Notes under the pieces: model-generated
Told to the model about the DNA's origin: nothing
The model's input: only the letters and a program-made list of their open reading frames with translations
Databases searched by the model: none
Part shown: piece after piece, positions 1 to 64,000 of the stretch
Layout of the letters: each line of letters begins with the position of its first letter
How positions within the stretch are numbered: position 1 is the first letter of the stretch
Origin: Marsupella aquatica
Taxonomy: Eukaryota; Plantae; Marchantiophyta
Assembly: GCA_973895155.1 (NCBI GenBank)
Contig: OZ316892.1
Coordinates: 19,011,457-19,075,456 of the forward strand
Direction: 5' to 3'
Length of the DNA: 64,000 bases
Position numbers and translations under genes: made by a program

Positions 1-106
1 ATTCAGGGAACGTACACTAAAAAACAAAGTTTACATGTAGGGACAGTACACTAAAAAATAGTACATAGTGTAGCATAAATTACATAGCTAGGCCATTCAT
101 TCTTAC

Positions 107-2281
107 CAAACGTTTAGCTGTCGGTGCAGTGCCGGTCCTTCCTGTCAGATTAGGGTTCTGAACACTCAACCTGGCCTCGGTCATCTGTGAACTCTTCTTT
201 TTTGAAGCATCTGTTACAAAATAAGCTACTAACCTTGCCCACACTTTATCATCACAACTGGCTGGTGGAGGCATATCTGGCTTCTCCCCACCTTCCTTCC
301 AAGCCTTATGCATTCTCCACCTCTCTTGCTTGATAATTTTACCTGCTGTACTCTCTAGGCAACCTATGTCCACGCCATCATCACTGCCCACATAATTCCA
401 TTTGGCAGCAACATTTTCACATACAGTCTTCCAATCTTTTGGATGCTGTTTTTTAAAATTAATAACACTCACATCTAACCAACGCAATACTTCAGCTTTC
501 AAATCAGCATGCCATCGGTTCTTGCGAGGACACTCAGCATCCACCCATTGTCTCTCATTCAACTTTACGTTCCCTTTCTTTGTCACCTCCCCTCGTGCAC
601 TGCTCTCGGTAGTACTGGGCGTTGTATTGGCCACCCCTTCATTCACCCTACCTGGGGTTCTGAAGCCACCTGGGAAAATACAATGCCATTCATGCTTGAG
701 AACTACATATAGCAGAATGGATGACGGCAACATTCAATGCTTCACTTCAAGAAAAATTCTTCAAACATACATACCTGTAGCTCTGCCTGTAGATGCCTGT
801 GCAGGGACTGCACTCTGAAATTGTTGCGACCCTGGACCACCTGTCCAGCCTAGTACAGGGGCCGGATGATGTCACTTTCTAGGTATGTGTGTGCAAACAT
901 ATGTACTGAAAACTAAGTACAAACTGTAGGAAAACAACTGAACATTCACCGACATACCTGTCCCCCTTCCGTGCTGCATCTGCATAGGGGCATTAGTGAA
1001 TACTTGAGTCGATGGTTCGACTGTCCAACCTGCACACATACATTTTCTATCATTATACATGTGCAGAGTCCCCCCCACGTGAATGGACTCCACATATAAT
1101 GAGTTCTTCCATTGCTGACAAGATCAGACATTACCTGCTCCTCTTCCAGCGTTTGTAGGTACTGAATTTTGATATCCCTGCCAATTACCTTCACCACCTT
1201 CCCAACCTTGTTCATTCCACGACCCACCACCATCCTCCCAACCTGGTTCAACCCATGTCTGTCCTTGTGGACATTGGAACTGATCATTACTAGCATTTGC
1301 CCAATCAGGTTGGGCAGAATCTGCATGCAATGGCAGGTGGACAGAATTTCATGTTGTCTGAATCCAATACATCCCAAACAATGTCAAAAATTGATATGCA
1401 GTCTGAAATTCAGGAGTGCCATGCCTTCACAAAGAACTGGCATATAGATATATACTCACATCCCCACGGTTGAGGTGGACGTCCATACCCACGAGATTGT
1501 GGGTTTGGACCTGCTCTGCCTCTACCACGGGCATAACCTAGAGCTTGCCCCCTGCCATAGTATTGGGCACCAGCCTGGGATCTACCACTACTACCACCTC
1601 GCCAACCTTGATCAGAGGTCAGCCCCCCCTGCTGGTATGGTGCATGCACAGGCTTCGAAGGCAAAACAGAACTGGCAGGACGCTGCATCACATCACCAAC
1701 TACAATGTCAGGAACTAAGCAAGGTACATATGTGTAGTACTGAACATATGAAACCTCTAAACAAGAGTTTTTAACTCAAAACCTTGTTGGGAAAACTACT
1801 TACATGTTTCTTTTGGGGCTGCTCTGCAATGTATTCATCTTCATAACCCCCATCCTCATCCATTTCCTCTGGAAAATACTCATCATCTGCATCTTCTTGT
1901 CTAGTGTCTGCACCCACCTGTGCAGCATCAATGTCATCTCCACATTCTGCCATTGTAGGTACGACCTTCTTGCTCAACCTGTCACTCCGACGCACAGGCC
2001 CAGAGATAGTGCTGGTCACCCTTCTTGCGTACTCCTTTTGTTTCTTTGAAAATGCTGTGGCTCTGCGACATTCCAATATGAGAATACAGTCACAATTTCA
2101 GTGCCACATTGAACTATTCATGTCACACAAACTCAGCGGAGGGGTGTAGTTGAGAATCGTTCCCTTACAATTCAGCCACATCCTTTTCCAGATCCAGTTC
2201 TGCGATTTTGGCTTTCACGTATGCTCGTTGTTCCATAGCTTTCCTTTCATACTCACACATCTCTGTGTCACTCTGTTCCAT
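107..2281 (-). CDS. CACTA TnpA/TNP1-like (Transposase_24-type) protein, multi-exon, 3' end outside the window
   Basis: The exon at about 107-670 has the Ptta/En/Spm-like motif W-x-x-LVAYF...KKSSQMTEAR...NLTGRTG and ends at a GTAAG donor at 106. Upstream there is a likely start exon (MEQSDTEMCEYERK..., ATG 2281), an acidic exon (about 1805-2070) and several short Gln/Gly-rich exons with canonical splice sites. Internal exon boundaries are approximate. Confidence 0.7.
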
Positions 2282-2437
2282 CCTACTGGACCACAAAAAC
2301 ATGTCATCTATGGTCACCCCGTATAACACAATGCAACCACAATCACCAGGCATCCATCCATACATCTGTGTTGCTTCAGAATTACTTTATTACACATCCT
2401 TCCCCTCACTAATGTCTATGCAAACAATTCACATTAC

Positions 2438-5400
2438 TCATGGCACAGGCACACTGTTGGCATCTGCATCTCTGAATTCGCCTCCTTCAGCAAATGCATC
2501 TACCCTTGTCACAGGAATGAAGTCCCCGCTATCATGAACTACAGGCACTTGGTCTGAACGCCGACGATCAAAGGCACTATGAGAGTGTAAATGAAACTCA
2601 AGGTTTGATCCTTCCATCCGGCGTTGCCTGGCCTGTTTATGACACACTACACGCCAACCTGGGGAGTCTTCCACATCCAGGAAGAAAGCTTGCTCCACCT
2701 GACTAGGAAACACAAATGGCTCAGACCATTCGGGCAATTTCCCTCTGAAATTGGCCAGCAAGAAACCGTCGTTGTCTCTCTTCATGGTAGCCCTGTTACC
2801 AAGCCAATCCTGCCGCACCCATGAACCTTTCATAAGAATCACAGGACTGGACACCGCCCCATAGTCCAGAGCCCATATGTCAACTAATTCTCCCACATAT
2901 CCCATCTCCATCCAGGCCCTGTCGTGATTGTGGCTCTGTTGCTCAAATACAGTGATGAGCCCGCAGTCATTCGTCACCCTGTAGGCACTGTCACCATCCT
3001 TCACTCGGAAGTGATTCCCATATGCTCTCATCCGTTTGTAAGTCTTCACTTTCAGGCTAGGGGCATTAGACAGTAGGTAAACATCTGCATCCATGTCTGG
3101 GTGGGTCTCGTGATGCTCTCTAATTGCCACTCTGATCCACTCCATGAAACCTGGAAAAGTTGTTCCTGCAGTGGGATGGGCCGCCTTCAATGACTCATAC
3201 TCCCTGAACGAACAACCACACAGCATTAGCTTGGGTAAACATGAACAGGCTGAAGGAGAAAACCACACGAACACAACATTTAAGCTCATGAACTGGATTA
3301 TAGCACATGTATGCACTCACTGTATCCAGGGTTCCATCACCACAGTGTTGTGCAATACAAAGTCATGTGCCAAGTCTCTCATAGATATGGTCAGGTTCTT
3401 TGTGGTTGCAGCCCCTTCCAGTACTTCACCTACCACCCCTTCCTCCTCATCAGAATTCCACACCCTGGTCTTCACATGCTCATATTGTGCTATGTATTCG
3501 GTCAGAAATCCCAGAGTCTCATCCTTGATGTAACCTTTAGCCATGCTTGCTTCAGGTTTGTAATATGTTCTCACGTGACCTTTGAGTAGCTTCATGTACC
3601 GTTCCAAAGGGTACAACCAACGAGCACTCACAGGCCCAAATTGGTGTAGCTCTTCCACAACATGGACAAGTAGGTGGGTCATGACATCAAAAAATGCGGG
3701 AGGAAAATAAATCTCCAGGTCACACAGCACCTGAGCGACATCTTCTGTCAGTTGTGGGAAGTGTGTTTCATCCCAAACCTTCACACAAATACGACGAAAC
3801 ACATCACTGAGTCGCATGATCACAGTACGAACAGGCTTCTGCAACAGGCCCCTCAGGCATAAAGGCAACACCTGTTGCATCAACATATGGTAGTCATGGC
3901 TTTTCATACTACCAAGCTTTCTAGTCATGATATGCTTCTTGAAAGCACTGCCATAGTTTGAAGGAACCTTCAAAGAACTCAACCTCTGCACAAATAGTTC
4001 CCACTCTGTGTCTGTCAGAACATAGGGCGCTTGGTACTTCAAGAGCACATCAGCTCTGTGGGCATGTGGCCTCAACCAAAGATGGGGTTTCATTCCCCTC
4101 TGTTCAAGATCCAATCTCACTGAACCAGTGTCTTTCTCTCCACACAAGAATCTGAGTAGACTCTCACAAATATTCTTTTCAATGTGCATAACATCAATGT
4201 TATGTTTGCTTGGCTCAAACTCCTGCATCGTTGCAATGCAAAAGCGTCAGGAAATGCCTCAAGTTTAGTCTCTCTCTTCGAAATGAATGCACATGCTCTG
4301 AACCAAAACATGTATCCCAATTAGCATCAACTCCAAGAGGCTTACCCTCCAGTACTTGAGCTCCAAGTCCAATATGCTCAGTCTTTTTACACCATATCGC
4401 TTTATTGGATCACTCACTCCATCTTCCCTGCCCCCTCGTTTGATATAGTCATCCCTCAGTGCTCCCCACTGCCTGATCTCCTCTTTGGTCACTCGTGCCG
4501 GGGGTCCACGTTGCTCAATCTCATTGCCAAAGTGTGCAATCAGTGCCTGTCTTTCTCTGTAAGGGTGATCTGTCTTCAGAAAACGACGATGGCCCATGTA
4601 TATCACTTTCTGCAGGGCTCTGGAGTACTCACTGGTGACATTGCGCCCACAGATAGTACAAGCACAATATCCTTTTGTTGTTTGGCCTGATATCATCCCA
4701 TGGGCTGGGTAGTCAGCTATAGTCAGAATGACAATGGCTCTAAGGATGAATGGGTTTAACCTCCCAAGCCTCTGTAGGACATCATATGTGAGAACTCCTT
4801 CCTCCCAAAGCTTTCTCAATTCCTCCACTAGGGGAGCCAGAAACACATCTATGTTGGCAGATACAGCACTGTCTGGCCCTGGTATCAGTAGGACCATCAG
4901 AACAAAAAATCGCTTTGTAGTCATCCAAGGAGGAAGGTTATAATTCAAAATAGTTACAGGCCAGCATGAAAATTTGTTGTTCTTGTCTCCAAATGGGTTT
5001 ACCCCATCCAATGACAGCCCAAGTCTGACATTCCTCGGCTCAGCAGCAAATTCGGGATACATCTCATCTATGAGTTTCCATTGCCTTGAATCTGCAGCAT
5101 GTCGTTGTAGCCCATCATCACTTTTCTTGTCAGTTGCCCAAGTCATCATCTCCGAGATGGCACGGCTTCTGAACATCCGCTGAAGTCTGGGAATGAGTGG
5201 AAAATGACGAAGTACCTTGGCGGGAACCATAGACTTTCCTGAGTTCCGATACCTGTGCTTCCCACACTTAGGGCATGTCAACGATTCTTTATACTCCTTT
5301 CTGAAAAGAACATGCCCATCAGGACAGGCATGGATCGAATCATAGTTCAATCCAAGATTAGATATGCATCTTTTTGCCTCGTACATGTTCTTGGGCAAAA

Positions 5401-6169
5401 TATTACCATCTGGTAGCACAGTTGTTCGCAAGAATGCCAACAACTCAGAAACCAAAACGTTGGGGACATTGTGGTTGCCGCAAATGTTCAGGAACATGAT
5501 GACAAATCCCAGTTTAGAACATTTGCTACCGGGGTACAAAGACTTCCTGCCTTCCTGTATTTGCAGGGGAGAGCCAAACATCCCATCATGCCCAGGGGTT
5601 TCCTGCCCTATCTCAAACTCATCAAGAGGCTCTTCGACAGGGGGCACACTTGCATCTGCAGCCGTATCCTCTTCATTGTCCAGCCCATCATGAAATGCAT
5701 CCAAGTCTTGGAAGATGTCTCTCACCATCTCTTCCACATGAATTCCTTCGTCACGTGGTGCTGCCTGAGCACCATCCCGTTGGAGAGCTGACAACCCACA
5801 GAGACCAGCTACAACATTTTCAAATGCACCAGGCAGAACCTCACTTGCCCGTCTTGCAGCATTGGCAGCATCAAATTCTAACCTCCACTCCTCGTCGGAA
5901 GAATCTTCCTCTGCAGGATCATTCCAAACTCGATGTCGTGGATCTCTTCCATGAACCGCGATATGCCGCCAAACCTCATTCAGACCCCTGGTACGGGATC
6001 CTTGGCAGATTGCACAAGGACATCTCATCCTACTGGCTCCTGAAAGTCTGGTTCGTAACCTTTCACGCTGCCAAAGCTTATTATCATGGCGTGATATCCT
6101 TGTGGGATGATGCAAAGGCAGTGCCTGTGCCCTGGGCTGGGTCTGGGGAGGGTGGTGACCAGGGTGCAT
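2438..6169 (-). CDS. CACTA TnpD/Tnp2-type transposase, 3 exons: complement(join(2438..3203,3321..4222,4346..6169)), about 1163 aa
   Basis: Motifs include N-terminal CPCAIC...H, YDSIHACPDGHVLF, CPKCGKHRY, LRHFPLIPRLQRMF, RNVRLGLSLDGVNPF, DYPAHGMISG, HNIDVMHIEKNICE, KSHDYHMLMQ, FFDVMTHLLVH, WLYPLERYMKLLK and EPFVFPSQVEQAFF. GT-AG introns at 4345-4223 and 3320-3204 join the three ORFs in frame with no stop. Confidence 0.93.
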
Positions 6170-6602
6170 TGTAACAGGCTGGGAGCTCTGCAGTCATGGA
6201 CAGCAGTGAACAAGGATGCCTAATGGTGGTATTTGTGTTCCATATATCCCTGACTGTATCTGCCAAAAGAGTTAACATAACGTGTACTAAATTCTCACAA
6301 ACCCTAAACCACCCCAAAAGAAAAAAACAGGTTCGCAAGTAGTGTACCTATTGTCAAGTGAATGACACAAAATTTCTAAATGTTGGAGGGTGTCACCACC
6401 TCCTCCGCTGTCCTCAAATGTACCGCCTCTGCATGTACGTTTACAGTGACACCCCCAGGCAGCAGGAAACAACAATCCGCCAACAGTAAAATAAGCCCAA
6501 CTGCCACCAACCATAACAAGGTACATTAGTTCAAAGATCACATTTATTTCAATGATCTGATTTATACAAAAAAACTTGTGTCCAAACTGATGCTACTACT
6601 CC

Positions 6603-7475
6603 TCACTCTGATTCAGAATCGCTAATGACCCATTCCTCACTTGTTGTCTCATAGTCCTCTCTGTAAGGATCCTGACCCTTCCGTGGCCAGGCCTCAAAAA
6701 GATCATAGTCCATTGGGTTTTGACGCTTCCCAGCTGCTACTGATTCCACAAGCCAAGCATATGAAACCACAAACACATTATGGGACATGACATAAAAGCG
6801 AATGTCTCCCTTCCCAAACTTGCGGCAGGCTTTGGGATATGACTTAGTAATGACATGAGTGGTGTCCTCTGTTATATTCTCCTCCACTGTCCCACCTAGG
6901 TCAAGCACTGTGGACTTGTACACTTTGCACTTAACCTCTCCAATTCCCGCCTCCACAAATACCATGCTCAGCCCTTTCAGAATGGGGGTTGGTTGCTTCG
7001 TCTCCTCAGCCAACATACTCTTCAGCCTTGTAGAGCTCTGTCCTTTGTTGAGTACAGGTCCATATTGGAGATCAGCAAGCCGTGCCTTTGCTTCCCAGAC
7101 TTCTTGTTCAGCCCAAGCTGATGCAGTAGCTTCTTCATCCTCCCACAACTCATATTGCTCAGTATCCTGTACAATCTTATGTGCTATGGAATCTGTGATC
7201 CAAGAGGCCTCAACTACTTTTAGGCCTTGCTTAGTAATTGCAGAATTCATGTAGGACCATGACCACTTCTTTATCACTGATAGCCATGTCCCTGCAACAA
7301 CATGTGTAGTCTCTGGAGTGATGTCCTGAACTACAGTGCCATGGAGCTCAGAGAATCGTTTCTGTACAGTTGGCCAATGCACTTTGGTCAACCCATGCTG
7401 GCCATGGACCAAAATCGCTCTGACCCCTGTAAACACTGCTGGGTGGTCACACTTTCTACGTTTACCAGGCTCCAT
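6603..7475 (-). CDS. Tandem BRCT-domain protein (two Pol lambda/PolX-like BRCT repeats), transposon cargo
   Basis: Intact intronless ORF of about 290 aa (ATG 7475). It has two repeats with BRCT hallmarks: FTGVRAILV...GTVVQDITPETTHVVA...SWITDSI...YEL and LKGLSMVFVEAGIG...LGGTVEENITEDTTHVIT...AWLVESVAAG...YDL. The C-terminal tail is acidic. Confidence 0.8.
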   Translation of the reverse strand: MEPGKRRKCDHPAVFTGVRAILVHGQHGLTKVHWPTVQKRFSELHGTVVQDITPETTHVVAGTWLSVIKKWSWSYMNSAITKQGLKVVEASWITDSIAHKIVQDTEQYELWEDEEATASAWAEQEVWEAKARLADLQYGPVLNKGQSSTRLKSMLAEETKQPTPILKGLSMVFVEAGIGEVKCKVYKSTVLDLGGTVEENITEDTTHVITKSYPKACRKFGKGDIRFYVMSHNVFVVSYAWLVESVAAGKRQNPMDYDLFEAWPRKGQDPYREDYETTSEEWVISDSESE

Positions 7476-8067
7476 GTACACACACCCTACGTGATGACAG
7501 TGAATTTTGGAAGAATGGGTTCACCTGACAATACAAGGACAACAAAATTCCTGCTTTTTGAGTTGATCTGGCCCACTGGTGCTCAGGTCCGATTTTGATA
7601 GGTACAAGGGATATGTGAACAATACGTACTAGGCACCTGCACGGATGCAGGACATTGTTTGAATATATACTACAAAATCCATATCCGTGGTGAAATGAAG
7701 TGCAACCAACTTGTCATGGCACATACATATTTTGTTGTAAAGGAGGATACATTCAATGACAAACTTATAGGGCAATTTGATTAATTGCATGCCTGATAAT
7801 TTATACGCTTACAACTTAGAAGTCCTGTTTTAATTTAGCAGTGTGATGAAAGTGTTTATGAAAATGACCACTCAGCCTAAATACTTCCAAGAAGGCTTGT
7901 AAGGATAAGTTTGTATAGGCATGTACCCAGCCACTGACGCCAGAGCACAAGATAAGTGCTGCCTATATAAACTCGCCTACCCAACTCCTTTTCAAAATTG
8001 GAATCTCTGCAATCTCAAAAAATAGTACATCCACATCAGGTGCACTGTGCATGTACAATGTTCAGCT

Positions 8068-8748
8068 TCACAGCCAAGATATGTGATCTCTCACAGGAGT
8101 GCGCGAGGTAGGATCAATGGCATGGCGATGACAATAAAATATCCATCGATCAACACCATGTGCAGAGTGATCATAGATTTCTCTGTCACAAGCATAACCC
8201 TCTGCTTGATGATCTTTCAGGCAATGATAGTGCCACATAGTGGGACACCTAGCACAGTGGACTATGTCAGTCCAGTAGTCATCATCATGCTCACCACATG
8301 CCTTGCACCTATGAAGTGGGCAAGCTGTGGCATGAGCAGGCAAACACTCAAAACAGAAAAATCTCACACAAAAACGGTCTGGACATTTCCTAACATTTGC
8401 TGCAGCATCAACAGAGCCCTCATAGGACCCCAACTTCCCACACTGTGCACACTTAGCCTGCTTCTCCAAACAATCAGTGCACATCCAGTCTCCCTGGTGT
8501 GTTGACGGGAGGCCCACCCCTGGACAGTTGTTTTCTGCAGCAAGGTCAGACTCCGGGTTGAGGTGGAAATGCCTCATGCAAGGGCCCTCACAAATGACCA
8601 GGCCCCCACCATCGTCACAAATGGCACAACAATGAGCTGCCTTCTGGAAAATCTGACTTGCAGAGAAGTTAGTAGCATCTGCCCCAAGTACACCTGTGTT
8701 TCTCACCTCTGTCACACGCTTTTTGGCTTGAATTTTAGGCCGTGCCAT
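8068..8748 (-). CDS. Stand-alone composite PHD-finger protein, EDM2-like, transposon cargo
   Basis: Intact intronless 226-aa ORF: CAICDDGGGLVICEGPCMRHFH...WMCTDC..KCAQCGKLGS...CPLHRCKAC...CARCPTMWHYHCL...IFYCHRHAID...TPVRDHI. This follows the order and spacing of the EDM2 PHD region as I recall it (CAICDNGG..CEGSCLRSFH...CPLHKC...CRRCPKSYHRKCL...IYCQEHEID...TPVRDHV). Confidence 0.82.
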   Translation of the reverse strand: MARPKIQAKKRVTEVRNTGVLGADATNFSASQIFQKAAHCCAICDDGGGLVICEGPCMRHFHLNPESDLAAENNCPGVGLPSTHQGDWMCTDCLEKQAKCAQCGKLGSYEGSVDAAANVRKCPDRFCVRFFCFECLPAHATACPLHRCKACGEHDDDYWTDIVHCARCPTMWHYHCLKDHQAEGYACDREIYDHSAHGVDRWIFYCHRHAIDPTSRTPVRDHISWL

Positions 8749-8759
8749 GCCTGCGCATG

Positions 8760-8903
8760 AGATAGACTCTACAATTTAGCAGACTGCACAGAAAGTAATA
8801 TATATTTAGCATTTAAGGTACAAAGGCATTTAGATAGACTCTACAATTTAGCAGACTGCACAGAAAGTAAAATATATTTAGCATTTAAGGTACAAAGGCA
8901 TTT
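8760..8903. repeat. 72-bp tandem duplication directly upstream of the PHD ORF
   Basis: AGATAGACTCTACAATTTAGCAGACTGCACAGAAAGTAA...AAAGGCATTT starts at 8760 and again at 8832, near-identical. Confidence 0.95.
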
Positions 8904-9518
8904 GCTACTGCAATGAATTGGAATGGCCACACAAGGATGCAGAGCACACATACTTTTGGTATGTTGAGCCCACACACAAAACTGATCCCCTAATACAATT
9001 TCTCCACCAACACCTCAATTTTAATTGTGGCTATGATTCACCAAAGGAGATCTGCAACAACATTTCATGCATTTGAATCACATACAATAGTCGTGACATG
9101 TAAAACAGGCATTCTTCGAAGAGGATTGGTATGAAGTAGTGTCATAAGGGTTGAAATTTATACATCCTAAATAGGTTATGATAGTGGCTGAGACAAATAA
9201 GTGAGGCATAAATCATTTTGCATATTATCACATGGCCCATTAATTCATTCAACGTTGCAATGTTCACCAGGTTAAAGCAGTCATGAAAGCAGTCTTTCAA
9301 TAGAGACTTTTATGCGAGTTTGCTAGCCTCTTAAATTAGGATATTTTGCTTAGTGCAGGCATAATAGGATATAAGTTATATACTGTTGACCCTAAACCCT
9401 GGACCCAAAATTGCTCATACATCAAAATTTTAAGTAAATATCCTCTGTGTTGAAGTCAGAGTGTTAAGCTATAGGTCAATGGTATCTGGTCTGTGCATGC
9501 GGTGTGACAAGTGGTCCT

Positions 9519-9968
9519 CTAGAGCATGTGATCCAAACATGTGTAGACACCAAAGTCACCGGTGGTGGGGTCTGGGAGGGCAGGACAAGTGACATCACCA
9601 GGCACACTGCAGGATGGCGAGTGGTTCCAAATGATACATTGTGCTCTATGCAAAAATCGGCATCCAAGAGAACGGTCATCCAATTCTGGGCCAGAAGCCC
9701 TACAGGCAGGACAGTCATATTGGCAACTGTGTACACACCCTTGGCACCTAATTTGTGGCGGGTCATGTACAAGAGACACAAATACCAAGGATGTCGGGAA
9801 GGGTACTGAAGCAAGTAGAGGCCGGCTGTAGTTGTTCCTGGAAACAACAGGGTACTCAAAGTACCATGCAGACTGGGCTGGAAGGATCCCAAGTCTGACA
9901 TACTCAAGGCGCAACATCTCTGCCTTGCGTGCAAGTCGCACATGTTCAGCGTTGCGGGTCCTCACCAT
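9519..9968 (-). CDS. Small Cys/His-rich putative zinc-finger (divergent PHD-like) protein, transposon cargo
   Basis: 149-aa ATG-initiated ORF co-oriented with the other cargo ORFs. It has a basic N-terminus (MVRTRN..RLARK) and the ligand pattern CQGC..CQYDCPAC...CRFLHRAQC...CLDH. Confidence 0.5.
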   Translation of the reverse strand: MVRTRNAEHVRLARKAEMLRLEYVRLGILPAQSAWYFEYPVVSRNNYSRPLLASVPFPTSLVFVSLVHDPPQIRCQGCVHSCQYDCPACRASGPELDDRSLGCRFLHRAQCIIWNHSPSCSVPGDVTCPALPDPTTGDFGVYTCLDHML

Positions 9969-10962
9969 AAGTGTTGCTTTTGTTGTGATGTCCTCTGTTC
10001 ACGTCCTTTGATGAGCAAGGTGAGCAGGAGGTCGACTTGCCTCGCCAACAGCAACCACCTAAACTAATCAGTTCCCACTCAACTACAGGTCATAGTATAC
10101 ACATAGCATGAAACGTGCATAGTACATATTTGATTCTGAGTTTATGAGTTTCCTAAGACAAAGAGCTTGGTGATAAACCCATATTCTCGATGGACATGTA
10201 TATCAATCGTATTAAAATCCTGTTTTTTCATCCAGAAAGACCGAAAGTCTCACCTTGCAGGTTGCAGCAGAGAGAAAATTCACTGGTTGTCGTGTTGTGC
10301 AAGTGAACCTCCACTGATGCCCCCGGTGTAGCCCCTCAGATGCAGGTGACACTTACCAACTCCCAAGTTGCCTGGTCTAACAGAAAATGCTTATATCTTC
10401 AGAACTTTATAGAGCAAGTACATGATCACATACTTCTGGATCTATTCATATTTGGAACTCTTGCCAACTACAACTCCCATTATGCACAAGCTCACATCAA
10501 CAGAGAAAGATACAGAATGCATACTTACTAGGCTCTAAGCACCTTCACTACCTTGTTGAACCCAGTCCTGAAGTCTTTTCAGCGTGTTTGTTGTGCTGTC
10601 TCCTTTGGCACCCAACACCTTAGTCCTTGATGTAACAGAATGCAATTTTACAAGTTAGATGCTTTGGAACCTTCTATGGTCTTAGCTGAATTGATGTCAT
10701 CGTAAGTGGTGAAAGACAAGGAAGACGAAAGCTGGTTGAAGAGCTGTAGACAACACACTAGCATGAAGTGCTTCAACCAATCCACTGCCAAACGGAACTC
10801 TTACACAGTCACATTCTTTCAGTAAACAGAAACTCAGTCAAACTTTATAATCAAAGTACAGACTCTGAAGGACCAAAGGAGGATGTTGTGAGTTTCTCTG
10901 TTGTTTAATGTGTTACCCTTCTAGTTTCGAAGTTAGCAAATGCTGAATAATGTGTCTACCAG

Positions 10963-11304
10963 ATCTTCGAAAAGAAGCCCACCACAATTAAGAACTTCGG
11001 TATCTGGGTGAGGTATCAGAGTCATACAGGTTATCCCAACATGTAGAAGAAATATCGTGATACCACATTGAACATCGCTGTAGAGCAGATGTATGATGAG
11101 ATGGCTTCTTGTCATAGAGTTCGGTTCCCTTGCATCCAGATCATCAAGACTACGACAGTCCCTGTCTCTCTGTGCAAGCGAGAAAGTACCAAGCAGTTCC
11201 ATGATTCAAAGATCAAGTTCCCCTTGACGTACCGCAAGATTCAACCTCCATCGCGAAAGCTAAAGACGACTTACAAGGCCACCAAGCCCAACACATTTGT
11301 TTGA
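10963..11304 (+). pseudogene. RPL18A: Captured 3' exon of 60S ribosomal protein L18a (eL20), inactivated
   Basis: Translates [62 protein letters not shown]...[29 protein letters not shown]. There is an in-frame TAG at 11044-11046. It is preceded by an acceptor-like CTACCAG, and I found no N-terminal exons. Confidence 0.92.
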
Positions 11305-12942
11305 GTTTCTAGGTCAGGATGCTTAATATAAGGAAATTCAATTTTCACTTCGTTCCCAGCTTCTACTAATTGAATATACACGAGATGGAAGCAAGAAGAT
11401 AAGCCACAATCTAGCATCTTAGCCAAACACATTCGTCCCGACAAAGCAAAACTACAATCACACAGTGCGAGTTGTGTCTGCACCGGCACCCCCAGTGAGA
11501 CTGATCAGCATTTGGACTGCATCATTGTCTAGAGCTAGCAGTGGAAGGAATCAACATAGCTAGCAGTGGAAGGTGCAGTGGAGATAGCATGGGGACAGGG
11601 AAGGAAATGCAGGTTCCTTAAGCATAAATTTCCAAAAATGGAACAACAGGAAATGAAGAATAGGCACTGAAGCGGTCAACTAGACAAACGTTGTAACAAG
11701 GCAGCAAGCATTGGATTAAGAAGAAGCAAGGTTTCATCAGCAGAAGCAAGGTTTCATCAACAATGGCATTGTGAGACAAACCACTCCTTACAAATTTCTA
11801 CAGACATCCTCCCCACTTGCAGCTTCTCGGCCAGGCTGGATTTCTTGTAAGACAGGTTTCTTGTAAGAAAGATTTCTTGTTTGGTGAGGAAAGATCAAAA
11901 AGCAACTGATCAATGCCTTCTTGTCATCTAGAAGAGCTGGATGCAGCCCTGTCTCACATTTAATGTTAAACTGAATGAAAGACATTATGCGCATGCACAA
12001 AAGAAAGACATGAATATAATTAAGGTAGGTTTTAAGGAGCGGAGTCAGCAGTCAGACTTAGAAAGTTCAAATTGAAGCGCCATTAGTTTGGCGTGGTCAA
12101 GAGTAAATAAATGTTGGTCAGGGATACTCACCTCTTTTGAATGTATTACTGACTCAGCTAAGCCCAGCTAGACAGAAGTCACTCAGACCCACAAAAAAGT
12201 GAAGATCCACCTCCAAGCCGGAGCTCTATCACTTCAGTAGAGCAGCTTCTGGACGGAACCAACTCTAATCAGCCCCACAGAACACAAATGTTAAGGCTCC
12301 AAGTCAGAGCTCACTTCAGCCGAGGTGGACATCGCAGCTAGACCATTCAGTATAGGCAGTATGGAGCCTGAGACTACGCTCATTGTTCAGAATTGAGGTG
12401 ATGAAAGTGAGTTGGCATCAGTGGATACAATGAGAGGGGAAAAAATTCTGACCAAATCACACCTCTATAATCAGAGAGGTTCTATTTCCAGGGAACTCAT
12501 TCATTGACCAGAGTAATATGGCCCACATTTAATTAGACTATGATAGACTCTTCCTCTGCAGACTCAAACTCGAGGAACCCCCACGGATGCCAGCATATAC
12601 ACGAGCTAGAAGCAAGAACACAAGTCGCAATCTAGCATCTTGGCCAAACACATTCTTCCTGGCGATAGTAACTGCAAGCAAGGGGGAGACAGGGAGAACA
12701 AGGAGAATAGGGAGGCAACTCACAATGGAGCTAGGTAGCTCATGATCAAGCAACTTGCAATTGCAGCAACAGTAGTCTTAGTAGCAAGCGATTGAGCTCC
12801 AGGAAATGACAAACCCGCAGCTGAGTCCTCAACTGACAAAATGTTCGCCACTCGACCCTCCTTCCAACTGCAACCGCCAGATAGTAGGAATAAGATAGAG
12901 AGGTTGCAGCCTTCTCAGTGATCCAATAGCACCTCTCTTACC

Positions 12943-13200
12943 ACCTCCGCTCTTAGCACATCCGCTCGCACCTCCGCTCTCAGCACCTCCTTTGGCACCT
13001 GAGCCGCTCTCAGCACCTCCGCTCGCACCTCCGCTCTCAGCACCTCCTTTGGCACCTGAGCCGCTCTCAGCACCTCCGCTCGCACCTCCGCTTGCACCAC
13101 CTCCTTTGGCACCTGAGCCGCTCTCAGCACCTCCGCTCGCACCTCCGCTCGCACCACCTCCTTTGGCACCTGAGCCGCTCTCAGCACCTCTGCTCGCACC
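12943..13200. repeat. GC-rich 57-bp tandem repeat (about 4.5 copies) in the CACTA 5' region
   Basis: TTTGGCACCTGAGCCGCTCTCAGCACCTCCGCTCGCACCTCCGC... recurs at 12991, 13048, 13105 and 13162. Confidence 0.95.
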
Positions 13201-14494
13201 GCCGCCCAAACTGAAGCTACGTAGCAATCCTCAGCAGTGTGTGACAGAAGCACTCCACTCCAGCTCCACTCCGCTCGAGCTCCACTCCAGCTGCTCTCCG
13301 CTCGTAGCTCCTCGGCCAGACCGGCGGCCAGAGCAGCTCCCAAATTGCAGCTCCTGCCCGCCCACAGCTCCTCCCAGTCCTAGAGCTCGTCGTCCACTGC
13401 AGCTCACCTCTCCACTCCGCAAGCCGGTCGCCCTCTCAGCTTGAATGCTCTAGAGCTTTGAAGGTAAACCTTCAAGCTCCAAGCACAAAACTCCCCTACG
13501 CGAAGGAACTGCCCCGATCACGAAGCACACTCCCCACTTTGTGAGACCACGCACAATGTGACAACCTTCAGGCACGACGAATGTCCCCGTAATGGACAAG
13601 TGAGTTTTTCTGAAACAAAACCCTCCGAGTTCCCACGCACATTGAACTGAACTTTGCATTCTGCTGGCGTGTTTAAACCCTAAACAAAACCCGCGCACCC
13701 TAAACTCGTGTCCAAAGGCACACTCCCGCACAAAGCATACCTTAACACTTAGTGACACTTAGTGAACCAAACCCAATGAGCCTCGACCACTTTGCGTTGA
13801 CATGAGCCGTTGATACACATGTTAGTACCCTAAAGCAAATTGGACACGACACTTTGTGAGCAAAGATTAAATGAACGCAACTGTAACCTCTTAGAACGCA
13901 ACTGTAAATTAACCCTTACACATGCCACTTAGGGAGGGTGGACAAAGAATGGGGGCCAGACACTACTTTAGCCCTGAATTGAAAATGATATCACCCCAAT
14001 ATTCTTGTCAAAGTTGCCCATGAACTCTAAGGAATCCATTGAGCAGCATAAGACTTACTATTATAGAGGCAAGTACTCCCATGCACGTTTAATTAGGCTA
14101 GCTAGGATAACTAGCTACAATGCTCTTGACATGAAGACATTTAACTAGTTCTGCAACCCTAAACCCCCATTCCTTCTATGTGCACCTAGTGCTCCCGACT
14201 CCGCAAGTTGCAAGTCAAGGGTTGTAAATGGAACATTCCGTGATGTCTAGAGTGCATGTAATCCTTCTTGCACTCTATTTCAGAATGCCGTAATGGAGAG
14301 TAGCTTATTCAACTTACATATGACTGCCCTACTAGTGTTACAATTGCTACTTTATCAGAAGTTGTAGGAATGACTTTCACAAATATCCCCCAAAAATCAG
14401 TTGATAAAATGTAACAACAATGACTCCCCTAAACTTGGAGTCATGTATTTTTGAAAGTCTCCCTAAAGTCACAAAGCATAGGGTCTCAAAAGGG

Positions 14495-14511
14495 GACGTT
14501 TTCTTCTAGTG
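14495..14511 (-). repeat. CACTA terminal inverted repeat (5' terminus)
   Basis: Plus strand GACGTTTTCTTCTAGTG is the reverse complement of CACTAGAAGAAAACGTC. Short GACACTT/CCACTT motifs cluster subterminally at about 13745-13970. Confidence 0.8.
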
Positions 14512-14915
14512 TGAGAAAAATATGTGAAGATGAGGAAAAGATGTTGAGGGTGAGGGAAAGATGTTGTGGTGAGATAAAAATGTGAAGTTGAGAAATAGAT
14601 CAGATTTCGAGGTGAAAACAAATATCAATGACAAAAAGAGATGTTGAGGTGAGACAAAGAAGTCAAGGTGATGTTGAGGAGAGAAAAAACATGGCGAGGT
14701 GAGAAAATGACGTTGAGGAGAGAAAATATGTCGAGGGTGAGGGAAAGATGTTGTGGTGAGATAATGATGTCAAGGTGAGAAAAGATGTCAATTCAGGTGA
14801 GAAAATATATCAAGGACCTAAACGATGTTGAGGGTGAGAAAAAATTGTCATGAGATAAAAATGTCAATGTCAGAAAAAATGGCGAGATGAGAAAAATATG
14901 TCAAGGCAAGGTAGA
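14512..14915. repeat. Purine-rich minisatellite (about 19-21-bp unit, GAGAAAA..ATGTTGAGGT-like) abutting the CACTA terminus
   Basis: Degenerate tandem copies such as gagaaaaatatgtgaagat, gagggaaagatgttgtggt and gagaaaatgacgttgagga. Confidence 0.85.
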
Positions 14916-16992
14916 GTTGTTGTGGTGGTGTGCAACAACTCGTGCACTGCACATAGAAATTGGAGGCTAAGATAATAGTCACCGCAACATAGAGTCCAAG
15001 CACAACCAAGTGATAGAAAAAATTATTTTAAAATTTAAATTTTTAGAGAAATTAATATCATATATACATTATTAATACTCAAGTTTTTTCAAACTTTAAA
15101 GTTCTTATCCAATTCTTTAAGTCTCAATTTGAATAATTATTTTTTAATAATATTCAATTTTTTATTTTTTATCTTGGTTGGGTTGAGGTAGGTTATGGGT
15201 AGCTTGGGCAGAGGTAATCCAGATTAATAGAGATATGGATGGATCCTACATTTACAGAAAAACAAATTTTTACTTAAGACCTAGGATTGTTCCCATTTTT
15301 TCTTGAGTTTGTAAATAGTACCATATCCATTTTTAGAGGATATGGTATATCACTTATGATACTCTTGCATACAACTGGGTTAGGTACATTTTTGTCTTTT
15401 GTTCCCACGTTATATTCTTTTTTGTGTGAAAAGTGCATGCAACAGGGTTAGTTACATTTTTTGTTTTTTGTGTACACCAATTGATTACTGTTTGTGTGAA
15501 AAGATTTACTGTACTTTTTGGTTAACACTATATTTAATTTGCTTTTGGTTTTATCCCTTCTATTTATTGGTTACTTCTTTTCTTGGCACTGTATTTTTGA
15601 ATGACGACCACTGCATAAAAAGGCGCAACCTTGTATTATAGTTCTTGATAATGCAAGCAACTCTATGAGTATTAGTCTATGTTGATATTCTCCAACTATA
15701 TCATCAATGTTTTGTTAAGAAGATGTTGCCTCATTAAAACCCTCTCATACTCCTGAGCTGAGAGAAAGAGTACAACCACCTTTTACAGATGTAAATCTAT
15801 CATATGGTAGTAATTATGAGTGTCTAATTATATACTCAAAGTTTAGACAGTTTTCTAATGCCAATACCTTGACAGTGAACTTGGTGTGTGTTGTTGGAGG
15901 TAAAGCCTTTGTAAATAAGTCAGCATGATTATCCTTGCTCGCAATTGCCTTTATGTTGATGTTGTCTCCTTCTTGCTCATGAGTGAAGAAAAACTTTGGC
16001 GCAATGTGCTTGATCCTGTTGCCTTTGATTTTGACACCTATTCAACACATGCAAGGTTGTCTTTGAATAACACTGTGGGTTGGGTTAATGCTGGTAACCC
16101 ACAATTACTATTAATATGGTTAATAATTCTTTGTAACCATATGCATTCTCGACTTGCTTCATATAATGCAATTATTTTGGCGTGGTTTGATGAAGTGCAA
16201 GTTAGAGTTTGTTTCTAAGTGCTTTTCCATGATATTGTTGTAGTTCCGTATAAAAATACATATCCAGTCTGAGATTTGGCATCATCGGGGTCGGATAAGT
16301 TACCAGCATCTGCATATCCTGTTAATGTCAGACCAATGTGATTAGGGAAATATGTCCCATATCAACAGTTTGTTTTAGATATCTAAAAATTTGTTTAACT
16401 CCATTCCAATGGCGTATAGTGGGTTGTGCACTATGTCAAGCCAACAAGTTCACGGCAAAAGAGATGTTGGGTCTGGTCGGGGGTCTGGTTTGGTTAGCTA
16501 AAAACATTAAGGCTCCAATGGCCAATAACTAAGGTTTCTCTGGTCTTTGTGCGTTTTTGAAATATGTCTTTATCTTGATCAAGAGATCGTATCTCCATTG
16601 GAGAGGTTACAGGATGTGCAGAGTCCATATGAAATTGTTTAAATATCTTGGTGGTATAGGTACTTTGGTGTAAGAGTATGCCATTGTCCAAGTGTTCAAA
16701 TTGTAGACCTAGACAGTAGTGGGTTTTGCCCAAGTCTTTCATTTCAAATGATCTGGTTAGCATGTCAAATGTATGTTTAATTAACATTGTGTGTCCAAAT
16801 AGGTTTATATCATCAACATATATGGTGACGAAGATGAATTCTTTATCTTGGTTCTTGATGAATAAGCATGGTGCTATATCTTCATTTATATATCCCATTT
16901 GTAACATCTTGTCTCGAAATCTCTGGTATCACATTCTTCCGCTTTGCTTTAGTCCATATAAAGATCTCATGATTTGGACAACATATTCATCC

Positions 16993-17881
16993 CCCTGGGC
17001 CCTCACTAAGGGAAATGTAATGAGACATACCTGTGACTGAAGGCCCCCCAGGTACCCCTTGTTATATTTTGGAAGAACATTAAAATGTATCTTGTTCGTT
17101 CTAAAAAGAATTTTCAGTCCTATATAAAACTTACCTATGTTATTGTAATCAAATAGATTTGGGGATTTAAGACACCCTCCACTTGTTATAAAAAAAATCT
17201 TTTGCGAAGAGATTCAATCATGAATGCACATTTTATTTAATGTACCATTAAGTGACATGTACACTAAACAAACATATTGCCATATATTATTTGGCAATGT
17301 GTGAAAGCCATTGGGGCTTTAGCACACAAACATCTAATTTCAACTACATACGGGACTGATATCAAAGTTCTCCAGAAGATTCCAACAAAATCTCACTACA
17401 AGACATTAGAGGTGACATTGCACTTAACAAGCCAAAGAAGTCATCCACTACTCCTGTCTGTAAAGTGCCAGACATCTTACTGGGCCACAGATTTTTAATG
17501 TTACTCCATACATATGGGATGGGAGCATCCACTTCTGAAAACTGAGAGCAAATATTACAAATACTGGAATCACCACTCAACACAAACCCATTGGGCTTCA
17601 CTATTGTCCTTCTTGAAATTAGAACCCCCTAATCCACTGGTGTGATGACATGTGGTCCAATGAACAAGTGACGCGTGTCATTAGGTATTACCATGGCCCT
17701 TCAGTTCATTAACTTTGGGACACATTTTAAAAAGCCCTTCACCTCTTCTAATTGGTTGCAAATATAAACAAGGCCCTTGTTGCTTAGAACGGTGTTATAA
17801 TATTATTCACGGATTTGATATTTAATACCCATCGGACGTTTTCATGTATGTTTCATTATTTTGTAAGCTGAGGGCCCAGGG
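16993..17881. mobile_element. Non-autonomous TIR element (889 bp), 13-bp TIR, 8-bp TSD
   Basis: The ends are CCCTGGGCCCTCA (16993-17005) and TGAGGGCCCAGGG (17869-17881). The TSD ATTCATCC is at 16985-16992 and 17882-17889. Removing the element restores the Copia RT frame PLAKDEYVVQIMRSLYGLKQ. Confidence 0.9.
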
Positions 17882-18508
17882 ATTCATCCTTGGCCAGAGG
17901 TATGGATTTATGTATTGGAGAGACTATAGGTCCACTCCATGGTGTCTCAAGGACTATAGGTTCATGACTTGTTTTCCCTTCTTGGGGTCTTTTAGTGGTA
18001 GTAGATGTATTATGGGTTGATTTCTAGATGGTATGCTCCCCCTGAATATGATAGGTATTTCAACTGATAAGCTCTAGGGGGATTTCATGTATATAGTGGT
18101 ATCCAGTAAACTATATAAGTATGTTGTAACCACATCCATTTGGTGCATGATTAATTTATGGCTGAGTGAAAATCCAATAAGATATAGGTACGTGATAGCA
18201 TCATAACTGGTGCGTATGTCAAGTTAAAATCATGTCCTGGGATTTGGGTATATCCCTTAGCAACTAGGTGTGCTTTATATCTGGCTACTTTGCCTTGTGC
18301 ATCTCACTTTTCATGAATGTCCACTTATATCCAGTTAAGTGGGTGTCTACTGGTGTGGGTATAATAGGTCCAAACACCCGTCATTTAATTAACAAATCAA
18401 GTTCTGAATAAATTGCTTTTCCCATTCCAACCAATTTGGGCTGCTTTGTGCCTCTTTAATGGTTTTAGGATCCAGATGGTGGAATATTATTTATCTCTTG
18501 GGAAATTG

Positions 18509-18840
18509 CTCGGGGGGGGGGGTCACTTCCACGGAAGTGACACATCACGTGCGACGAAGTATAGGCCCATTTAAATGGGTGTGGCGGAAGACTTCCAAAG
18601 TTTGGTGGAAGAACACATAGGGCATGTTTTATTGATTGGTCGACTTTAAAGAACACATAGGCCTATTTAATTGCAAAAAATACTTTCTATAAAGTTTTTA
18701 GGGGTTTTTTAATAAAAAATGACAAAATTTTAAGAAAGAAAGGGCTTTGCAAAAAAATATTTTTCACTTTAAAGTTAGAGGGGTCAAACCCTAAAACGTC
18801 GCACGCGATGTATGACCCTCCATATAGTGACCCCCCCGAG
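18509..18840. mobile_element. MITE-like TIR element (332 bp), CTCGGGG...GGTCACT family, 8-bp TSD
   Basis: CTCGGGGGGGGGGGTCACT at the left end and AGTGACCCCCCCGAG at the right end. The TSD GGAAATTG is at 18501-18508 and 18841-18848. Confidence 0.9.
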
Positions 18841-19399
18841 GGAAATTGCATACGCAAATGTATTGTCAAGAGGTACTGTGTGTCTATTCCAAATGGTTCC
18901 CGTATTCATATAGTGAATAGATGTCTCTTCATTGTCCGAGGTGTTCATAGGGTCCACTAGGGGTATTACCTCGGGTAGGGTGATGGTGATGGTGGTCTAG
19001 AAGTAGATGCCCATTTTTGTCTGGGCTGAGTATCTTTAGCTCCCACCGGTCTACCGTGTTTCGCTCTCGATGGTTGGTCGCTTGCAAGTTGTAATGACTT
19101 TTGTGAACGTGCAGGGGCATTTGCAGCAGGTATATATGAACATGTAACCTATGCAATGTCAGTAAATGCATTTGGCATTTGCTCCACTGTCCGTGTTAAT
19201 TGTATGATACGACAAACTTCATCTTTGCATTGTCATGTTTGTGGGTCGTTCCAAGATGTAGAGTTAATTTGTCATCTTCACTCCAGTTCTTGTGGTCTCT
19301 CAAATGGTTGTTTCCCATCAAATAATTGGGGGAAAATGTCCTCGTAAAAGTGACAATCAGCAAGATACACGGTAACTTTCTTACCAATTCTTCCTCCTC

Positions 19400-21000
19400 C
19401 CCGCAGGAACACAAAACAAAACTCTGGAACTGGCATCGATCGACCCCTTCGCTGCTCCTGCAATTCTACGTCTAAGTCTAAAGGTGGCTGCATTGGCCAG
19501 ATCATATGGTTCGATCATGCTATATGGTACATGGCTAATCACCTTGAGCTATTCTTTACTGTGTCGTCTACACAGGCTCGGCTCATTCTAATGATGAGCT
19601 TCTTAGGAGGAGAAGCACGTGGTGTGGTATTGGACCAGGTTGCATTCTTTTTTACTAGACAAATCTTACTAGAAGCTCCTTATGATTTCTGCTTAACTGT
19701 TTCTTGTGCTTTTCTCCACTTAGTTCTTGTCTACAAATCGATCCTTGGTGCTTCAATTCGTTCGTCATGGAAACGCCTTAGTCAATTTGCTACTGCTCAT
19801 TATCTCTTCCTCAATTCGTGATACTCTTGCAGGTCTCCTAGGTCTGGTTGAAGCCTCGGGCAGTAATCACTGCTATCAGAAGACTCAATTGAATTGCGTT
19901 CTCTGTTCTCTCAGGTTTGTTTTATTTGCTGGTCCTGGGGTGTTTTTATGTCTTCAATTTCCTCTTCTCACGAATTGTCGCTCTCCTGCCCAGTCATTTT
20001 CCTCCATTGTAATCTTCTCCATACCATTGTTCAGCCGGTCGAGCGTGTTGATAACTTGTTGAGTTATAAACATTGTATGAATGAATCAACAGCAACTCTC
20101 TTCCTCCTTCTCATTTGTATATTTGTGGGAATACATTTAGGTCTTAACCTGTGTTGGGGTAACTATGGGTTATAGTAACCGTGGTATACTAATATCTCAT
20201 AACAATTATTTATCTATGCAATGCGCGAGCTACCTATTTATTAGAGTGATCCGGCCCTGAATGACAGACCAGGCTGTTATTCCAGATTCCCAGATGAGCA
20301 ATCACATTCGCAATCACATTCGCAGACAACTCTACTTCAGTTTTACTTGTTTGTCAGCATTGAACGATTCCGTCAGTCCGTGTATCTTGCAGGAGTTACT
20401 CGTCAAATCCGGTAGATATTGTTTCACTTCCGGGTCATTTCCTGCGCGCGGAACACGACTATATCTGTAGTTCTATACACATGAAGCATGCCGCGGACTG
20501 AGGATCGAAGGTCGTCAGGAGCTGAAGTCACGTCACCGAGATTTGGGACATTCTTATTTTCTATTCTATTCTATCTATTTTCTTCTATTCTAGTCTGTCT
20601 GTACATAAATATCAAGAAAAGAGAAACAGACAGTGACCTTTCGGATTGGGCTTCTCGGTGTTCCGGGTACACCAATTAAAAAGGTGCTGTAGGTCCTACC
20701 CTTCCAACAGAAACAAACAATTATCTCGTGTACGTATCGGTGAAACGTGCATTCGAGGTAGGTCCTACCCAAGCCAAGTAAGAACATACCTTAGCAAAGT
20801 GTGAAACAGACGATGGGCCCAACCGAGAGACAACTTAACAAATTGTGAAGGTAAGTCGAGTCATAAGGATTAAGAGAGTCACTCACAGAAATAGACCATC
20901 AATAACAAATTAAGACCAAGAGCCCCTTCCCAAGTTCAAAGAGGAGTCCAATTGCACAAACTAAGCTGAAAGAACCCAATGTCCTAGGGTTCAGTATAAG
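19400..21000 (-). mobile_element. Probable degenerate LTR-retrotransposon gag/leader/LTR remnant
   Basis: Purine-rich, stop-riddled coding-like strand on minus, followed by leader/LTR-like sequence with internal short repeats. No diagnostic motif was recognised. Confidence 0.3.
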
Positions 21001-21140
21001 GCACCGAAATGACCACCAAAATCTCTGAGTTTATGAGTTTATTTTGACTAGATTATCAATGCTTGGACAATCAGTTTATTTTGATTAGGTAGTAACAGTT
21101 CTAACAATAAATACGAAAAAAGGCAAGGAAAGTATAGGGT

Positions 21141-21282
21141 AATGCAGGGCGCAGGGTAACTAGGCTGTAACCTTGCGTCCGGAATATGAAAAGAAGCTAA
21201 CTGACGGCAGCCGGAAAGCTTCTTTGAATATTCCGGGAGCAGGTTACAGTCTGTAACCCCAGCCTTGCCCTGCCCTGCACTA
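21141..21282. repeat. Imperfect inverted repeat (fold-back / MITE-like)
   Basis: The left arm TGCAGGGC..CTGTAACCT..CCGGAATAT..AAGAAGCT pairs with the right arm AGCTTCTT..ATATTCCGG..AGGTTACAG..GCCCTGCA. Confidence 0.75.
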
Positions 21283-22689
21283 GCGTACGTAACTCCTGCC
21301 CGAGAAGAGGTTACTGGCTCAACTTTTCAGGACAGTAGATTATGACTATAGCACGCCCCTCCAGAAATGGTGACACACCGGTACCCTCTACTCTTGACAG
21401 GAATTACGTTACAATCAAGAAGGTTTTAAAAGAAAGATTGGGTAACTGCAAAGAAGTAGTAAAAGAATTTTGACAAAGAGTCTCGACCATGGATATTTTC
21501 ATATGCAAGTAAAGAAATTTATGATGCTAGAAATAAATATAAGAAAACAGGAAATCATAGAAGACCTCTAAGTTATCAAACTTTCATTATCTTAGTTTGT
21601 TTTAGTGTCACAGTCCTGACAAAAGTTGCTTATGTTAAGCGAAGTTATTATAGTGGCATCAAGAGATGGTGAAAATAGGATAAAACCTTGTTATATCTAA
21701 ACAATTTTGTTTCTGTTTGACCCAAAAATGAGGAGTGGATACCATCGGATATTTTTCAAGGTTTATTCCTTCTTGCCAAGGTTGCTAAGATGTTTTCTCA
21801 TCTAATTTTTCTACATTTCTTGTTCACTACTAGATCCCCCGAGATTTTAGGGTAATCATCAGATTCTGGCCAATGAGGTCTGGGGCTAGGTGTAGCTATT
21901 GCAACACAATAAATCTAGCGCCAAAAATGGCAAAGATGTTTTAGTGAAGTGGAATTTGGCTCATTCGCTTCACTAAAAAAAGTCTGGATCCATTACCAAC
22001 TGCCAAAATAAATTGCCCTCAACCTTTAAATAATGGAGGAGCCGCATTGCCCTCCATTGGGACCTCTTAAATAATAAAAGGGCACCACTCCTTCCAGCGC
22101 GACGGCAAGGTCGGCCCTACAAAAATAGGAGTACAAGGCCCTACCGAGTTTATAGATTGCACGAATAATGAAATGATTTTACTATCCGACCCCACCTCAG
22201 CCTTTATCTTAGATTCTGGCGGCCACAATGAGCCTGTGAGGGCACACATGAAGGCGCAGCCGTGGATGACGCTACGGACGGTCTCGATGTACAGATACGG
22301 AAGCAGACGCCAGCACTCCACCCTATCCTCTACGCATCGGAGTCCGTTGATTACGGCTATCCGAAGTCATGAGTAGCGCAGAAGAAGACGCGTGGCCGCC
22401 AAGGAGGTGGAACGCTGTCCGCCACGCAACTCGGTCGCGGGAACTGTAGGCTCAAGCCTGGTCGCCTGGACTAGTGGACTGGATAACGCAGACTTGCTGT
22501 CGGCTGACTCCCTGCTCTTGCTCACGGTGGTCCTCTAGCTTTATGTGGATGTCGGGGAAGCAGGGTAAGTATTTTTTTGTTTGAAGAGAAATGACGAAGA
22601 CACTTATTAGTAGACCCCAAAAGTGACATATATTAATTGTCGAGAATCAATTTCAGGGTGAGCCCTCACATATCATACAGGACCCAGAG

Positions 22690-23031
22690 TCCCAGACTGA
22701 AAAGGAGAGAATATTAACAAAGTGGATAAGCAAAGTAAATAATGGGAACTCACATCCACCTGTACCAACAAAACTGATCCCACCCACACACTTAGAATCT
22801 TATATCCTCTATAGTACTATAGGACCAAACAGAAAAGAAGAGTATTAAAGTAGGGTCACAAAGTGGATAACCAGGGGCCTAATAAATAATCAGAACTTTC
22901 TAGAGGGGGCCTAATAAATAATGAGAACTCCCATCCAGTGTACCAACAAAACTCATCCCACCCATTTAGATGGGGAAATGAACCTGGGACCTTTTAGTTC
23001 CAGGCTCATCTCCTGGCCAACTGACCTAGGG
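22690..23031 (-). mobile_element. tRNA-derived SINE-like element, diverged copy
   Basis: The minus-strand head TAGGTCAGTTGGCCAGGAGATGAGCC...GGTCCCAGGTTCATTTCCCC has A-box-like and B-box-like motifs. A duplicated body unit follows (about 22737-22787 and 22916-22964). It is similar to the copy at 55243. Confidence 0.55.
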
Positions 23032-23289
23032 TATGGATTTTAATTTTGATATTAATCTAATCTTGAGGTATTTGATTGATCATTCCAAACACGAAAAGTG
23101 TTACTCCTGATATAGATGTTGGGTAAGATGGTTTAAAGTAAAATAGGAGTTTGGATCACCCAAGATCCCAATAACACCTTCCATCATGGATACACTTGTG
23201 CTTTTTAATGATTTCTACTTTTGCCAGTGTGACGAATGTGATTCTGTGTCAAAGGAGAAGATGCTAGGAAGATTCTTTATCTTGATTTT

Positions 23290-24100
23290 CCTTGAACATT
23301 AGATCTCCCTAAATTTAAGGTGACCGTCAGATGCTGGCTAGTGGGAGAGTGAAAACCTAGCGCATTCTTGTCAAAAGTGGCCAAAACGTTTTGGAGAGGT
23401 GTAATCTAGCAAACTAGAGCCAAAAACAAGAATTAGAGGTGCAGCCTAGCAAACTTTTGCCACTAAGAAAAATGCTGATTTTGACTCTTGCTGTTGCTGG
23501 TGTAGTCCTTAGCGTAACTGGGAATATGGGGAAGTAGGGTAAGTAAGGATTTCTTAAGTTGGCCAATATCACATTTGTGTTAGGAATGTTTTTTTTTATC
23601 AATTTCTGTATTGGTTCCAGACAGTTAGATCTCCCTATCTTATTTAAATCATTACATTTTATTTTTAAAAGGGGAAATATTGTGAAACCCCACAAAAAGG
23701 GAAGAGTCAGCCACAATAGTTGAACCAAGACTCATCACGTGTGAGCTACCACAAAGTCATGCCTCTCGGGCAGATCTCCCTATCTTTAAAGAGATCCATC
23801 AGATTGAGCCTAGTGGACCTAGAGAAATTGGCTTATCTACCTGAAAGTGAGGCAAATGGTCCCATGTTAGGGACAAGATGTTAAAAATATTTAGTTCTGT
23901 GTATTAGTTCCTGCCTGCTAGATCTCAGAGATAAGGAGAACCATCAGATTGTGGTTAGTGGACCCAAGAAACCAGGTTTAAGGGTGTTAAAATATTCCTT
24001 ATGTCAATTTTCTACATTAGTTCCTGACACTTAGATCTCCCTAAATTTAAGCAAAAACCATAAGATTGTGTAGTGGGCCTGGAAAACCTGGTGGATTTTA
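23290..24100. repeat. Degenerate repeat array with recurring AGATCTCCCTA / CCATCAGATT / AAACCTGG motifs
   Basis: The motifs recur at about 23300, 23626, 23772, 23920 and 24032. Related sequence lies at about 21830-21870 and 63755-63850. Confidence 0.55.
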
Positions 24101-24777
24101 GCGCAAAGTTGCAACTGATTTTTGATAGCAAACCTTGGTGATAAGGAATATGAATTGCAAAAAGATCTTGTCCACTGTCCCCATGTACCTGAACTGGTTT
24201 CATGCCTGGACAGTGTTGGGTTGAGATTTGAGACCCTGGTGATGCTTCAAATGGAAGTTCAAACGGATTGGGGTGGGAGGAGAATGTGGACATTGCCTTA
24301 CTAACTGATGGATTTGTACTTGGTCACGTTTCTTTCTACTTGTTTTCAAAACTGTTTTGGGTCTCCTTTGACACTCCTGATTTTTGCAAGGAGTTTGGAA
24401 TTATACCTTGAAGTACACTTACGGCAGCAATTTTGGCTCCGATTTAAACCCTGCCAGCATGTGAGACTTGATCCCTACTGCCTCTGAAGTCCTGAGAGCC
24501 AATCTTCTCTTGGGAGAGAATCTGTGAGAAAAATCTTAAGGAGTTCAACTTATCCGGCTTTATCCAACAACTATGAGCTATATTATCAACTTACTGCCCC
24601 CAAAACTAGCCATAAAAGTTCCTGGGGCTTTACCAAGTCTTTCAGAGATGTTGCAATTTATGCCAAGGATGGGATCCTTAACTTGCCTCATATCCAGTAG
24701 ATTGGATTGCATGAATACTATGCTTTCATTGTCTCCTAATATTTTTGTTTTGAATGCATCTCCACTCACCATTTCTC

Positions 24778-27285
24778 ATTTTTATTTTATTTTAAATTAA
24801 AAAAAATTAATGAAGGGAGGGGCAGGCCCCATCAATTAACACCGGAGGGAAAACCTGCCCGGGCAAAAAGACAGAGCAAACACACAAGGAGAGAAGGATG
24901 CCCTAGCTAAGCCCTCCCCTCCCAACCACCAGCCAAAGCCAGCCGCAGAGATCAGTATATCCGTGCCTCATTTCACTAGAAACCAGCCTATGCTCCATTC
25001 TAGTAGAATTAGTTCTATTCCTATGTCTCCTAAATCTACTGTTGTCCTTCAATTGGTTAGAGAGGTGGCTGTTATCCAATAATCCACCATGTCTACTCTG
25101 AACGAACAGGTTAGTTCCATGTGGGCTCGACGACAGAGTCCCACCCAGCCCCGGGTCAAGCACCAAGAGCAGCCAGCTGATTTCATACTCACTCATCATA
25201 GATACCATTATCAGTGTCCTCGACCATTCCCGTCTGTTCCACGATTGGGAGGATGTCCATCAGCTCATGAAGGGTTCTCATGATCTGCCTACTCTTCTTT
25301 GGTGAACTACTGGAGCTAATCATGTGTCTAAGATGTTGTTCAGTCCTATGCAGGATCTCCCTAATCGGGATTTTCCCTAGAGTCTGGTCAAAATGCATTG
25401 CGTTTGTTCCAGAAAACACTGCACATTTCCTTGATCACAATCAGTGGGCCAGGGTTAGTTTTCTGTTTTCTCATTGCATGTTTGATCATTTCCATGAGCC
25501 CCCCCTGCCCCAAGGTCAATCGACGAGTCTTCGAAGTGCTAAGTTGATGCAGAAGTTGCCATCTATGCTGCACATGTGTGCAGCTGAAGAACAGGTGTTT
25601 TGTGGTCTCAGTTTGGGCCCTGCAGCTTTGACACACACCAAAGCCTACCCCAAATTGGTGAAGAACCTCGGGGGGCCGGGGGGGGGGGGGTTGACTATAA
25701 AAAATCTTAGGAATCACGTGCAATCCAAAATATGTATTTTTCATAGAAGTTAGCAAAATTATTAAAAAGCGTAGGAAGCAAAAGAATGCATTATAAACCC
25801 ATATTTGTAGAATATTCTCTAATATATATCTTTTTAAAAGTAAAATATGTCATTAATATTGAAAATAGAGAATAGTTTTTGAATAACATGAATATTCAAA
25901 AACATGAATATTTATAACATGAATGTTCAAAAACCAACGCCCATTAGGATCTCTGAGATCACATAGGGATCAAATTTTCTGATTAGCCATGAACCTGCGG
26001 AGGGCGACCTTGTTTTCATCCCCCAGATTGGTTGACCTGAAATACAGCAGGAGGGTCTGTTCAATCGAGAGCTGTCCGGGAGCTTGCCCCGTCCAAAGCC
26101 AAACTTCAGGAAGGCAGCCTGAGCATCCCATCCTATAAGAAGTGCTCTCAAGGTGGGTGTACCAATCACTTTTAACGACAAGTTCAAGAGGAGCGCCTCC
26201 GGTGGCGTCCAATTGTGCCGTTCCTTCTTGTCTGGTCCAAAGCTCAGGGATTTCCTGATGACAACGTGCGAAAGCTTCACCCAGTCCACATCCGTATTCA
26301 TGATCAACTTCATCACGTGTCTCATCTTAAGTGCCTGGGCTTGCACATTGAACGGGAGGATGCCCAGACCTATCGCTCTCCTCTCTTGAGTGATTGTTTC
26401 CCAACTGTTTGGGGGTAACTTATTATCCCATTCTTGAAGTGCCCCAAAGAAAATTGCGGCTAATCTGCTCCATCTCTTCAGAACCAGCCTGATTTAACAA
26501 CAACATAAGGTGGTAAGTAGGAATGGCCCTAAACATGTGTCTAAGCAGGATTGCTCTACCTGGTAGAGTCAGACTCATTACACACCCAGTGGTTAAGCTT
26601 CTTCCTCATTTTCCCTACTAGAAACCTAGTTTCTTGGGAGGGCATAATCAAATGCCCTATATAGGGCAGCCCAGGTACTCACTGAGTTCACCAGGTCTAG
26701 TGACGACACATCCTGTCCCCTACATCCACTCAAGGTCACTCGGGTCAGATGAGAATCGGGGTATAATTTTAGATTTGTGCACATTAAGCAAGGCCCCCAA
26801 AATTCGTTCATAGTGGTGTATAACCCGTCTGGCAGCCTGAAATTCCTGCTGACAAGCCACTCAAAAAAGTCATTTATCATCAGCAAACAGTTGGTGGCAT
26901 GCAGCGGATCCATCATCCAAAGGAAGCCTGTGTAGTTCCTGGGTATTGAGTTTTTGCTTAAACATCAGCATGAGAGGTTGGGTGGTCAACTCAAAAAGCA
27001 GAGGGGCCAGAGGGCATCCTTGACAAAGTCCCCTTTTCAGACAGAAAGATCGCGTGAAGAGCCCATTGTTGTGGACCTTGGACTGGGTGTTTTTCACCAG
27101 GCCCCTAACAAGCTTGATCACCTACCTAAAGAAATTCATCTGTTTGAGCACCTCCCAAAGGAAGTTGTGTTCAACCCTGTCGTAAGCTTTGGCAAATTCA
27201 AGCTTTAGGAACGTCAACGGTTTTTTATTGAGTCCTGACAAGTCTTGAGCAAGTTTGAAAGTCAGCAGGTTGTCCGTAATGTCCC
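24778..27285 (-). mobile_element. 5'-truncated, decayed L1-type LINE
   Basis: RT motifs RGLCQGCPLAPLLF and HQLFADD (26870-27121) and a zinc-knuckle CQSC...ETTKHLFFSCTHV (about 25570-25650). A T-rich tail on the plus strand is at about 24778-24794. Confidence 0.88.
25667..25930. mobile_element. Truncated end of a CTCGGGG-family TIR element inserted in the LINE
   Basis: CTCGGGGGGCCGGGGGGGG..GACT...TCACGTGC followed by AT-rich sequence interrupts the LINE coding region. No second TIR was seen. Confidence 0.5.
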
Positions 27286-29089
27286 AGCGAGATAGATAAT
27301 CTCATCAGTTATCAGTCACTTTCATTAGTCTACCTGATATTAGTTGCCACCTCATCTCAGAGAGGCCGCCAAGTTACGGTGCGAGAACAAAAATGAAAAA
27401 AATCTTGATTTGTTTTTCAAAATTTGAGGGAAAAAGTTTTTTTTTTAAATTTTCTATGGGGCACCCGTACCCTTCGGACATCTTGTCAAGGCCAGCCAAG
27501 ATGGGAGAAAAAAATTTGGTCAGATTTAAATTCATGTTCGATAGTCAAAATTGAGATAGATGCATAGATGGTAGTTAGTTTTGAGACAAATGTCAATGCA
27601 GGAGAAATGTAGTCCTACTACACGGTGCTGATTTGTTATTTTGCTTTACTTATTCAAAAGAAAGAATCTAAACATGAAGGGAAACTCTACCCCTCAAAAG
27701 TCCAGACTTTTGTACACAGGGCTGTTCCTCCTACTTTTCACCAAATACTAGCTTGTGATAATGTGATGCAATGAAGCATTTGATGCACGAAGGATACCGT
27801 GCTCTCATTGAAATCGCAATAAAAGCAAGAATATTACAAAAGTCAAGGCAGGTGTAAGGCAAAGAAACATTGCAAACTGGGCGACCATCCGTTTTCTCCC
27901 CTGAATAGTGAATACATCTTTGTTCTGACATTCAAGTGTGGAGGGTGGACTGAGTGTAGAATCATGTCTGCTCCCACATGATTCCTTTCTCAAGCCAGGG
28001 ATGACTTCGATTCCCTCGTGAAGCTCATGTGTGGCTCATCTATCAAGTTACCCGTGACGTTTCCTCTTCTCAAGTGAGAGACCTAGTCGATTCCTCTTGC
28101 TGTCATGGAAGAGGTCAAGAGAAAACTAGAAACCGAGAAGAGACTCGTTCCGAATATTCAAGAGACTACTATTGGGGTTGTGTAAGAAACCTGGCATTTC
28201 CTTGCAAACAATCTTCACCTAGAAATCTGTTTTCTGATTTGCTTAGTAAGCTAGTGCCATCCCAGTTAGCGCAAGGCCTGCATGCAACAATAATTACTTC
28301 TTATTCCAAAATAAAGCTAGGCCTAAACCCTATATCAAAATCACTGTGTAAATTGAAAAGTCAGTGTTTAAATTAAAAAAATGCTTGGAATAGTCTTAAA
28401 TTTTACCTGGAAAAAATCACTGAAGGTTTCACAATTTCAGATTTGTAATAGATTTTAACCACCCACAACGTCACCACATTAAACGTGAAGATGCCGTCAT
28501 GAGTAGACGACGAATGATCAGTCTTAGAAAAGGAAAAGGACACGATCATCATGATGCTCATGATAGACAACTTCCAAAAAATATCTTTATGGTGGACTGA
28601 CAAAGTCTCAATCAGCATCACTACATCTATTCTCCTGTTGGAGTAAAGCTACACTTATTTGACTGTGGTCGTCACGCAGTCCTTCTGGTCTTCACGGATA
28701 CAGTGCTTCTCTAGAGTGGAGGCGTGTAGTACACATATCACGCTAGAGGTATACACAAATGCAGAGCGTGAGTTGTTGAGCATTGCAAAAGAGTAACCAC
28801 AAAAACTCCTCTGATGGTCCTTAACTCACCAAAATTTGGGTTGGGGTTACCAAGGGGCCTCTTGGTATGCTTTTGGTTAGGAATGCGGAGCAACTATGTG
28901 CTGTGTGCTTTTATTGAGACTCAGCTTAAACCGTATGGAAATTTGGATATTAGATACTGTAGGGAATTGCAAATTTGTATGTCACCATGGTAACATCAGT
29001 AAGTTGCAGAATCGATCATTTGGCCACAGGCTCAAATGATAGATTTTGAGAGTCAAACAACTGAGCACATGAGTTGTAGAAGCTGTTGT

Positions 29090-30000
29090 TTTTTTTTGAA
29101 ATTGATCTGTCTAGAATTTACATAATTTACAAATAGGTTTACAATTCCATACCTCCAAGAAACAATCATTCATGGACCCCCCACAAAGTGCCCTTGTCAA
29201 GCCTGATTCCCTCTCCCCGTACACAGCTTAATCTAGCACTAACATGGAAACTTAAATAAACCAATGGCAATGCTTCGCTTCATCGCCCTTGACAACTCCC
29301 TACAAACCCGCACTTATTCCACCAAGGTTGATAGTCAGGGACTCAACTTTGACATAGCAGTGACTTGCACATACATATGAAAACCCAAGGTAAATACTCC
29401 AATTCTAGGTAGCAAGGGACAACTTGATCGTGGTCTTGTCTTATTGCTCAGCACTTGTTGTAAAATTGGTCAGCAAATTGAACATCCCAAACCAGGCCCA
29501 TCTCTCCTTTTAGAGGAACTCTATTGGATGTGCCCTTGCTTTCCCACTTAGTTTCTATATAGTTATCAATGGCTGACTATCATGCCTCCAAGACAAGCTC
29601 ATGGCTTGAAGCGCATAGCTTGTCCTCAAACGTTGGGACCAGCTCAAGTCCCCTAATTTACAAATTGCGATGTAATGGGGCCAGTTCATGACCCCTTAGT
29701 TTGGACTCCCAATACAAACCCACGCTCCTTGCCATACCCACGCATCAGGCCGCGTATTGCACTAGCAGTACTCTTAAGCTGCCCATCCAGATTAGGGGGC
29801 ACTGCTGTATCCCAATAAACATTCTGAGTTCATGGGGAATAGGCTCACTCACAGCTGTCCAAGGAGTCTAAGAATTCCTCACACAAGCTTACGGTTGCAA
29901 AGGTAAATTACTATTTATGTTTGGGGCTTGAGCTCGTTAGAGTAGTACCCATGGCTCCCCAAGATCCATACGTGGAGGGCATCCCCCTCATATGTGCTTC
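29090..30000 (-). mobile_element. Possible LINE 3' fragment
   Basis: Begins at a poly-T run (about 29088-29097) and continues as stop-riddled coding-like sequence on minus. No clean diagnostic motif. Confidence 0.3.
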
Positions 30001-33000
30001 TGGAGATTTTCTACCCACAGATCAATGGTGTTTGAATATACTCAAAACATCGTGCGTGGTATAAGACCCTATTTAGAGTGAGACCTCAAGATTGTAACTC
30101 AAGGCAACAGTTCTTGACTAATTTGAGAGGTGAACTTGCACATGATGCATTTAATTAATCTTTTCATTGCAACTTTTTTGGGCAGTTAGATGAGAGCAAT
30201 TTCCCCAAGTAAAGTTCAAAGAGCACTCCTTCCCGTCTCAAGGTACTCACTTCTTTTCTTCTTACCCATCATGCACAAATAAATATGTGTTGTTTTATTG
30301 GGTTATTGAAATACTTTTAAATTTTTGTGGAAGAACATTAGGGGTGTTGCATCTGGCTTTAGGACGGGTACCATTCGCTACCCAAAACTGCCAGGTGTAG
30401 TTCAAAGCATGCCTCTACACTTGCCACCGCAAAGACATCTGGTCATCATTGAAGGAGCTGATGGCAATCATCAATGGACCTTGGAAGGCTCACTCCGGCT
30501 AGGTTCTAGAGTGCAAGGCTGATGGCCTTGGTGGTTGAAAATGGTATGAGGACAATGAAGTGTTCTCACAAGGAGTATTCCTACTCTCCACTAGCCTAAG
30601 CTCAATAGCCAGTAATTGTTGTTAGGATGCACCCTAGTTGACCTAACCAGGTGCTAGAGCTAAGTACCAACCATCACTCATAACAGGGCCTGGTAGGTTT
30701 CCATTGTGAGTGTTGTAAGTGCATGGAAAATTATTTATGTATCACATATGTACGTGTTGTCATGTCACACACATATGATGCCTTACACCTTGAACCCTCA
30801 AACTCCATGGTTGAACTGGATAGTGCCGCCAAGGTTTGGAATGGGCGGAATCCCCAAATGTGGTAGAGTTCCTTGTGAGTCCTGACTGGTACTCTAGACC
30901 ATCCTTACCACCAGAAGAGTGTATTTGAAAGAATTTTCCCAATAGCGACAGCCCATTCTTGTTTTGTAAGAAGGACTTGCACCTTATGGCACCTTCTTTC
31001 AGGCGAGCAAGTGTTCTGTTTGATAAGGACCAGCTGACTAATAGCAAACTTTCGCCAATAGGGGAAGCCCTAGACCATGAGAAACAGAACATTGGAGCTG
31101 CCAAATAATGCAAGGCCACGTTGGACTTAGGAGCTGGATAGTGGATACACTAGGAATGTTTGGTGGCTAACTTTCCTCAGCCATGAATTAGCCAACACTT
31201 GGCTTCAATGTTGTGGCTGGCCCCTCTGGTGGTCAGAAATGCAGATAGTCTCTTGTTGAAAGTAATTAATCTGAAACACGGCAACGAGGGCAGGAATCCT
31301 GCATCTGTCAGGCACGGAGAGAAGCCGAAACGGGACAAATTTATTAAAAAGAACCCAACAAAGTACATTGGAATAAAATCAAACGAGGTCACGAAGACCA
31401 CACTCAAAATAAACGGATATGCAAACCCCCACAAGATAAATGGGAGCTAACGTCATCGAACCCCATCCATAACAACAATGGCCATGGTTTGACCGGGCGT
31501 GGGGGCTGGTTACCATCTTCCACGTTTTGTTCAAAATTTGTCGAAAATTTTGTTTTAAGAGCAATCTTTTGTTTTTGGTTTTGAGCGCAAGGCTGCAACC
31601 AGGCGGTTTGTGTGGTCAAAATGAAAGCAGAGGTGCAGTGTTCAAAACAGAGGTGCTGTGTTGGAAAACCCGTGCGAGTAAAACTGTCATCTGGACCCCC
31701 ATGATGTTTTTTTTTTGCAAACTGGATCCGCTCTTAAGGAGCAAGATGTTCTTGCAGGAGTTCTTCTAAAGTGAGATTTTGGACAATGAAACCAAACTCG
31801 GTGAATTCTGGATGTTGTTGGGATGGGCCACTAGTTACCGCCCTGTCCAAACTGCAAGAATAGAGGGCAATCAGAAAGTGAAAACATTCATGTGAATGCC
31901 TTTCATTTGGTAAACATCTTGTGCAATTTGCCATTGACCCCCTACCCAAACTGCAGATGTGAGCAAAACACCCAAGAGCAAAGAAAAATGGTAAGTAGTG
32001 AGTCAAACACCCAAGAGGGGAATAAAATCTAAGTGTTAGCTGAAGAAAATGTCCATGTTGTCCTCCAAAAAAGACTATTCTTAGGCATTTATCCCTGCTC
32101 AGACGATAAGCGTGAGAGAAACACTCAGGAAAATTGCTAAGTATTGGTTGAAGAGGATGTCTATGTTGTTTTCCAAAGACAAAACGACCAATCTTGCTCA
32201 TATACCGCAGCCCAAATGGAACAAGTGAGTGTAAACTGTAAGCGCCCAAGAGCCAAAGAATAAGCGGTCTTCCAAAAATAAAACGAATCTTGGCCATTTA
32301 CCACCACTGCACGAGTGAGCAATTTACTACCACCAGAACTGCACGAAGGAGCAGCATCTAGATTCTAGGAGCCAGAAAAAATCATGAAAAGGGAGCATTA
32401 TTGCAAAAAACGTTTAGTGTGGGTCCGTCCATCAACTGAAAGTTGAGTGGAGGGGGTCCATCAAGCATGTATCTCATGTAACACCAATTGGTTGACTCTT
32501 AACATGTCCACAATGTGATAATGGAATGAATGGTGTATAGCCTGTGGCCTTTGGTACATATAGTGGTGTCAGTCCGGTAACTGGCTGATCCGGTCGTCCG
32601 GTCACCAGGTAGAGTCTAACACACAAGTATTTATTGATCAGCGAAATTTTATAGCCCACCTTATGCCAGGAAAATGATTACACCCAACGTGATATTCATT
32701 TGCTTTATTATGTATTAAACTACTATTGATACTTCCGCATAGCATGGAGTACTTTTAGTCTTTTAGAATGATCCTGACTCCCAATAAATTTAATAGCGGT
32801 GCCTGAAAAGGTACCAGCTGTATGTGACAGACAATAGGGTTTTGTGCCATAGCCTTTTCTCAATATGTGGGGTCCACTGGACAAGCTTAATCAATTCAAA
32901 GTATCTCTGGTAGGGCTTCGTTGCGGCCTTTACCTGTTCACTGGTGGGGGAATTATCAGCTGAACTATCAATTTTCCTAGGCAGATTTTTTTTCTTATTA

Positions 33001-35255
33001 AATTACACCCCACTTAAGAAATTAGCCACTTTTTTTGTTGCTTTGAAAGTAGTAAGCAGACCCATCTAAGAGAGGAAAGACTTTTTGCTCCAAAGCGTGC
33101 AGTTCTGTAAAGTAACCAAATGGGGATGATACCCAGGAATCCAACATGGAACCACACGAGGATGGGGCGAGGGTTAAAGTAGGCCCCAAACCAGACCACC
33201 ATGGGGCTGAACAGTAACCACTACTCCCACCATTGCAGTCACACACACATAGACTCCACGCCCTTTAGGTGGGAGGAAAAAATTGTACATGGGACCTCTA
33301 GATTCTAAGCTAATCCCGTGGCTAATTGAACCAAGCCAGTAGCTTAGTTAAAAAAACTTAAAAACTACAGTAACTGGTAACGGCCAAAATTACGGACCCG
33401 TATTTTGTCGTATATTAGCTACTGTAATTCCTCACATAGCATAGACCTCAATAGCCAGGACAAGTATCCTTAAATCTCACCAGATATAACGGTCATAAAT
33501 TAATTAGATGCACACATCAAAGCAAATCATTGTCTCGTAAACAGAGTTCGCTTACATTATCACACGTAATCACATATCAAAATGTGATAATATAAGTGTG
33601 CACTTTTTGATAAGAACATAACTTTATCATGACTCGTACCGATGTCATACACCCTACATATAATATTTTGATGGGAATTATCGCGACCCTATTCAACCCA
33701 TTGGTGAAAACGTGTGCCATGTGAATCTGGCTGAAAGATACACTAGCATTAATTTGGGGGCCACGCAGAACAAACAAGGGGGCTGACGAGGACATCGAAT
33801 CATAGATATTCCGTCGACGTGTTTTCCTTATCCATTCCGGATAAGACACTTTTGGAAAGCTTACAGTTAGGACAGTTACAGTCTGAGATAAAGTACTGGT
33901 ATATATAGCAAAGTAATCAAGACGTGCAGGTTATGCGTGCACCGCAAAGTGAAAGTTATGAGTTCACCGTAAAGCGACTCTTCGAAGCACAGTAATTAAT
34001 GAGGCAGCATTCTGTAGCCAATCCATATAATGATATAAGCATGTTGTACGTTGCCATCTGTAAAGTATTGACGATTTAGATTAGATGATACTATATTAAT
34101 TATAGGATCCCTAGGGAGTGTAATTTTAATTTCTAGAGTTCATGCAAGGTATATGCCTTGTATCATTGACAAACAAAACTGTTTGGATATGAAGGATCAC
34201 AAACAAGACGGATACAGAGTACCTCAAACAAGACGAAAATATGTCAAGGGGACAAGAAGAATAACTTGATAAAAATATGGGACAAGAAGAATAACTCGAT
34301 AAAAATATGTCATAGTGACTCTGAGAATAACTTGACAGAAGTATGTCATGACGACACCAAGAATAACTGCAGCTTTTGTCTTGTCGTAGTGATGATAAGT
34401 TTCTCCAAGAAAAATCTAACTATATAATTGAGATGTGAGTATCTTGATGACATGAGGTCCAGACTATCTATCCACCATGAAGGTGTGCGTAACTAAAATT
34501 AGGGGTGCATGTGAAAAATGGGATTGAGTAAGTGTGAATCTACTATGTGAAGAGTCATGGGATACTAAGTGAACCCAAATAGGTGAATGAGTAAAGCTTG
34601 AATTATCACGTCCACTTATGCTCAAGAAGTAGAGTCAGGCTATTAGTTAGTGAATATTTCATATATCTGAGTATTGTTTGTGAAACTTGGAAACAACATT
34701 GCAATGCTTATTGTGAGAATTAATGTATCTGTTATTTGTTGAGTAAAGAGTACATTCATAATGGCAAGTCCATGATCATTGAACACACAAGTAGTTGACA
34801 CATAGAGATACATGATTCACCCCCGGATTCAGCTCAGCTGAGGTTATGTCCATGCGCGAGAACACATGAGAGCTTCATTGCATTCTAGACTCTTTTGCCA
34901 TACCAAATCTCTGCAATACAAGATCTCCTATCACTCAAGTGGCTACGGAACAATGAGGCTGAGTACTAAGGTTCCTATCCACATAGCTAATCTAATCAAG
35001 TCTGCGATGAAGGTTAGCTCTAACTACAGTTATAGTCAAATCCCTAGACCTAAGAATAAATGCCTCACATGACCCTTGACTCTGGTCTAGGGGAGGGTAA
35101 TAGTGCTAATCTATATGATTCCTCAACGGGAAGTTCTAAACAAAATCTAACTGGTTTCCCTTCTCGAACCAGAGCAAATTAGAACTTAGTTGTAGCGTAA
35201 TACATAGAAATGAGCAAGGAGATATATCAGTAGTTACACAAATATTAAAAAAATT

Positions 35256-35489
35256 CTACTTGTGACATAATTGCAAAATCCAAAACACGTCACGGTGTGT
35301 ATAAAAACTCTCCAAATGAATCATTTTGGTAAGGGCGTCAGCCGGGTTAAGTTTATTGCTAATCTTGACAAGTTCCAAAAAATTATCAAACATAATTTGT
35401 CTGATAAAATGATACCCAACGTCAATATCCTTCACTATGCTATCCATCACCTCCTTCACATGCTTTGACTTCACATTTTCATGTGACAA
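35256..35489 (-). mobile_element. Ty1/Copia RNase H C-terminal fragment
   Basis: KDIDVGYHFIRQ...LELVKISNKLNPADALTK matches the Copia KHID.RYHFIR...NPAD.LTK motif. Confidence 0.8.
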
Positions 35490-38128
35490 TTACATTTCAA
35501 TGATATATAACTATACCAACCAAATCACTTTGTTCACTACCTATGATGTTGTAACAAAAATAAAATTATAAACTCATATTTATAGACTATTATTTAATAT
35601 AAATTTTATAAAAATAGAGTAATAATATTGAATTTTTTTTGTAAAATAGATATATTAATATTAGATTAAAATTGATACCTCAAAATATATATTAAGTTTA
35701 CCATGAGAGGCAAGGAAAGTACTCATCTACAATCCGCATCTGGTTCCTTCAAAGATAGTAGGACACGTGCATTGGGAATGTGCAGGAACAATGTCTGTCC
35801 ATCCCAGCCTTTGTTTCTAGAAATTACATATTATGCCACAAAAATGGGACAATCGAGCACGAACACATGTGCTAATTTGGATTAAGATACGTGGTAACTT
35901 GTGTTAGGGCACAAGTCCTAATTTGGATTACGTTGACACTTGAGACTTTTTCGTTTGCCTCTAAATGGAAAAGGGAGTTGAAAACGCGGTGAAACTGAGG
36001 ACCCCTGGTAGTTACAATCATGCCTTCATTCCACATCAGGAGGATAAGGTGAAACCCAATGACCTCCAGACGAGTCACCAGTACCTTTGTCAGTTTGACT
36101 GTACCCTACTCGAAATGCGGATTTTACAGCTGTCGATCGACCAAAGTGACACTATAACCAGACGGTCATCATTCTCTAACCCAATCCTGCGTATTGGCGT
36201 ATTGCGGAAGGGCTCAAGGGCTACTGTGCTACTCTAGTCTGACCGCAGGGACAGTTATCATGATCAACTGTCACAGTAAGCTCCGGTGGCCGTGCCGGGG
36301 TCATGTAAGCCAGGTGTCGGTCCCATTGTCCACGGTACTGCGAACGGTTGTTGGTCGGGGTTAAACCGGACGGCAGGAAGTAACTGGAAAGACCCAAAGA
36401 CGGCCAACACAGTTCCGTTAGTTCGCTCGAGCGAGCCCCATGGCTCATGACGGCCGGACGGTAGCTTCCCGCCCACCCATTGCGGAGCCCGTGACTACTG
36501 TAGACGGCTACCGGCACCTACAGTAAGTTGACGGGTAGGGTCGTGGGCAACCCGGCTACGTGGAATTTTCCCTGGCGGCGGAATGGCTCCCGTCAACTTC
36601 CCGACGGAGGAAGACTTAAGTGACTTAGTGAATTTTCCACTGCCATGGAAACCGAAGCATCACACCGACGTCCGAGTGGAAGATGAAGATCCAACCGCTG
36701 TGTCGATCGGCGCGGCCGTTGGTGGTAAAGTGGTCATTTTCTGGTCTCATGTGCAGCAGGCTCTGGGAGACGGGCGGGGTTCGAACTCCGGTAGCGTATG
36801 CTACTTGGGTGGGGGTGGCGTCTTGTCCAGAAGCAGAGGATTTCTGCGAGTGATCATTCCTCGTTGGACTATCTCGAGGGCCAAGACGAAAGCAAAGGAA
36901 CAGAGTAACCTAAACTGTGGAAATTGAACAGAGTCTGAAACTATGAGACACGTTAGTTAACTGAGGTTAGTATCACTGCCGTAGAGGGAGTCATGGAACT
37001 CCGTGATCAAACTACGATAAATCTAGATGGGGCGAGAGATGTAAGTACGGATATGGCGTTGTTGGGCCAGTGAGAAGGGAACAGCTGTTGCCCCAGCGCC
37101 GAGCCAGAGGAGCCGCCGACGCTGTTGGACGAACCGAGTGACGAAGCTTTGGGTTTGGGTGTGGGGACTGCTCCGGCGAGTTTCTCTCGTAGTCTCGTGG
37201 CTCTCGAGTCTCTCGACCGTTTCGGACCGAATGGCCGAAAAGTTTGCTTGCGGTGAATGGCATTGACTTGTCACATACTACCGAGTCACGTTACTGCATC
37301 CGCAGACGAAATCCAACCCAAACTCGTGCAAGGCAGGGCAAGGCAAGGAATGCAAGGCATGGATAAGTGATCACGGCATTATTTAAATAAGCAGCCGAGG
37401 AGCCAATCAACGATGCCTGCGTCGGTAGACGTTAGTACAATAATAAGTTGCCGAGTGAAGCAGAGGAATGGAATCTTGAGTTGCTTGCGGATTTCGCACA
37501 GATTGTCCCAGCAGAGAAATGTCCTGCTGTGTAGGCTGAGGATAATTACGATAGGCCTTCCCCGCGGGCTATCATGATCTAGTCTAGCAATTGCTGTGCT
37601 GTACAATTTTATTTTTATTCTTTCTCAATGTCCTCACGGACCCATCGCTCACTTCCTGGCTGCATAAGATCCCAGTGGTCCGGAGTCAGTTGCATCAGCG
37701 CAGTGTGGGAGAGCACTCCAGCGAGGAAATGCGTTCGCAGTAGCGAGCAAGCACGAGATGCGTTCGCAGTAGCAGCCAAGCAAGTAGCTTTCCAGCCGTC
37801 CCACTTGCGAGACTTCATTGCACTCGTGGTACAGTAAAGGGAGCTGCAGTTCCAGTATCTATCATCGTGAGCAGTAGTCAGGAGCGTTTGATCGGTCATG
37901 TTCGATAATTGTGATTGTGGAATTGTGGGTCCCGACTCTCGAGATTAGATCACGATAGTGGTACAGGAATTGTTGTTGTTGGTTCTTCTGTGAGAGTTTG
38001 ACGATAGAGTGTTCAGCAATCTGAGCGAGCAGAATAAGAAGGAACCTGCTTGAGGAGAGGAGAGGAGAGGAGAGAAGTGTTGTTCACCCAATTCTTCAAT
38101 CAGTGGTGGTTCATTGTGATAGCAAACA

Positions 38129-41100
38129 ATGGGGAATTCTGAGATCGAAGCGCCGTTGTTAGTCGAACAATCGCACGATATCGAGAGCGGAGCGAGTGCA
38201 ACGATTTCACGTGTAAGTGAGGACCACGGTGCCCAAGCAGCAAACGTTTCCAACAAGGGTGCGGCTTCGTCGCAGCAGAAGAGTACCGGCTGGACTACGT
38301 TCCTGGCCGTCTCGATGTGGTGCATTGTTACAATCCTGCTCGTATGTGGAGCAGCGATCTCATACGATTCGAGCCTGCAGAAGGCTTCTGCTGGAGATCC
38401 CCAGATTCAGGTTGAGAAATCCGCATGGAGGGTCGAGGTTGGTGCTGCGAACGGAGGCAGTGAGAATGATCTTTTCTACAAAGCTTCCAAAACGGCTTTC
38501 CACTTCCAGCCTGAGAAGAATTGGATGAACGGTAAGGCCACATTCCACAAATGATCGTCAAATTTTGGCAACTGGCATTATATTTTACTGTCAATTTACT
38601 CTGCGCTTCGTACTTGGTGGCTGATGGCCAATTGCAATTGGCGTTCGGTCTCCTTTGCTGTTGCACTGTCACGACGGTGTGATTTCGATACCATTAATTG
38701 CACAGATTTCTGTGGCTGATGAAGTTTCTCGTGTTTTTGGCTTGTGTCGTGTGGGGATGGCCACTTTCGCGCTCACATGTTCCTGTCAACAGATCCCAAT
38801 GGTGAGCATCGAAACCAATCTTTCTTTTTTACTTTCTTTGTCTTTGTTGGTACGTAGTGACGGTCTGCTCCATAAGTCCGTTATCCTCTCTGGTCAGAGC
38901 CGAAACAGAGTAAGGAGTTGCCCTGCTGTCAAATCACCCATTTTTTACTTCTCTTTTGTAACTCTGGTCCCACGCCTCTTTACGGCAGTACCACATTCAG
39001 CTTTTGGTCCAATGGCAGTTCGGTAAAGTGCATTCGGCACTTCGAATCTTCGATCCTCATCCTCGCTTTTTCGTTTCCCTTTGCCGAAGCCCTCCCCGAA
39101 TCTTCGAACGGTAATCTCGATGGGCTTCTGTCGTGAATCCGTCCAGAGTGTGGTACCGTACTCTTTCCACGATTCGTTAGTTCTCTCTGTTTGTCAATTT
39201 GCCAAGCGAGTTTGCTCTGGCATGCACGTAACGTTACCGACCTCCCTACTACATGGAGTCTTAAACCTACTGGCCTCCCATCGCGCGTCTCACGACATGT
39301 GTCCCCATAGAACTCGAGAAAACTTGCTGCGTCGTAGTGCAGTGTAACAACTGACGTAGTTGGTATCTGCAATTGTGCGCGAAGCATCGTACTGATCTTG
39401 ATTTCTACGACTCTGCAGCTCCTATGTACTATGGAGGCTACTACCATTTCTTCTACCAGTACAACCCCCACGCAGCCGTCTGGGGCAATATCTCCTGGGG
39501 CCATGCAGTGTCAACAGATTTGATTCACTGGAGGTACCTCGAGGTGGCGTTGTATCCGGACCAGTGGTACGATGCAGATGGTGTGTGGTCTGGTTCTGCA
39601 ACAATCGTGAAAGATGGAACTCCAGCGATCCTCTACACCGGCGGGCGAACTGAGGCAGGCGTGTCTATCCAATCCCAGGCTCTGGCCTACCCAGCCGACC
39701 CCTCGGACCCATTGCTGAGGAAATGGAGGAAGGCGGACAACAATCCGATCATGGAGCCTCCTGCGGGCTACAAGAAAGACGATTTCAGAGACCCCACGAC
39801 TGCCTGGCTGGAGGATGATGGTCTGTGGAGACTGATTATTGGAACGAAGTTGTATCAAGCTGACGGAACTAAGGATGGGATGTCGCTTCTGTACAGCAGC
39901 AGTGATTTCTCCGAGTGGGAATTGGCTCCCAACTACTTGCACAAGGTCGATGGCACAGGGATGTGGGAGTGTGTGGACTTGTTCCCAGTCGATTACAAAC
40001 CCAAAGGAGCAGTCGAGAAAATTGATCACCCCACGATGGGAGCAGAGAACTACTTGGACTCGTACAAGTACGTCTTGAAGGCTAGTTTGGACACGTATGG
40101 TCAAGATTATTACACCATTGGTAGTTACTCGACCGAGACCCACAAGTTTACTGTAGATGACTCTGCTCTGGACATTGGCAAGGGCTACCGATACGATTAC
40201 GGAAAATTCTATGCCTCGAAAAGTTTCTACGACCCCAGCACCGGCAGACGCATCGTGTGGAGCTGGGTCAGTGAGTCTGACACTCAAGATGACGATATCA
40301 TCAAAGGATGGGCTTCTGTTCAGGTATGGATACCTACTTTCTTTGAGATCCCGACCAAAGTTGCATATTTCTTTCTATCTGTTGTTTCTGACTGTCTGCT
40401 CATGGATTCAGACAAAATAGCTTGGCAATTGCCAACTTTTTAACTGCACTTTGTAAGGCGGGATGATCTGTACTGGTCATATTTATGTTGGGTGCTAACG
40501 ATGAACTGATTGAACAGGCAATTCCCAGGACGATTTGGTTGGACGACAAGACGCAGAAGAATTTGCTGACATGGCCAGTAGAGGAGGTCAATAACTTGCG
40601 TGGAGCCAAGGCTAGCTACCAAGACATTACCTTGAAGGAGGGAGATGTTCTCAAAGTCGAAGGAGGTGATGGATCTCAGGTGTGTGTGCGAGTAGATAAC
40701 ATCATTCCCTTTACAGATCGTCACATTTCTCTCATACTGAACAGTTCGTTGCCTGTTTACATAACGGATAGGATCGTCAGCGACTCTTTTTGTGACAACC
40801 GAGTGGGTGACCCCTGTTGTCGACTTGTGTTCAATATAAGGTGGATATTCGCCGTAGATCTGACAAGCTTCGTCGTTTTTGTATGTCTGTTGTGCAGTTG
40901 GATATTGAGATCTCATTCGAGAAGCCGGACGTTTATGCCGTCGGAAATGTGAATCCCGAGATCTTCGATTGCAGCCAAGGAGGGTCGGCACAGAGCGGAG
41001 TGTTTGGCCCCTTCGGAGTTCTCGTCCACACCGACGACGCACAGCTTGAGCAGACCGCAGTTTTCTTCTACATCGCTCCCCAGGAGAATGGACAGTGGTC

Positions 41101-41623
41101 CACCCTTGTGTGCAGCGACCAGAGCAGATCCTCTCTGGCCACACATATCGACAAAACTGTTTACGGAAGCTTTGTCACCGTCTTGGCAACGGAAACCGAA
41201 CTCTCTATGCGTGTTCTGGTGAGTACAGCTGATTCAAAGTCAACTACTTTTCTGGAATTGACTTGGTTTCAGCTGTAAAATCACTCTTATGACTGTTATG
41301 AGGATAGTTCTCCTTTCGGACGATCCAGACCCTAGTTTATTCAATTTAACATTTTTGTAATCTGTAGTAACTGGAGCCTGTTCTTCTGATTTGCGTCGAA
41401 TTGTCCCTCATATTTAATGGGCTGTTTTGACATGCAGGTGGATCATTCCATTGTGGAGACCTTTGTGCAAGGCGGTAGGCAGGCGGTGACATCAAGAGTC
41501 TACCCCACGCTAGCTCTCAACGAGAATTCACATCTCTTCCTCTTCAACAATGGAAGCACTCCTATCCATGTTAAGAACTTGGATGTGTACCAAATGAACG
41601 ATGTGCATATGATCACGATTTGA
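38129..41623 (+). CDS. Vacuolar-type acid invertase / beta-fructofuranosidase (GH32), join(38129..38531,38793..38801,39419..40323,40518..40679,40898..41218,41438..41623), 661 aa
   Basis: FHFQPEKNWMNDPNAP, WGHAVSTDL, WSGSAT, FRDPTT, MWECVD (Val, vacuolar type), YASKSFYD and VDHSIVE. The N-terminus has a dileucine EIEAPLL and a transmembrane segment. All introns are GT-AG and the exons join in frame. Confidence 0.95.
38793..38801 (+). other. 9-nt mini-exon ATCCCAATG encoding the DPN core of the invertase NDPN motif
   Basis: Context is ...tgtcaacag ATCCCAATG gtgagc... It supplies the residues missing between WMN (exon 1) and APMYY (exon 3). Confidence 0.95.
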
Positions 41624-42940
41624 TACCGTGTCATGCCACCGAGTATGATATGGCAAGTGCCTCCTCATAGATATCTAGTGATCGACGATTATGAGGTCTC
41701 GATGCGGTGACTGAAATTATTATCAGTTTCAGCATCCTGACCTTCCGGTTGCATTGATTGAATTGGTCAGTCAATCACACAGCGAATCGATTGGAGACTT
41801 CTCCTCAGCGGGGCAGCTCCTTTCCAGCGCCGGTCTGCTCCGGTTGACTAGAGATGGGCCTTGCTCTGTTCTAGCTGGATAGGTCCTCTTCATCGGGGCA
41901 ATGATCGATTACCCGTCTTACAGGACAGATGCCGTTCGGTTCTTCCAATGTTTGAGCTTTCAACTGTCAAGAGCATCCTTTCTCTTTCCCGAGGATGCCG
42001 GCCAGTGGAACAGGGGAAGGATTCAAGCGGTGCAGACGACTGTACGTCTAACCCTTTGTACATACGTGCGTATTTGGATAGAAACCTGGTCGATGGTCGC
42101 TCACTACAATTGTAGATAAATTGTCGGCTTGTAGTGCCTTACCAATCTACGATTCAAGATTGACAGTTCCAGTCACCAGCCATTGGTCCGTAATATTTTT
42201 TTAGGACCATTTGTGTATATTTTATTAATTAGCATCCAGGACGACAACGACGATGACTGCCTCAAGATTTACTCTGGCTACATGTGCTTCGACGGATACT
42301 GACGACAAATCCAGTCGAATTATCTGTCCTCTTAGTGGTCTCTCCTCGGTCAGCCATGATATAACTCATATAGAGCCTAAGAGGGTTGAGAGCTACAGCT
42401 GAAAGTGATAACTTTGCGAGTTACTGGCAATTAAAAATTGCTCATTTTTTTCCCCCCAGCCTGCTTGAACTACTGGCTGGGGACGGTATGCATGATGTAC
42501 ATGGGCCCAATTTTAAAGCTCACTAGTTTTGGGAGGTGTTTAGGGAGATTGTTGCTGCCATTATTCTGGCAGCTATTAGGGAGATCGGCGATGCCATTAT
42601 TCTGAAATCGAATGTCAACAAGAATCAATTGTTTCAACGTTTGAACTTTCCATGTCATGTGGCATTGCTTACTCTAGCTCTCTTGAAAGTCGTGGTGTCC
42701 ACAATTTACCTTGTCATGTGAAATTGTCTACTGTAGCTCTCTTGGGAGTGGCGTGGTGTACTCGCTGTTTGTCCTTGCAACTTATCTTGGCAGCGATCGC
42801 ACCCCCATGGGATCGATGGATGTTACTCTGATTTTCTCGATTCTCTCGAATTTAATGAACCGTATCTCGGCACTATCATCACGTAATGCAATTACATTAT
42901 TTGCATTCTGAATCTCTCCCACAAACAATGCGATTGTTTG

Positions 42941-43040
42941 ACATTTCCATTCAGCTGATCAATGATCGCATCCGTTTAATTAACGAGGCTACATTTCCAT
43001 TCAGCTGATCAATGATCGCATCCGTTTAATTAGCGAGGCT
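42941..43040. repeat. 50-bp tandem duplication
   Basis: ACATTTCCATTCAGCTGATCAATGATCGCATCCGTTTAATTA(A/G)CGAGGCT occurs twice, with one mismatch. Confidence 0.95.
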
Positions 43041-45479
43041 GCTCCACGTCTGGACTACTCGCTATTTGCCTTGAAAGATCTTTTTGAATCCATTCACAAA
43101 GACATCATAGACATCATACAAACAGGTGGCCCAAAGGGTAACACCGGGGTTTGGACAGAAGGTCAGAAGTCTGTGACTACTCGCAATTGCTCGAGCTATC
43201 TTCGTAGGTCTTTGGTGCCTCATTGAACATTTTGCCGTGATCTCGTAGTGGTGCTGTTTTCGACTTGCATTTTCTTGGTCTCATGTTCCCAATTCTTCTA
43301 GTTTGCGAAACAACAGCCAGGGATGCAAACCGCATTCATCATTTGAAGATTGCCTGTGTGCTTGTGGTGATAACTGGTGATCGAATTGGACTCCACGTTG
43401 CGGCTGTCTGGGAAGTGACTCAAAGCAGTTCTCTCTGGTAGCCCAGATACAATCAGAGCTTTCCGTTGTTCGCTGGATCAAAGAAGTGCTTACTGTCGGC
43501 AAATACTTTTGAGGTTTTTATTGCCACCATTGATGATGTCAAAATCTGGTCGTGACTCAAGACTCTGCAATCTGGCGGTGCAACTACAGTAGTGCTTGCC
43601 AGGCTATTTTTTTTTTCAACCATCTAGCAATTGTGTGGGCGCTACAAGCCATCTCCAATCCTTCAGTTACTCTCACAGACAAACAATCGGGAAGAAACTC
43701 GTTGGTCACAGTGTTACATGTAAACAGAATTAGGTCGGTGTGTTTCCTCTAAAATTGAGATTCCTTCTCGACTGGACCCTTAGGACTAGTGACAAACAGT
43801 TCATATAAATTGCGACACTGCTTACGATCTGTCGCTTACTTCAAGCAGCCAAAGACTCCTTCCTAACCTAACTGTGACCTCAATCCAAAATGTCAATTTT
43901 GAGTCCATATTGCCCCGGAGACGTCAAAGTGATTATTAGACTTGGCAAAGCAGCAGCTCCCTCTAGAGTTTTAACTCGGATTCCGGACTTGGATTTTAAT
44001 GAGGTTGTTGACTGGTAGGTGAATAACTGGAACGGGCCTTTCGACGAACTTTTTGGTGCAGGGCAAGTTTTCCCAGTCGATCCTGCTGGGATTGAAGAGG
44101 TCGAAGAGTACATTGACTGAATTAAACAAATACACTTGCACACTTACTTCACTGGAGATTACGGGAAGATGCTGGTCTACTACTTTCTTCTAGTAAAGCC
44201 GAAGCTGGCCAAACTGGTCTAAGTGCAGAAGTAATTTCTGTTTGTCACAACCTATTGTGGGTTAATGGTAGTGGCGTTGTGAACATTCACGTTAAATTCC
44301 CTACTTTCAACTCAACTGCTGGATGATGGATGATGGAATTCATCGACTGGAGAGCCGGTGTGTAATCCTAATGTTCTACTTACGCTGCTTAGGTTCAATA
44401 CGTCTTGATGGTGGTAATGACCTCGTAAGGGAGGTCACGTCAAGAACCAACGAATTGGCTATTGCAAGAACTATTTACAATCGGATGCCCAGTCGCCTGT
44501 CTGCAAACTTGATTGCAAACCAAGACACTGGGACAACTGCTATCCAGTCATTTTGGGATCTGACCTTACGTTTGACTTTACTTTGTAAATTGAAATTGCT
44601 TGGTTGTGAAACACGTAGCAGGGAACGTTCCATCGTGATAAATGGTTCAATTATGTACCTACGCTTCTTGAACTATGAAGACCAGCTCTTCAATCGAAAT
44701 CTACTCGAGCTTCACCAGTCTCATTGTTTCGTGTTTTCTCTAGAAGTCATGGAGCTTTCTGGACTTACAATGACCTACTTTGTCACCTTGATTGATAAGC
44801 TAGTATGGCCTGGCAATGAATCTCTAGTCAGCTCTTAAACGGGCAGAAATGTTGAGTTCAGTGGCAGAAGGCAATGGAGCTCTTATTCAGAGAAAAACGG
44901 CTAATCAGCATTACTCTGAACAATAGTTCTACAAGTTCAAGCGTGTTAGCAATACGTGTGCAAAAGAAGTCAGGAACCTCTAGTTTCCTGATCTCCAACA
45001 TTTACTCCAACATTTCCTGATCATGATCATATTCACTTGATCTCCAACACAACCTGATCTCCAACATTTCCCGATCATGACCATATTCACATGATGACCA
45101 ACATTGTCCAGTTCAAAAGCTGATTTCTCGGCCTTGTCATATTCGTCACCGTCTCTTTTACAAGAATCTCCATGCAACACCAGCTCACTTGTCATGGGGG
45201 AGACCTCAAATTTCTTACGACAATAGATTACTCTGTCTTGCTAAATAATTACTCTTTTAAGAATTGGCATTGCAGAATTGCAATTCAAAGGCCGAATCAA
45301 GCTCTACTTTGCATCCTATTTCCTTTTTTTGGCCTTGAAAGATCCTTTGAATTCCATTCAAAAAGACATCATAGAAACAGGTGGCCCAACGAGCAACAGG
45401 GGGGAGTACCACGAGAGATACAAAGCCTTCCAGGAGAAAGACAGCTAAACAAGCAATTTAACTACCGTTGTAGGAGCAG

Positions 45480-48400
45480 CACACTCCATGAGATTGGCCA
45501 GTGCTAAGGTTTCGGCAAGGTTCCATTCACCGGGTCCATGATAGACTTACTTTACATCGGTTTTTAAATTGCAGTGAGACATCTAATCATGTGAACCAAT
45601 GTGAAATCATGGTGGGCAGGTTGGGACCTGTGGAACTTAAAGCCTGTCCAAGTGGACAGTCCAAAGACCAGCATGTGCCCCATAGTCAAAACACATGTAG
45701 TTGTAGGCCTGGGAGGTGGTGGACTTCCCTGCCTGGATCTTTGCATGATGTCTGGCCCAAACCTTCCAAAGGTTGTCACCCAACTTATGCCAAGATTTTT
45801 GTATGATTGCATGTGGATTGGACTGTGTGTGTGTTCAATGTCAAAGTGAGAGCTACAGTCCTTCCAGATGTTCCAACATACAATGGCCTGCAGAGTATGC
45901 CACTGACAACTTGCCTGGTACATCCCACTCCTCCATGAGACCGCCACAAAGATAAGGATTGGTTGCAAGCTGAGACTTGTGTTACCAGTGGGTGAAGCCA
46001 GGCTGAGGATGAACTAGTTCCATGTCAACTGGGATGCTGGGCAACCATAATTATGCAGTGGATGATGTTCTCCTGCTATTGTAGATTGCACTGGGTGCAC
46101 CATGTGGACTCATCACACATGGGTAGTTGTGCTGCTGGAATTCTGTAGATTAGTTGCCATAGGTAGCAATTCTCAACCACTGCCCGAATTGAGAGCCAAT
46201 TCTATTACTTCACAGGACCCTCGGGTTAGGATACCAGTTGAGGATCCTAGCCCACTTATCAATGACATTATGCACCCTTGTCCTGACTTGCACCTGAAGT
46301 CCCCAAAGGTGTGTTGTGCTAGTTTCAAGAAATGGTGTACCGGGTGGTGATCCAGTTGTATTGCAAGAAGATAGCAAAATCTTTTGTGGGGTTGCAAATA
46401 CATTGTCTACTTCTAGCTTTTCAGGCAATTGTCCTGATCAACATTCGAGTTAGCAATTTGTCAGCTGGGGGTGCAAAGTGAGCCGCATGGTACAAGAATC
46501 CATTTAGAACAATGAAGGTGTTCATAGTCTTCAAAGAGTCATGGAATTGTTGCCAATTCGAGGTGACATGCTTGCGTTGAACTTTGAACTCCCAAATCAG
46601 GTGCACCTGGTTAGGGAGAAGAGCCTCCATGGACAAAGGCTCGAATTGATCTCTATGTGAGTCAAGCTCTGGTATAGTTATGAGGTTGTAGATCGTCCTC
46701 TTCTATGCAATAGCACAGTTTCTTGGGAGATATTGGCTTGGGCCCTCTTCCCAAGACAAGAACTCACCCTCAACATTGAGAACATCCTCCATAACCACAA
46801 ACCTGCTTGACGGATTCTGCATTGGGGATGCAACAGGCATTTGGCTTGGTTGTTGATTATGTGATTAATGTGTGGTCTCCACTACAACAAATTCCATCAT
46901 CCCTCGTAGTGGCCTATGTAAGAAACCATCAGCTCTGGACTGGACAACAATGCGGAACATGAGAGATACATTCAATCAGACGGTACATCGACGAGACACC
47001 CCGAGTGGAGAAACTCTTGAAGGATCCATAGCATATGAGAGTATATGTGAAGAATGAGGGAGAGAATGCTCTCCCTCCAACCTATACCCCGCAAGGGGGA
47101 CCAAGATGTGTGAGCCTAAATAAGTGGATCTTATCCTAAACTAACCAAGGGCCAACTAACCCTAGTAAGGCCAAACTAACTACAATAGAAGTCGGGAAGT
47201 GAGAGTCAATTCCTAACAGCCTGGGGCATAGCTGTCTCTTGACGACATTCCATCCAATGCAAGTGTTGGTCCACACTTTTGATCTACTGGATGAAATCAT
47301 ATAGCAAGACGTGAACACCCAGGTGAAGTCCTCTACGCCTCATTTCTTCCTTGAAAGTTGTTGAAGTTAAAGGTGAAGAATTTACCTGAGCGGGTGATCA
47401 TCCACTGCCATTGCCCACACGATAAACCGCCTTGCCAGTGCCCTAAATTGTGTTGGAATTGAGATAAGGCCATGACCACCATGGCTCTTGAGTCTTGTGA
47501 TTGCGGCCAGGTCTACCCTGGATCTAGCCGTCTCAGAAAGCAGAGATGAAGGTAGTGATTTTCTTCTGCAAGGCATCTAGTGTCTTTGGGTGGCCAACCC
47601 AAGCAAGGAAATACCAAATTGTGCTCATGATCAGGTGATTGGCAACTGTGACCAAGGCAATGAGAGACCCTCACCTCTTCCTAATTTGATCCATCCGAGA
47701 CACCATTTTCACCAATTGTTCTTCCAAAATGTGTTGGGCCATGGGAATACTGAGTAGTTTGGAGGCATTTGTATCATCTTCCCAAGTCCAGGGCAAAGAT
47801 TGGAATTTGGTGGGGATTGCGCCTACAGGGATGAAGGTTGCTTTGGTTTGCTCCCAAATACAATGGAGCCTATATGCCATTCCGGAAAGGTCCAATTGGT
47901 CATGGCTATATACTGCACAAACTTAACATTAGCTTGGATCAGCAGCGCAATGTCATTTTTGTAGAAGTTATGCACATTGTGTACCCCAGTGGATGGAAAG
48001 TTAACCCCTACAAGCTCTCCTTATTCCACAACACACAGAAAAGCTTATTGAAGGGAGTGAGAGGGCACCTCTATCTCACAGATCGCTAGCTCCAAAGAGA
48101 ATTGGCCATCTGCCTGTTGAGTTCAACCGCAAATGTGGCAGAACAAAAACTAGCCCGCAAGAATTGTATAAGGAGCCCATCAAAACCTGCTTTCTCCATG
48201 AGCAAGAGAAGAAAGTGTCATTCAAGCTCATCAAAGGCCTGGGCAGTATCAAGTTCTATGAGAATGTATCGTAGGCCCAATGTTTCCGCCTGATGGAGGA
48301 GCTCACTATGAAGCAAAAGAGAGTGATGGATGTTGTCGCCGAGTAGAAAGGCAAACTGTTGTGGCAAAATGAAACACTGAAGGATAGGAATGAGTTGTAG

Positions 48401-51400
48401 CTGGAAAGCTTTAGCCCCAATTTTGTATGTCACGTTCAACAGAGTGATGGGCCACTTGTTGGTAAGCCAAAGCTGATTGTTCTTCTTGCACAATAGGATG
48501 ATAAAACCCCTAAGGAGAAAGTGCCTTCTGCCATGCCATGGAGGATTGCCTTGTGGAGGGAGCCCCCCACTATCTTCCAATGGGCCACAAAGAATTCAAC
48601 CGGGCCCCCATCTGGGCTAGGGCATTAGATGCCATAGTGTTGGAAGCTCTGTCAAGCTCATCAATGGTCAATGGTGAATTCAGCACAGCTTGATCCTCAG
48701 CTGTAAGGACCTCATTTAGGACTTCAAGCACTTGCGCTAGCTGGTCTGGAAGACAACCCTCAGGTCTACCAAGAATGTCCTTGAAGAAGTGGCTACCAAG
48801 GCCATTTCTTGCCATTCAAACACCAGCCCCCACACCAACCACTCCTTGTTATCAAAGAGTCACTTGATGAATCTCTTTGTTCCTTGCAGCCAGATCTTTG
48901 AAAGACCTGAAAAACAACTTGGAGCACTTATCCTAGACTGCAATCCACCTAGATTGTAGGATTTAGTCCATCCACCTAACACAATCCTTTGCTTTAATAG
49001 TTGCCTGGCTATCCTATAGGTTAGCTTCAAGATGTAGCTATGCCCAAGCCAGATTTTGCCTGAGAGTTGATTTTTTTAGCCATCTCTATATTGCCCAACG
49101 TTTTCCCTAGCTACAACCCATCTTCCTTGCAATCTTGATGCATATGATAAGGAGTCATCTGGGAGTAGACCCCTTTGATCACAATTTGCCGCTTCCTCCA
49201 TCCACATCTCGATAATTAAGCTCGTCGGTAAGTCCCCGGCAAAGTTGGCACCTAGTATTGAACTCGGGGGTCTCTTCCACGGAAGTGTCACATCATGTGC
49301 AACAAAGTATAGGGTCATTTAAATGGTTCTGAAGAAAGACTTTCAAAATTTTGTGGAAGAACAATAGGGTCCGTTAAATTTTTGGATGTGCTTTAAGGAA
49401 CAATAGACCCTCATTAAATAGGTCATATTCCATGAATTTGTCTAAGAAAATTAGGGTTTTTAATGTCATGTACATGCATAGGCCACATGGCATGTTCTAA
49501 TTGGTACACACGTGTACTCCCAAATAATAGTTATTTTAGCTATTTTCTCAAGAAAACAGCTAAAAGTATGCATGGGTGTCACTAGGGTTTGGGCCTTTAT
49601 ATTTAGGGGCTATGCAATTTCATGGGGCCTCAATTGTTGTTGCTATTATTGGAGGGCTACAAAAGGTCTATGGAAGGGCGTACCCTATGGAGGCCATTGT
49701 GACTTTGGTAGGAATTGAGGGTTTGGTTTGGTTAGGTTAGGTTAGGCTAGGGTTTTTGGTATTCAAGTTTGAGCTTCAAGTCAGGGAGTTATGGGGCAGC
49801 CAACTTACTACCCAATTCCAATGTTCAATTTAAACACTTTGGAGCTTCAGGCAAAGGTCAAAAGTTAGAGCTAACTTGATGTCATAACAAGGTTGTGGAA
49901 GGACAATGTTGGCTAGGAGGACTGCCATTGGACCTTGGAGTGCATTGCGGAGGTCTTAGAGCAAACTATTTGTTTGTCATGTATGTCCGTTGCTATCTAT
50001 TTTGCTAGCGCTTGTTTAAATGTTCTTTTTTGTTTGGCTCAAGATGATGACTATTTCTAATGTGGATGCGTGACAAGCGAAGGAAGACAATAAAACCAGG
50101 AAGGGAGGCTTGGTGAAGAAGGAATGCACAGCTTGAATTTTTATATTCGAGAAGTTTGTGTCTTGTATTGCCTTGTGTTATTTTTGGTGTTTGTTTATAA
50201 TTGCAAATAGGAGTATTGCTAGTTATTTTGAAGAACAACTATGATGTAATTTATTTATTTATATTTATTCTACTCCATCATTATCATAAAACCGTGAAAA
50301 TGTCGTGATAAGCTCAATGTTGAGGTGTTCAATGCCCCACTCGTATTGGGAGGACCTTTCTTTTGCATTCAAATGACCTATCATGAAGGTCACCTCTACT
50401 TCTACTCTGAGGCCATGAGCTAAAGCAAATGAGTTGTAAGTTCTCATTGGCTCAATTCCCCTCCATAATATGAAAATAATCCAGTCATGCAACGGTTTGT
50501 GAAGCAAGGTAGAGAATTGATGTCTTGAATGTAATAGGCAACCAACATTGTCTAGTTTTCTACTCATAGTGTATGGTTCCCACCATGCTACACTATTTGA
50601 GAGTATAGAGAGCAACATAGACAAGTTGATGGTTGAACAACCATAGAATAATATGTATAATTATTTAATTTAATGGTCTATGGACTATATAGGAGATGTA
50701 ATTGCATTGAGTGTAAAAACAAAGCAAATTGAATGATTGCAAAATTTTAGGCTGCAACTTATGAGATACTTATCTTTTCTTTATAAGTATTGTTTAATTC
50801 AGAACAAAACTTTACTTAGAGTTTTTAGGGGTAATTAAACACAGTAAAAAATGGTTGCTTTAAGTACATAAGGGCGAGAAACAAAATTCACTTATAAGTT
50901 AGAGGGTCTAGACCTAAAAACATCGCACGTGATGTAGGACCCTGCATACAGTGGACCCCCCGCCCCCAAGGTACTGAAAGCACCACATCTCGCCGTTGTG
51001 GAATCCACATTGAAAGTGTTTCCAACACAAGGTAATTTTCAACTCAACAACCCTGGAATCACTACCATTCAGTTTGATTACATTGGTCGGAATCTTTGTT
51101 GATGTTTTTGTTTTTCCTATCAACACTTTGTGTCTAGTTGTACATAGCCAAGGTCCTCCTCTCTGCCCAATCAAGCCTTCTCTTTCCACGCCTTTGGAGG
51201 GGCCAACAAATACCTCACCCTTGCAAACACCACGGACCACAAGATTTTCCAAAAAAATCAGATTGAGGCAAATAGGGCACAAGAGGAAGCAAATTACTGC
51301 CAAGAGCAAGGAGAAGAACAACACCAACAAGAGGTGGAGGAGCTGTTGCAGCAGCTGTTGGCACTACAAGCCAAGGAGCTAGCAATTGAGTAGGCACTGA

Positions 51401-52700
51401 AAGGGGAACTTAGGCCAACCCCACCAGCACAGGGAGCCAACTCCAAATCTCACAACACCACCAAACGGAACCAAAAGAGGGAGGCATCCTATTCACTACA
51501 GAGTACTGCATAGATGATCCCACCTGCTACTGTGTTGGAGGGGCAACCCCCATTCAATGGCCTATTGCATGCAAAGCTTGGGGCTAGGCCTAAGGAGCAC
51601 AAACTCAGGGAATGTCGTGTAAAGAAATCCAACATGAGGTAAGGCCATATGCACACTAGGTTTATGCTCCTGCTTTGGATGGTGCACATGCCATCCAGAA
51701 TCAAGAGGAGGTGGTTGGAATTGGGGGTTTGTCTATCAGAGTACACAATCCTCTTGTAGCATCCATTCCCACATCCATTACAAGCGATTCAAACGGGCTA
51801 TCAAGTAAAGAGCGGTGTGGGGTGTGCCTTGATCACCCTGTTTCATGAGAATCTACAAGCCAAACTCACCAAGAAAACGTATTGATCTCTATCTGATCTT
51901 CAACTTGCTAGACATCTCCTGCAAATGGATCGTTATATATGGGAGATGTCAATATGATCGAGGGGAGAAAGGATCAGAGAGTGGAACCACCAACATTGTG
52001 GCTGGCAGCAACCTGAGAGCCTGTTGTCACTTGAAGAGAAGAATCCACATGGATGATTCGTTCCAACATTACCCCAAACACCTGAGGTTTTGTTGGGACT
52101 GTAAAAGGCAGCACTTTCACAATCCTCGCACTAAATTCAAGCTAGCTCTAGGGGGACCAGGTGATAAGACGGAACTGAATTCAAAATTCATCATCATTTC
52201 CATAATTTTACCTGACATTCCCCTGTTCGATCATGCTCCAATATGTGCGACCATTTGCCCAGTCCAAGATGTTTGAAATTAGCTTGATTACATGGGTCAA
52301 AAGTGGTAGTGCAGTTGTTGACTGAGGCAAAGCTATCTAGAGCCTTGAGAGGTGATGCTTGAAGGAGGTGAACTTTGATGTCATCCCCTACGTTAATGTC
52401 AAATTGCACAACAAATAGAGCATTTGGGATTTCATTGTGCAAAGACAAATTGGTCTCATTCTCCTGATTGTGAGCCACAATCTAGTTGCTAGCTAGCTTG
52501 ACCAGAGTCAAATTTGAATCCTAGTACCACCTTGTTGCCCAAAATCCTCTGGGTACCAGATTGCAAGACCTCCTTAGGAATGCAATGAATCACAGACTAT
52601 GTTATCCACCGTAGGAGTTGAATCATGGCACTCTGTACCCTTGCATAGATGACCATCGGGCAGCGCTGAGATCCCTTCATTCCGTGTGGAAGCCGTTGGA
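45480..52700 (-). mobile_element. Decayed L1-type LINE (ORF2 RT region and probable ORF1 remnant), interrupted by a TIR element
   Basis: RT-region motifs WPITLLNVTYKIGAKA, PQQFAFL and ELDTAQAFD (48218-48580), NSPLTIDEL (about 48660-48685) and HGGHGL (about 47470). Many stops and frameshifts. Outer boundaries are approximate. Confidence 0.8.
49263..50970. mobile_element. Longer (1.7 kb) member of the CTCGGGG TIR family
   Basis: The left end CTCGGGGGTCTCTTCCACGGAAGTGTCACATCA and the right end CATCGCACGTGATGTAGGACCC...CCCCCAAG match the ends of 18509-18840. The TSD is GTATTGAA (49255-49262) / GTACTGAA (50971-50978). Confidence 0.85.
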
Positions 52701-55242
52701 TGGGCTGATGCTAATCCAAAGCATTTTTTGTAGTGCTCAGTTGCTCAACTTCTAATAAAAAAATTTCTCAATATATATCAAATTCAATTGGAGGAGCCAT
52801 GTCTGGGAGTGCCAGCCGGCTGTAGGAAAAGGGCTGGAGCAACAAGGTTGAATGTGCAATGTGTGCTTTGTAATTAAACATTGGAGATAAGCCAACCCTG
52901 CAAATGCGCTAGATTGCGGTAGACGACGTCATCTTTGGGGGCTTGGTTGCCCACGCAATGTTGTTGACAACTCAAAAATGCAGTGAGAGAATTAAAAATG
53001 CAGCATGACGGGCGGCGGCCAGCTCATAGTAAGTTGAGGTTTTTTGACCCAAGGAGTGTCCCAGACTCCCAAGGTCCATGCTGATGACGTGGGCTGAAGT
53101 AGTGGTTTTCATCAACGTGCTAGTGATAGGGTGCCAAAATTTGGTGGAGTGGTCATCCCAGTGGTCGTGAGGTATCAGAAACACTACAAATTCAAAAACT
53201 GGTCCAAATGTTAGTAAAACACAAAGTTTGCAATGAGCATAGAGCTGCTGCAAAACGCAGGGTGTGTAAATCGTGTGATTACCCTGTGAAAAGCTTAGCG
53301 AGCTGTTAAGATAAGACACAGTCCAAGGTGAATGCGTAGTAGCGGTTATGAGTTGGCAGAGCCCCTCTGTTGCAAAAAGTGGTCAATGGAGGTTGAAATT
53401 TTTAACTTGAGGTCTGTAGCGTGTCAAGTGGTAAAAATGAGTGCATGTAACACAATTCCCTCCCCACAAAAAAGCTAAGTGGTTGGCCTCAACAGACATA
53501 CCCTCCGCAAAAGACGGAGTCCTACATTGGGACCAATCCACCCCGGGCCCGTCAATTGCAGCAGCCTCTCTCTACTTTGCATCTTTTAGTAAGGTGAACC
53601 TGAGTGAAGTGGAAATACAATTCAAGTTTGGTAGAATTTGTGAAAGTTATGAAAAGCTGAGTTCAGACCTCTACCCTCACTCCTGAAGTAAGTTGCATAT
53701 ATAACATGGTGTTGTATGGTGAATTCACCTTTCATATTTTGTCTTATTCAGAATTTTTGTGTCATGTATTTTTATTTCAATGTGCCTTATCAAAGGGCAG
53801 CCTTTGTGTCGTATATATTTTTAATTAATTTTTAGACCCCTTTAATTTTAGATATTCTAGAGAATTTTGAACTTATTTTGGCAGCCCCCTTATAACTTTT
53901 AAAGTTTGTGATCTCTTAGAGATGAAACCAAGGGCTCCACGACTTGAACAAAGTATTCTCATGAGTGAGAGAAATGATTAGAGCTGAATAACATATTGTC
54001 TTAAGTTCCCCTCATGTCTTTCTTTCCTAAGTTTATGATTTTTATTGAAACGAGTGTCATTCATAAGGCACATTGAATTAAGTGCACAAATAGTAGCATC
54101 GTTGTGTCATAAAACTTGACTCTACTTTTCATTGGTCATTGTGTTTTTCTTGGCAGGCACTTTACCTACATTATTTTATTCTTCTAGTTATGCTCTCATA
54201 TTTTATTTACTCTCAGATCACTACAAGACAAAGAAAATCAAGCATGTTCCAGGATGAGCAGGCTATACTATATAACATGCAAACATTTCCAATTCCTAAT
54301 TCCCTTCTTGATTTTTCACTATGTAATTTTCATTGCATTTATGTGGACTAATGCACCGTTAAGATTGTCATATTGTGTTACTAGGACTTAATTGGCAATA
54401 ATAGCCCAGTTTTTGCAATCCCTTTTGGGGGGCATTATTGGCCCACATTGCCATGTAAACAGCAAGTTACTATATTCAGATATATGAAGCTAACTAAAGT
54501 ACTTTCCTTTAACAAATAGTGAACAAAGATGACAAAGTAACAATCAAACAGAAAAAGAGTGGCAAAGTATTTCTACAAAGAAGTGTGGCACTATACTAAA
54601 TTTTCACTTGATAAAAAAACAATAATTGCACAGGATGACACTTACAATAACATATGGTAACCAGTTCAGTGACGAGCCCCAATCTCTTGGGCAAGGGTAT
54701 TTTGTGGCAAAAACTTGCCAAATTCCACCTCCCTTAAGGTTGCTACTTTTGGTTAAAACCAATTCTCACCTAGCCATAGCCAAAATCTGTGATAGATATA
54801 TAGTGCTATCTAACTATCAGAAATGAATCTAGCAAATATAGATAAGGAATGTTATTACCATCTTGTCGTTCACAGAACTAGGTGACTTTCCCTACCCTGC
54901 CTGAAAAGAAAACAAAAACAACCTTAGAGCATTCCCACATGGCACGGGCCGGGAATGCCAAGCCAGGATGACTTCCAGCACGATTTTATTGTTTATGCCT
55001 TTTATCGTCCTCCAATGGTTGGCAGCAAAGTCAACCCAGTCCAGAGGCACGCCATAACTTGCCTCTTGCCATAACTATAGGAGCCTGCTCACTCACGCTA
55101 AACTGTGAGGATGTAGTGGACTGTGTCATCATGAGCACTCGATGCATCTGGAATTGTTGTTTTTGAGCTCAAGAGAGCAGAGTGAGCTTGCCTCGAGGTG
55201 GCAAGTGTGACCGGAAGGCAAGAAGCAAACAAGGAACCAACT

Positions 55243-55600
55243 GGCTTTGGACATTTGGCCAGGGGATGAGCCTACAACCGAGAGGTCTCGGGTTCAATCC
55301 CCACTCCACACGCAAGGGGTGTGGAGGGTATGTGTGTGTATGTGTGGGTGGGGTGTAGTGGTGGGAGCCCTGGTTTCTCCTCAGCCCCTGGTTGGCCCCA
55401 TTTTGGGGCCATGTGGGTGGATGGTATATGTGTATATGTGTGGGTGGGGTGTACTGGTGGGAGCCCTGGTTTCTTCTCAGCCCCTTGTTGGCCCTGGTTC
55501 TCATGGGGCCCTGGTTCAACCCTCTTGTCAGCTTCCTGATCCCTAGGTATCATCCCCCCTGTTGGATCCCTAGGTATATCCCCCCTAGTGGGTGGATCCT
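55243..55600 (+). mobile_element. tRNA-derived SINE-like element with tandem body repeats
   Basis: The head TTGGCCAGGGGATGAGCCTACAACCGAGAGGTCTCGGGTTCAATCCCC has a B-box GGTTCAATCCC (55291-55301). Two units of about 96 bp follow (about 55324 and 55419), then a short GATCCCTAGGTAT duplication. Confidence 0.6.
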
Positions 55601-56308
55601 TCGGTAAGCATCCTCCCTTTATGGCTACCCACACTGATGCATATTCCAAAGTACAACGCCCTAACCTAGCTTGGATGGGTATACTTTGGGCTTTCAAGGC
55701 AAAAAAACAGAAGCAGCAGAGGAACATCGATTATATTAGTGATTGTGAAATCGTAGAGTGTGGTCGCCACGAATTCATAACGTACGTGGGAAGGTTGGGA
55801 TTCTCTACCCTGTTAAGAGACCATCATTGGCCCGTTTGGAAGTGAGCAGTGATTTCAATGCTGGATGAAGACAAGTAGGCAAAGGATGTACTGCCTCTCC
55901 GAGCGGCGGAGAAGGATGGTGTGATGATTGTATGGCAATTGAGCCTCTCTCCTCAGCCGGTCAACAACAAGCCAATTCGGAGCTCGTTGTCGGGAGTGGG
56001 AGAATCGGATCGAGCATCCTCCGTCTCGGTGGGGATCTCTTTCCCCTCGTTTCGTTTTGTTGCCTTTGCCACACGACAAAGAGCCCTCCTTTCTGTCGGC
56101 GGTTCTTGCTGCGAAGATGACTATTCGTCACAAAGCAGAATCTAGCAGAGTAGTGTTTTTTCAATTCGTCGACATCGAGCTTCACGGAGTGTCTCCTCGA
56201 AGACTGGTGTGAATTGGGGAAGTTGGACGAGCTTCTGCGCTAATTTCGTTTTTGGTTGAGGAGAATTTGAGGTTGAAGCGTTTTTGTTCGTCTAGCAGAG
56301 GAGTAAGA

Positions 56309-59300
56309 ATGCAGACCATGAACGCGCCTGCAGTGGCGCAGGGACGAGTGGCCATACCGGCTGCTGCATTCTCCGGGTTGAAGAAGATGGATTCCATGCC
56401 GGGAGCTCTGCAGGTGCCTGCCGGACTCGGGAGGTTTTCCGCCAGGAGGATGGTGCAGGTCCGCAGAGCTCGGATTGCTGGCGTGCAGAATATGGCGCCG
56501 GAGCTGAAGAATCTGGAGATGGAGCCCGCGTCGAAAGGGAGCCCCCTTCTAGGTCTGTTGTTTCAGCCGTACCTTTTCTTTACAACAATGACTTCCAATC
56601 TGGACTGAGCATTGAGCCTTGAGCTGACAGAATTTTGAAGAATTCTTTACTTGTGAGCTTCCTTTTGGGTTCTGCTAGTAGATCGTTGTAGCCTCCTAAT
56701 GTGCTGTTTTGAAAGGCCTCGTTTCAATTGATGCCTTAGTGGAGGTGGATGTATGAAGGGTGGACCAGTCCTCAAGCGCTACGGTAGTCTAACTTGGGTT
56801 ATGTAGAAGCCCTTCGTCTTGTAATTCTTCTCGAAAAGGTGTGCAAAGGATCGGCCATGTGCGTAGAATTCATCGTGGCCAGAAAAGGATTCTAGAAGGA
56901 CTTAAAAATTCTGTTTATGAAATTCGTATCGGTGTATGCTGATGTGTTTGGGAATAAGTGCAGTGCCTCGCCAAAAGTACTGCGAGTCCATCTACAAGAC
57001 TGTCCGCCGGAAGACCAGAACGGTGATGATTGGAAATGTGGCAGTCGGTAGTGAGCATCCTATTCGGGTGCAAACCATGACCACGACCGACACCAAGGAT
57101 GTGGCTGGCACTGTTGATCAAGTATGTGGGCGTTCCACAGACAAACCTTCTACATGATTTGGCATATCAAGAAGAAATCTTGGTTGAATCAAATAGATGT
57201 ATGAGTCACCACAGCTGCAACTATTTACATTTGGCCGGCCTTCACCTTGACCACCTCATATTGGTCACGGAAACCTTCTGGATGTCGGTCGTAGATTTGA
57301 GTTTGAACGATGCAGCCTTCTCTCCAACTGAGTTCCCTTGTCACTTTCTCAATCCTGGGTTATATTACTTGTCAATCCTGCGCAGGTAATGAGAGTTGCC
57401 GACCAAGGATGCGATATTGTCCGTATTACAGTCCAAGGTAAAAAGGAAGCAGACAAATGCTACGACATCAAGAACACCCTTGTACAGAAAGGGTACGCAC
57501 GAAATCTTCTACCCTATTGCATGACTTTTCCATGCCTCTGAATTTACCTCAAGCATGTCCACAGCTTCGAAAGCTTCTCCCTTATATACCTTGCTCATCC
57601 TATCTCTATCCCGATGCTTACAGAATTGTCATTGTGTCTGTTGTAACAGTTATAACATTCCACTTGTGGCCGATATCCATTTTGCTCCTACCATAGCTAT
57701 GAGAGTTGCAGAATGCTTCGACAAAATTCGGATCAACCCCGGAAACTTCGGTAAGTAGCTGTGATTAACTTCAAGGTCTTCGGAATACTCAATGAGACCA
57801 TGTACTTTGTACGAAGATGGAGAGTTTATTGATCGATAGAGATCCAGCTGGGGTGGCTCTTGACGTTCGTTTCTTGATTCGCCTTGATCGGCCTTTCTGG
57901 ACTGTGCTAGCAGTTGAAGCTTGAACACAATGAGCCAACTTGCATTGTGGGGAGACCTTCGTTTTCTGGCCCTTAACTGAACGGATGGCATTCAAACATG
58001 GCTGAGAATTTTATGCCTCAACCTCCTCACGAGGCAGGCCTGACGGCATATATACTAGTGAACCAAGGGCAAGGGCTAGGAACTTTCCGGCCATTGAGTT
58101 CATGGCCTGTGGAGTCGAAATAAGACAAAATGAGGCAGGGCCGCTAAAGCTGGGCCCAGTGACACCTAGTTGCAGCAAATTAGGGAGAACTCAGGGCCTC
58201 AAAGAAAGGACTGCTTTCATGCAAGATGGCTCTAAGCACGGGCCTGCTATGGTTACTGACTGAAGCTTTTGTGCACTTGTGCAGCTGATCGTAGAGCCCA
58301 ATTTGAGACACTAGAATACACTGAGGAAGACTATCAACTGGAACTTGAACACATTGAGAAGGTGTTTACTCCTCTAGTCCTAAAGTGTAAGGAATACGGC
58401 AGAGCAATTCGAATTGGCACTAACCACGGAAGTTTGTCAGACAGGATCATGAGCTACTATGGCGATTCTCCACGTGGAATGGTAGGTTTCGAAGATGAAA
58501 TTTGTCTTGTTGTGATTTCCTTCTTGAATCGGTCAATTTCCATCTGCCGTGGCGGTGAATTTTATGTTGCTTGTATTGGTATCTGGGTCAGGGAGGATTT
58601 TAAAAGAAACTCGGTCGGTTACGAGTATCCCCAAGACTGATTGGTATTAGAGGAAGCCGTGGTTTGTGCAACACATCAGCACTGTCATGTTTTCGTGTAC
58701 ATGAATTCAAGTATGCATCTGGGTTGTACAGGTGGAATCAGCTTTCGAATTTGGAAGAATTGCCAGGAAATTGGACTTCCACAACTTCGTTTTCTCAATG
58801 AAAGCCAGCAATCCAGTGGTTATGGTTCAAGCATACCGACTTCTGGTATCAGAGATGTATGTCAATGGATGGGATTACCCTCTTCACTTGGGTGTCACAG
58901 AGGCTGGAGAAGGGGAAGATGGTCGCATGAAGTCTGCCATTGGTATCGGGGCCCTTTTGCAGGTACATCTGAAAAGTTCTATCGTGTAATATTCTAGATT
59001 TTTTGATATTATTTATTTGGCTGGATGTTATTACTTTTTGAGGAGAATAGTTTGTGTAACATTCTGGACTTTTATGCACTAGAACCCTTGTTGTTAGTGT
59101 GATTTGCATTCCTAGGCAAGTGCAAGCATAGGTCTGCTCAATTTTACCATGGCCATGGTCTTCAAAATTCTTCACGCTTCCTAGTACACCCAGATGGTGA
59201 CGTCCATTCTCAATTGCTTCCATGTTACAGGATGGGTTAGGAGACACCATCCGAGTGTCTCTAACAGAGGAACCAGAGTTTGAGATTGAGCCTTGTGACA

Positions 59301-61279
59301 AGCTCGCCAAGTTGGGAATGAAGGCAGCTGCCGAGCAGAGAGGCGTTGAACCTTTCGAGGATAAGCATCGCCGCTACTTCGACTTCCAGAGACGCACTGG
59401 CACACTCCCAGCTCAGAAAGAGGGAGACGAGGTGGACTACAGAGGTGTGCTCCATCGTGATGGATCTGTCCTTATGTCTGTCTCTCTAAAGCAACTGGAG
59501 AACCCAGAAGAGTTGTACAGATCTCTGGCGACCAAGCTCATCATTGGCATGCCCTACAAGGATCTGGCAACAGTGGACACCATTCTCTTGCGTGAATTGC
59601 CACCTGTTGAGGACAAAACAGCCGTAAGATGTTCATCTTATGCAGCTTGAAATTTATATGTTATGGCGTGTTGCTGATTGCTATCTTGCTCTTATGTAAG
59701 ACACCTTTTGTTTATCATATCCATTTCACACGTGTTGTCCTTATGCACACGTTAATTGCGACTGTTGTTTTTCAGAGACTGGCGGTAAAACGACTGGTTG
59801 ACATCGGCGTCGGAGTGCTGACCCCACTGTCTGAGCAGCTCGCGAAGCCTTTACCCAATGCTATGGTGCTTCTGACTCTGGATGAGGCTGCAAAGTCATT
59901 AGATAAGGTTCCAGCAGGTATTAGCCTAACCATCGAACTTTTTCGTCTTCTCCTTTCTCTGCTTGTTCTGCCTCAGCTTCTCGAAGTTACGGCTAAAGTA
60001 CCACGACATTAGTGTATAAATTGTTGACAGCAGACAGGGTACCTATCTCTTAGAGAAATAACGTCAAAGTCCCTTCCGCTGACTACCTGTGCTGACCGCA
60101 TACATGATACTTGACATTCGCAGGAACAAGATATGCAGTCAGTGTTCGAGGAGATGAACCATATGAGCAGCTTGAAGTGCTGAAGGACATTGATGCGGTT
60201 ATGATCCTGGCTTACCTTCCCGAAAGTGAAGAGAAGTCCAGCCGTGTACAGGCCTCAAGGAGGTTATTTGAGTTCGTGGAATCTAATGATATCCAGTTCC
60301 CAGTCATTCACCATCTCAAGTTCCCTGCAGGAACCGCAAGGTGAGGACAGGAAGTGTTAGTCGTTTAACAAAAAGGCTTTGAAGTTGCTCTTTCTATTCG
60401 AAATTCTCCTACGGGGCATTGCTGATAAGGAGTCTCCCTACTGTCCAGGGATGACTTGGTGATCAAGGCTGGCAGCGAAGCTGGTGCTTTGCTGGTGGAC
60501 GGCCTTGGGGATGGTCTTATGTTGGAGGCTGCTGACCAAGACTTCGAATTTCTGCGAACTACTTCCTTTGGAATGCTTCAGGGATGCCGGATGCGAAACA
60601 CAAAAACGGTTTGTTTTTTGCCCTTGCGCTCGTGTCAACTTGATTGGGGGATGGAAGGTTCCGTTTTGTTTTAATTCGGGCTCTACTTAATCATGCTCTT
60701 TCCCATTATTTTTCTTTCAGGAATATGTGTCCTGCCCTTCATGTGGACGCACCCTTTTCAACCTTCAAGACATCAGCGCTGAGATCCGGGACAGGACATC
60801 ACACCTTCCCGGTGTAGCTGTAAGTGTACAAACCAGATTCACTTTCAACCATATTTCACGTCTTGTTCTTCTCCAAAACAATGGAGTATCACCGGATGTT
60901 GTCTACGATGCTTTTTCTAATCTCATGATCTACCTCAGATTGCTATCATGGGTTGCATCGTCAACGGCCCAGGAGAGATGGCAGATGCAGACTTTGGATA
61001 TGTTGGTGGTGCTCCAGGAAAGATTGACCTCTACGTTGGCAAGGTATGCTGCTCTATCAGTGCTTGACGAAACTCGGTCGTTCATGTTTGATTGTCGATG
61101 TCAATCCGAACTTTGGATTTGTTGAATTTGTAGCTCCTACTGATTGAAAGGAATCATGTGTTATGGCTGTTCAGGAAGTAGTTAAGAGAGCTATCCCAAT
61201 GGAAACAGCAACAGATGCGTTGGTTCAGCTCATCAAGGACCATGGTCGATGGATCGAGCCTGCCGCTCTGGAAAACTAA
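56309..61279 (+). CDS. ispG: Plastid 4-hydroxy-3-methylbut-2-en-1-yl diphosphate synthase (HDS/IspG/GcpE), join(56309..56552,56964..57121,57386..57492,57650..57750,58285..58481,58732..58962,59231..59623,59776..59917,60124..60340,60449..60608,60721..60819,60939..61043,61175..61279), 752 aa
   Basis: Transit-peptide-like N-terminus; [63 protein letters not shown] and [10 protein letters not shown]; [4Fe-4S] ligands SCPSCGR and [11 protein letters not shown]. All 12 introns are GT-AG and the exons join in frame. Confidence 0.97.
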
Positions 61280-63137
61280 AAGCAACGTGCCGCACATAAT
61301 TTTCAATAGGTCCAGATTGTTCACATACATTATAGTTCAATGGCTGAGACGTTGACATCAGAGGGTCAACGACCATTAGGTTGAACCTGTTGATCTACAT
61401 AATTAGGGGAAGACTTGGATATGATCATCTTGCCTTGGTCCAGTCGGTGCACAGATTTTTCCAACAATTGAGATGAGTGATGACCATGTGCTTGTAGAGT
61501 GAACTCGCTGAAAATAACGACTACAGTAAATACTCGAGAATTAGTCCAGCTGGTCTACAGACAGTCCAAAAATTGAGACTAGTACGACCATAATCCGAGG
61601 GCCGAACCTGCTGTCCAGGTCAAGTCAAGAGTGGCTAAATTAGTGCGCAAGCTCATTGAAAGATGTCAATCCAGCAGATGAGAGCTTACTACAGCTACAC
61701 TTCAGGGGTTTGGGGGCACTTCTATCCAGGTTACTAGTTGCTAGGAACGCAACTTTTAGTGAAGTGTAGAAGATTGCTGTTCAGATTATCCCGAGTTGCA
61801 TGTATAGAGTTTCGTAAAACTTTCAAGGTCCTTAAGCACGTCTGTAACGCCTGATGAACGTTTGTTTGATCATGAGTACGACATTTAGATTAATAAAAAT
61901 TATTTGGCTCATAATCAAGTTCACGTTGGACGATTAGGAGGGCAAATCTCGCCATTGAAACCTGAATTGCAATCAAGACTAGGCTGGAGCAATGTTCGCA
62001 AGCAGCTTAAGCTTTAGAGTGAATTCAGGGAGAGTTGTCTGAGCAGAACCTGGTTGTGGCAATTACTCAGCAGTCCTTGGCATTCTCTTGGATTGTAGTT
62101 TTGGTGCCTTGGACGTCCTAGGCATTGTAACGTGAATAATAGAATCTGATCACAGAGGCTGCAAACTTATATTGTAGGGTCTAGAGACATCTACATTTAG
62201 ACCATTCCATCCCAAGTGATTGGCCTACCAACACCTATTCCTGAAATGAGCTTTCAGAGTTAAAGAGTGTGTTTCTCTCTAGAGACTTCTACTTCGTTTA
62301 GACCGTTGCACCTCGAGTGAGCGGCCCACCAACACCCACTTGTTCCTGAAAATTGGCTTTTCATAGTTAAGAGTCTATTTCGGACTTTAATCCACGGCCA
62401 ACTACCGACAGCCTTGTGGCCCTGTTAAGACTAAAGAAGATCCTATCCAGTAAAGGTGTGAATGAGTCCAGTTATTGAGGCATTTAATACAATTCATTAA
62501 AACTAGTTGTTGGCACTACGTATGAATTGTTTTCAACAAAGACATTCCAGTGATAAAAGACCCCAAAAAAGTTTGTGGGTGTTCAGTAGAATCTAACCGG
62601 CCTTGTGTTACAAATTGTGGAGACAACGGAGCTAGACACATTGTAGTGGTAGAAGACCAATTTTCTTCTAGTGTGTGTTCAGTAAAATCTAAGCGGCCTT
62701 ATGTTAGAGTGGTGGAGACTAACTGACTAAGGGAGCTCGACGACTGTGCAAAATGGAGCTGAAATGTATGAATAATGTCGTGCGGGCCAACATCTACTGC
62801 GAGAAGGAGTATAATCTTTTCCGCCTATGAATGTCTGTGACTTCCAATTGAAAGGGTGTCCATTTAGTTGGACATTTCACATTTAGAATAGTCTGGCTAT
62901 AGTGACGAGACGAGGCACGAAGAATGGGAATGGCTCCAAACAAACAGCCTCCTCAGAGGTTCTATCCACTGCGGGCAGCTGACAGGTTAGCTCACAGTCC
63001 GAGCAAATATCTGGGAAGGAGGTAGTCATATCCTTGGATTTGAAGGAATTACTCATCACGGCCAGGATGGGATGAAGTAATTAAGAGTACACCAGATACA
63101 CAAACAAATGAATTGAATTCATTCGAGTCAAACGATC

Positions 63138-63265
63138 CCCCAAAAAGGGCTAGGGATGCAAAGTACACAAATGCATAAAACAAATATGGACAATGAGAGG
63201 ACCCCAAAAAGGGCCAGGGATGCAAAGTACACGAATGCATAAAACAAATATGGACAATGAGAGGA
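63138..63265. repeat. 64-bp tandem duplication
   Basis: CCCCAAAAAGGGC(T/C)AGGGATGCAAAGTACAC(A/G)AATGCATAAAACAAATATGGACAATGAGAGGA occurs twice. Confidence 0.95.
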
Positions 63266-64000
63266 ACTAAAGTGGCTGACACACTTTCACCTAAATTGTC
63301 TTCTCTATCTGCACTAATTGTTGAATGAACAGGGTCATGAATGCATGGTGCTCACGAGCTGTTGTAGGATTTCTCCAAAGAAATATGCACCTGAGTTGGG
63401 AGGGAGAGCGAAGACTCTATAGCTCTGAATCTGAGACTGCAATATAGCCAGAACACTGTCATCCGAAGAAGCAATCGGTCAATTGCTGAAGCACGAAACA
63501 GTCAACGATGAACCTTCAGTGGAACTGGTTTCCACTGAGCACATGATGATAACAACTTCCAAGAAGGAGAACGGACTCAGAGCAGAGATGCCCCTTGACA
63601 TGCTGTTGCTTGAGCTGTATTAGCATGTTCACTAATGGGAATAAATTATTTACCTAATTTTCTTAATTAATTTATGATCGTTAGATCTAGCGAATGGGGT
63701 CTGTGATTTAAGGTGGGAATTTCCTTATCTAATTTCTTTATACCAACTTGTTCCATCTCCCTAGATTTAAGGATAGTCTTCAGGTTTTTTACTAATGAGG
63801 TCTAAGTGAGAAAAGGGCTACTCAAAGACAGAAAAACCTGGTCAAAGAATCTTAAAAAGTGACCAAGAATTTTGGCAAAATTTGGCTAGTATTAGTCACG
63901 GAGAAAACTGTGATTATGTCACCAGACTCACAGGGCCGACACCAAGTCCAGCAGCCGCTTCAGTCCAACCTCCACGTGGAGTCAATGACGGCCTCTTCAG

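Follow-up and report, generated by a model that had tools for sequence, protein, structure and literature searches.

Accessory genes on CACTA and related transposons

Chromatin-related cargo has been described on several members of the EnSpm/CACTA superfamily. Giant Plavaka elements of red algae carry the PAG1-3 cassette (10.1101/2025.02.11.637652), and fungal EnSpm, ESTA and Plavaka elements carry a TET/JBP gene (PMC12730594); elements of the EnSpm superfamily that bear several chromatin genes as a cassette have been described before, and accessory-gene cassettes are known on this superfamily from both red algae and fungi. Among plant transposons, counter-silencing by a protein has been proven in few cases, VANC and TnpA among them.

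Here we analysed a window of 64,000 nucleotides from the liverwort Marsupella aquatica that contains a CACTA/EnSpm element with three accessory open reading frames (ORFs). As in the red-algal Plavaka elements, an EnSpm-superfamily transposase is accompanied by three accessory genes for which roles in chromatin have been proposed, one of the three being of unknown function. The PAGs are enzymes (adenine methylase/SET, 2OG oxygenase), whereas the genes carried here, for a PHD module, a protein with two BRCT domains and a protein without known family, encode nothing catalytic and belong to an element of the canonical plant TnpD/TnpA type. No Pfam match to the SET/methylase or 2OG-oxygenase accessory genes that mark the Plavaka cassette was found among the three ORFs and 25 small frames of the region at E up to 0.1. 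The fungal TET/JBP elements likewise belong to the CACTA clade and have an accessory gene proposed to act against methylation silencing; in contrast to the present locus they carry one enzyme gene, which moves between lineages, and the terms PHD and BRCT do not occur in the accessible part of that paper (PMC12730594). Like the VANDAL elements of the Arabidopsis Mutator superfamily, our element has a separate ORF whose likely source is a chromatin regulator of the host, a MAIN-like one in the case of VANC and an EDM2-like one here (PMC13547354, PMC12973397, PMC6446971, each in part). Superfamily and donor differ, and anti-silencing by VANC is experimentally shown while that of the present case is putative. 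Angiosperm CACTA/Spm elements, with TnpD, TnpA and Peptidase_C48, share the TnpD domain order, captured fragments 5' of the coding region and, putatively, a Transposase_24 gene downstream, as far as the excerpts of these sources go (PMC8978399, 10.64898/2026.08.24.746577).

An earlier note on this DNA knew of no description of the combination of cargo genes. In the openly accessible literature we found no description of a CACTA element with PHD finger and BRCT cargo; the combination may be new, but chromatin cassettes on this superfamily are not, two reports having already documented them (10.1101/2025.02.11.637652, PMC12730594).

Anatomy of the element

The window holds the 5' part of a CACTA/EnSpm element, the far end of which lies beyond it. 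The terminus (14499..14511, minus strand) reads CACTAGAAGAAAA, ends at 14511 and begins with CACTA, as CACTA/EnSpm termini do; the same 13-mer recurs once in the window, at 62673. Outside the junction at 14511 the base composition changes to a degenerate A/G-rich tandem repeat. Inside it, the subterminal region (13600..14498) contains four copies of CCCTAAAC, at 13678, 13698, 14157 and 14427, which are likely to be protein-binding repeats, and is followed by a GC-rich, CpG-rich region of 57-nt tandem repeats (12890..13450) that lacks a Pfam domain; neither this repeat nor the 25 small frames in 6084-13758 yielded a convincing domain. No inner CACTA matching the terminus at more than 9 of 13 positions was found in 6170-14510, and internal termini and long inverted repeats were absent within 6200-14500.

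The TnpD transposase gene (2438..6169, minus strand; exons 6169-4346, 4222-3321 and 3203-2438) yields a protein of 1163 aa without a stop once two GT-AG introns of 123 and 117 nt are spliced out. Its domain order, Transpos_assoc, Transposase_21, DUF4218 and DUF4216, is that of CACTA/EnSpm transposases, the Pfam matches to the first and last of these being below cut-off. The spliced model has the motifs of this class, namely CxxC at 504, HxxxH at 791 and the residues D388, D486 and E815, which we take to be the acidic residues of the motif rule. The rule itself is set out in the accessible part of PMC12730594. Downstream lies a multi-exon TnpA-like gene (80..2282, minus strand; open exons 2282-80, exon model provisional) with a weak Transposase_24 match (E 1.5e-4, below cut-off), which probably continues past the window edge. 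With TnpD intact, the element is not a non-autonomous Pack-CACTA lacking transposase. Its one captured host gene fragment is a 3' piece of RPL18a (10963..11304, plus strand) with an intron-type acceptor in front, 5'-truncated and interrupted by a single premature stop at 11044-11046, so that this capture is indeed dead, as had been proposed.

The three accessory ORFs, 9519-9968 (149 aa), 8068-8748 (226 aa) and 6603-7475 (290 aa), each start with ATG, are stop-free and lie on the minus strand, together with the terminus, spliced TnpD and the TnpA-like gene. Gaps of 770, 592 and 433 nt separate ORF 1, the PHD ORF, the BRCT ORF and TnpD in turn; host genes elsewhere in the window have introns and are widely spaced. 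Coordinates, frames and splice model therefore bear out the proposed arrangement of a CACTA end, an intact transposase and three stop-free, co-oriented ORFs.

Three short motifs are common to the spacers (6301..10226). AAAACAGG occurs as a single copy upstream of each of the four genes (6324, 7824, 9102 and 10219), CCCTAAAC lies in spacers at 6302 and 9390 as well as in the subterminal region near 14511, and GTATAAAT is found on the coding strand at 6560, 7799 and 9156. These motifs, found post hoc, connect the spacers both with the end of the element and with the sequence upstream of TnpD (control P 0.010 for each in post hoc tests), and both links occurred together in 1 of 3000 controls. That the ORFs belong to the element, as the earlier note proposed, thus draws support from signs that are internal or indirect: the lack of an inner terminus, the common motifs, and a family containing both intact and broken members.

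The candidate accessory genes as proteins

All three ORFs have full-length relatives in the same frames, at 37-82% identity, in unannotated assemblies. One relative was found among 147 pattern matches in metagenome contigs, and none in viral contigs (four queries) or prokaryote genomes (two queries), which is unsurprising for plant DNA. No relative of any ORF was seen beside a transposase or another cassette gene, the sole relative with DNA being a 1867-nt sequence, L001. In a neutral simulation the chance of remaining stop-free was 0.0005 for the BRCT ORF and about 0.05 for ORF 1, an argument that is inflated since protein searches preselect intact ORFs. Taken with the relatives and with the saturated synonymous sites of the PHD gene, the simulation supports selection on the ORFs as proteins, which refutes both their confinement to this copy and their neutral evolution. 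The related claim that structural residues are kept holds for the PHD ORF; for the Cys/His and BRCT ORFs, retention above background was not measurable.

The PHD ORF (8068..8748, minus strand) encodes a stand-alone EDM2/NSD-type module of 226 aa, matched by Pfam as NSD/EDM2-type PHD fingers (E 5e-5, below cut-off). It shares the atypical, NSD-like PHD module of Arabidopsis EDM2, as portrayed in the available portions of PMC7529245 and PMC3632883, and matches the EDM2-like proteins of liverworts in its pattern of cysteines and its C-terminal motif. Unlike those long multi-domain proteins, it consists of the module only, without RFD or methyltransferase-like domain, with a shortened second finger, without the acidic patch and without introns. 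Five of 123 candidates proved to be full-length relatives (82-37% identity), and its Cys, His and Trp residues are retained above background in 11 of 11 relatives. Over 194 codons shared with L001, pS is 0.82 (saturated) against a dN of 0.60, and identity is 32% at third positions versus 59-60% at the others; the PHD gene is thus selected as a protein. In a tree of 77 rows, built by quick search only, 16 stand-alone rows separate from 61 host-type rows on a branch of 1.34 (SH-aLRT 98). By its sequence, the gene belongs with other stand-alone genes to a distinct family that goes back to the EDM2-type module. The family is old and diverse.

None of the 18 stand-alone clusters looked up bears an organism name, while all five long matches looked up are annotated host genes. 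An annotated host gene of the short form was not found among the clusters looked up, despite matches to EDM2-like genes of Marchantia, Riccia and Calypogeia. Among 24 hand-picked family proteins, eight are full length with the same short form and seven depart from the profile early into unrelated sequence; the L001 gene has a stop close to its 5' end, and its similarity to the window is confined to the PHD ORF. Such a mix of intact and broken members is to be expected of mobile, multi-copy genes.

Among solved sequences, the first finger comes closest to readers of the histone H3 tail (AIRE, E 2.5e-4). In readers of this type an acidic patch before the first Cys binds unmethylated H3K4, according to the part of PMC3241642 available. 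Acidic residues in the four positions preceding that Cys were found in 0 of 17 scored family members versus 76 of 79 host-type matches, and the family therefore lacks the signature of AIRE-type H3K4me0-reading fingers. With this cluster lost in every scored member, the proposal that the protein reads heterochromatin marks is weakened and finds no support at the residue level.

The BRCT ORF (6603..7475, minus strand; 290 aa) contains two BRCT domains (Pfam, E 2e-13) that share 24% identity and are connected by about 50 aa of linker, and has an acidic tail. Two of 1261 candidates are full-length relatives (60% and 54%). BRCA1-type phosphopeptide-binding tandem BRCTs are two tightly packed domains with a conserved Ser-Gly pocket; in the three sequences compared here, what we presume to be the Ser of that pocket is variable (H/P/S). 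The domains presumably resemble the N-terminal BRCT of plant DNA polymerase lambda, and no polymerase chains were present among the PDB matches (35 and 34). An Atlas search returned generic BRCT clusters only, under 0.9, and the predicted structure was unusable (pLDDT 36). Engagement of end joining, as the earlier note had it, is putative, being drawn from the BRCT label alone.

ORF 1 (9519..9968, minus strand) encodes 149 aa, a putative Cys/His finger protein for which no Pfam family was found. Its CxHxCx3Cx2C cluster is invariant in all three aligned sequences, and two of 23 candidates are full-length relatives (56% and 54%). Overall Cys/His retention was 12/18 compared with 72/126 and 69/128 (p 0.2-0.3). 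The predicted fold (pLDDT 60, best Z 4.0) has no bearing on fold novelty, and Foldseek gave no match at E up to 0.001. An overlapping frame of 155 aa (9476-9943) was set aside because the relatives fit the 9519-9968 frame.

Proposed roles and competing explanations

The anatomy and the conservation at the protein level are established, as is the derivation of the PHD module from the EDM2 type. The three ORFs are likely accessory genes of the element itself, tampering with host silencing and repair, and we give a probability of roughly 60% to an intact CACTA/EnSpm element whose three conserved genes act as follows. Each would have a short promoter of its own in the spacer. Being a cut-down and reshaped EDM2 module without the other EDM2 domains or the acidic H3K4 patch, the PHD protein would most likely intervene in the EDM2 pathway, whether as decoy or as adaptor. 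This pathway controls silencing and the processing of transcripts where transposon sequence is marked by H3K9me2, and element transcripts may in this way still be made within silenced chromatin. Where TnpD makes breaks, the protein with two BRCT domains, which lacks a catalytic part, would most likely dock on repair proteins of the host, and the ORF 1 protein is probably a small zinc-binding partner.

It is rather doubtful that the genes serve targeting instead of anti-silencing, the PHD protein tethering the transpososome to chosen chromatin, in the manner of the RAG2 PHD with the Transib-derived RAG1, and the BRCT protein passing the ends to repair. The closeness of the first finger to histone H3 tail readers and the tandem repeat adjoining this CACTA copy would fit, as would the occurrence of RAG2-like Kelch-PHD genes on Transib-superfamily elements (PMC4411706, in its available part), but the acidic H3K4 patch is gone. 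This explanation has the same accessory-gene core as the one we prefer and differs in the PHD step only. We also regard it as unlikely that the genes are cargo roaming as a cassette, or a nested transposon of some other family, carried within this CACTA copy and selected elsewhere: in red algae and fungi accessory genes do shift from one transposon family to another, as the sources available in part relate, the PHD family is old and diverse and the flanks of L001 are unlike the window, yet there are no internal termini or long inverted repeats, the ORFs are on the TnpD strand and tightly spaced with it, and motifs of their spacers recur near the terminus and upstream of TnpD.

Pack-CACTA-type capture, in which the ORFs would be lineage-specific host genes, selected in the host, acquired as recently as RPL18a and due to decay, seems to us a poor prospect. 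The element did capture host DNA, and CACTA elements pick up gene fragments 5' of the coding region (PMC8978399, accessible portion); against this, three whole, intronless, co-oriented genes contrast with a single broken antisense fragment, the short PHD form has no annotated host gene among the clusters looked up, and its broken relatives are many. Chance open frames or an assembly join are highly improbable. When the 8.3-kb region was resampled with a first-order model, ORFs of 149 aa or more arose at a rate of 0.06 per run, so ORF 1 alone is short enough to arise in this way, and 500 runs yielded no ORF of 226 aa or more; the full-length, same-frame relatives of all three ORFs refute chance frames.

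Beyond the preferred reading, and as a speculation that we hold only tentatively, a plant CACTA lineage, probably of bryophytes, may long have carried a conserved, non-enzymatic kit of three host mimics, with a rewired EDM2 PHD decoy undermining either RNA processing or the silencing linked to heterochromatin, and a doubled BRCT of the repair-polymerase type steering end joining at excision and insertion breaks. The accessory genes are small and intronless and hence easily expressed, and the absence of the acidic H3K4 patch from all scored members raises a sharp biochemical question, namely what a transposon-reshaped EDM2 module binds. A selected, EDM2-derived PHD family together with a repair-domain protein on an intact CACTA element would bring two new host pathways into the conflict between transposons and their hosts. 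If the three-gene kit is real, no plant transposon before this one would have been shown to act on silencing as well as repair through dedicated genes.

Anatomy of the element and its surroundings

On the minus strand, a CACTA terminus (CACTAGAAGAAAA) that ends at 14511 is followed by a mostly non-coding stretch of about 4.5 kb, by three ORFs with ATG starts and without stops (ORF 1, 9968-9519; the PHD ORF, 8748-8068; the BRCT ORF, 7475-6603) and, beyond these and on the same strand, by the transposase TnpD (2438-6169) and a multi-exon gene. After splicing of two GT-AG introns, the transposase is a stop-free protein of 1163 aa with Transpos_assoc, Transposase_21, DUF4218 and DUF4216 domains in the usual order, and C(2)C and H(3)H motifs are present between its acidic residues, the motif rule being taken from the available text of PMC12730594. 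The multi-exon gene (80-2282) has a weak Transposase_24 match and is TnpA-like, and the plant carrying it is probably not a flowering plant; TnpA-like proteins are apparently restricted to flowering plants, according to the accessible part of one preprint (10.64898/2026.08.24.746577).

Past 14511 the composition switches abruptly into a degenerate A/G-rich tandem repeat (14512-14950), the apparent insertion site, and the far end of the element lies beyond the window. No inner terminus-like CACTA was found, the 10 other CACTA words in 6170-14510 agreeing with the 13-base terminus at no more than 6-9 positions. An exact CACTAGAAGAAAA terminus recurs at 62661-62673 (minus strand), within a local duplication of about 96 nt downstream of IspG; this second copy has no convincing partner end within the window and is probably left over from a related family. 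The telomere-repeat-like CCCTAAA(C) motif occurs between 6301 and 14434, with all element copies on the plus strand; a link to telo-box-binding proteins is possible. Two near-perfect 72-nt tandem copies (8760-8903) abut the PHD start codon on its upstream side.

The RPL18a piece (10963-11304, plus strand), a host fragment inside the element, is an ordinary DNA-level capture; comprising the 3' part only, preceded by an intron-type acceptor and bearing one premature stop, it is dead, as the earlier note held. Just after it, 65-nt direct repeats (11374-11438 and 12595-12659, 88% identical) enclose 1.2 kb and may mark capture or a nested insertion. The rest of the window holds two host genes with introns, of GH32 invertase type (38123-41278) and IspG/GcpE (~56300-61280), and degraded reverse transcriptase fragments of Copia and LINE type (16494-16907, 25388-26493, 48218-48595). 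This content marks the host as a land plant, and the liverwort majority among the named PHD matches (see below) makes a bryophyte likely.

Coding status of the three ORFs

Judged by sequence comparison, the three ORFs are genes, and the comparisons show selection on their proteins. Full-length relatives were recovered from unannotated assemblies for the BRCT ORF (2 of 1261 candidates, 60% and 54% identity), the PHD ORF (5 of 123, 82-37%) and ORF 1 (2 of 23, 56% and 54%). The three stop-free ORFs on the transposase strand between the CACTA end and TnpD, described in the earlier note, are confirmed. Over 194 codons compared between the PHD ORF and L001, a relative on a metagenome contig of 1867 nt, synonymous sites are saturated (pS 0.82), dN is 0.60, and identity is 32% at third positions against 59-60% at first and second positions. 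In simulations of neutral drift down to the identities seen, 1 of 2000 runs left the BRCT frame without a stop, against about 5% for ORF 1; because the relatives came from searches favouring intact frames, which biases this test, the stop-free evidence is strong for BRCT and suggestive only for ORF 1. The latter matched no Pfam family, and a search with its predicted structure gave no fold match. A CxHxCx3Cx2C cluster is invariant in all three aligned ORF 1 sequences, C, H and W are not conserved above background overall, and 'finger' would be a guess.

The PHD family and probable carriage by the element

A PHD profile built from six relatives matched 564 proteins; among the best 150 of the 564, the top matches are short stand-alone proteins, and lower in rank are host proteins of EDM2-like type, several of which also contain an RFD domain. 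A tree from a quick search, covering 77 of the 146 module-covering sequences (all 22 short and the first 55 long), split 16 stand-alone rows from 61 host-type rows (branch 1.34, SH-aLRT 98) and singled out no particular donor among those 77. Of the 18 stand-alone clusters that were looked up, none is labelled with an organism (for one, NCBI is given as source, without accession), and all five long matches looked up are annotated genes, from Marchantia, Riccia, Calypogeia and Artemisia, with liverworts accounting for four of the five. Among 24 hand-picked family proteins, 8 are full length, 7 part from the profile early and run on into unrelated residues, and the other 9 are incomplete or ambiguous; the L001 gene is intronless and has a stop close to its 5' end. 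Being under selection, containing numerous broken members and lacking an annotated host locus, the family would fit, by this indirect route, the pattern of mobile genes.

The short flanks of L001 have no match to the window, and further scans for relatives, in viral contigs and prokaryote genomes, were blank. Within the window, AAAACAGG has five copies, four of them lying one each upstream of ORF 1, PHD, BRCT and TnpD, and CCCTAAAC has eight, four at most 850 nt from the terminus and two in the spacers that precede PHD and TnpD. For these motifs, picked post hoc, 3000 random draws of stretches from the DNA around the element reproduced each pattern about 1% of the time and both together in one draw. 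These internal signs point to the terminus, the ORFs and TnpD as one unit, and we put the probability that the three genes are borne by the element at roughly 0.6.

Known accessory genes and proposed roles

The window element shares with the red-algal Plavaka elements both the EnSpm superfamily and the possession of three accessory genes; the Plavaka genes have chromatin-enzyme domains and form a cassette that transfers between families, as far as the available text reports (10.1101/2025.02.11.637652), whereas the plant TnpD/TnpA element here pairs a double BRCT with a stand-alone EDM2-type PHD. According to the passages available from the respective sources, TET/JBP is carried by fungal EnSpm elements (PMC12730594), VANC of Mutator likely originated from a host chromatin regulator (PMC12973397), and PHD fingers are known in Rehavkus transposases and RAG2-like genes (PMC4411706, PMC6446971). 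Given these cases, the general kind of accessory-gene element is already known. The present cargo on a plant TnpD/TnpA was not found in the literature searched, and is absent from the accessible texts of two CACTA surveys (PMC8978399, 10.64898/2026.08.24.746577).

How the accessory genes act in the element is something that we infer. For the first PHD finger, the best alignments are to readers of the H3 tail, AIRE among them, and in fingers of this type unmethylated Lys4 is held by a cluster of acidic residues ahead of the first Cys, in the portion available of PMC3241642. This cluster is kept in 76 of 79 host-type matches and, by pattern scoring, is missing in all 17 scorable members of the PHD family, a uniform loss which argues that the family has been reshaped. 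Such a loss does not demonstrate that histone binding is gone, yet it takes away the ground for assuming EDM2-like mark reading, and the proposal in the earlier note that the PHD protein reads heterochromatin marks is not supported at residue level. EDM2 itself is described, in the available parts of PMC7529245 and PMC3632883, as binding H3K9me2 chromatin at transposon sequence and controlling polyadenylation and silencing there; a PHD module without EDM2's other domains would best fit a decoy or adaptor.

The BRCT protein has two BRCT domains of 24% mutual identity, joined by a linker of about 50 residues, with weak, generic matches only against PDB (Rtt107, BRCA1, ligase IV). Its second domain may be similar to the BRCT domain found in plant DNA polymerase lambda. 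If this likeness is true, it would matter, because LIG4 and XRCC4 are binding partners of the polymerase lambda BRCT and this polymerase has been linked to excision-site repair, according to the available text of PMC4444747.

Follow-up and report, generated by a model that had tools for sequence, protein, structure and literature searches.

A conserved tandem-BRCT gene inside a CACTA transposon of the liverwort Marsupella aquatica

DNA transposons are already known to carry captured accessory genes that are under selection, among them Ulp1/KAONASHI and VANC (PMC13317346), and TET/JBP is another such gene (PMC12730594). The closest parallel to the locus described here is offered by KAONASHI/Ulp1 and VANC of the VANDAL (Mutator) elements, where a captured host domain likewise forms a selected, separate gene of an autonomous plant DNA transposon (PMC13317346). 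Our locus differs in that the element is a CACTA transposon and not a Mutator, and in that its cargo is a BRCT pair together with an EDM2-type PHD protein, both non-catalytic. Pack-CACTA transduplicates resemble it in holding host sequence inside a CACTA element, and a captured exon of ribosomal protein L18a (RPL18a) provides a plain example of this in the element studied here. In contrast to such passengers, the BRCT open reading frame (ORF) is unbroken and remains recognisable in homologs down to 54% identity, and the TnpD transposase gene of its element is intact. Among the papers listed by literature searches, none describes a CACTA element with BRCT cargo, and none joins CACTA, BRCT and transposon. 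The review of accessory genes (PMC13317346) has no mention of BRCT or PHD, nor has the main text of a survey of 962 Spm proteins, whose figures and supplements may list such domains. The BRCT ORF is a real, conserved cargo gene that is apparently undescribed.

Within the window, by which we mean the whole 64,000-nt stretch of DNA that was analysed, the BRCT ORF lies inside a CACTA element of more than 14.5 kb. The TnpD gene (2438..6169, minus strand) matches Transposase_21 (E 2e-70) and DUF4218 (E 5e-28); its predicted exons (6169-4346, 4222-3321 and 3203-2438), separated by two plausible GT-AG introns, give a stop-free product of 1163 aa, and many other splice combinations are possible. TnpD is followed by an exon of a TnpA-like gene (80..733, minus strand; Transposase_24, E 1.5e-4, below the gathering score), and the element runs on beyond the start of the window, with its 3′ end outside. 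At the opposite end, the sequence CACTAGAAGAAAACG (14497..14511, minus strand) starts with CACTAG at 14511. A contig from run X1 stops exactly at this position and one from run X7 matches up to it and then continues for 70 more letters; given the terminal sequence and the behaviour of these contigs, we take 14511 to be the 5′ end of the element. A TnpD with both domains and a terminus beginning with CACTA together place the element in CACTA/EnSpm.

The interval from the 5′ end to the BRCT gene holds a 57-nt tandem array of 4.5 copies in the 5′ arm (12947..13205, unstranded), the RPL18a exon, a Cys/His-rich ORF that we call ORF3, and the PHD ORF. A 72-nt tandem duplication also occurs inside the element (8760-8903), and together with the 57-nt array it is a candidate binding array for an element-encoded protein. 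The segment 11374-11438 is repeated at 12595-12659. Many contigs skip 11454-12164 (11453 is joined to 12165 in X1, X4 and X5), which points to length variants of the 5′ arm within the family. A degenerate repeat with a 19-nt period and high read depth (14511-14906) abuts the 5′ end. Elsewhere in the window, we recognised what we take to be retroelement fragments, a Copia-like RT and a LINE-like piece, at 16494-17213 and 25927-26493 (both minus strand), and a further retroelement fragment (48218-48595, minus strand) has an RVT_1 match at 48221-48595. Two intron-containing genes at 38123-41278 and 56213-61125 (both plus strand) are presumably host genes, resembling acid invertase and ispG. To judge from its look, the gene content near the element is that of a land plant.

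The BRCT ORF (6603..7475, minus strand) is intronless and encodes 290 aa from an ATG at 7475 to a TGA at 6603, in the order basic N-terminus, BRCT1, helical linker, BRCT2 and acidic tail. Its first 12 aa are basic, with a KRRK cluster that is found in only two of the three sequences formed by the BRCT ORF and its two homologs, and repeat 1 (7143..7439, about aa 13-111) comes directly after. A 49-aa linker (6996..7142), of which the proximal half is a conserved predicted helix and the distal half is variable, leads to repeat 2 (6696..6995, about aa 161-260), where the helix-2 region (SYPK..RKFGK) is conserved and helix 1 is variable; all three segments are on the minus strand. Pfam recognises BRCT in two stretches (E 2e-13), and each half alone exceeds the gathering score (25.3 and 33.7 bits against 21.3). 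The Pfam search found no family besides BRCT, hence no polymerase or other catalytic domain, and the frame stops after BRCT2. An earlier note on this DNA had described two BRCT repeats, a linker of about 50 aa and no catalytic domain, immediately upstream of the transposase. Both parts of that description are borne out, the second because the ORF sits between the 5′ end of the element and TnpD, with the TnpD ATG at 6169 lying 433 bp past the BRCT stop.

The two repeats appear to have a common origin within the gene. They align without gaps over 90 residues with a score of 96, compared to 25±5 (maximum 45) in 500 shuffles, and the same test in the two homologs gave scores of 75 and 71, where the shuffles reached at most 51 and 54. 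BLASTP between the repeats gave 24% over 99 aa (E 2e-11) at 44 bits, whereas the best match of a repeat to a solved BRCT domain reached 25 bits (HMMER against the PDB, so that the two scores come from different programs). Because the repeats are closer to each other than to any solved BRCT, duplication of one domain is favoured, and the repeats are likely, as judged from sequence, to be duplicates of one captured host domain, as had been claimed.

The same similarity bears on a different origin, in which the BRCT pair was captured whole from the C-terminus of LIG4 and clamps XRCC4. The LIG4 pair has two dissimilar BRCTs on either side of an XRCC4-binding linker, and the long helical linker of our protein resembles this layout. 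LIG4 is also the top PDB sequence match of repeat 1, a weak one (E 0.001), and it comes first in a Foldseek search with the full BRCT model (E 9e-5). However, that model has a pLDDT of 36 and the match an rmsd of 23 Å, so the Foldseek result means little; the AlphaFold2 models are of low confidence both for the full protein and for repeat 2 (pLDDT 40). Since the mutual similarity of the repeats fits duplication instead, we consider capture from LIG4 quite improbable.

We lean instead, at little more than even confidence, toward the N-terminus of DNA polymerase lambda as the putative donor of the BRCT domain: the plant Pol lambda BRCT appears to agree with repeat 2 in the layout of its motifs. 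The resemblance of repeat 2 to Pol lambda had been proposed before. The motifs quoted in its favour are present in the sequence, but no search confirmed the likeness, and no PolX BRCT appeared among the PDB search matches of either repeat, up to an E of 10. The PDB matches that did appear were weak and generic (BRCA1, RTT107, LIG4, Rad4/TOPBP1 and MCPH1). The ESM Atlas returned only generic BRCT clusters for the ORF, all below 0.9, and a word-based search of longer proteins yielded no Pol lambda and no BRCT protein at all other than the two homologs, P0001 and P0002, so that its blank on Pol lambda carries little weight. Among known systems, the N-terminal BRCT of Pol lambda (plant At1g10520 type; human PDB entry 2JW5) would be a close one. 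In Pol lambda a single BRCT is fused to a PolX catalytic domain, whereas here two BRCTs are followed by a stop; the transposon-borne protein has two copies of the domain, no Ser/Pro region and no PolX domain. Both proteins begin with a short basic stretch and pass directly into a BRCT, which measures about 96 aa in the plant enzyme (PMC4444747).

Helix 1 is conserved to a different degree in the two repeats. In human Pol lambda, R57 is reported to be critical and to dock on Ku together with Leu60 and Phe61 (PMC12056208), and the Ku-docking Arg of helix 1 is also described elsewhere (PMC12910108). A helix-1 Arg of the R57 type is absent from repeat 2 in all three sequences, and helix 1 is poorly conserved there, so that repeat 2 is not expected to dock on Ku in the simple PolX manner. 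In the register assumed here, the R57 position would be K, K and T in repeat 2 and H, S and S in repeat 1, while hydrophobic residues would be retained at positions 60 and 61 of repeat 2. In repeat 1, helix 1 hardly varies among the three sequences (WP..QKRFSELHG), which suggests that a binding surface has been conserved on the very helix that PolX domains use.

Pairs such as those of BRCA1, MCPH1 and LIG4 also have two BRCTs in one chain and supply the best, if weak, PDB matches (E 1e-4 to 1e-2). The phosphate pocket of BRCA1 consists of S1655, G1656 and K1702 in the first repeat (PMC10974778). When repeat 1 is aligned to BRCA1, the Gly is kept, but the Ser position holds H, F or Y and the Lys position S, S or T, so a BRCA1-type pocket is absent. 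The 49-aa linker is also longer than the short linker of a BRCA1-type pair, about 22 aa, and the repeats, unlike those of such a pair, look duplicated from one domain. The absence of the Ser and the Lys speaks against a phosphopeptide-binding pair, one of the outcomes that the earlier note had named as contrary to its reading.

How regular a part of the family is this gene? P0001 and P0002 share 60% and 54% identity with the BRCT ORF, match it over its full length from a common start and contain both domains; they are known as proteins alone and could be host genes. Their clusters have 2 and 3 members, from Logan only, and three word-based searches gave no further homolog. A metagenome scan with the BRCT alignment gave no match, and one based on TnpD gave 10 distant loci (30-37%), none with a BRCT, PHD or ORF3 match at E 0.1. 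Across the three BRCT proteins, 53 of the 99 columns of BRCT1 and 44 of the 100 of BRCT2 are invariant; the linker has 10 such columns out of 24 in its helix and 4 out of 25 in its distal half.

Nine of the 11 runs listed contain at least part of 4300-10000, and contigs cover the BRCT ORF in all seven runs examined (X1-X7), which carry four organism codes and five study codes; one of them may be the source of the window, and X6 has very low depth. Summed depth over the BRCT ORF is of the same order as that over TnpD in X2 and X3, and an identical BRCT contig in X1 has a depth of 1799 compared to 376-441 for the 5′ arm of this copy, depth being distinct from copy number in each case. Together with the many variant contigs, these depths indicate a multi-copy family of which the BRCT gene is a regular part. 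Damaged or diverged copies also exist, as suggested by one low-depth X3 contig that lacks 7333-7451, part of repeat 1, and by one X7 contig that diverges at 6477-6685; X7 further has a contig over 6435-7357 with one gap.

Among the best-supported variants (40 of 370 and 40 of 1064, a small sample), six of the eight listed for the BRCT and PHD ORFs together are synonymous, compared to an expected fraction of 0.22 (p 0.002), and two of the three for the BRCT ORF alone (p 0.12). The corresponding counts are 4/5 for PHD, 5/8 for TnpD, 5/10 for ORF3 and 1/5 for RPL18a, with about 0.22 expected. No indel falls inside the BRCT ORF among those listed (12 of 26 and 12 of 141). The BRCT gene could still be a neutral Pack-CACTA passenger without a protein function, spread by hitchhiking, much as the RPL18a exon, with one synonymous variant of five, looks neutral in the same element. 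This is highly improbable given that homologs as distant as 54% identity have an unbroken BRCT frame, that conservation follows the domains, and that even a diverged contig end at 6868, found in three runs, stays in frame in a hand translation and retains the T-H-V and S-Y residues. Homologs at 54-60% identity with both domains, and depths like those of TnpD in several organisms, argue for selected cargo and not debris. The lack of conservation among family copies that would have counted against the earlier reading is not seen, the homologs being full length and the ORF being present in contigs of seven runs.

A second stripped host module, absent from the earlier note, lies upstream of the BRCT ORF. 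This EDM2/NSD-type PHD ORF (8068..8748, minus strand; 226 aa) has two and a half PHD fingers, the last of the C4HC2H type, with ligands that we read by eye as C148, C151, C165, C168, H173, C176, C206 and H209. Two and a half PHD fingers ending in C4HC2H are described as the signature of EDM2 and NSD1 (PMC3776765, PMC7529245), and the likeness of our ORF to EDM2 in these atypical fingers is drawn from those descriptions. Unlike EDM2, the protein is free-standing and lacks the PGR, methyltransferase-like and proline-rich parts; no methyltransferase-like domain was found in the PHD ORF. Its Pfam matches are to three NSD-type PHD families, none of them reaching the gathering score, and human NSD2 is a weak match (E 0.012). 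In the ESM Atlas it falls with NSD-type PHD clusters at 0.90-0.92, and in two of the top three clusters most members of known phylum are streptophytes. The element thus bears two host-type binding modules, BRCT and PHD, each stripped of its enzyme parts. An in-frame PHD-BRCT fusion through an acceptor-like site near 7524 was ruled out, as a stop follows the site; a weaker acceptor-like site lies nearer the BRCT ATG, and a fusion may pass through that one.

Farther upstream, ORF3 (9519..9968, minus strand; 149 aa) belongs to no Pfam or NCBIfam family (NCBIfam matched none of five proteins), and its read depth ranks with the highest over the stretches covered. It is possibly a new zinc-binding cargo. 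The last exon of RPL18a (10963..11304, plus strand) is antisense to the genes of the element and is preceded by an acceptor-like site. In this copy it contains a stop at 11044-11046, which we rejected as a sign of family-wide decay because other contigs read Tyr there.

EDM2 is reported to bind H3K9me2 chromatin and to suppress premature polyadenylation at transposons (PMC7529245), and it alters transposon silencing (PMC3632883). The PHD ORF is a possible anti-silencing gene, and the same role could be extended to its neighbour: in an anti-silencing kit with the PHD protein, the BRCT protein would scaffold base-excision or chromatin factors on methylated copies of the element, and excision breaks would play no part. 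The BRCT ORF does lie directly downstream of a conserved PHD ORF (four of its five listed variants synonymous). Anti-silencing by Spm TnpA is reported to require ROS1/DML base-excision demethylation (preprint 10.64898/2026.08.24.746577), and a part in base-excision repair has been suggested for plant Pol lambda (PMC10787897). The element (80-9998) is also CpG-depleted, at 0.23-0.42 compared to 0.61-0.69 in two host-gene regions, with CHG undepleted at 1.04-1.16. Yet adjacency is the sole link between the two proteins, and depth over the PHD region is several-fold higher than over BRCT in X2, X4, X5 and X7, so the PHD gene may also occur without BRCT. The BRCT protein, moreover, has no phosphopeptide pocket with which to read a histone mark. 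We consider a joint anti-silencing role unlikely.

The reading that we prefer, tentatively and at somewhat less than even confidence, is that the BRCT protein is a bivalent adaptor or decoy, devoid of enzyme activity, to which the break-repair proteins of the host bind where the transposase has cut. In this scheme, one host BRCT domain would have been captured and then duplicated to give a conserved accessory gene of the CACTA family. The protein, presumably nuclear, would bind factors of non-homologous end joining (NHEJ), either XRCC4-LIG4 or Ku, and more likely through repeat 1, which we favour because its helix 1 is almost invariant. Having no polymerase, it would compete with host Pol lambda or LIG4. 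Such competition could shift repair of the donor site toward templated repair and so restore the donor copy, which is the weakest step; it is nearly as likely that the protein would act in the other direction, recruiting NHEJ and making excision less toxic. Blocking NHEJ might raise copy number, as the earlier note suggested.

Precedents for parts of this scheme come from Pol lambda. The Arabidopsis enzyme is reported to have a 13-aa NLS followed by a 96-aa BRCT at its N-terminus (PMC4444747); its BRCT binds LIG4 and XRCC4, and the enzyme has been implicated in the repair of transposon excision sites (both as cited in PMC4444747). In human Pol lambda, a catalytically dead form has a dominant-negative effect that depends on the binding of its BRCT to Ku (PMC12056208). 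In the element itself, we count in favour of an adaptor or decoy the two BRCTs with no other domain and the weak top match of repeat 1 to LIG4, and against it the failure to find a PolX BRCT and the variable helix 1 of repeat 2, which lacks the Arg. BRCT domains have many partners besides NHEJ factors. The gene could encode a selected binding module for a partner such as TnpD, TnpA or a host factor of target choice, with no role in repair: drift in both the PolX Ku motif and the phosphate pocket, next to other surfaces that are invariant, suggests that the protein has found a new partner. We judge this unlikely and retain the adaptor or decoy as our working model.

It is tempting to combine the two modules into a host-control kit of the CACTA family's own, in which a duplicated Pol lambda BRCT hijacks or blocks end joining at the element's own breaks and an EDM2-type PHD protein engages H3K9me2 chromatin, though we think it rather unlikely that both halves hold. 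If true, a eukaryotic cut-and-paste transposon would here encode a protein dedicated to modulating the choice of repair pathway. Gene targeting could also profit from a small NHEJ modulator of plant origin, should the protein prove to be one. Cut-and-paste transposons gain copies only through refilling of the donor site or movement during replication, and the choice of repair pathway is usually left to the host in accounts of the process. With a BRCT protein encoded by the element, one can test whether the transposon itself steers that choice; the gene also widens the range of transposon counter-defence genes from epigenetic silencing, the province of VANC and Ulp1, to DNA repair.

Follow-up and report, generated by a model that had tools for sequence, protein, structure and literature searches.

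Can a DNA transposon keep a histone-reading module of its host as a protein of its own and, if so, to what end? The question is raised by an open reading frame (ORF) of 226 codons in a 64,000-nucleotide stretch of the genome of the liverwort Marsupella aquatica, referred to below as the window. A preliminary description, made from the sequence alone, had seen in this ORF almost only PHD-like fingers, had noted a likeness to Arabidopsis EDM2, and had proposed that a transposon encodes it as a stand-alone protein acting through H3K9me2. Accessory ORFs and captured domains are known in plant DNA transposons (PMC8978399, PMC6446971, PMC13317346, PMC13547354). Known plant transposon anti-silencing proteins bind element DNA (VANC, for one, binds non-coding regions of its elements), and the gene pieces captured by CACTA elements have mostly been treated as fragments. 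Here, a transposon very probably retains a histone-reading module of its host as a protein under selection, with a reshaped pocket, beside a conserved twin-BRCT gene. The protein is small, predicted to be well folded, and lends itself directly to tests of the ways in which DNA transposons read the chromatin of their host or escape it.

The PHD ORF is part of a multi-copy CACTA/EnSpm element

The ORF is read from the minus strand and encodes 226 residues followed by a stop (C-terminus IFYCHRHAIDPTSRTPVRDHISWL, with ...TPVRDHISWL as its last residues). When 6001–14511 was shuffled 300 times as a control for its length, a single shuffle contained a stop-free run of at least 226 codons. It lies between a CACTA terminus at 14511 and the exons of a Tnp2-family transposase, and hence inside a CACTA/EnSpm element; in public runs, one contig stops precisely at 14511 and a second departs from the sequence at that point, so that the ORF is transposon-encoded, as had been proposed. 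From this 5' end the element carries, in order, a Cys/His-rich ORF, the PHD ORF, a twin-BRCT ORF, Tnp2 and a TnpA-like exon (Table 1). Tnp2 matches Transposase_21 (E 2e-70) and DUF4218 (E 5e-28), with DUF4216 under its cut-off; its 1163-residue reading is a prediction, the best-consensus splice pairing among 216 frame-keeping ones, and has short introns of about 120 nt.

Table 1. Features of the CACTA element, with the subdivisions of the PHD ORF.
Feature	Position	Strand	Evidence
TnpA-like exon (Transposase_24, under cut-off, E 1.5e-4)	80..733	-	Pfam
Tnp2/TnpD transposase, predicted exons 6169-4346, 4222-3321, 3203-2438; 1163 aa without stop	2438..6169	-	Pfam and splice consensus
Twin-BRCT accessory ORF, 290 aa	6603..7475	-	Pfam BRCT E 2e-13, two stretches
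EDM2-type triple-PHD ORF, 226 aa (P0001)	8068..8748	-	frame, Pfam, EDM2 alignment, profile, AlphaFold2
Finger 3 and EDM2-type YCxxH...TPxRDH tail, residues 148-225	8074..8307	-	profile, alignment
Finger 2, residues 100-146, His ligand replaced by Cys, ~19 residues deleted	8311..8451	-	alignment
AIRE-like finger 1, residues 41-93; acid that binds R2 retained, K4 pocket altered	8470..8628	-	alignment
Family-specific extension ahead of finger 1 (aromatic 28, Q35, H39), replacing the EDM2 acidic stretch	8629..8676	-	alignment counts
Basic tail at the N-terminus (residues 1-16) with A-R-x-K...K9 in H3 register; possible mimic or nuclear signal	8701..8748	-	family alignment; unstructured in model
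Candidate splice acceptor (CAG), 2 nt ahead of the PHD ORF ATG; predicted	8751..8753	-	failed stricter pyrimidine filter
72-bp tandem duplication directly upstream of the PHD ORF	8760..8903	.	repeat family D8
Cys/His-rich accessory ORF, 149 aa	9519..9968	-	open frame
CACTA element 5' terminus (CACTAGAAGAAAA)	14499..14511	-	sequence; public contigs; 3' end beyond the window

Nine of the public runs listed contain part of the window, and in five of these at least half of the words sampled are present. Contigs from four of these runs were aligned to 6000–15000; they came from all four (1051, 6992, 307 and 73 contigs) and fell into all identity bands down to below 90%, which indicates that the element is multi-copy with diverged relatives. 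None of the 12 indels examined, out of 63 in the public contigs over this interval, falls in the PHD, twin-BRCT or Cys-rich ORFs. For the twin-BRCT ORF, two relatives match along the full length, with identities of 60% and 54%; a weak PDB sequence likeness to the BRCT of BRCA1 (E about 0.007) was also seen. For the Cys-rich ORF, no Pfam match with E below 0.07, no PDB match and no usable Atlas match were obtained, and three of its four listed variants are synonymous in frame. Summed contig depth in runs X1 and X2 is greatest over this ORF, depth not being taken as copy number.

Several minor features of the element and its border were recorded as well. Contigs in runs X1 and X5 skip about 11453–12165, and this copy of the element may therefore carry an insertion there. 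A 65-bp direct repeat recurs internally 1221 bp apart (11374–12659), a 57-bp tandem array occupies 12890–13231, and a degenerate tandem-repeat array, itself abundant in public runs, adjoins the 5' end at 14512–14944. The CpG observed/expected ratio is 0.23–0.43 in the element ORFs (2438–9968) versus 0.53 in 15000–38000, with no depletion of CHG in the ORFs (0.98–1.21), a combination suggesting that methylation in the host falls mainly on CG.

Other CACTA/EnSpm elements that carry additional domains or captured fragments share with this one the CACTA end, Tnp2 with DUF4218/DUF4216, and Transposase_24. The extras described for them in the accessible part of PMC8978399 are Transposase_24, Peptidase_C48 and short gene fragments, with no PHD or BRCT ORF named there. 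Our literature search, in partly accessible sources and with Repbase and subscription journals beyond reach, likewise found no EDM2-type PHD ORF or BRCT ORF described in a CACTA element. VANDAL elements resemble this element in having separate accessory ORFs (vanB and vanC) in a DNA transposon, and Rehavkus resembles it in having a PHD finger, which there, however, is part of the transposase; both, unlike this element, belong to the Mutator superfamily (PMC6446971).

The three fingers are of EDM2 type

Pfam content in the ORF is limited to PHD-type matches, namely PHD-1st_NSD (residues 39–93), PHD_NSD (96–140) and PHDvar_NSD (148–180), all three under the curated cut-offs. With 24 Cys/His ligand positions assigned by alignment, they bear out the first impression of a protein made almost only of PHD-like fingers. 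An AlphaFold2 model built on a 95-row alignment (pLDDT 87.4, pTM 0.82) predicts a three-finger fold with residues 1–24 unstructured; an input of only six rows gave a poor model (pLDDT 45), which was discarded. Comparison of the model with solved structures by VIA returned nine chains with Z of at least 2, all as partial matches, the best being the PHDvC5HCH tandem of NSD2 (Z 5.3, rmsd 2.7 over 75 residues), and Foldseek returned only low-TM matches, to PZP and NSD. No whole-module match is thus among the VIA and Foldseek matches listed, which does not mean that the fold is new. A PDB sequence search returned no EDM2 entry, and for structural studies the ORF offers a naturally occurring minimal version of the EDM2 PHD module.

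The PHD cluster of NSD1/2/3 (PF23011, PF22908, PF23004) has the same finger types as the ORF. We compared the two candidate sources by alignment and profile. Residues 41–225 align with residues 225–432 of Arabidopsis EDM2 (EDM2_ARATH, P0156) with 64 identities in 211 (30%, E 2e-27), so the likeness noted at first is real; no second significant alignment between the two proteins was found. A profile made from six short relatives and searched against 1.84 billion proteins gave 564 matches at E ≤0.001, and among the best 150 of these 564 the short relatives come first, followed by proteins named EDM2 or EDM2-like, the EDM2_ARATH cluster among them, and by liverwort proteins. On this one profile, EDM2-family proteins score 108–145 bits (Marchantia P0015, 132; an Arabidopsis suecica protein, 108; both extending to position 215–216) versus 45 bits for NSD2, under half of the former, in line with the prediction that the best matches would be to EDM2 and not NSD. 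Moreover, residues 647–802 of NSD2 match profile positions 12–171 only and stop ahead of the EDM2-type tail, whereas the ORF can be aligned to the EDM2 module along the full array and includes the YCxxH...TPxRDH tail, which is unmatched in NSD. Judged by these comparisons, the PHD ORF is of EDM2-family rather than NSD-type origin. The top Atlas match, a streptophyte PHD_NSD cluster (0.92), also counts for this origin.

A family of short proteins very probably kept as protein

Five relatives of near-equal length (217–245 aa, covering 97–100% of the query) are 82, 75, 53, 37 and 38% identical to the PHD ORF, and all five end at the DHISW motif. Four have all 24 ligands identical, one of them with 51/152 other identities (~33%), and P0005 has lost two (22/24 kept). 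Nine short proteins form one clade (support 100/99) in a tree for which 32 were taken out of 144 proteins whose module is complete, and a quick 70-row tree agrees on this clade. The same ends, zinc ligands kept at identities down to 37%, and a single clade together argue that the family is selected as protein. Degeneration in other copies, named in the preliminary description as a sign against its proposal, is found in part: the five near-length relatives are intact and conserved, but several others (P0012, P0014, P0046, P0123, P0141, P0143, P0144, P0150) are truncated or out of frame, as expected among transposon copies. The relatives checked are Logan/JGI proteins on contigs of 1.0–5.7 kb, and the transposon context, established for this element and near copies, is assumed for them. 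We consider it very probable, on the strength of these alignments, that the PHD ORF is an intact, selected accessory protein of the transposon with an EDM2 origin.

That the captured piece is kept only as DNA, as neutral or camouflage cargo, would fit the capture of gene fragments by CACTA elements, for which camouflage has been proposed (PMC8978399, PMC13317346), and the existence of broken relatives. Open frames, a full set of ligands at 38% identity, and new conserved residues absent from the host nevertheless need protein-level selection, and a protein identity of ~30% leaves little DNA likeness to the host gene, so we hold cargo of this kind to be highly improbable. A metagenome scan (11 loci from 221 stretches) yielded no member of the short family, only grass-like EDM2 transcripts and unrelated PHDs, and a search for longer homologues gave 0 of 340 candidates, which is uninformative since the same search also missed EDM2.

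As to the donor, liverwort EDM2 paralogs, not canonical EDM2, are the host sequences nearest to the family, and single characters favour them, while in the tree neither source is rejected. The short family sits on a long branch, and the free 32-row tree draws it to the base without recovering a joint clade with the paralogs; topology tests rejected no grouping (p-AU 0.10–0.40). Constraining it with the five liverwort paralogs (P0013 and P0029 from Calypogeia, P0018 and P0024 from Marchantia, P0016 from Riccia; a clade of their own, 99/100) cost 2.1 log-likelihood units (p-AU 0.40), and constraining it with canonical EDM2 cost 7.3 (p-AU 0.20). At the RxFH position, His, Gln or Tyr stands for Ser in 18/18 short proteins and in 5/5 liverwort paralogs (H/Y in the latter), Ser being present in 101 of the 122 scorable others (131 examined). 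Like the short family, the paralogs have few acids ahead of finger 1 (mean 3.6), in three of the five the protein stops only a few residues past the DH motif, and an F-S-x-x-E-V-N stretch is found in P0013 with identical spacing. P0013 also gives the best pairwise score with P0001 among three host proteins (111 bits, versus 104 and, for EDM2_ARATH, 98). Unlike the PHD ORF, the paralogs are 619–768 aa long, have a long finger-2 linker, and have Pro rather than His two residues before the first Cys. Their PHD module lies close to the C-terminus, and the H/Y residue is at the K4-pocket position.

Short EDM2-like proteins of grasses (P0032 from Eleusine, P0034 from Miscanthus, and L004) likewise have an EDM2-type PHD without RFD or methyltransferase-like domain. 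Unlike the PHD ORF family, however, they fall with the EDM2 proteins of seed plants and retain an acidic Trp end at the C-terminus like that of EDM2, and hence represent an independent derivation. Several of the short EDM2-derived proteins of grasses (L004:541–1662, L005, P0032, P0034, P0040) start with MARK or MARM and end in an EDM2-like GW motif.

Departures from EDM2 in fingers 1 and 2

Besides its PHD module, EDM2 has an RFD; its acidic domains, methyltransferase-like (ELP) domain and Pro-rich end are described in PMC7529245. The PHD ORF shares with full-length EDM2 the three-unit Cys/His array and the tail behind it, but has no RFD, acidic stretch, methyltransferase-like region or Pro-rich end. 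Its 226 residues with PHD-type Pfam matches only, and the single alignment to P0156, agree with the earlier observation that the other EDM2 domains are lost. In the 20 residues preceding finger 1, Asp and Glu number 1.9 on average in the short family (n=17) versus 8.5 in the EDM2 family (n=114; P0064 and P0103, without finger 1, were dropped), and the extension found there instead is modelled with pLDDT up to 91 at residues 31–40.

In AIRE, D297 and A317 set K4 specificity, with K4me3 readers placing an aromatic cage there, and D312 binds R2 (PMC2261226). By alignment these map to H39, H60 and E54 of the PHD ORF. H39 is present in 16/18 covered short-family rows and His or Gln at 60 in 18/18 (Ser in 64/83 host rows), an acid occupies the D312 position in 17/18, and Trp or Phe occupies position 88 in 19/19, the last two being taken as retained contacts with the end of H3. 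The PHD ORF thus departs from the AIRE-type H3K4me0 pattern of an acid at D297 and a small residue at A317, and EDM2 itself mostly has Ser or Thr at the D297 position; the R2-binding acid is in place. At the ING2/BPTF cage positions it has His and His/Gln, in addition to a conserved aromatic at 28 (17/17 covered rows), as read from the alignment. As far as alignment can tell, the finger-1 K4 pocket is neither of AIRE type nor a clear cage, and the R2 contact is retained.

H3K9me2 reading by EDM2 has been reported in reviews (PMC7472560, PMC7529245). Given that the pocket differences are family-wide, this reading cannot simply be transferred to the PHD ORF, and the proposal that the ORF reads H3K9me2 as EDM2 does is not supported in the form in which it was made, the acidic stretch being lost and His/Gln standing at both K4-specificity positions in place of the Ser of EDM2. 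With its pocket so changed, the protein may have lost H3 binding.

Finger 2 has changed too. Its His ligand is Cys in 13/17 covered short-family rows (His in 81/83 host rows), and it is ~19 residues shorter than in EDM2. The finger-2 linker is 7 aa long in 10/10 scorable short-family proteins (11 examined) versus 10–44 aa in all 125 other pattern-matching proteins (27 aa in 79 of them), so the middle finger is indeed shortened, and a segment of 25–27 aa present in 94 of the 125 is gone from the PHD ORF.

The 7-aa linker also bears on whether the protein stands alone. Were the ORF the final exon of a larger protein made by splicing, as an AG 2 nt before the ATG and the alternative splicing of CACTA elements (PMC13547354) might suggest, its linker might be expected among longer proteins, but it occurs in none of the 125 others, long ones included. 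In addition, the Met keeps its position across relatives although the linker that follows it varies, and the upstream Cys-rich ORF is closed by a stop. A last exon is accordingly very unlikely in our estimation; the stand-alone status claimed for the protein is well supported, with the candidate acceptor as a point against it.

An H3-like motif in the N-terminal tail

After removal of Met, the protein begins A-R-P-K and has a Lys at position 9, which we take to be the register of A1, R2, K4 and K9 of histone H3. M[AT]R occurs within the first 30 residues of 13/18 short-family proteins, of which 10 have K4 in register and six have K9. A1, R2 and K4 of H3 are named in PMC2261226. The tail might imitate H3, either plugging the protein's own finger or soaking up host H3K4/H3K9 readers and methyltransferases, and the motif in 10 of 13 scorable proteins, a linker behind it that varies in length and sequence, and the lack of structure in the AlphaFold2 model would suit such a mimic. 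We nonetheless judge it decidedly unlikely. K4 is missing in three of the 13, a similar R-K/P-K motif is internal in 4/18 (P0008, P0014, P0143, P0150), and K9 is weak evidence because the tail is lysine-rich anyway. MAR starts are found also in EDM2 proteins of non-seed-plant hosts and in the short grass derivatives, so that the motif may be partly inherited, and a nuclear-localisation or DNA-binding arm would be a simpler account of the tail.

Some full-length EDM2-like proteins from algae and non-seed plants (P0015, P0019, P0025, P0080, P0090, P0119) begin MAR, in three cases MART; many other full-length matches start with MASS.

A wider reading would see in the element a cassette built from host parts, with an EDM2-derived triple PHD reader of new specificity and H3-mimic N-terminus, a twin-BRCT protein and a zinc-finger protein, in which the tail would control access to the reader or draw the host's H3K4/H3K9 enzymes away; taken as a whole we think this unlikely. 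No transposon-encoded histone mimic was found in the literature searched, subscription journals being beyond reach.

Possible role in transposition

We lean, tentatively and short of even confidence, towards the PHD ORF being an adaptor that would dock the transposition proteins encoded by the element itself on nucleosomes in a particular chromatin state. Reader domains steer the enzymes of mobile elements in the case of the RAG2 PHD and the chromodomains of chromoviruses. Rehavkus has a PHD finger in its transposase (PMC6446971), and accessory proteins of transposable elements modulate integration or silencing (PMC13547354). Tethering is favoured here because chromatin-reader domains in mobile elements, such as these, usually steer an enzyme. 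The history and action of the protein might then run as follows. The module would have been captured once, long ago, from an EDM2-type gene of a host, a paralog of the liverwort type being the most economical source, and would be expressed through a 5' leader spliced to the acceptor ahead of the ATG. With the R2 acid that it has kept and the A1 pocket, the protein would bind the N-terminus of H3, with a K4 preference unlike that of EDM2, and would contact TnpA/TnpD or the neighbouring accessory proteins. No recognisable transposase-binding domain is found in its sequence.

Shielding of H3K9me2 and bridging to AIPP1, the two roles put forward in the preliminary description, appear somewhat disfavoured. 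As an anti-silencing shield, the ORF would act as a decoy, a reader-only protein that sits on the element's marks and blocks host silencing readers or writers. Competition would suit a reader that has no effector domain, VANDAL/Hiun elements are known to carry anti-silencing functions in separate ORFs (PMC6446971), and the CpG depletion of the element ORFs is as expected of methylated DNA; yet the pocket differs from that of EDM2 across the family, so that H3K9me2 reading is not transferable, and no feature in the protein accounts for specificity to its own element. We regard such a shield as rather unlikely.

For the second role, the PHD ORF would recruit AIPP1/EDM3 and ASI1/IBM2, in the manner of the AAE complex, and let the long element transcript read through its own heterochromatin. 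EDM2 acts in this way at intronic heterochromatin (PMC7472560, PMC7529245), and several ORFs in series would need a controlled choice of 3' end. We give this role only a slim chance, since the protein is without the RFD, the methyltransferase-like region, the acidic stretches and the finger-2 segment of 25–27 aa kept by most other proteins; host EDM2 would already provide the function; and the predicted introns of the element are unlike the long heterochromatic introns that the AAE complex serves.

Other features in the window

Outside the element, two stretches on the minus strand, 16494–16928 and 25388–26493, are presumably fragments, resembling copia reverse transcriptase and LINE respectively; the one LINE-like piece scanned gave no Pfam match. 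A GH32 gene with introns, invertase-like, lies on the plus strand at 38123–41278 (Pfam E 2e-82 on 39355–40443), and exons at 58260–61125, on the same strand, resemble what we take to be IspG/HDS.
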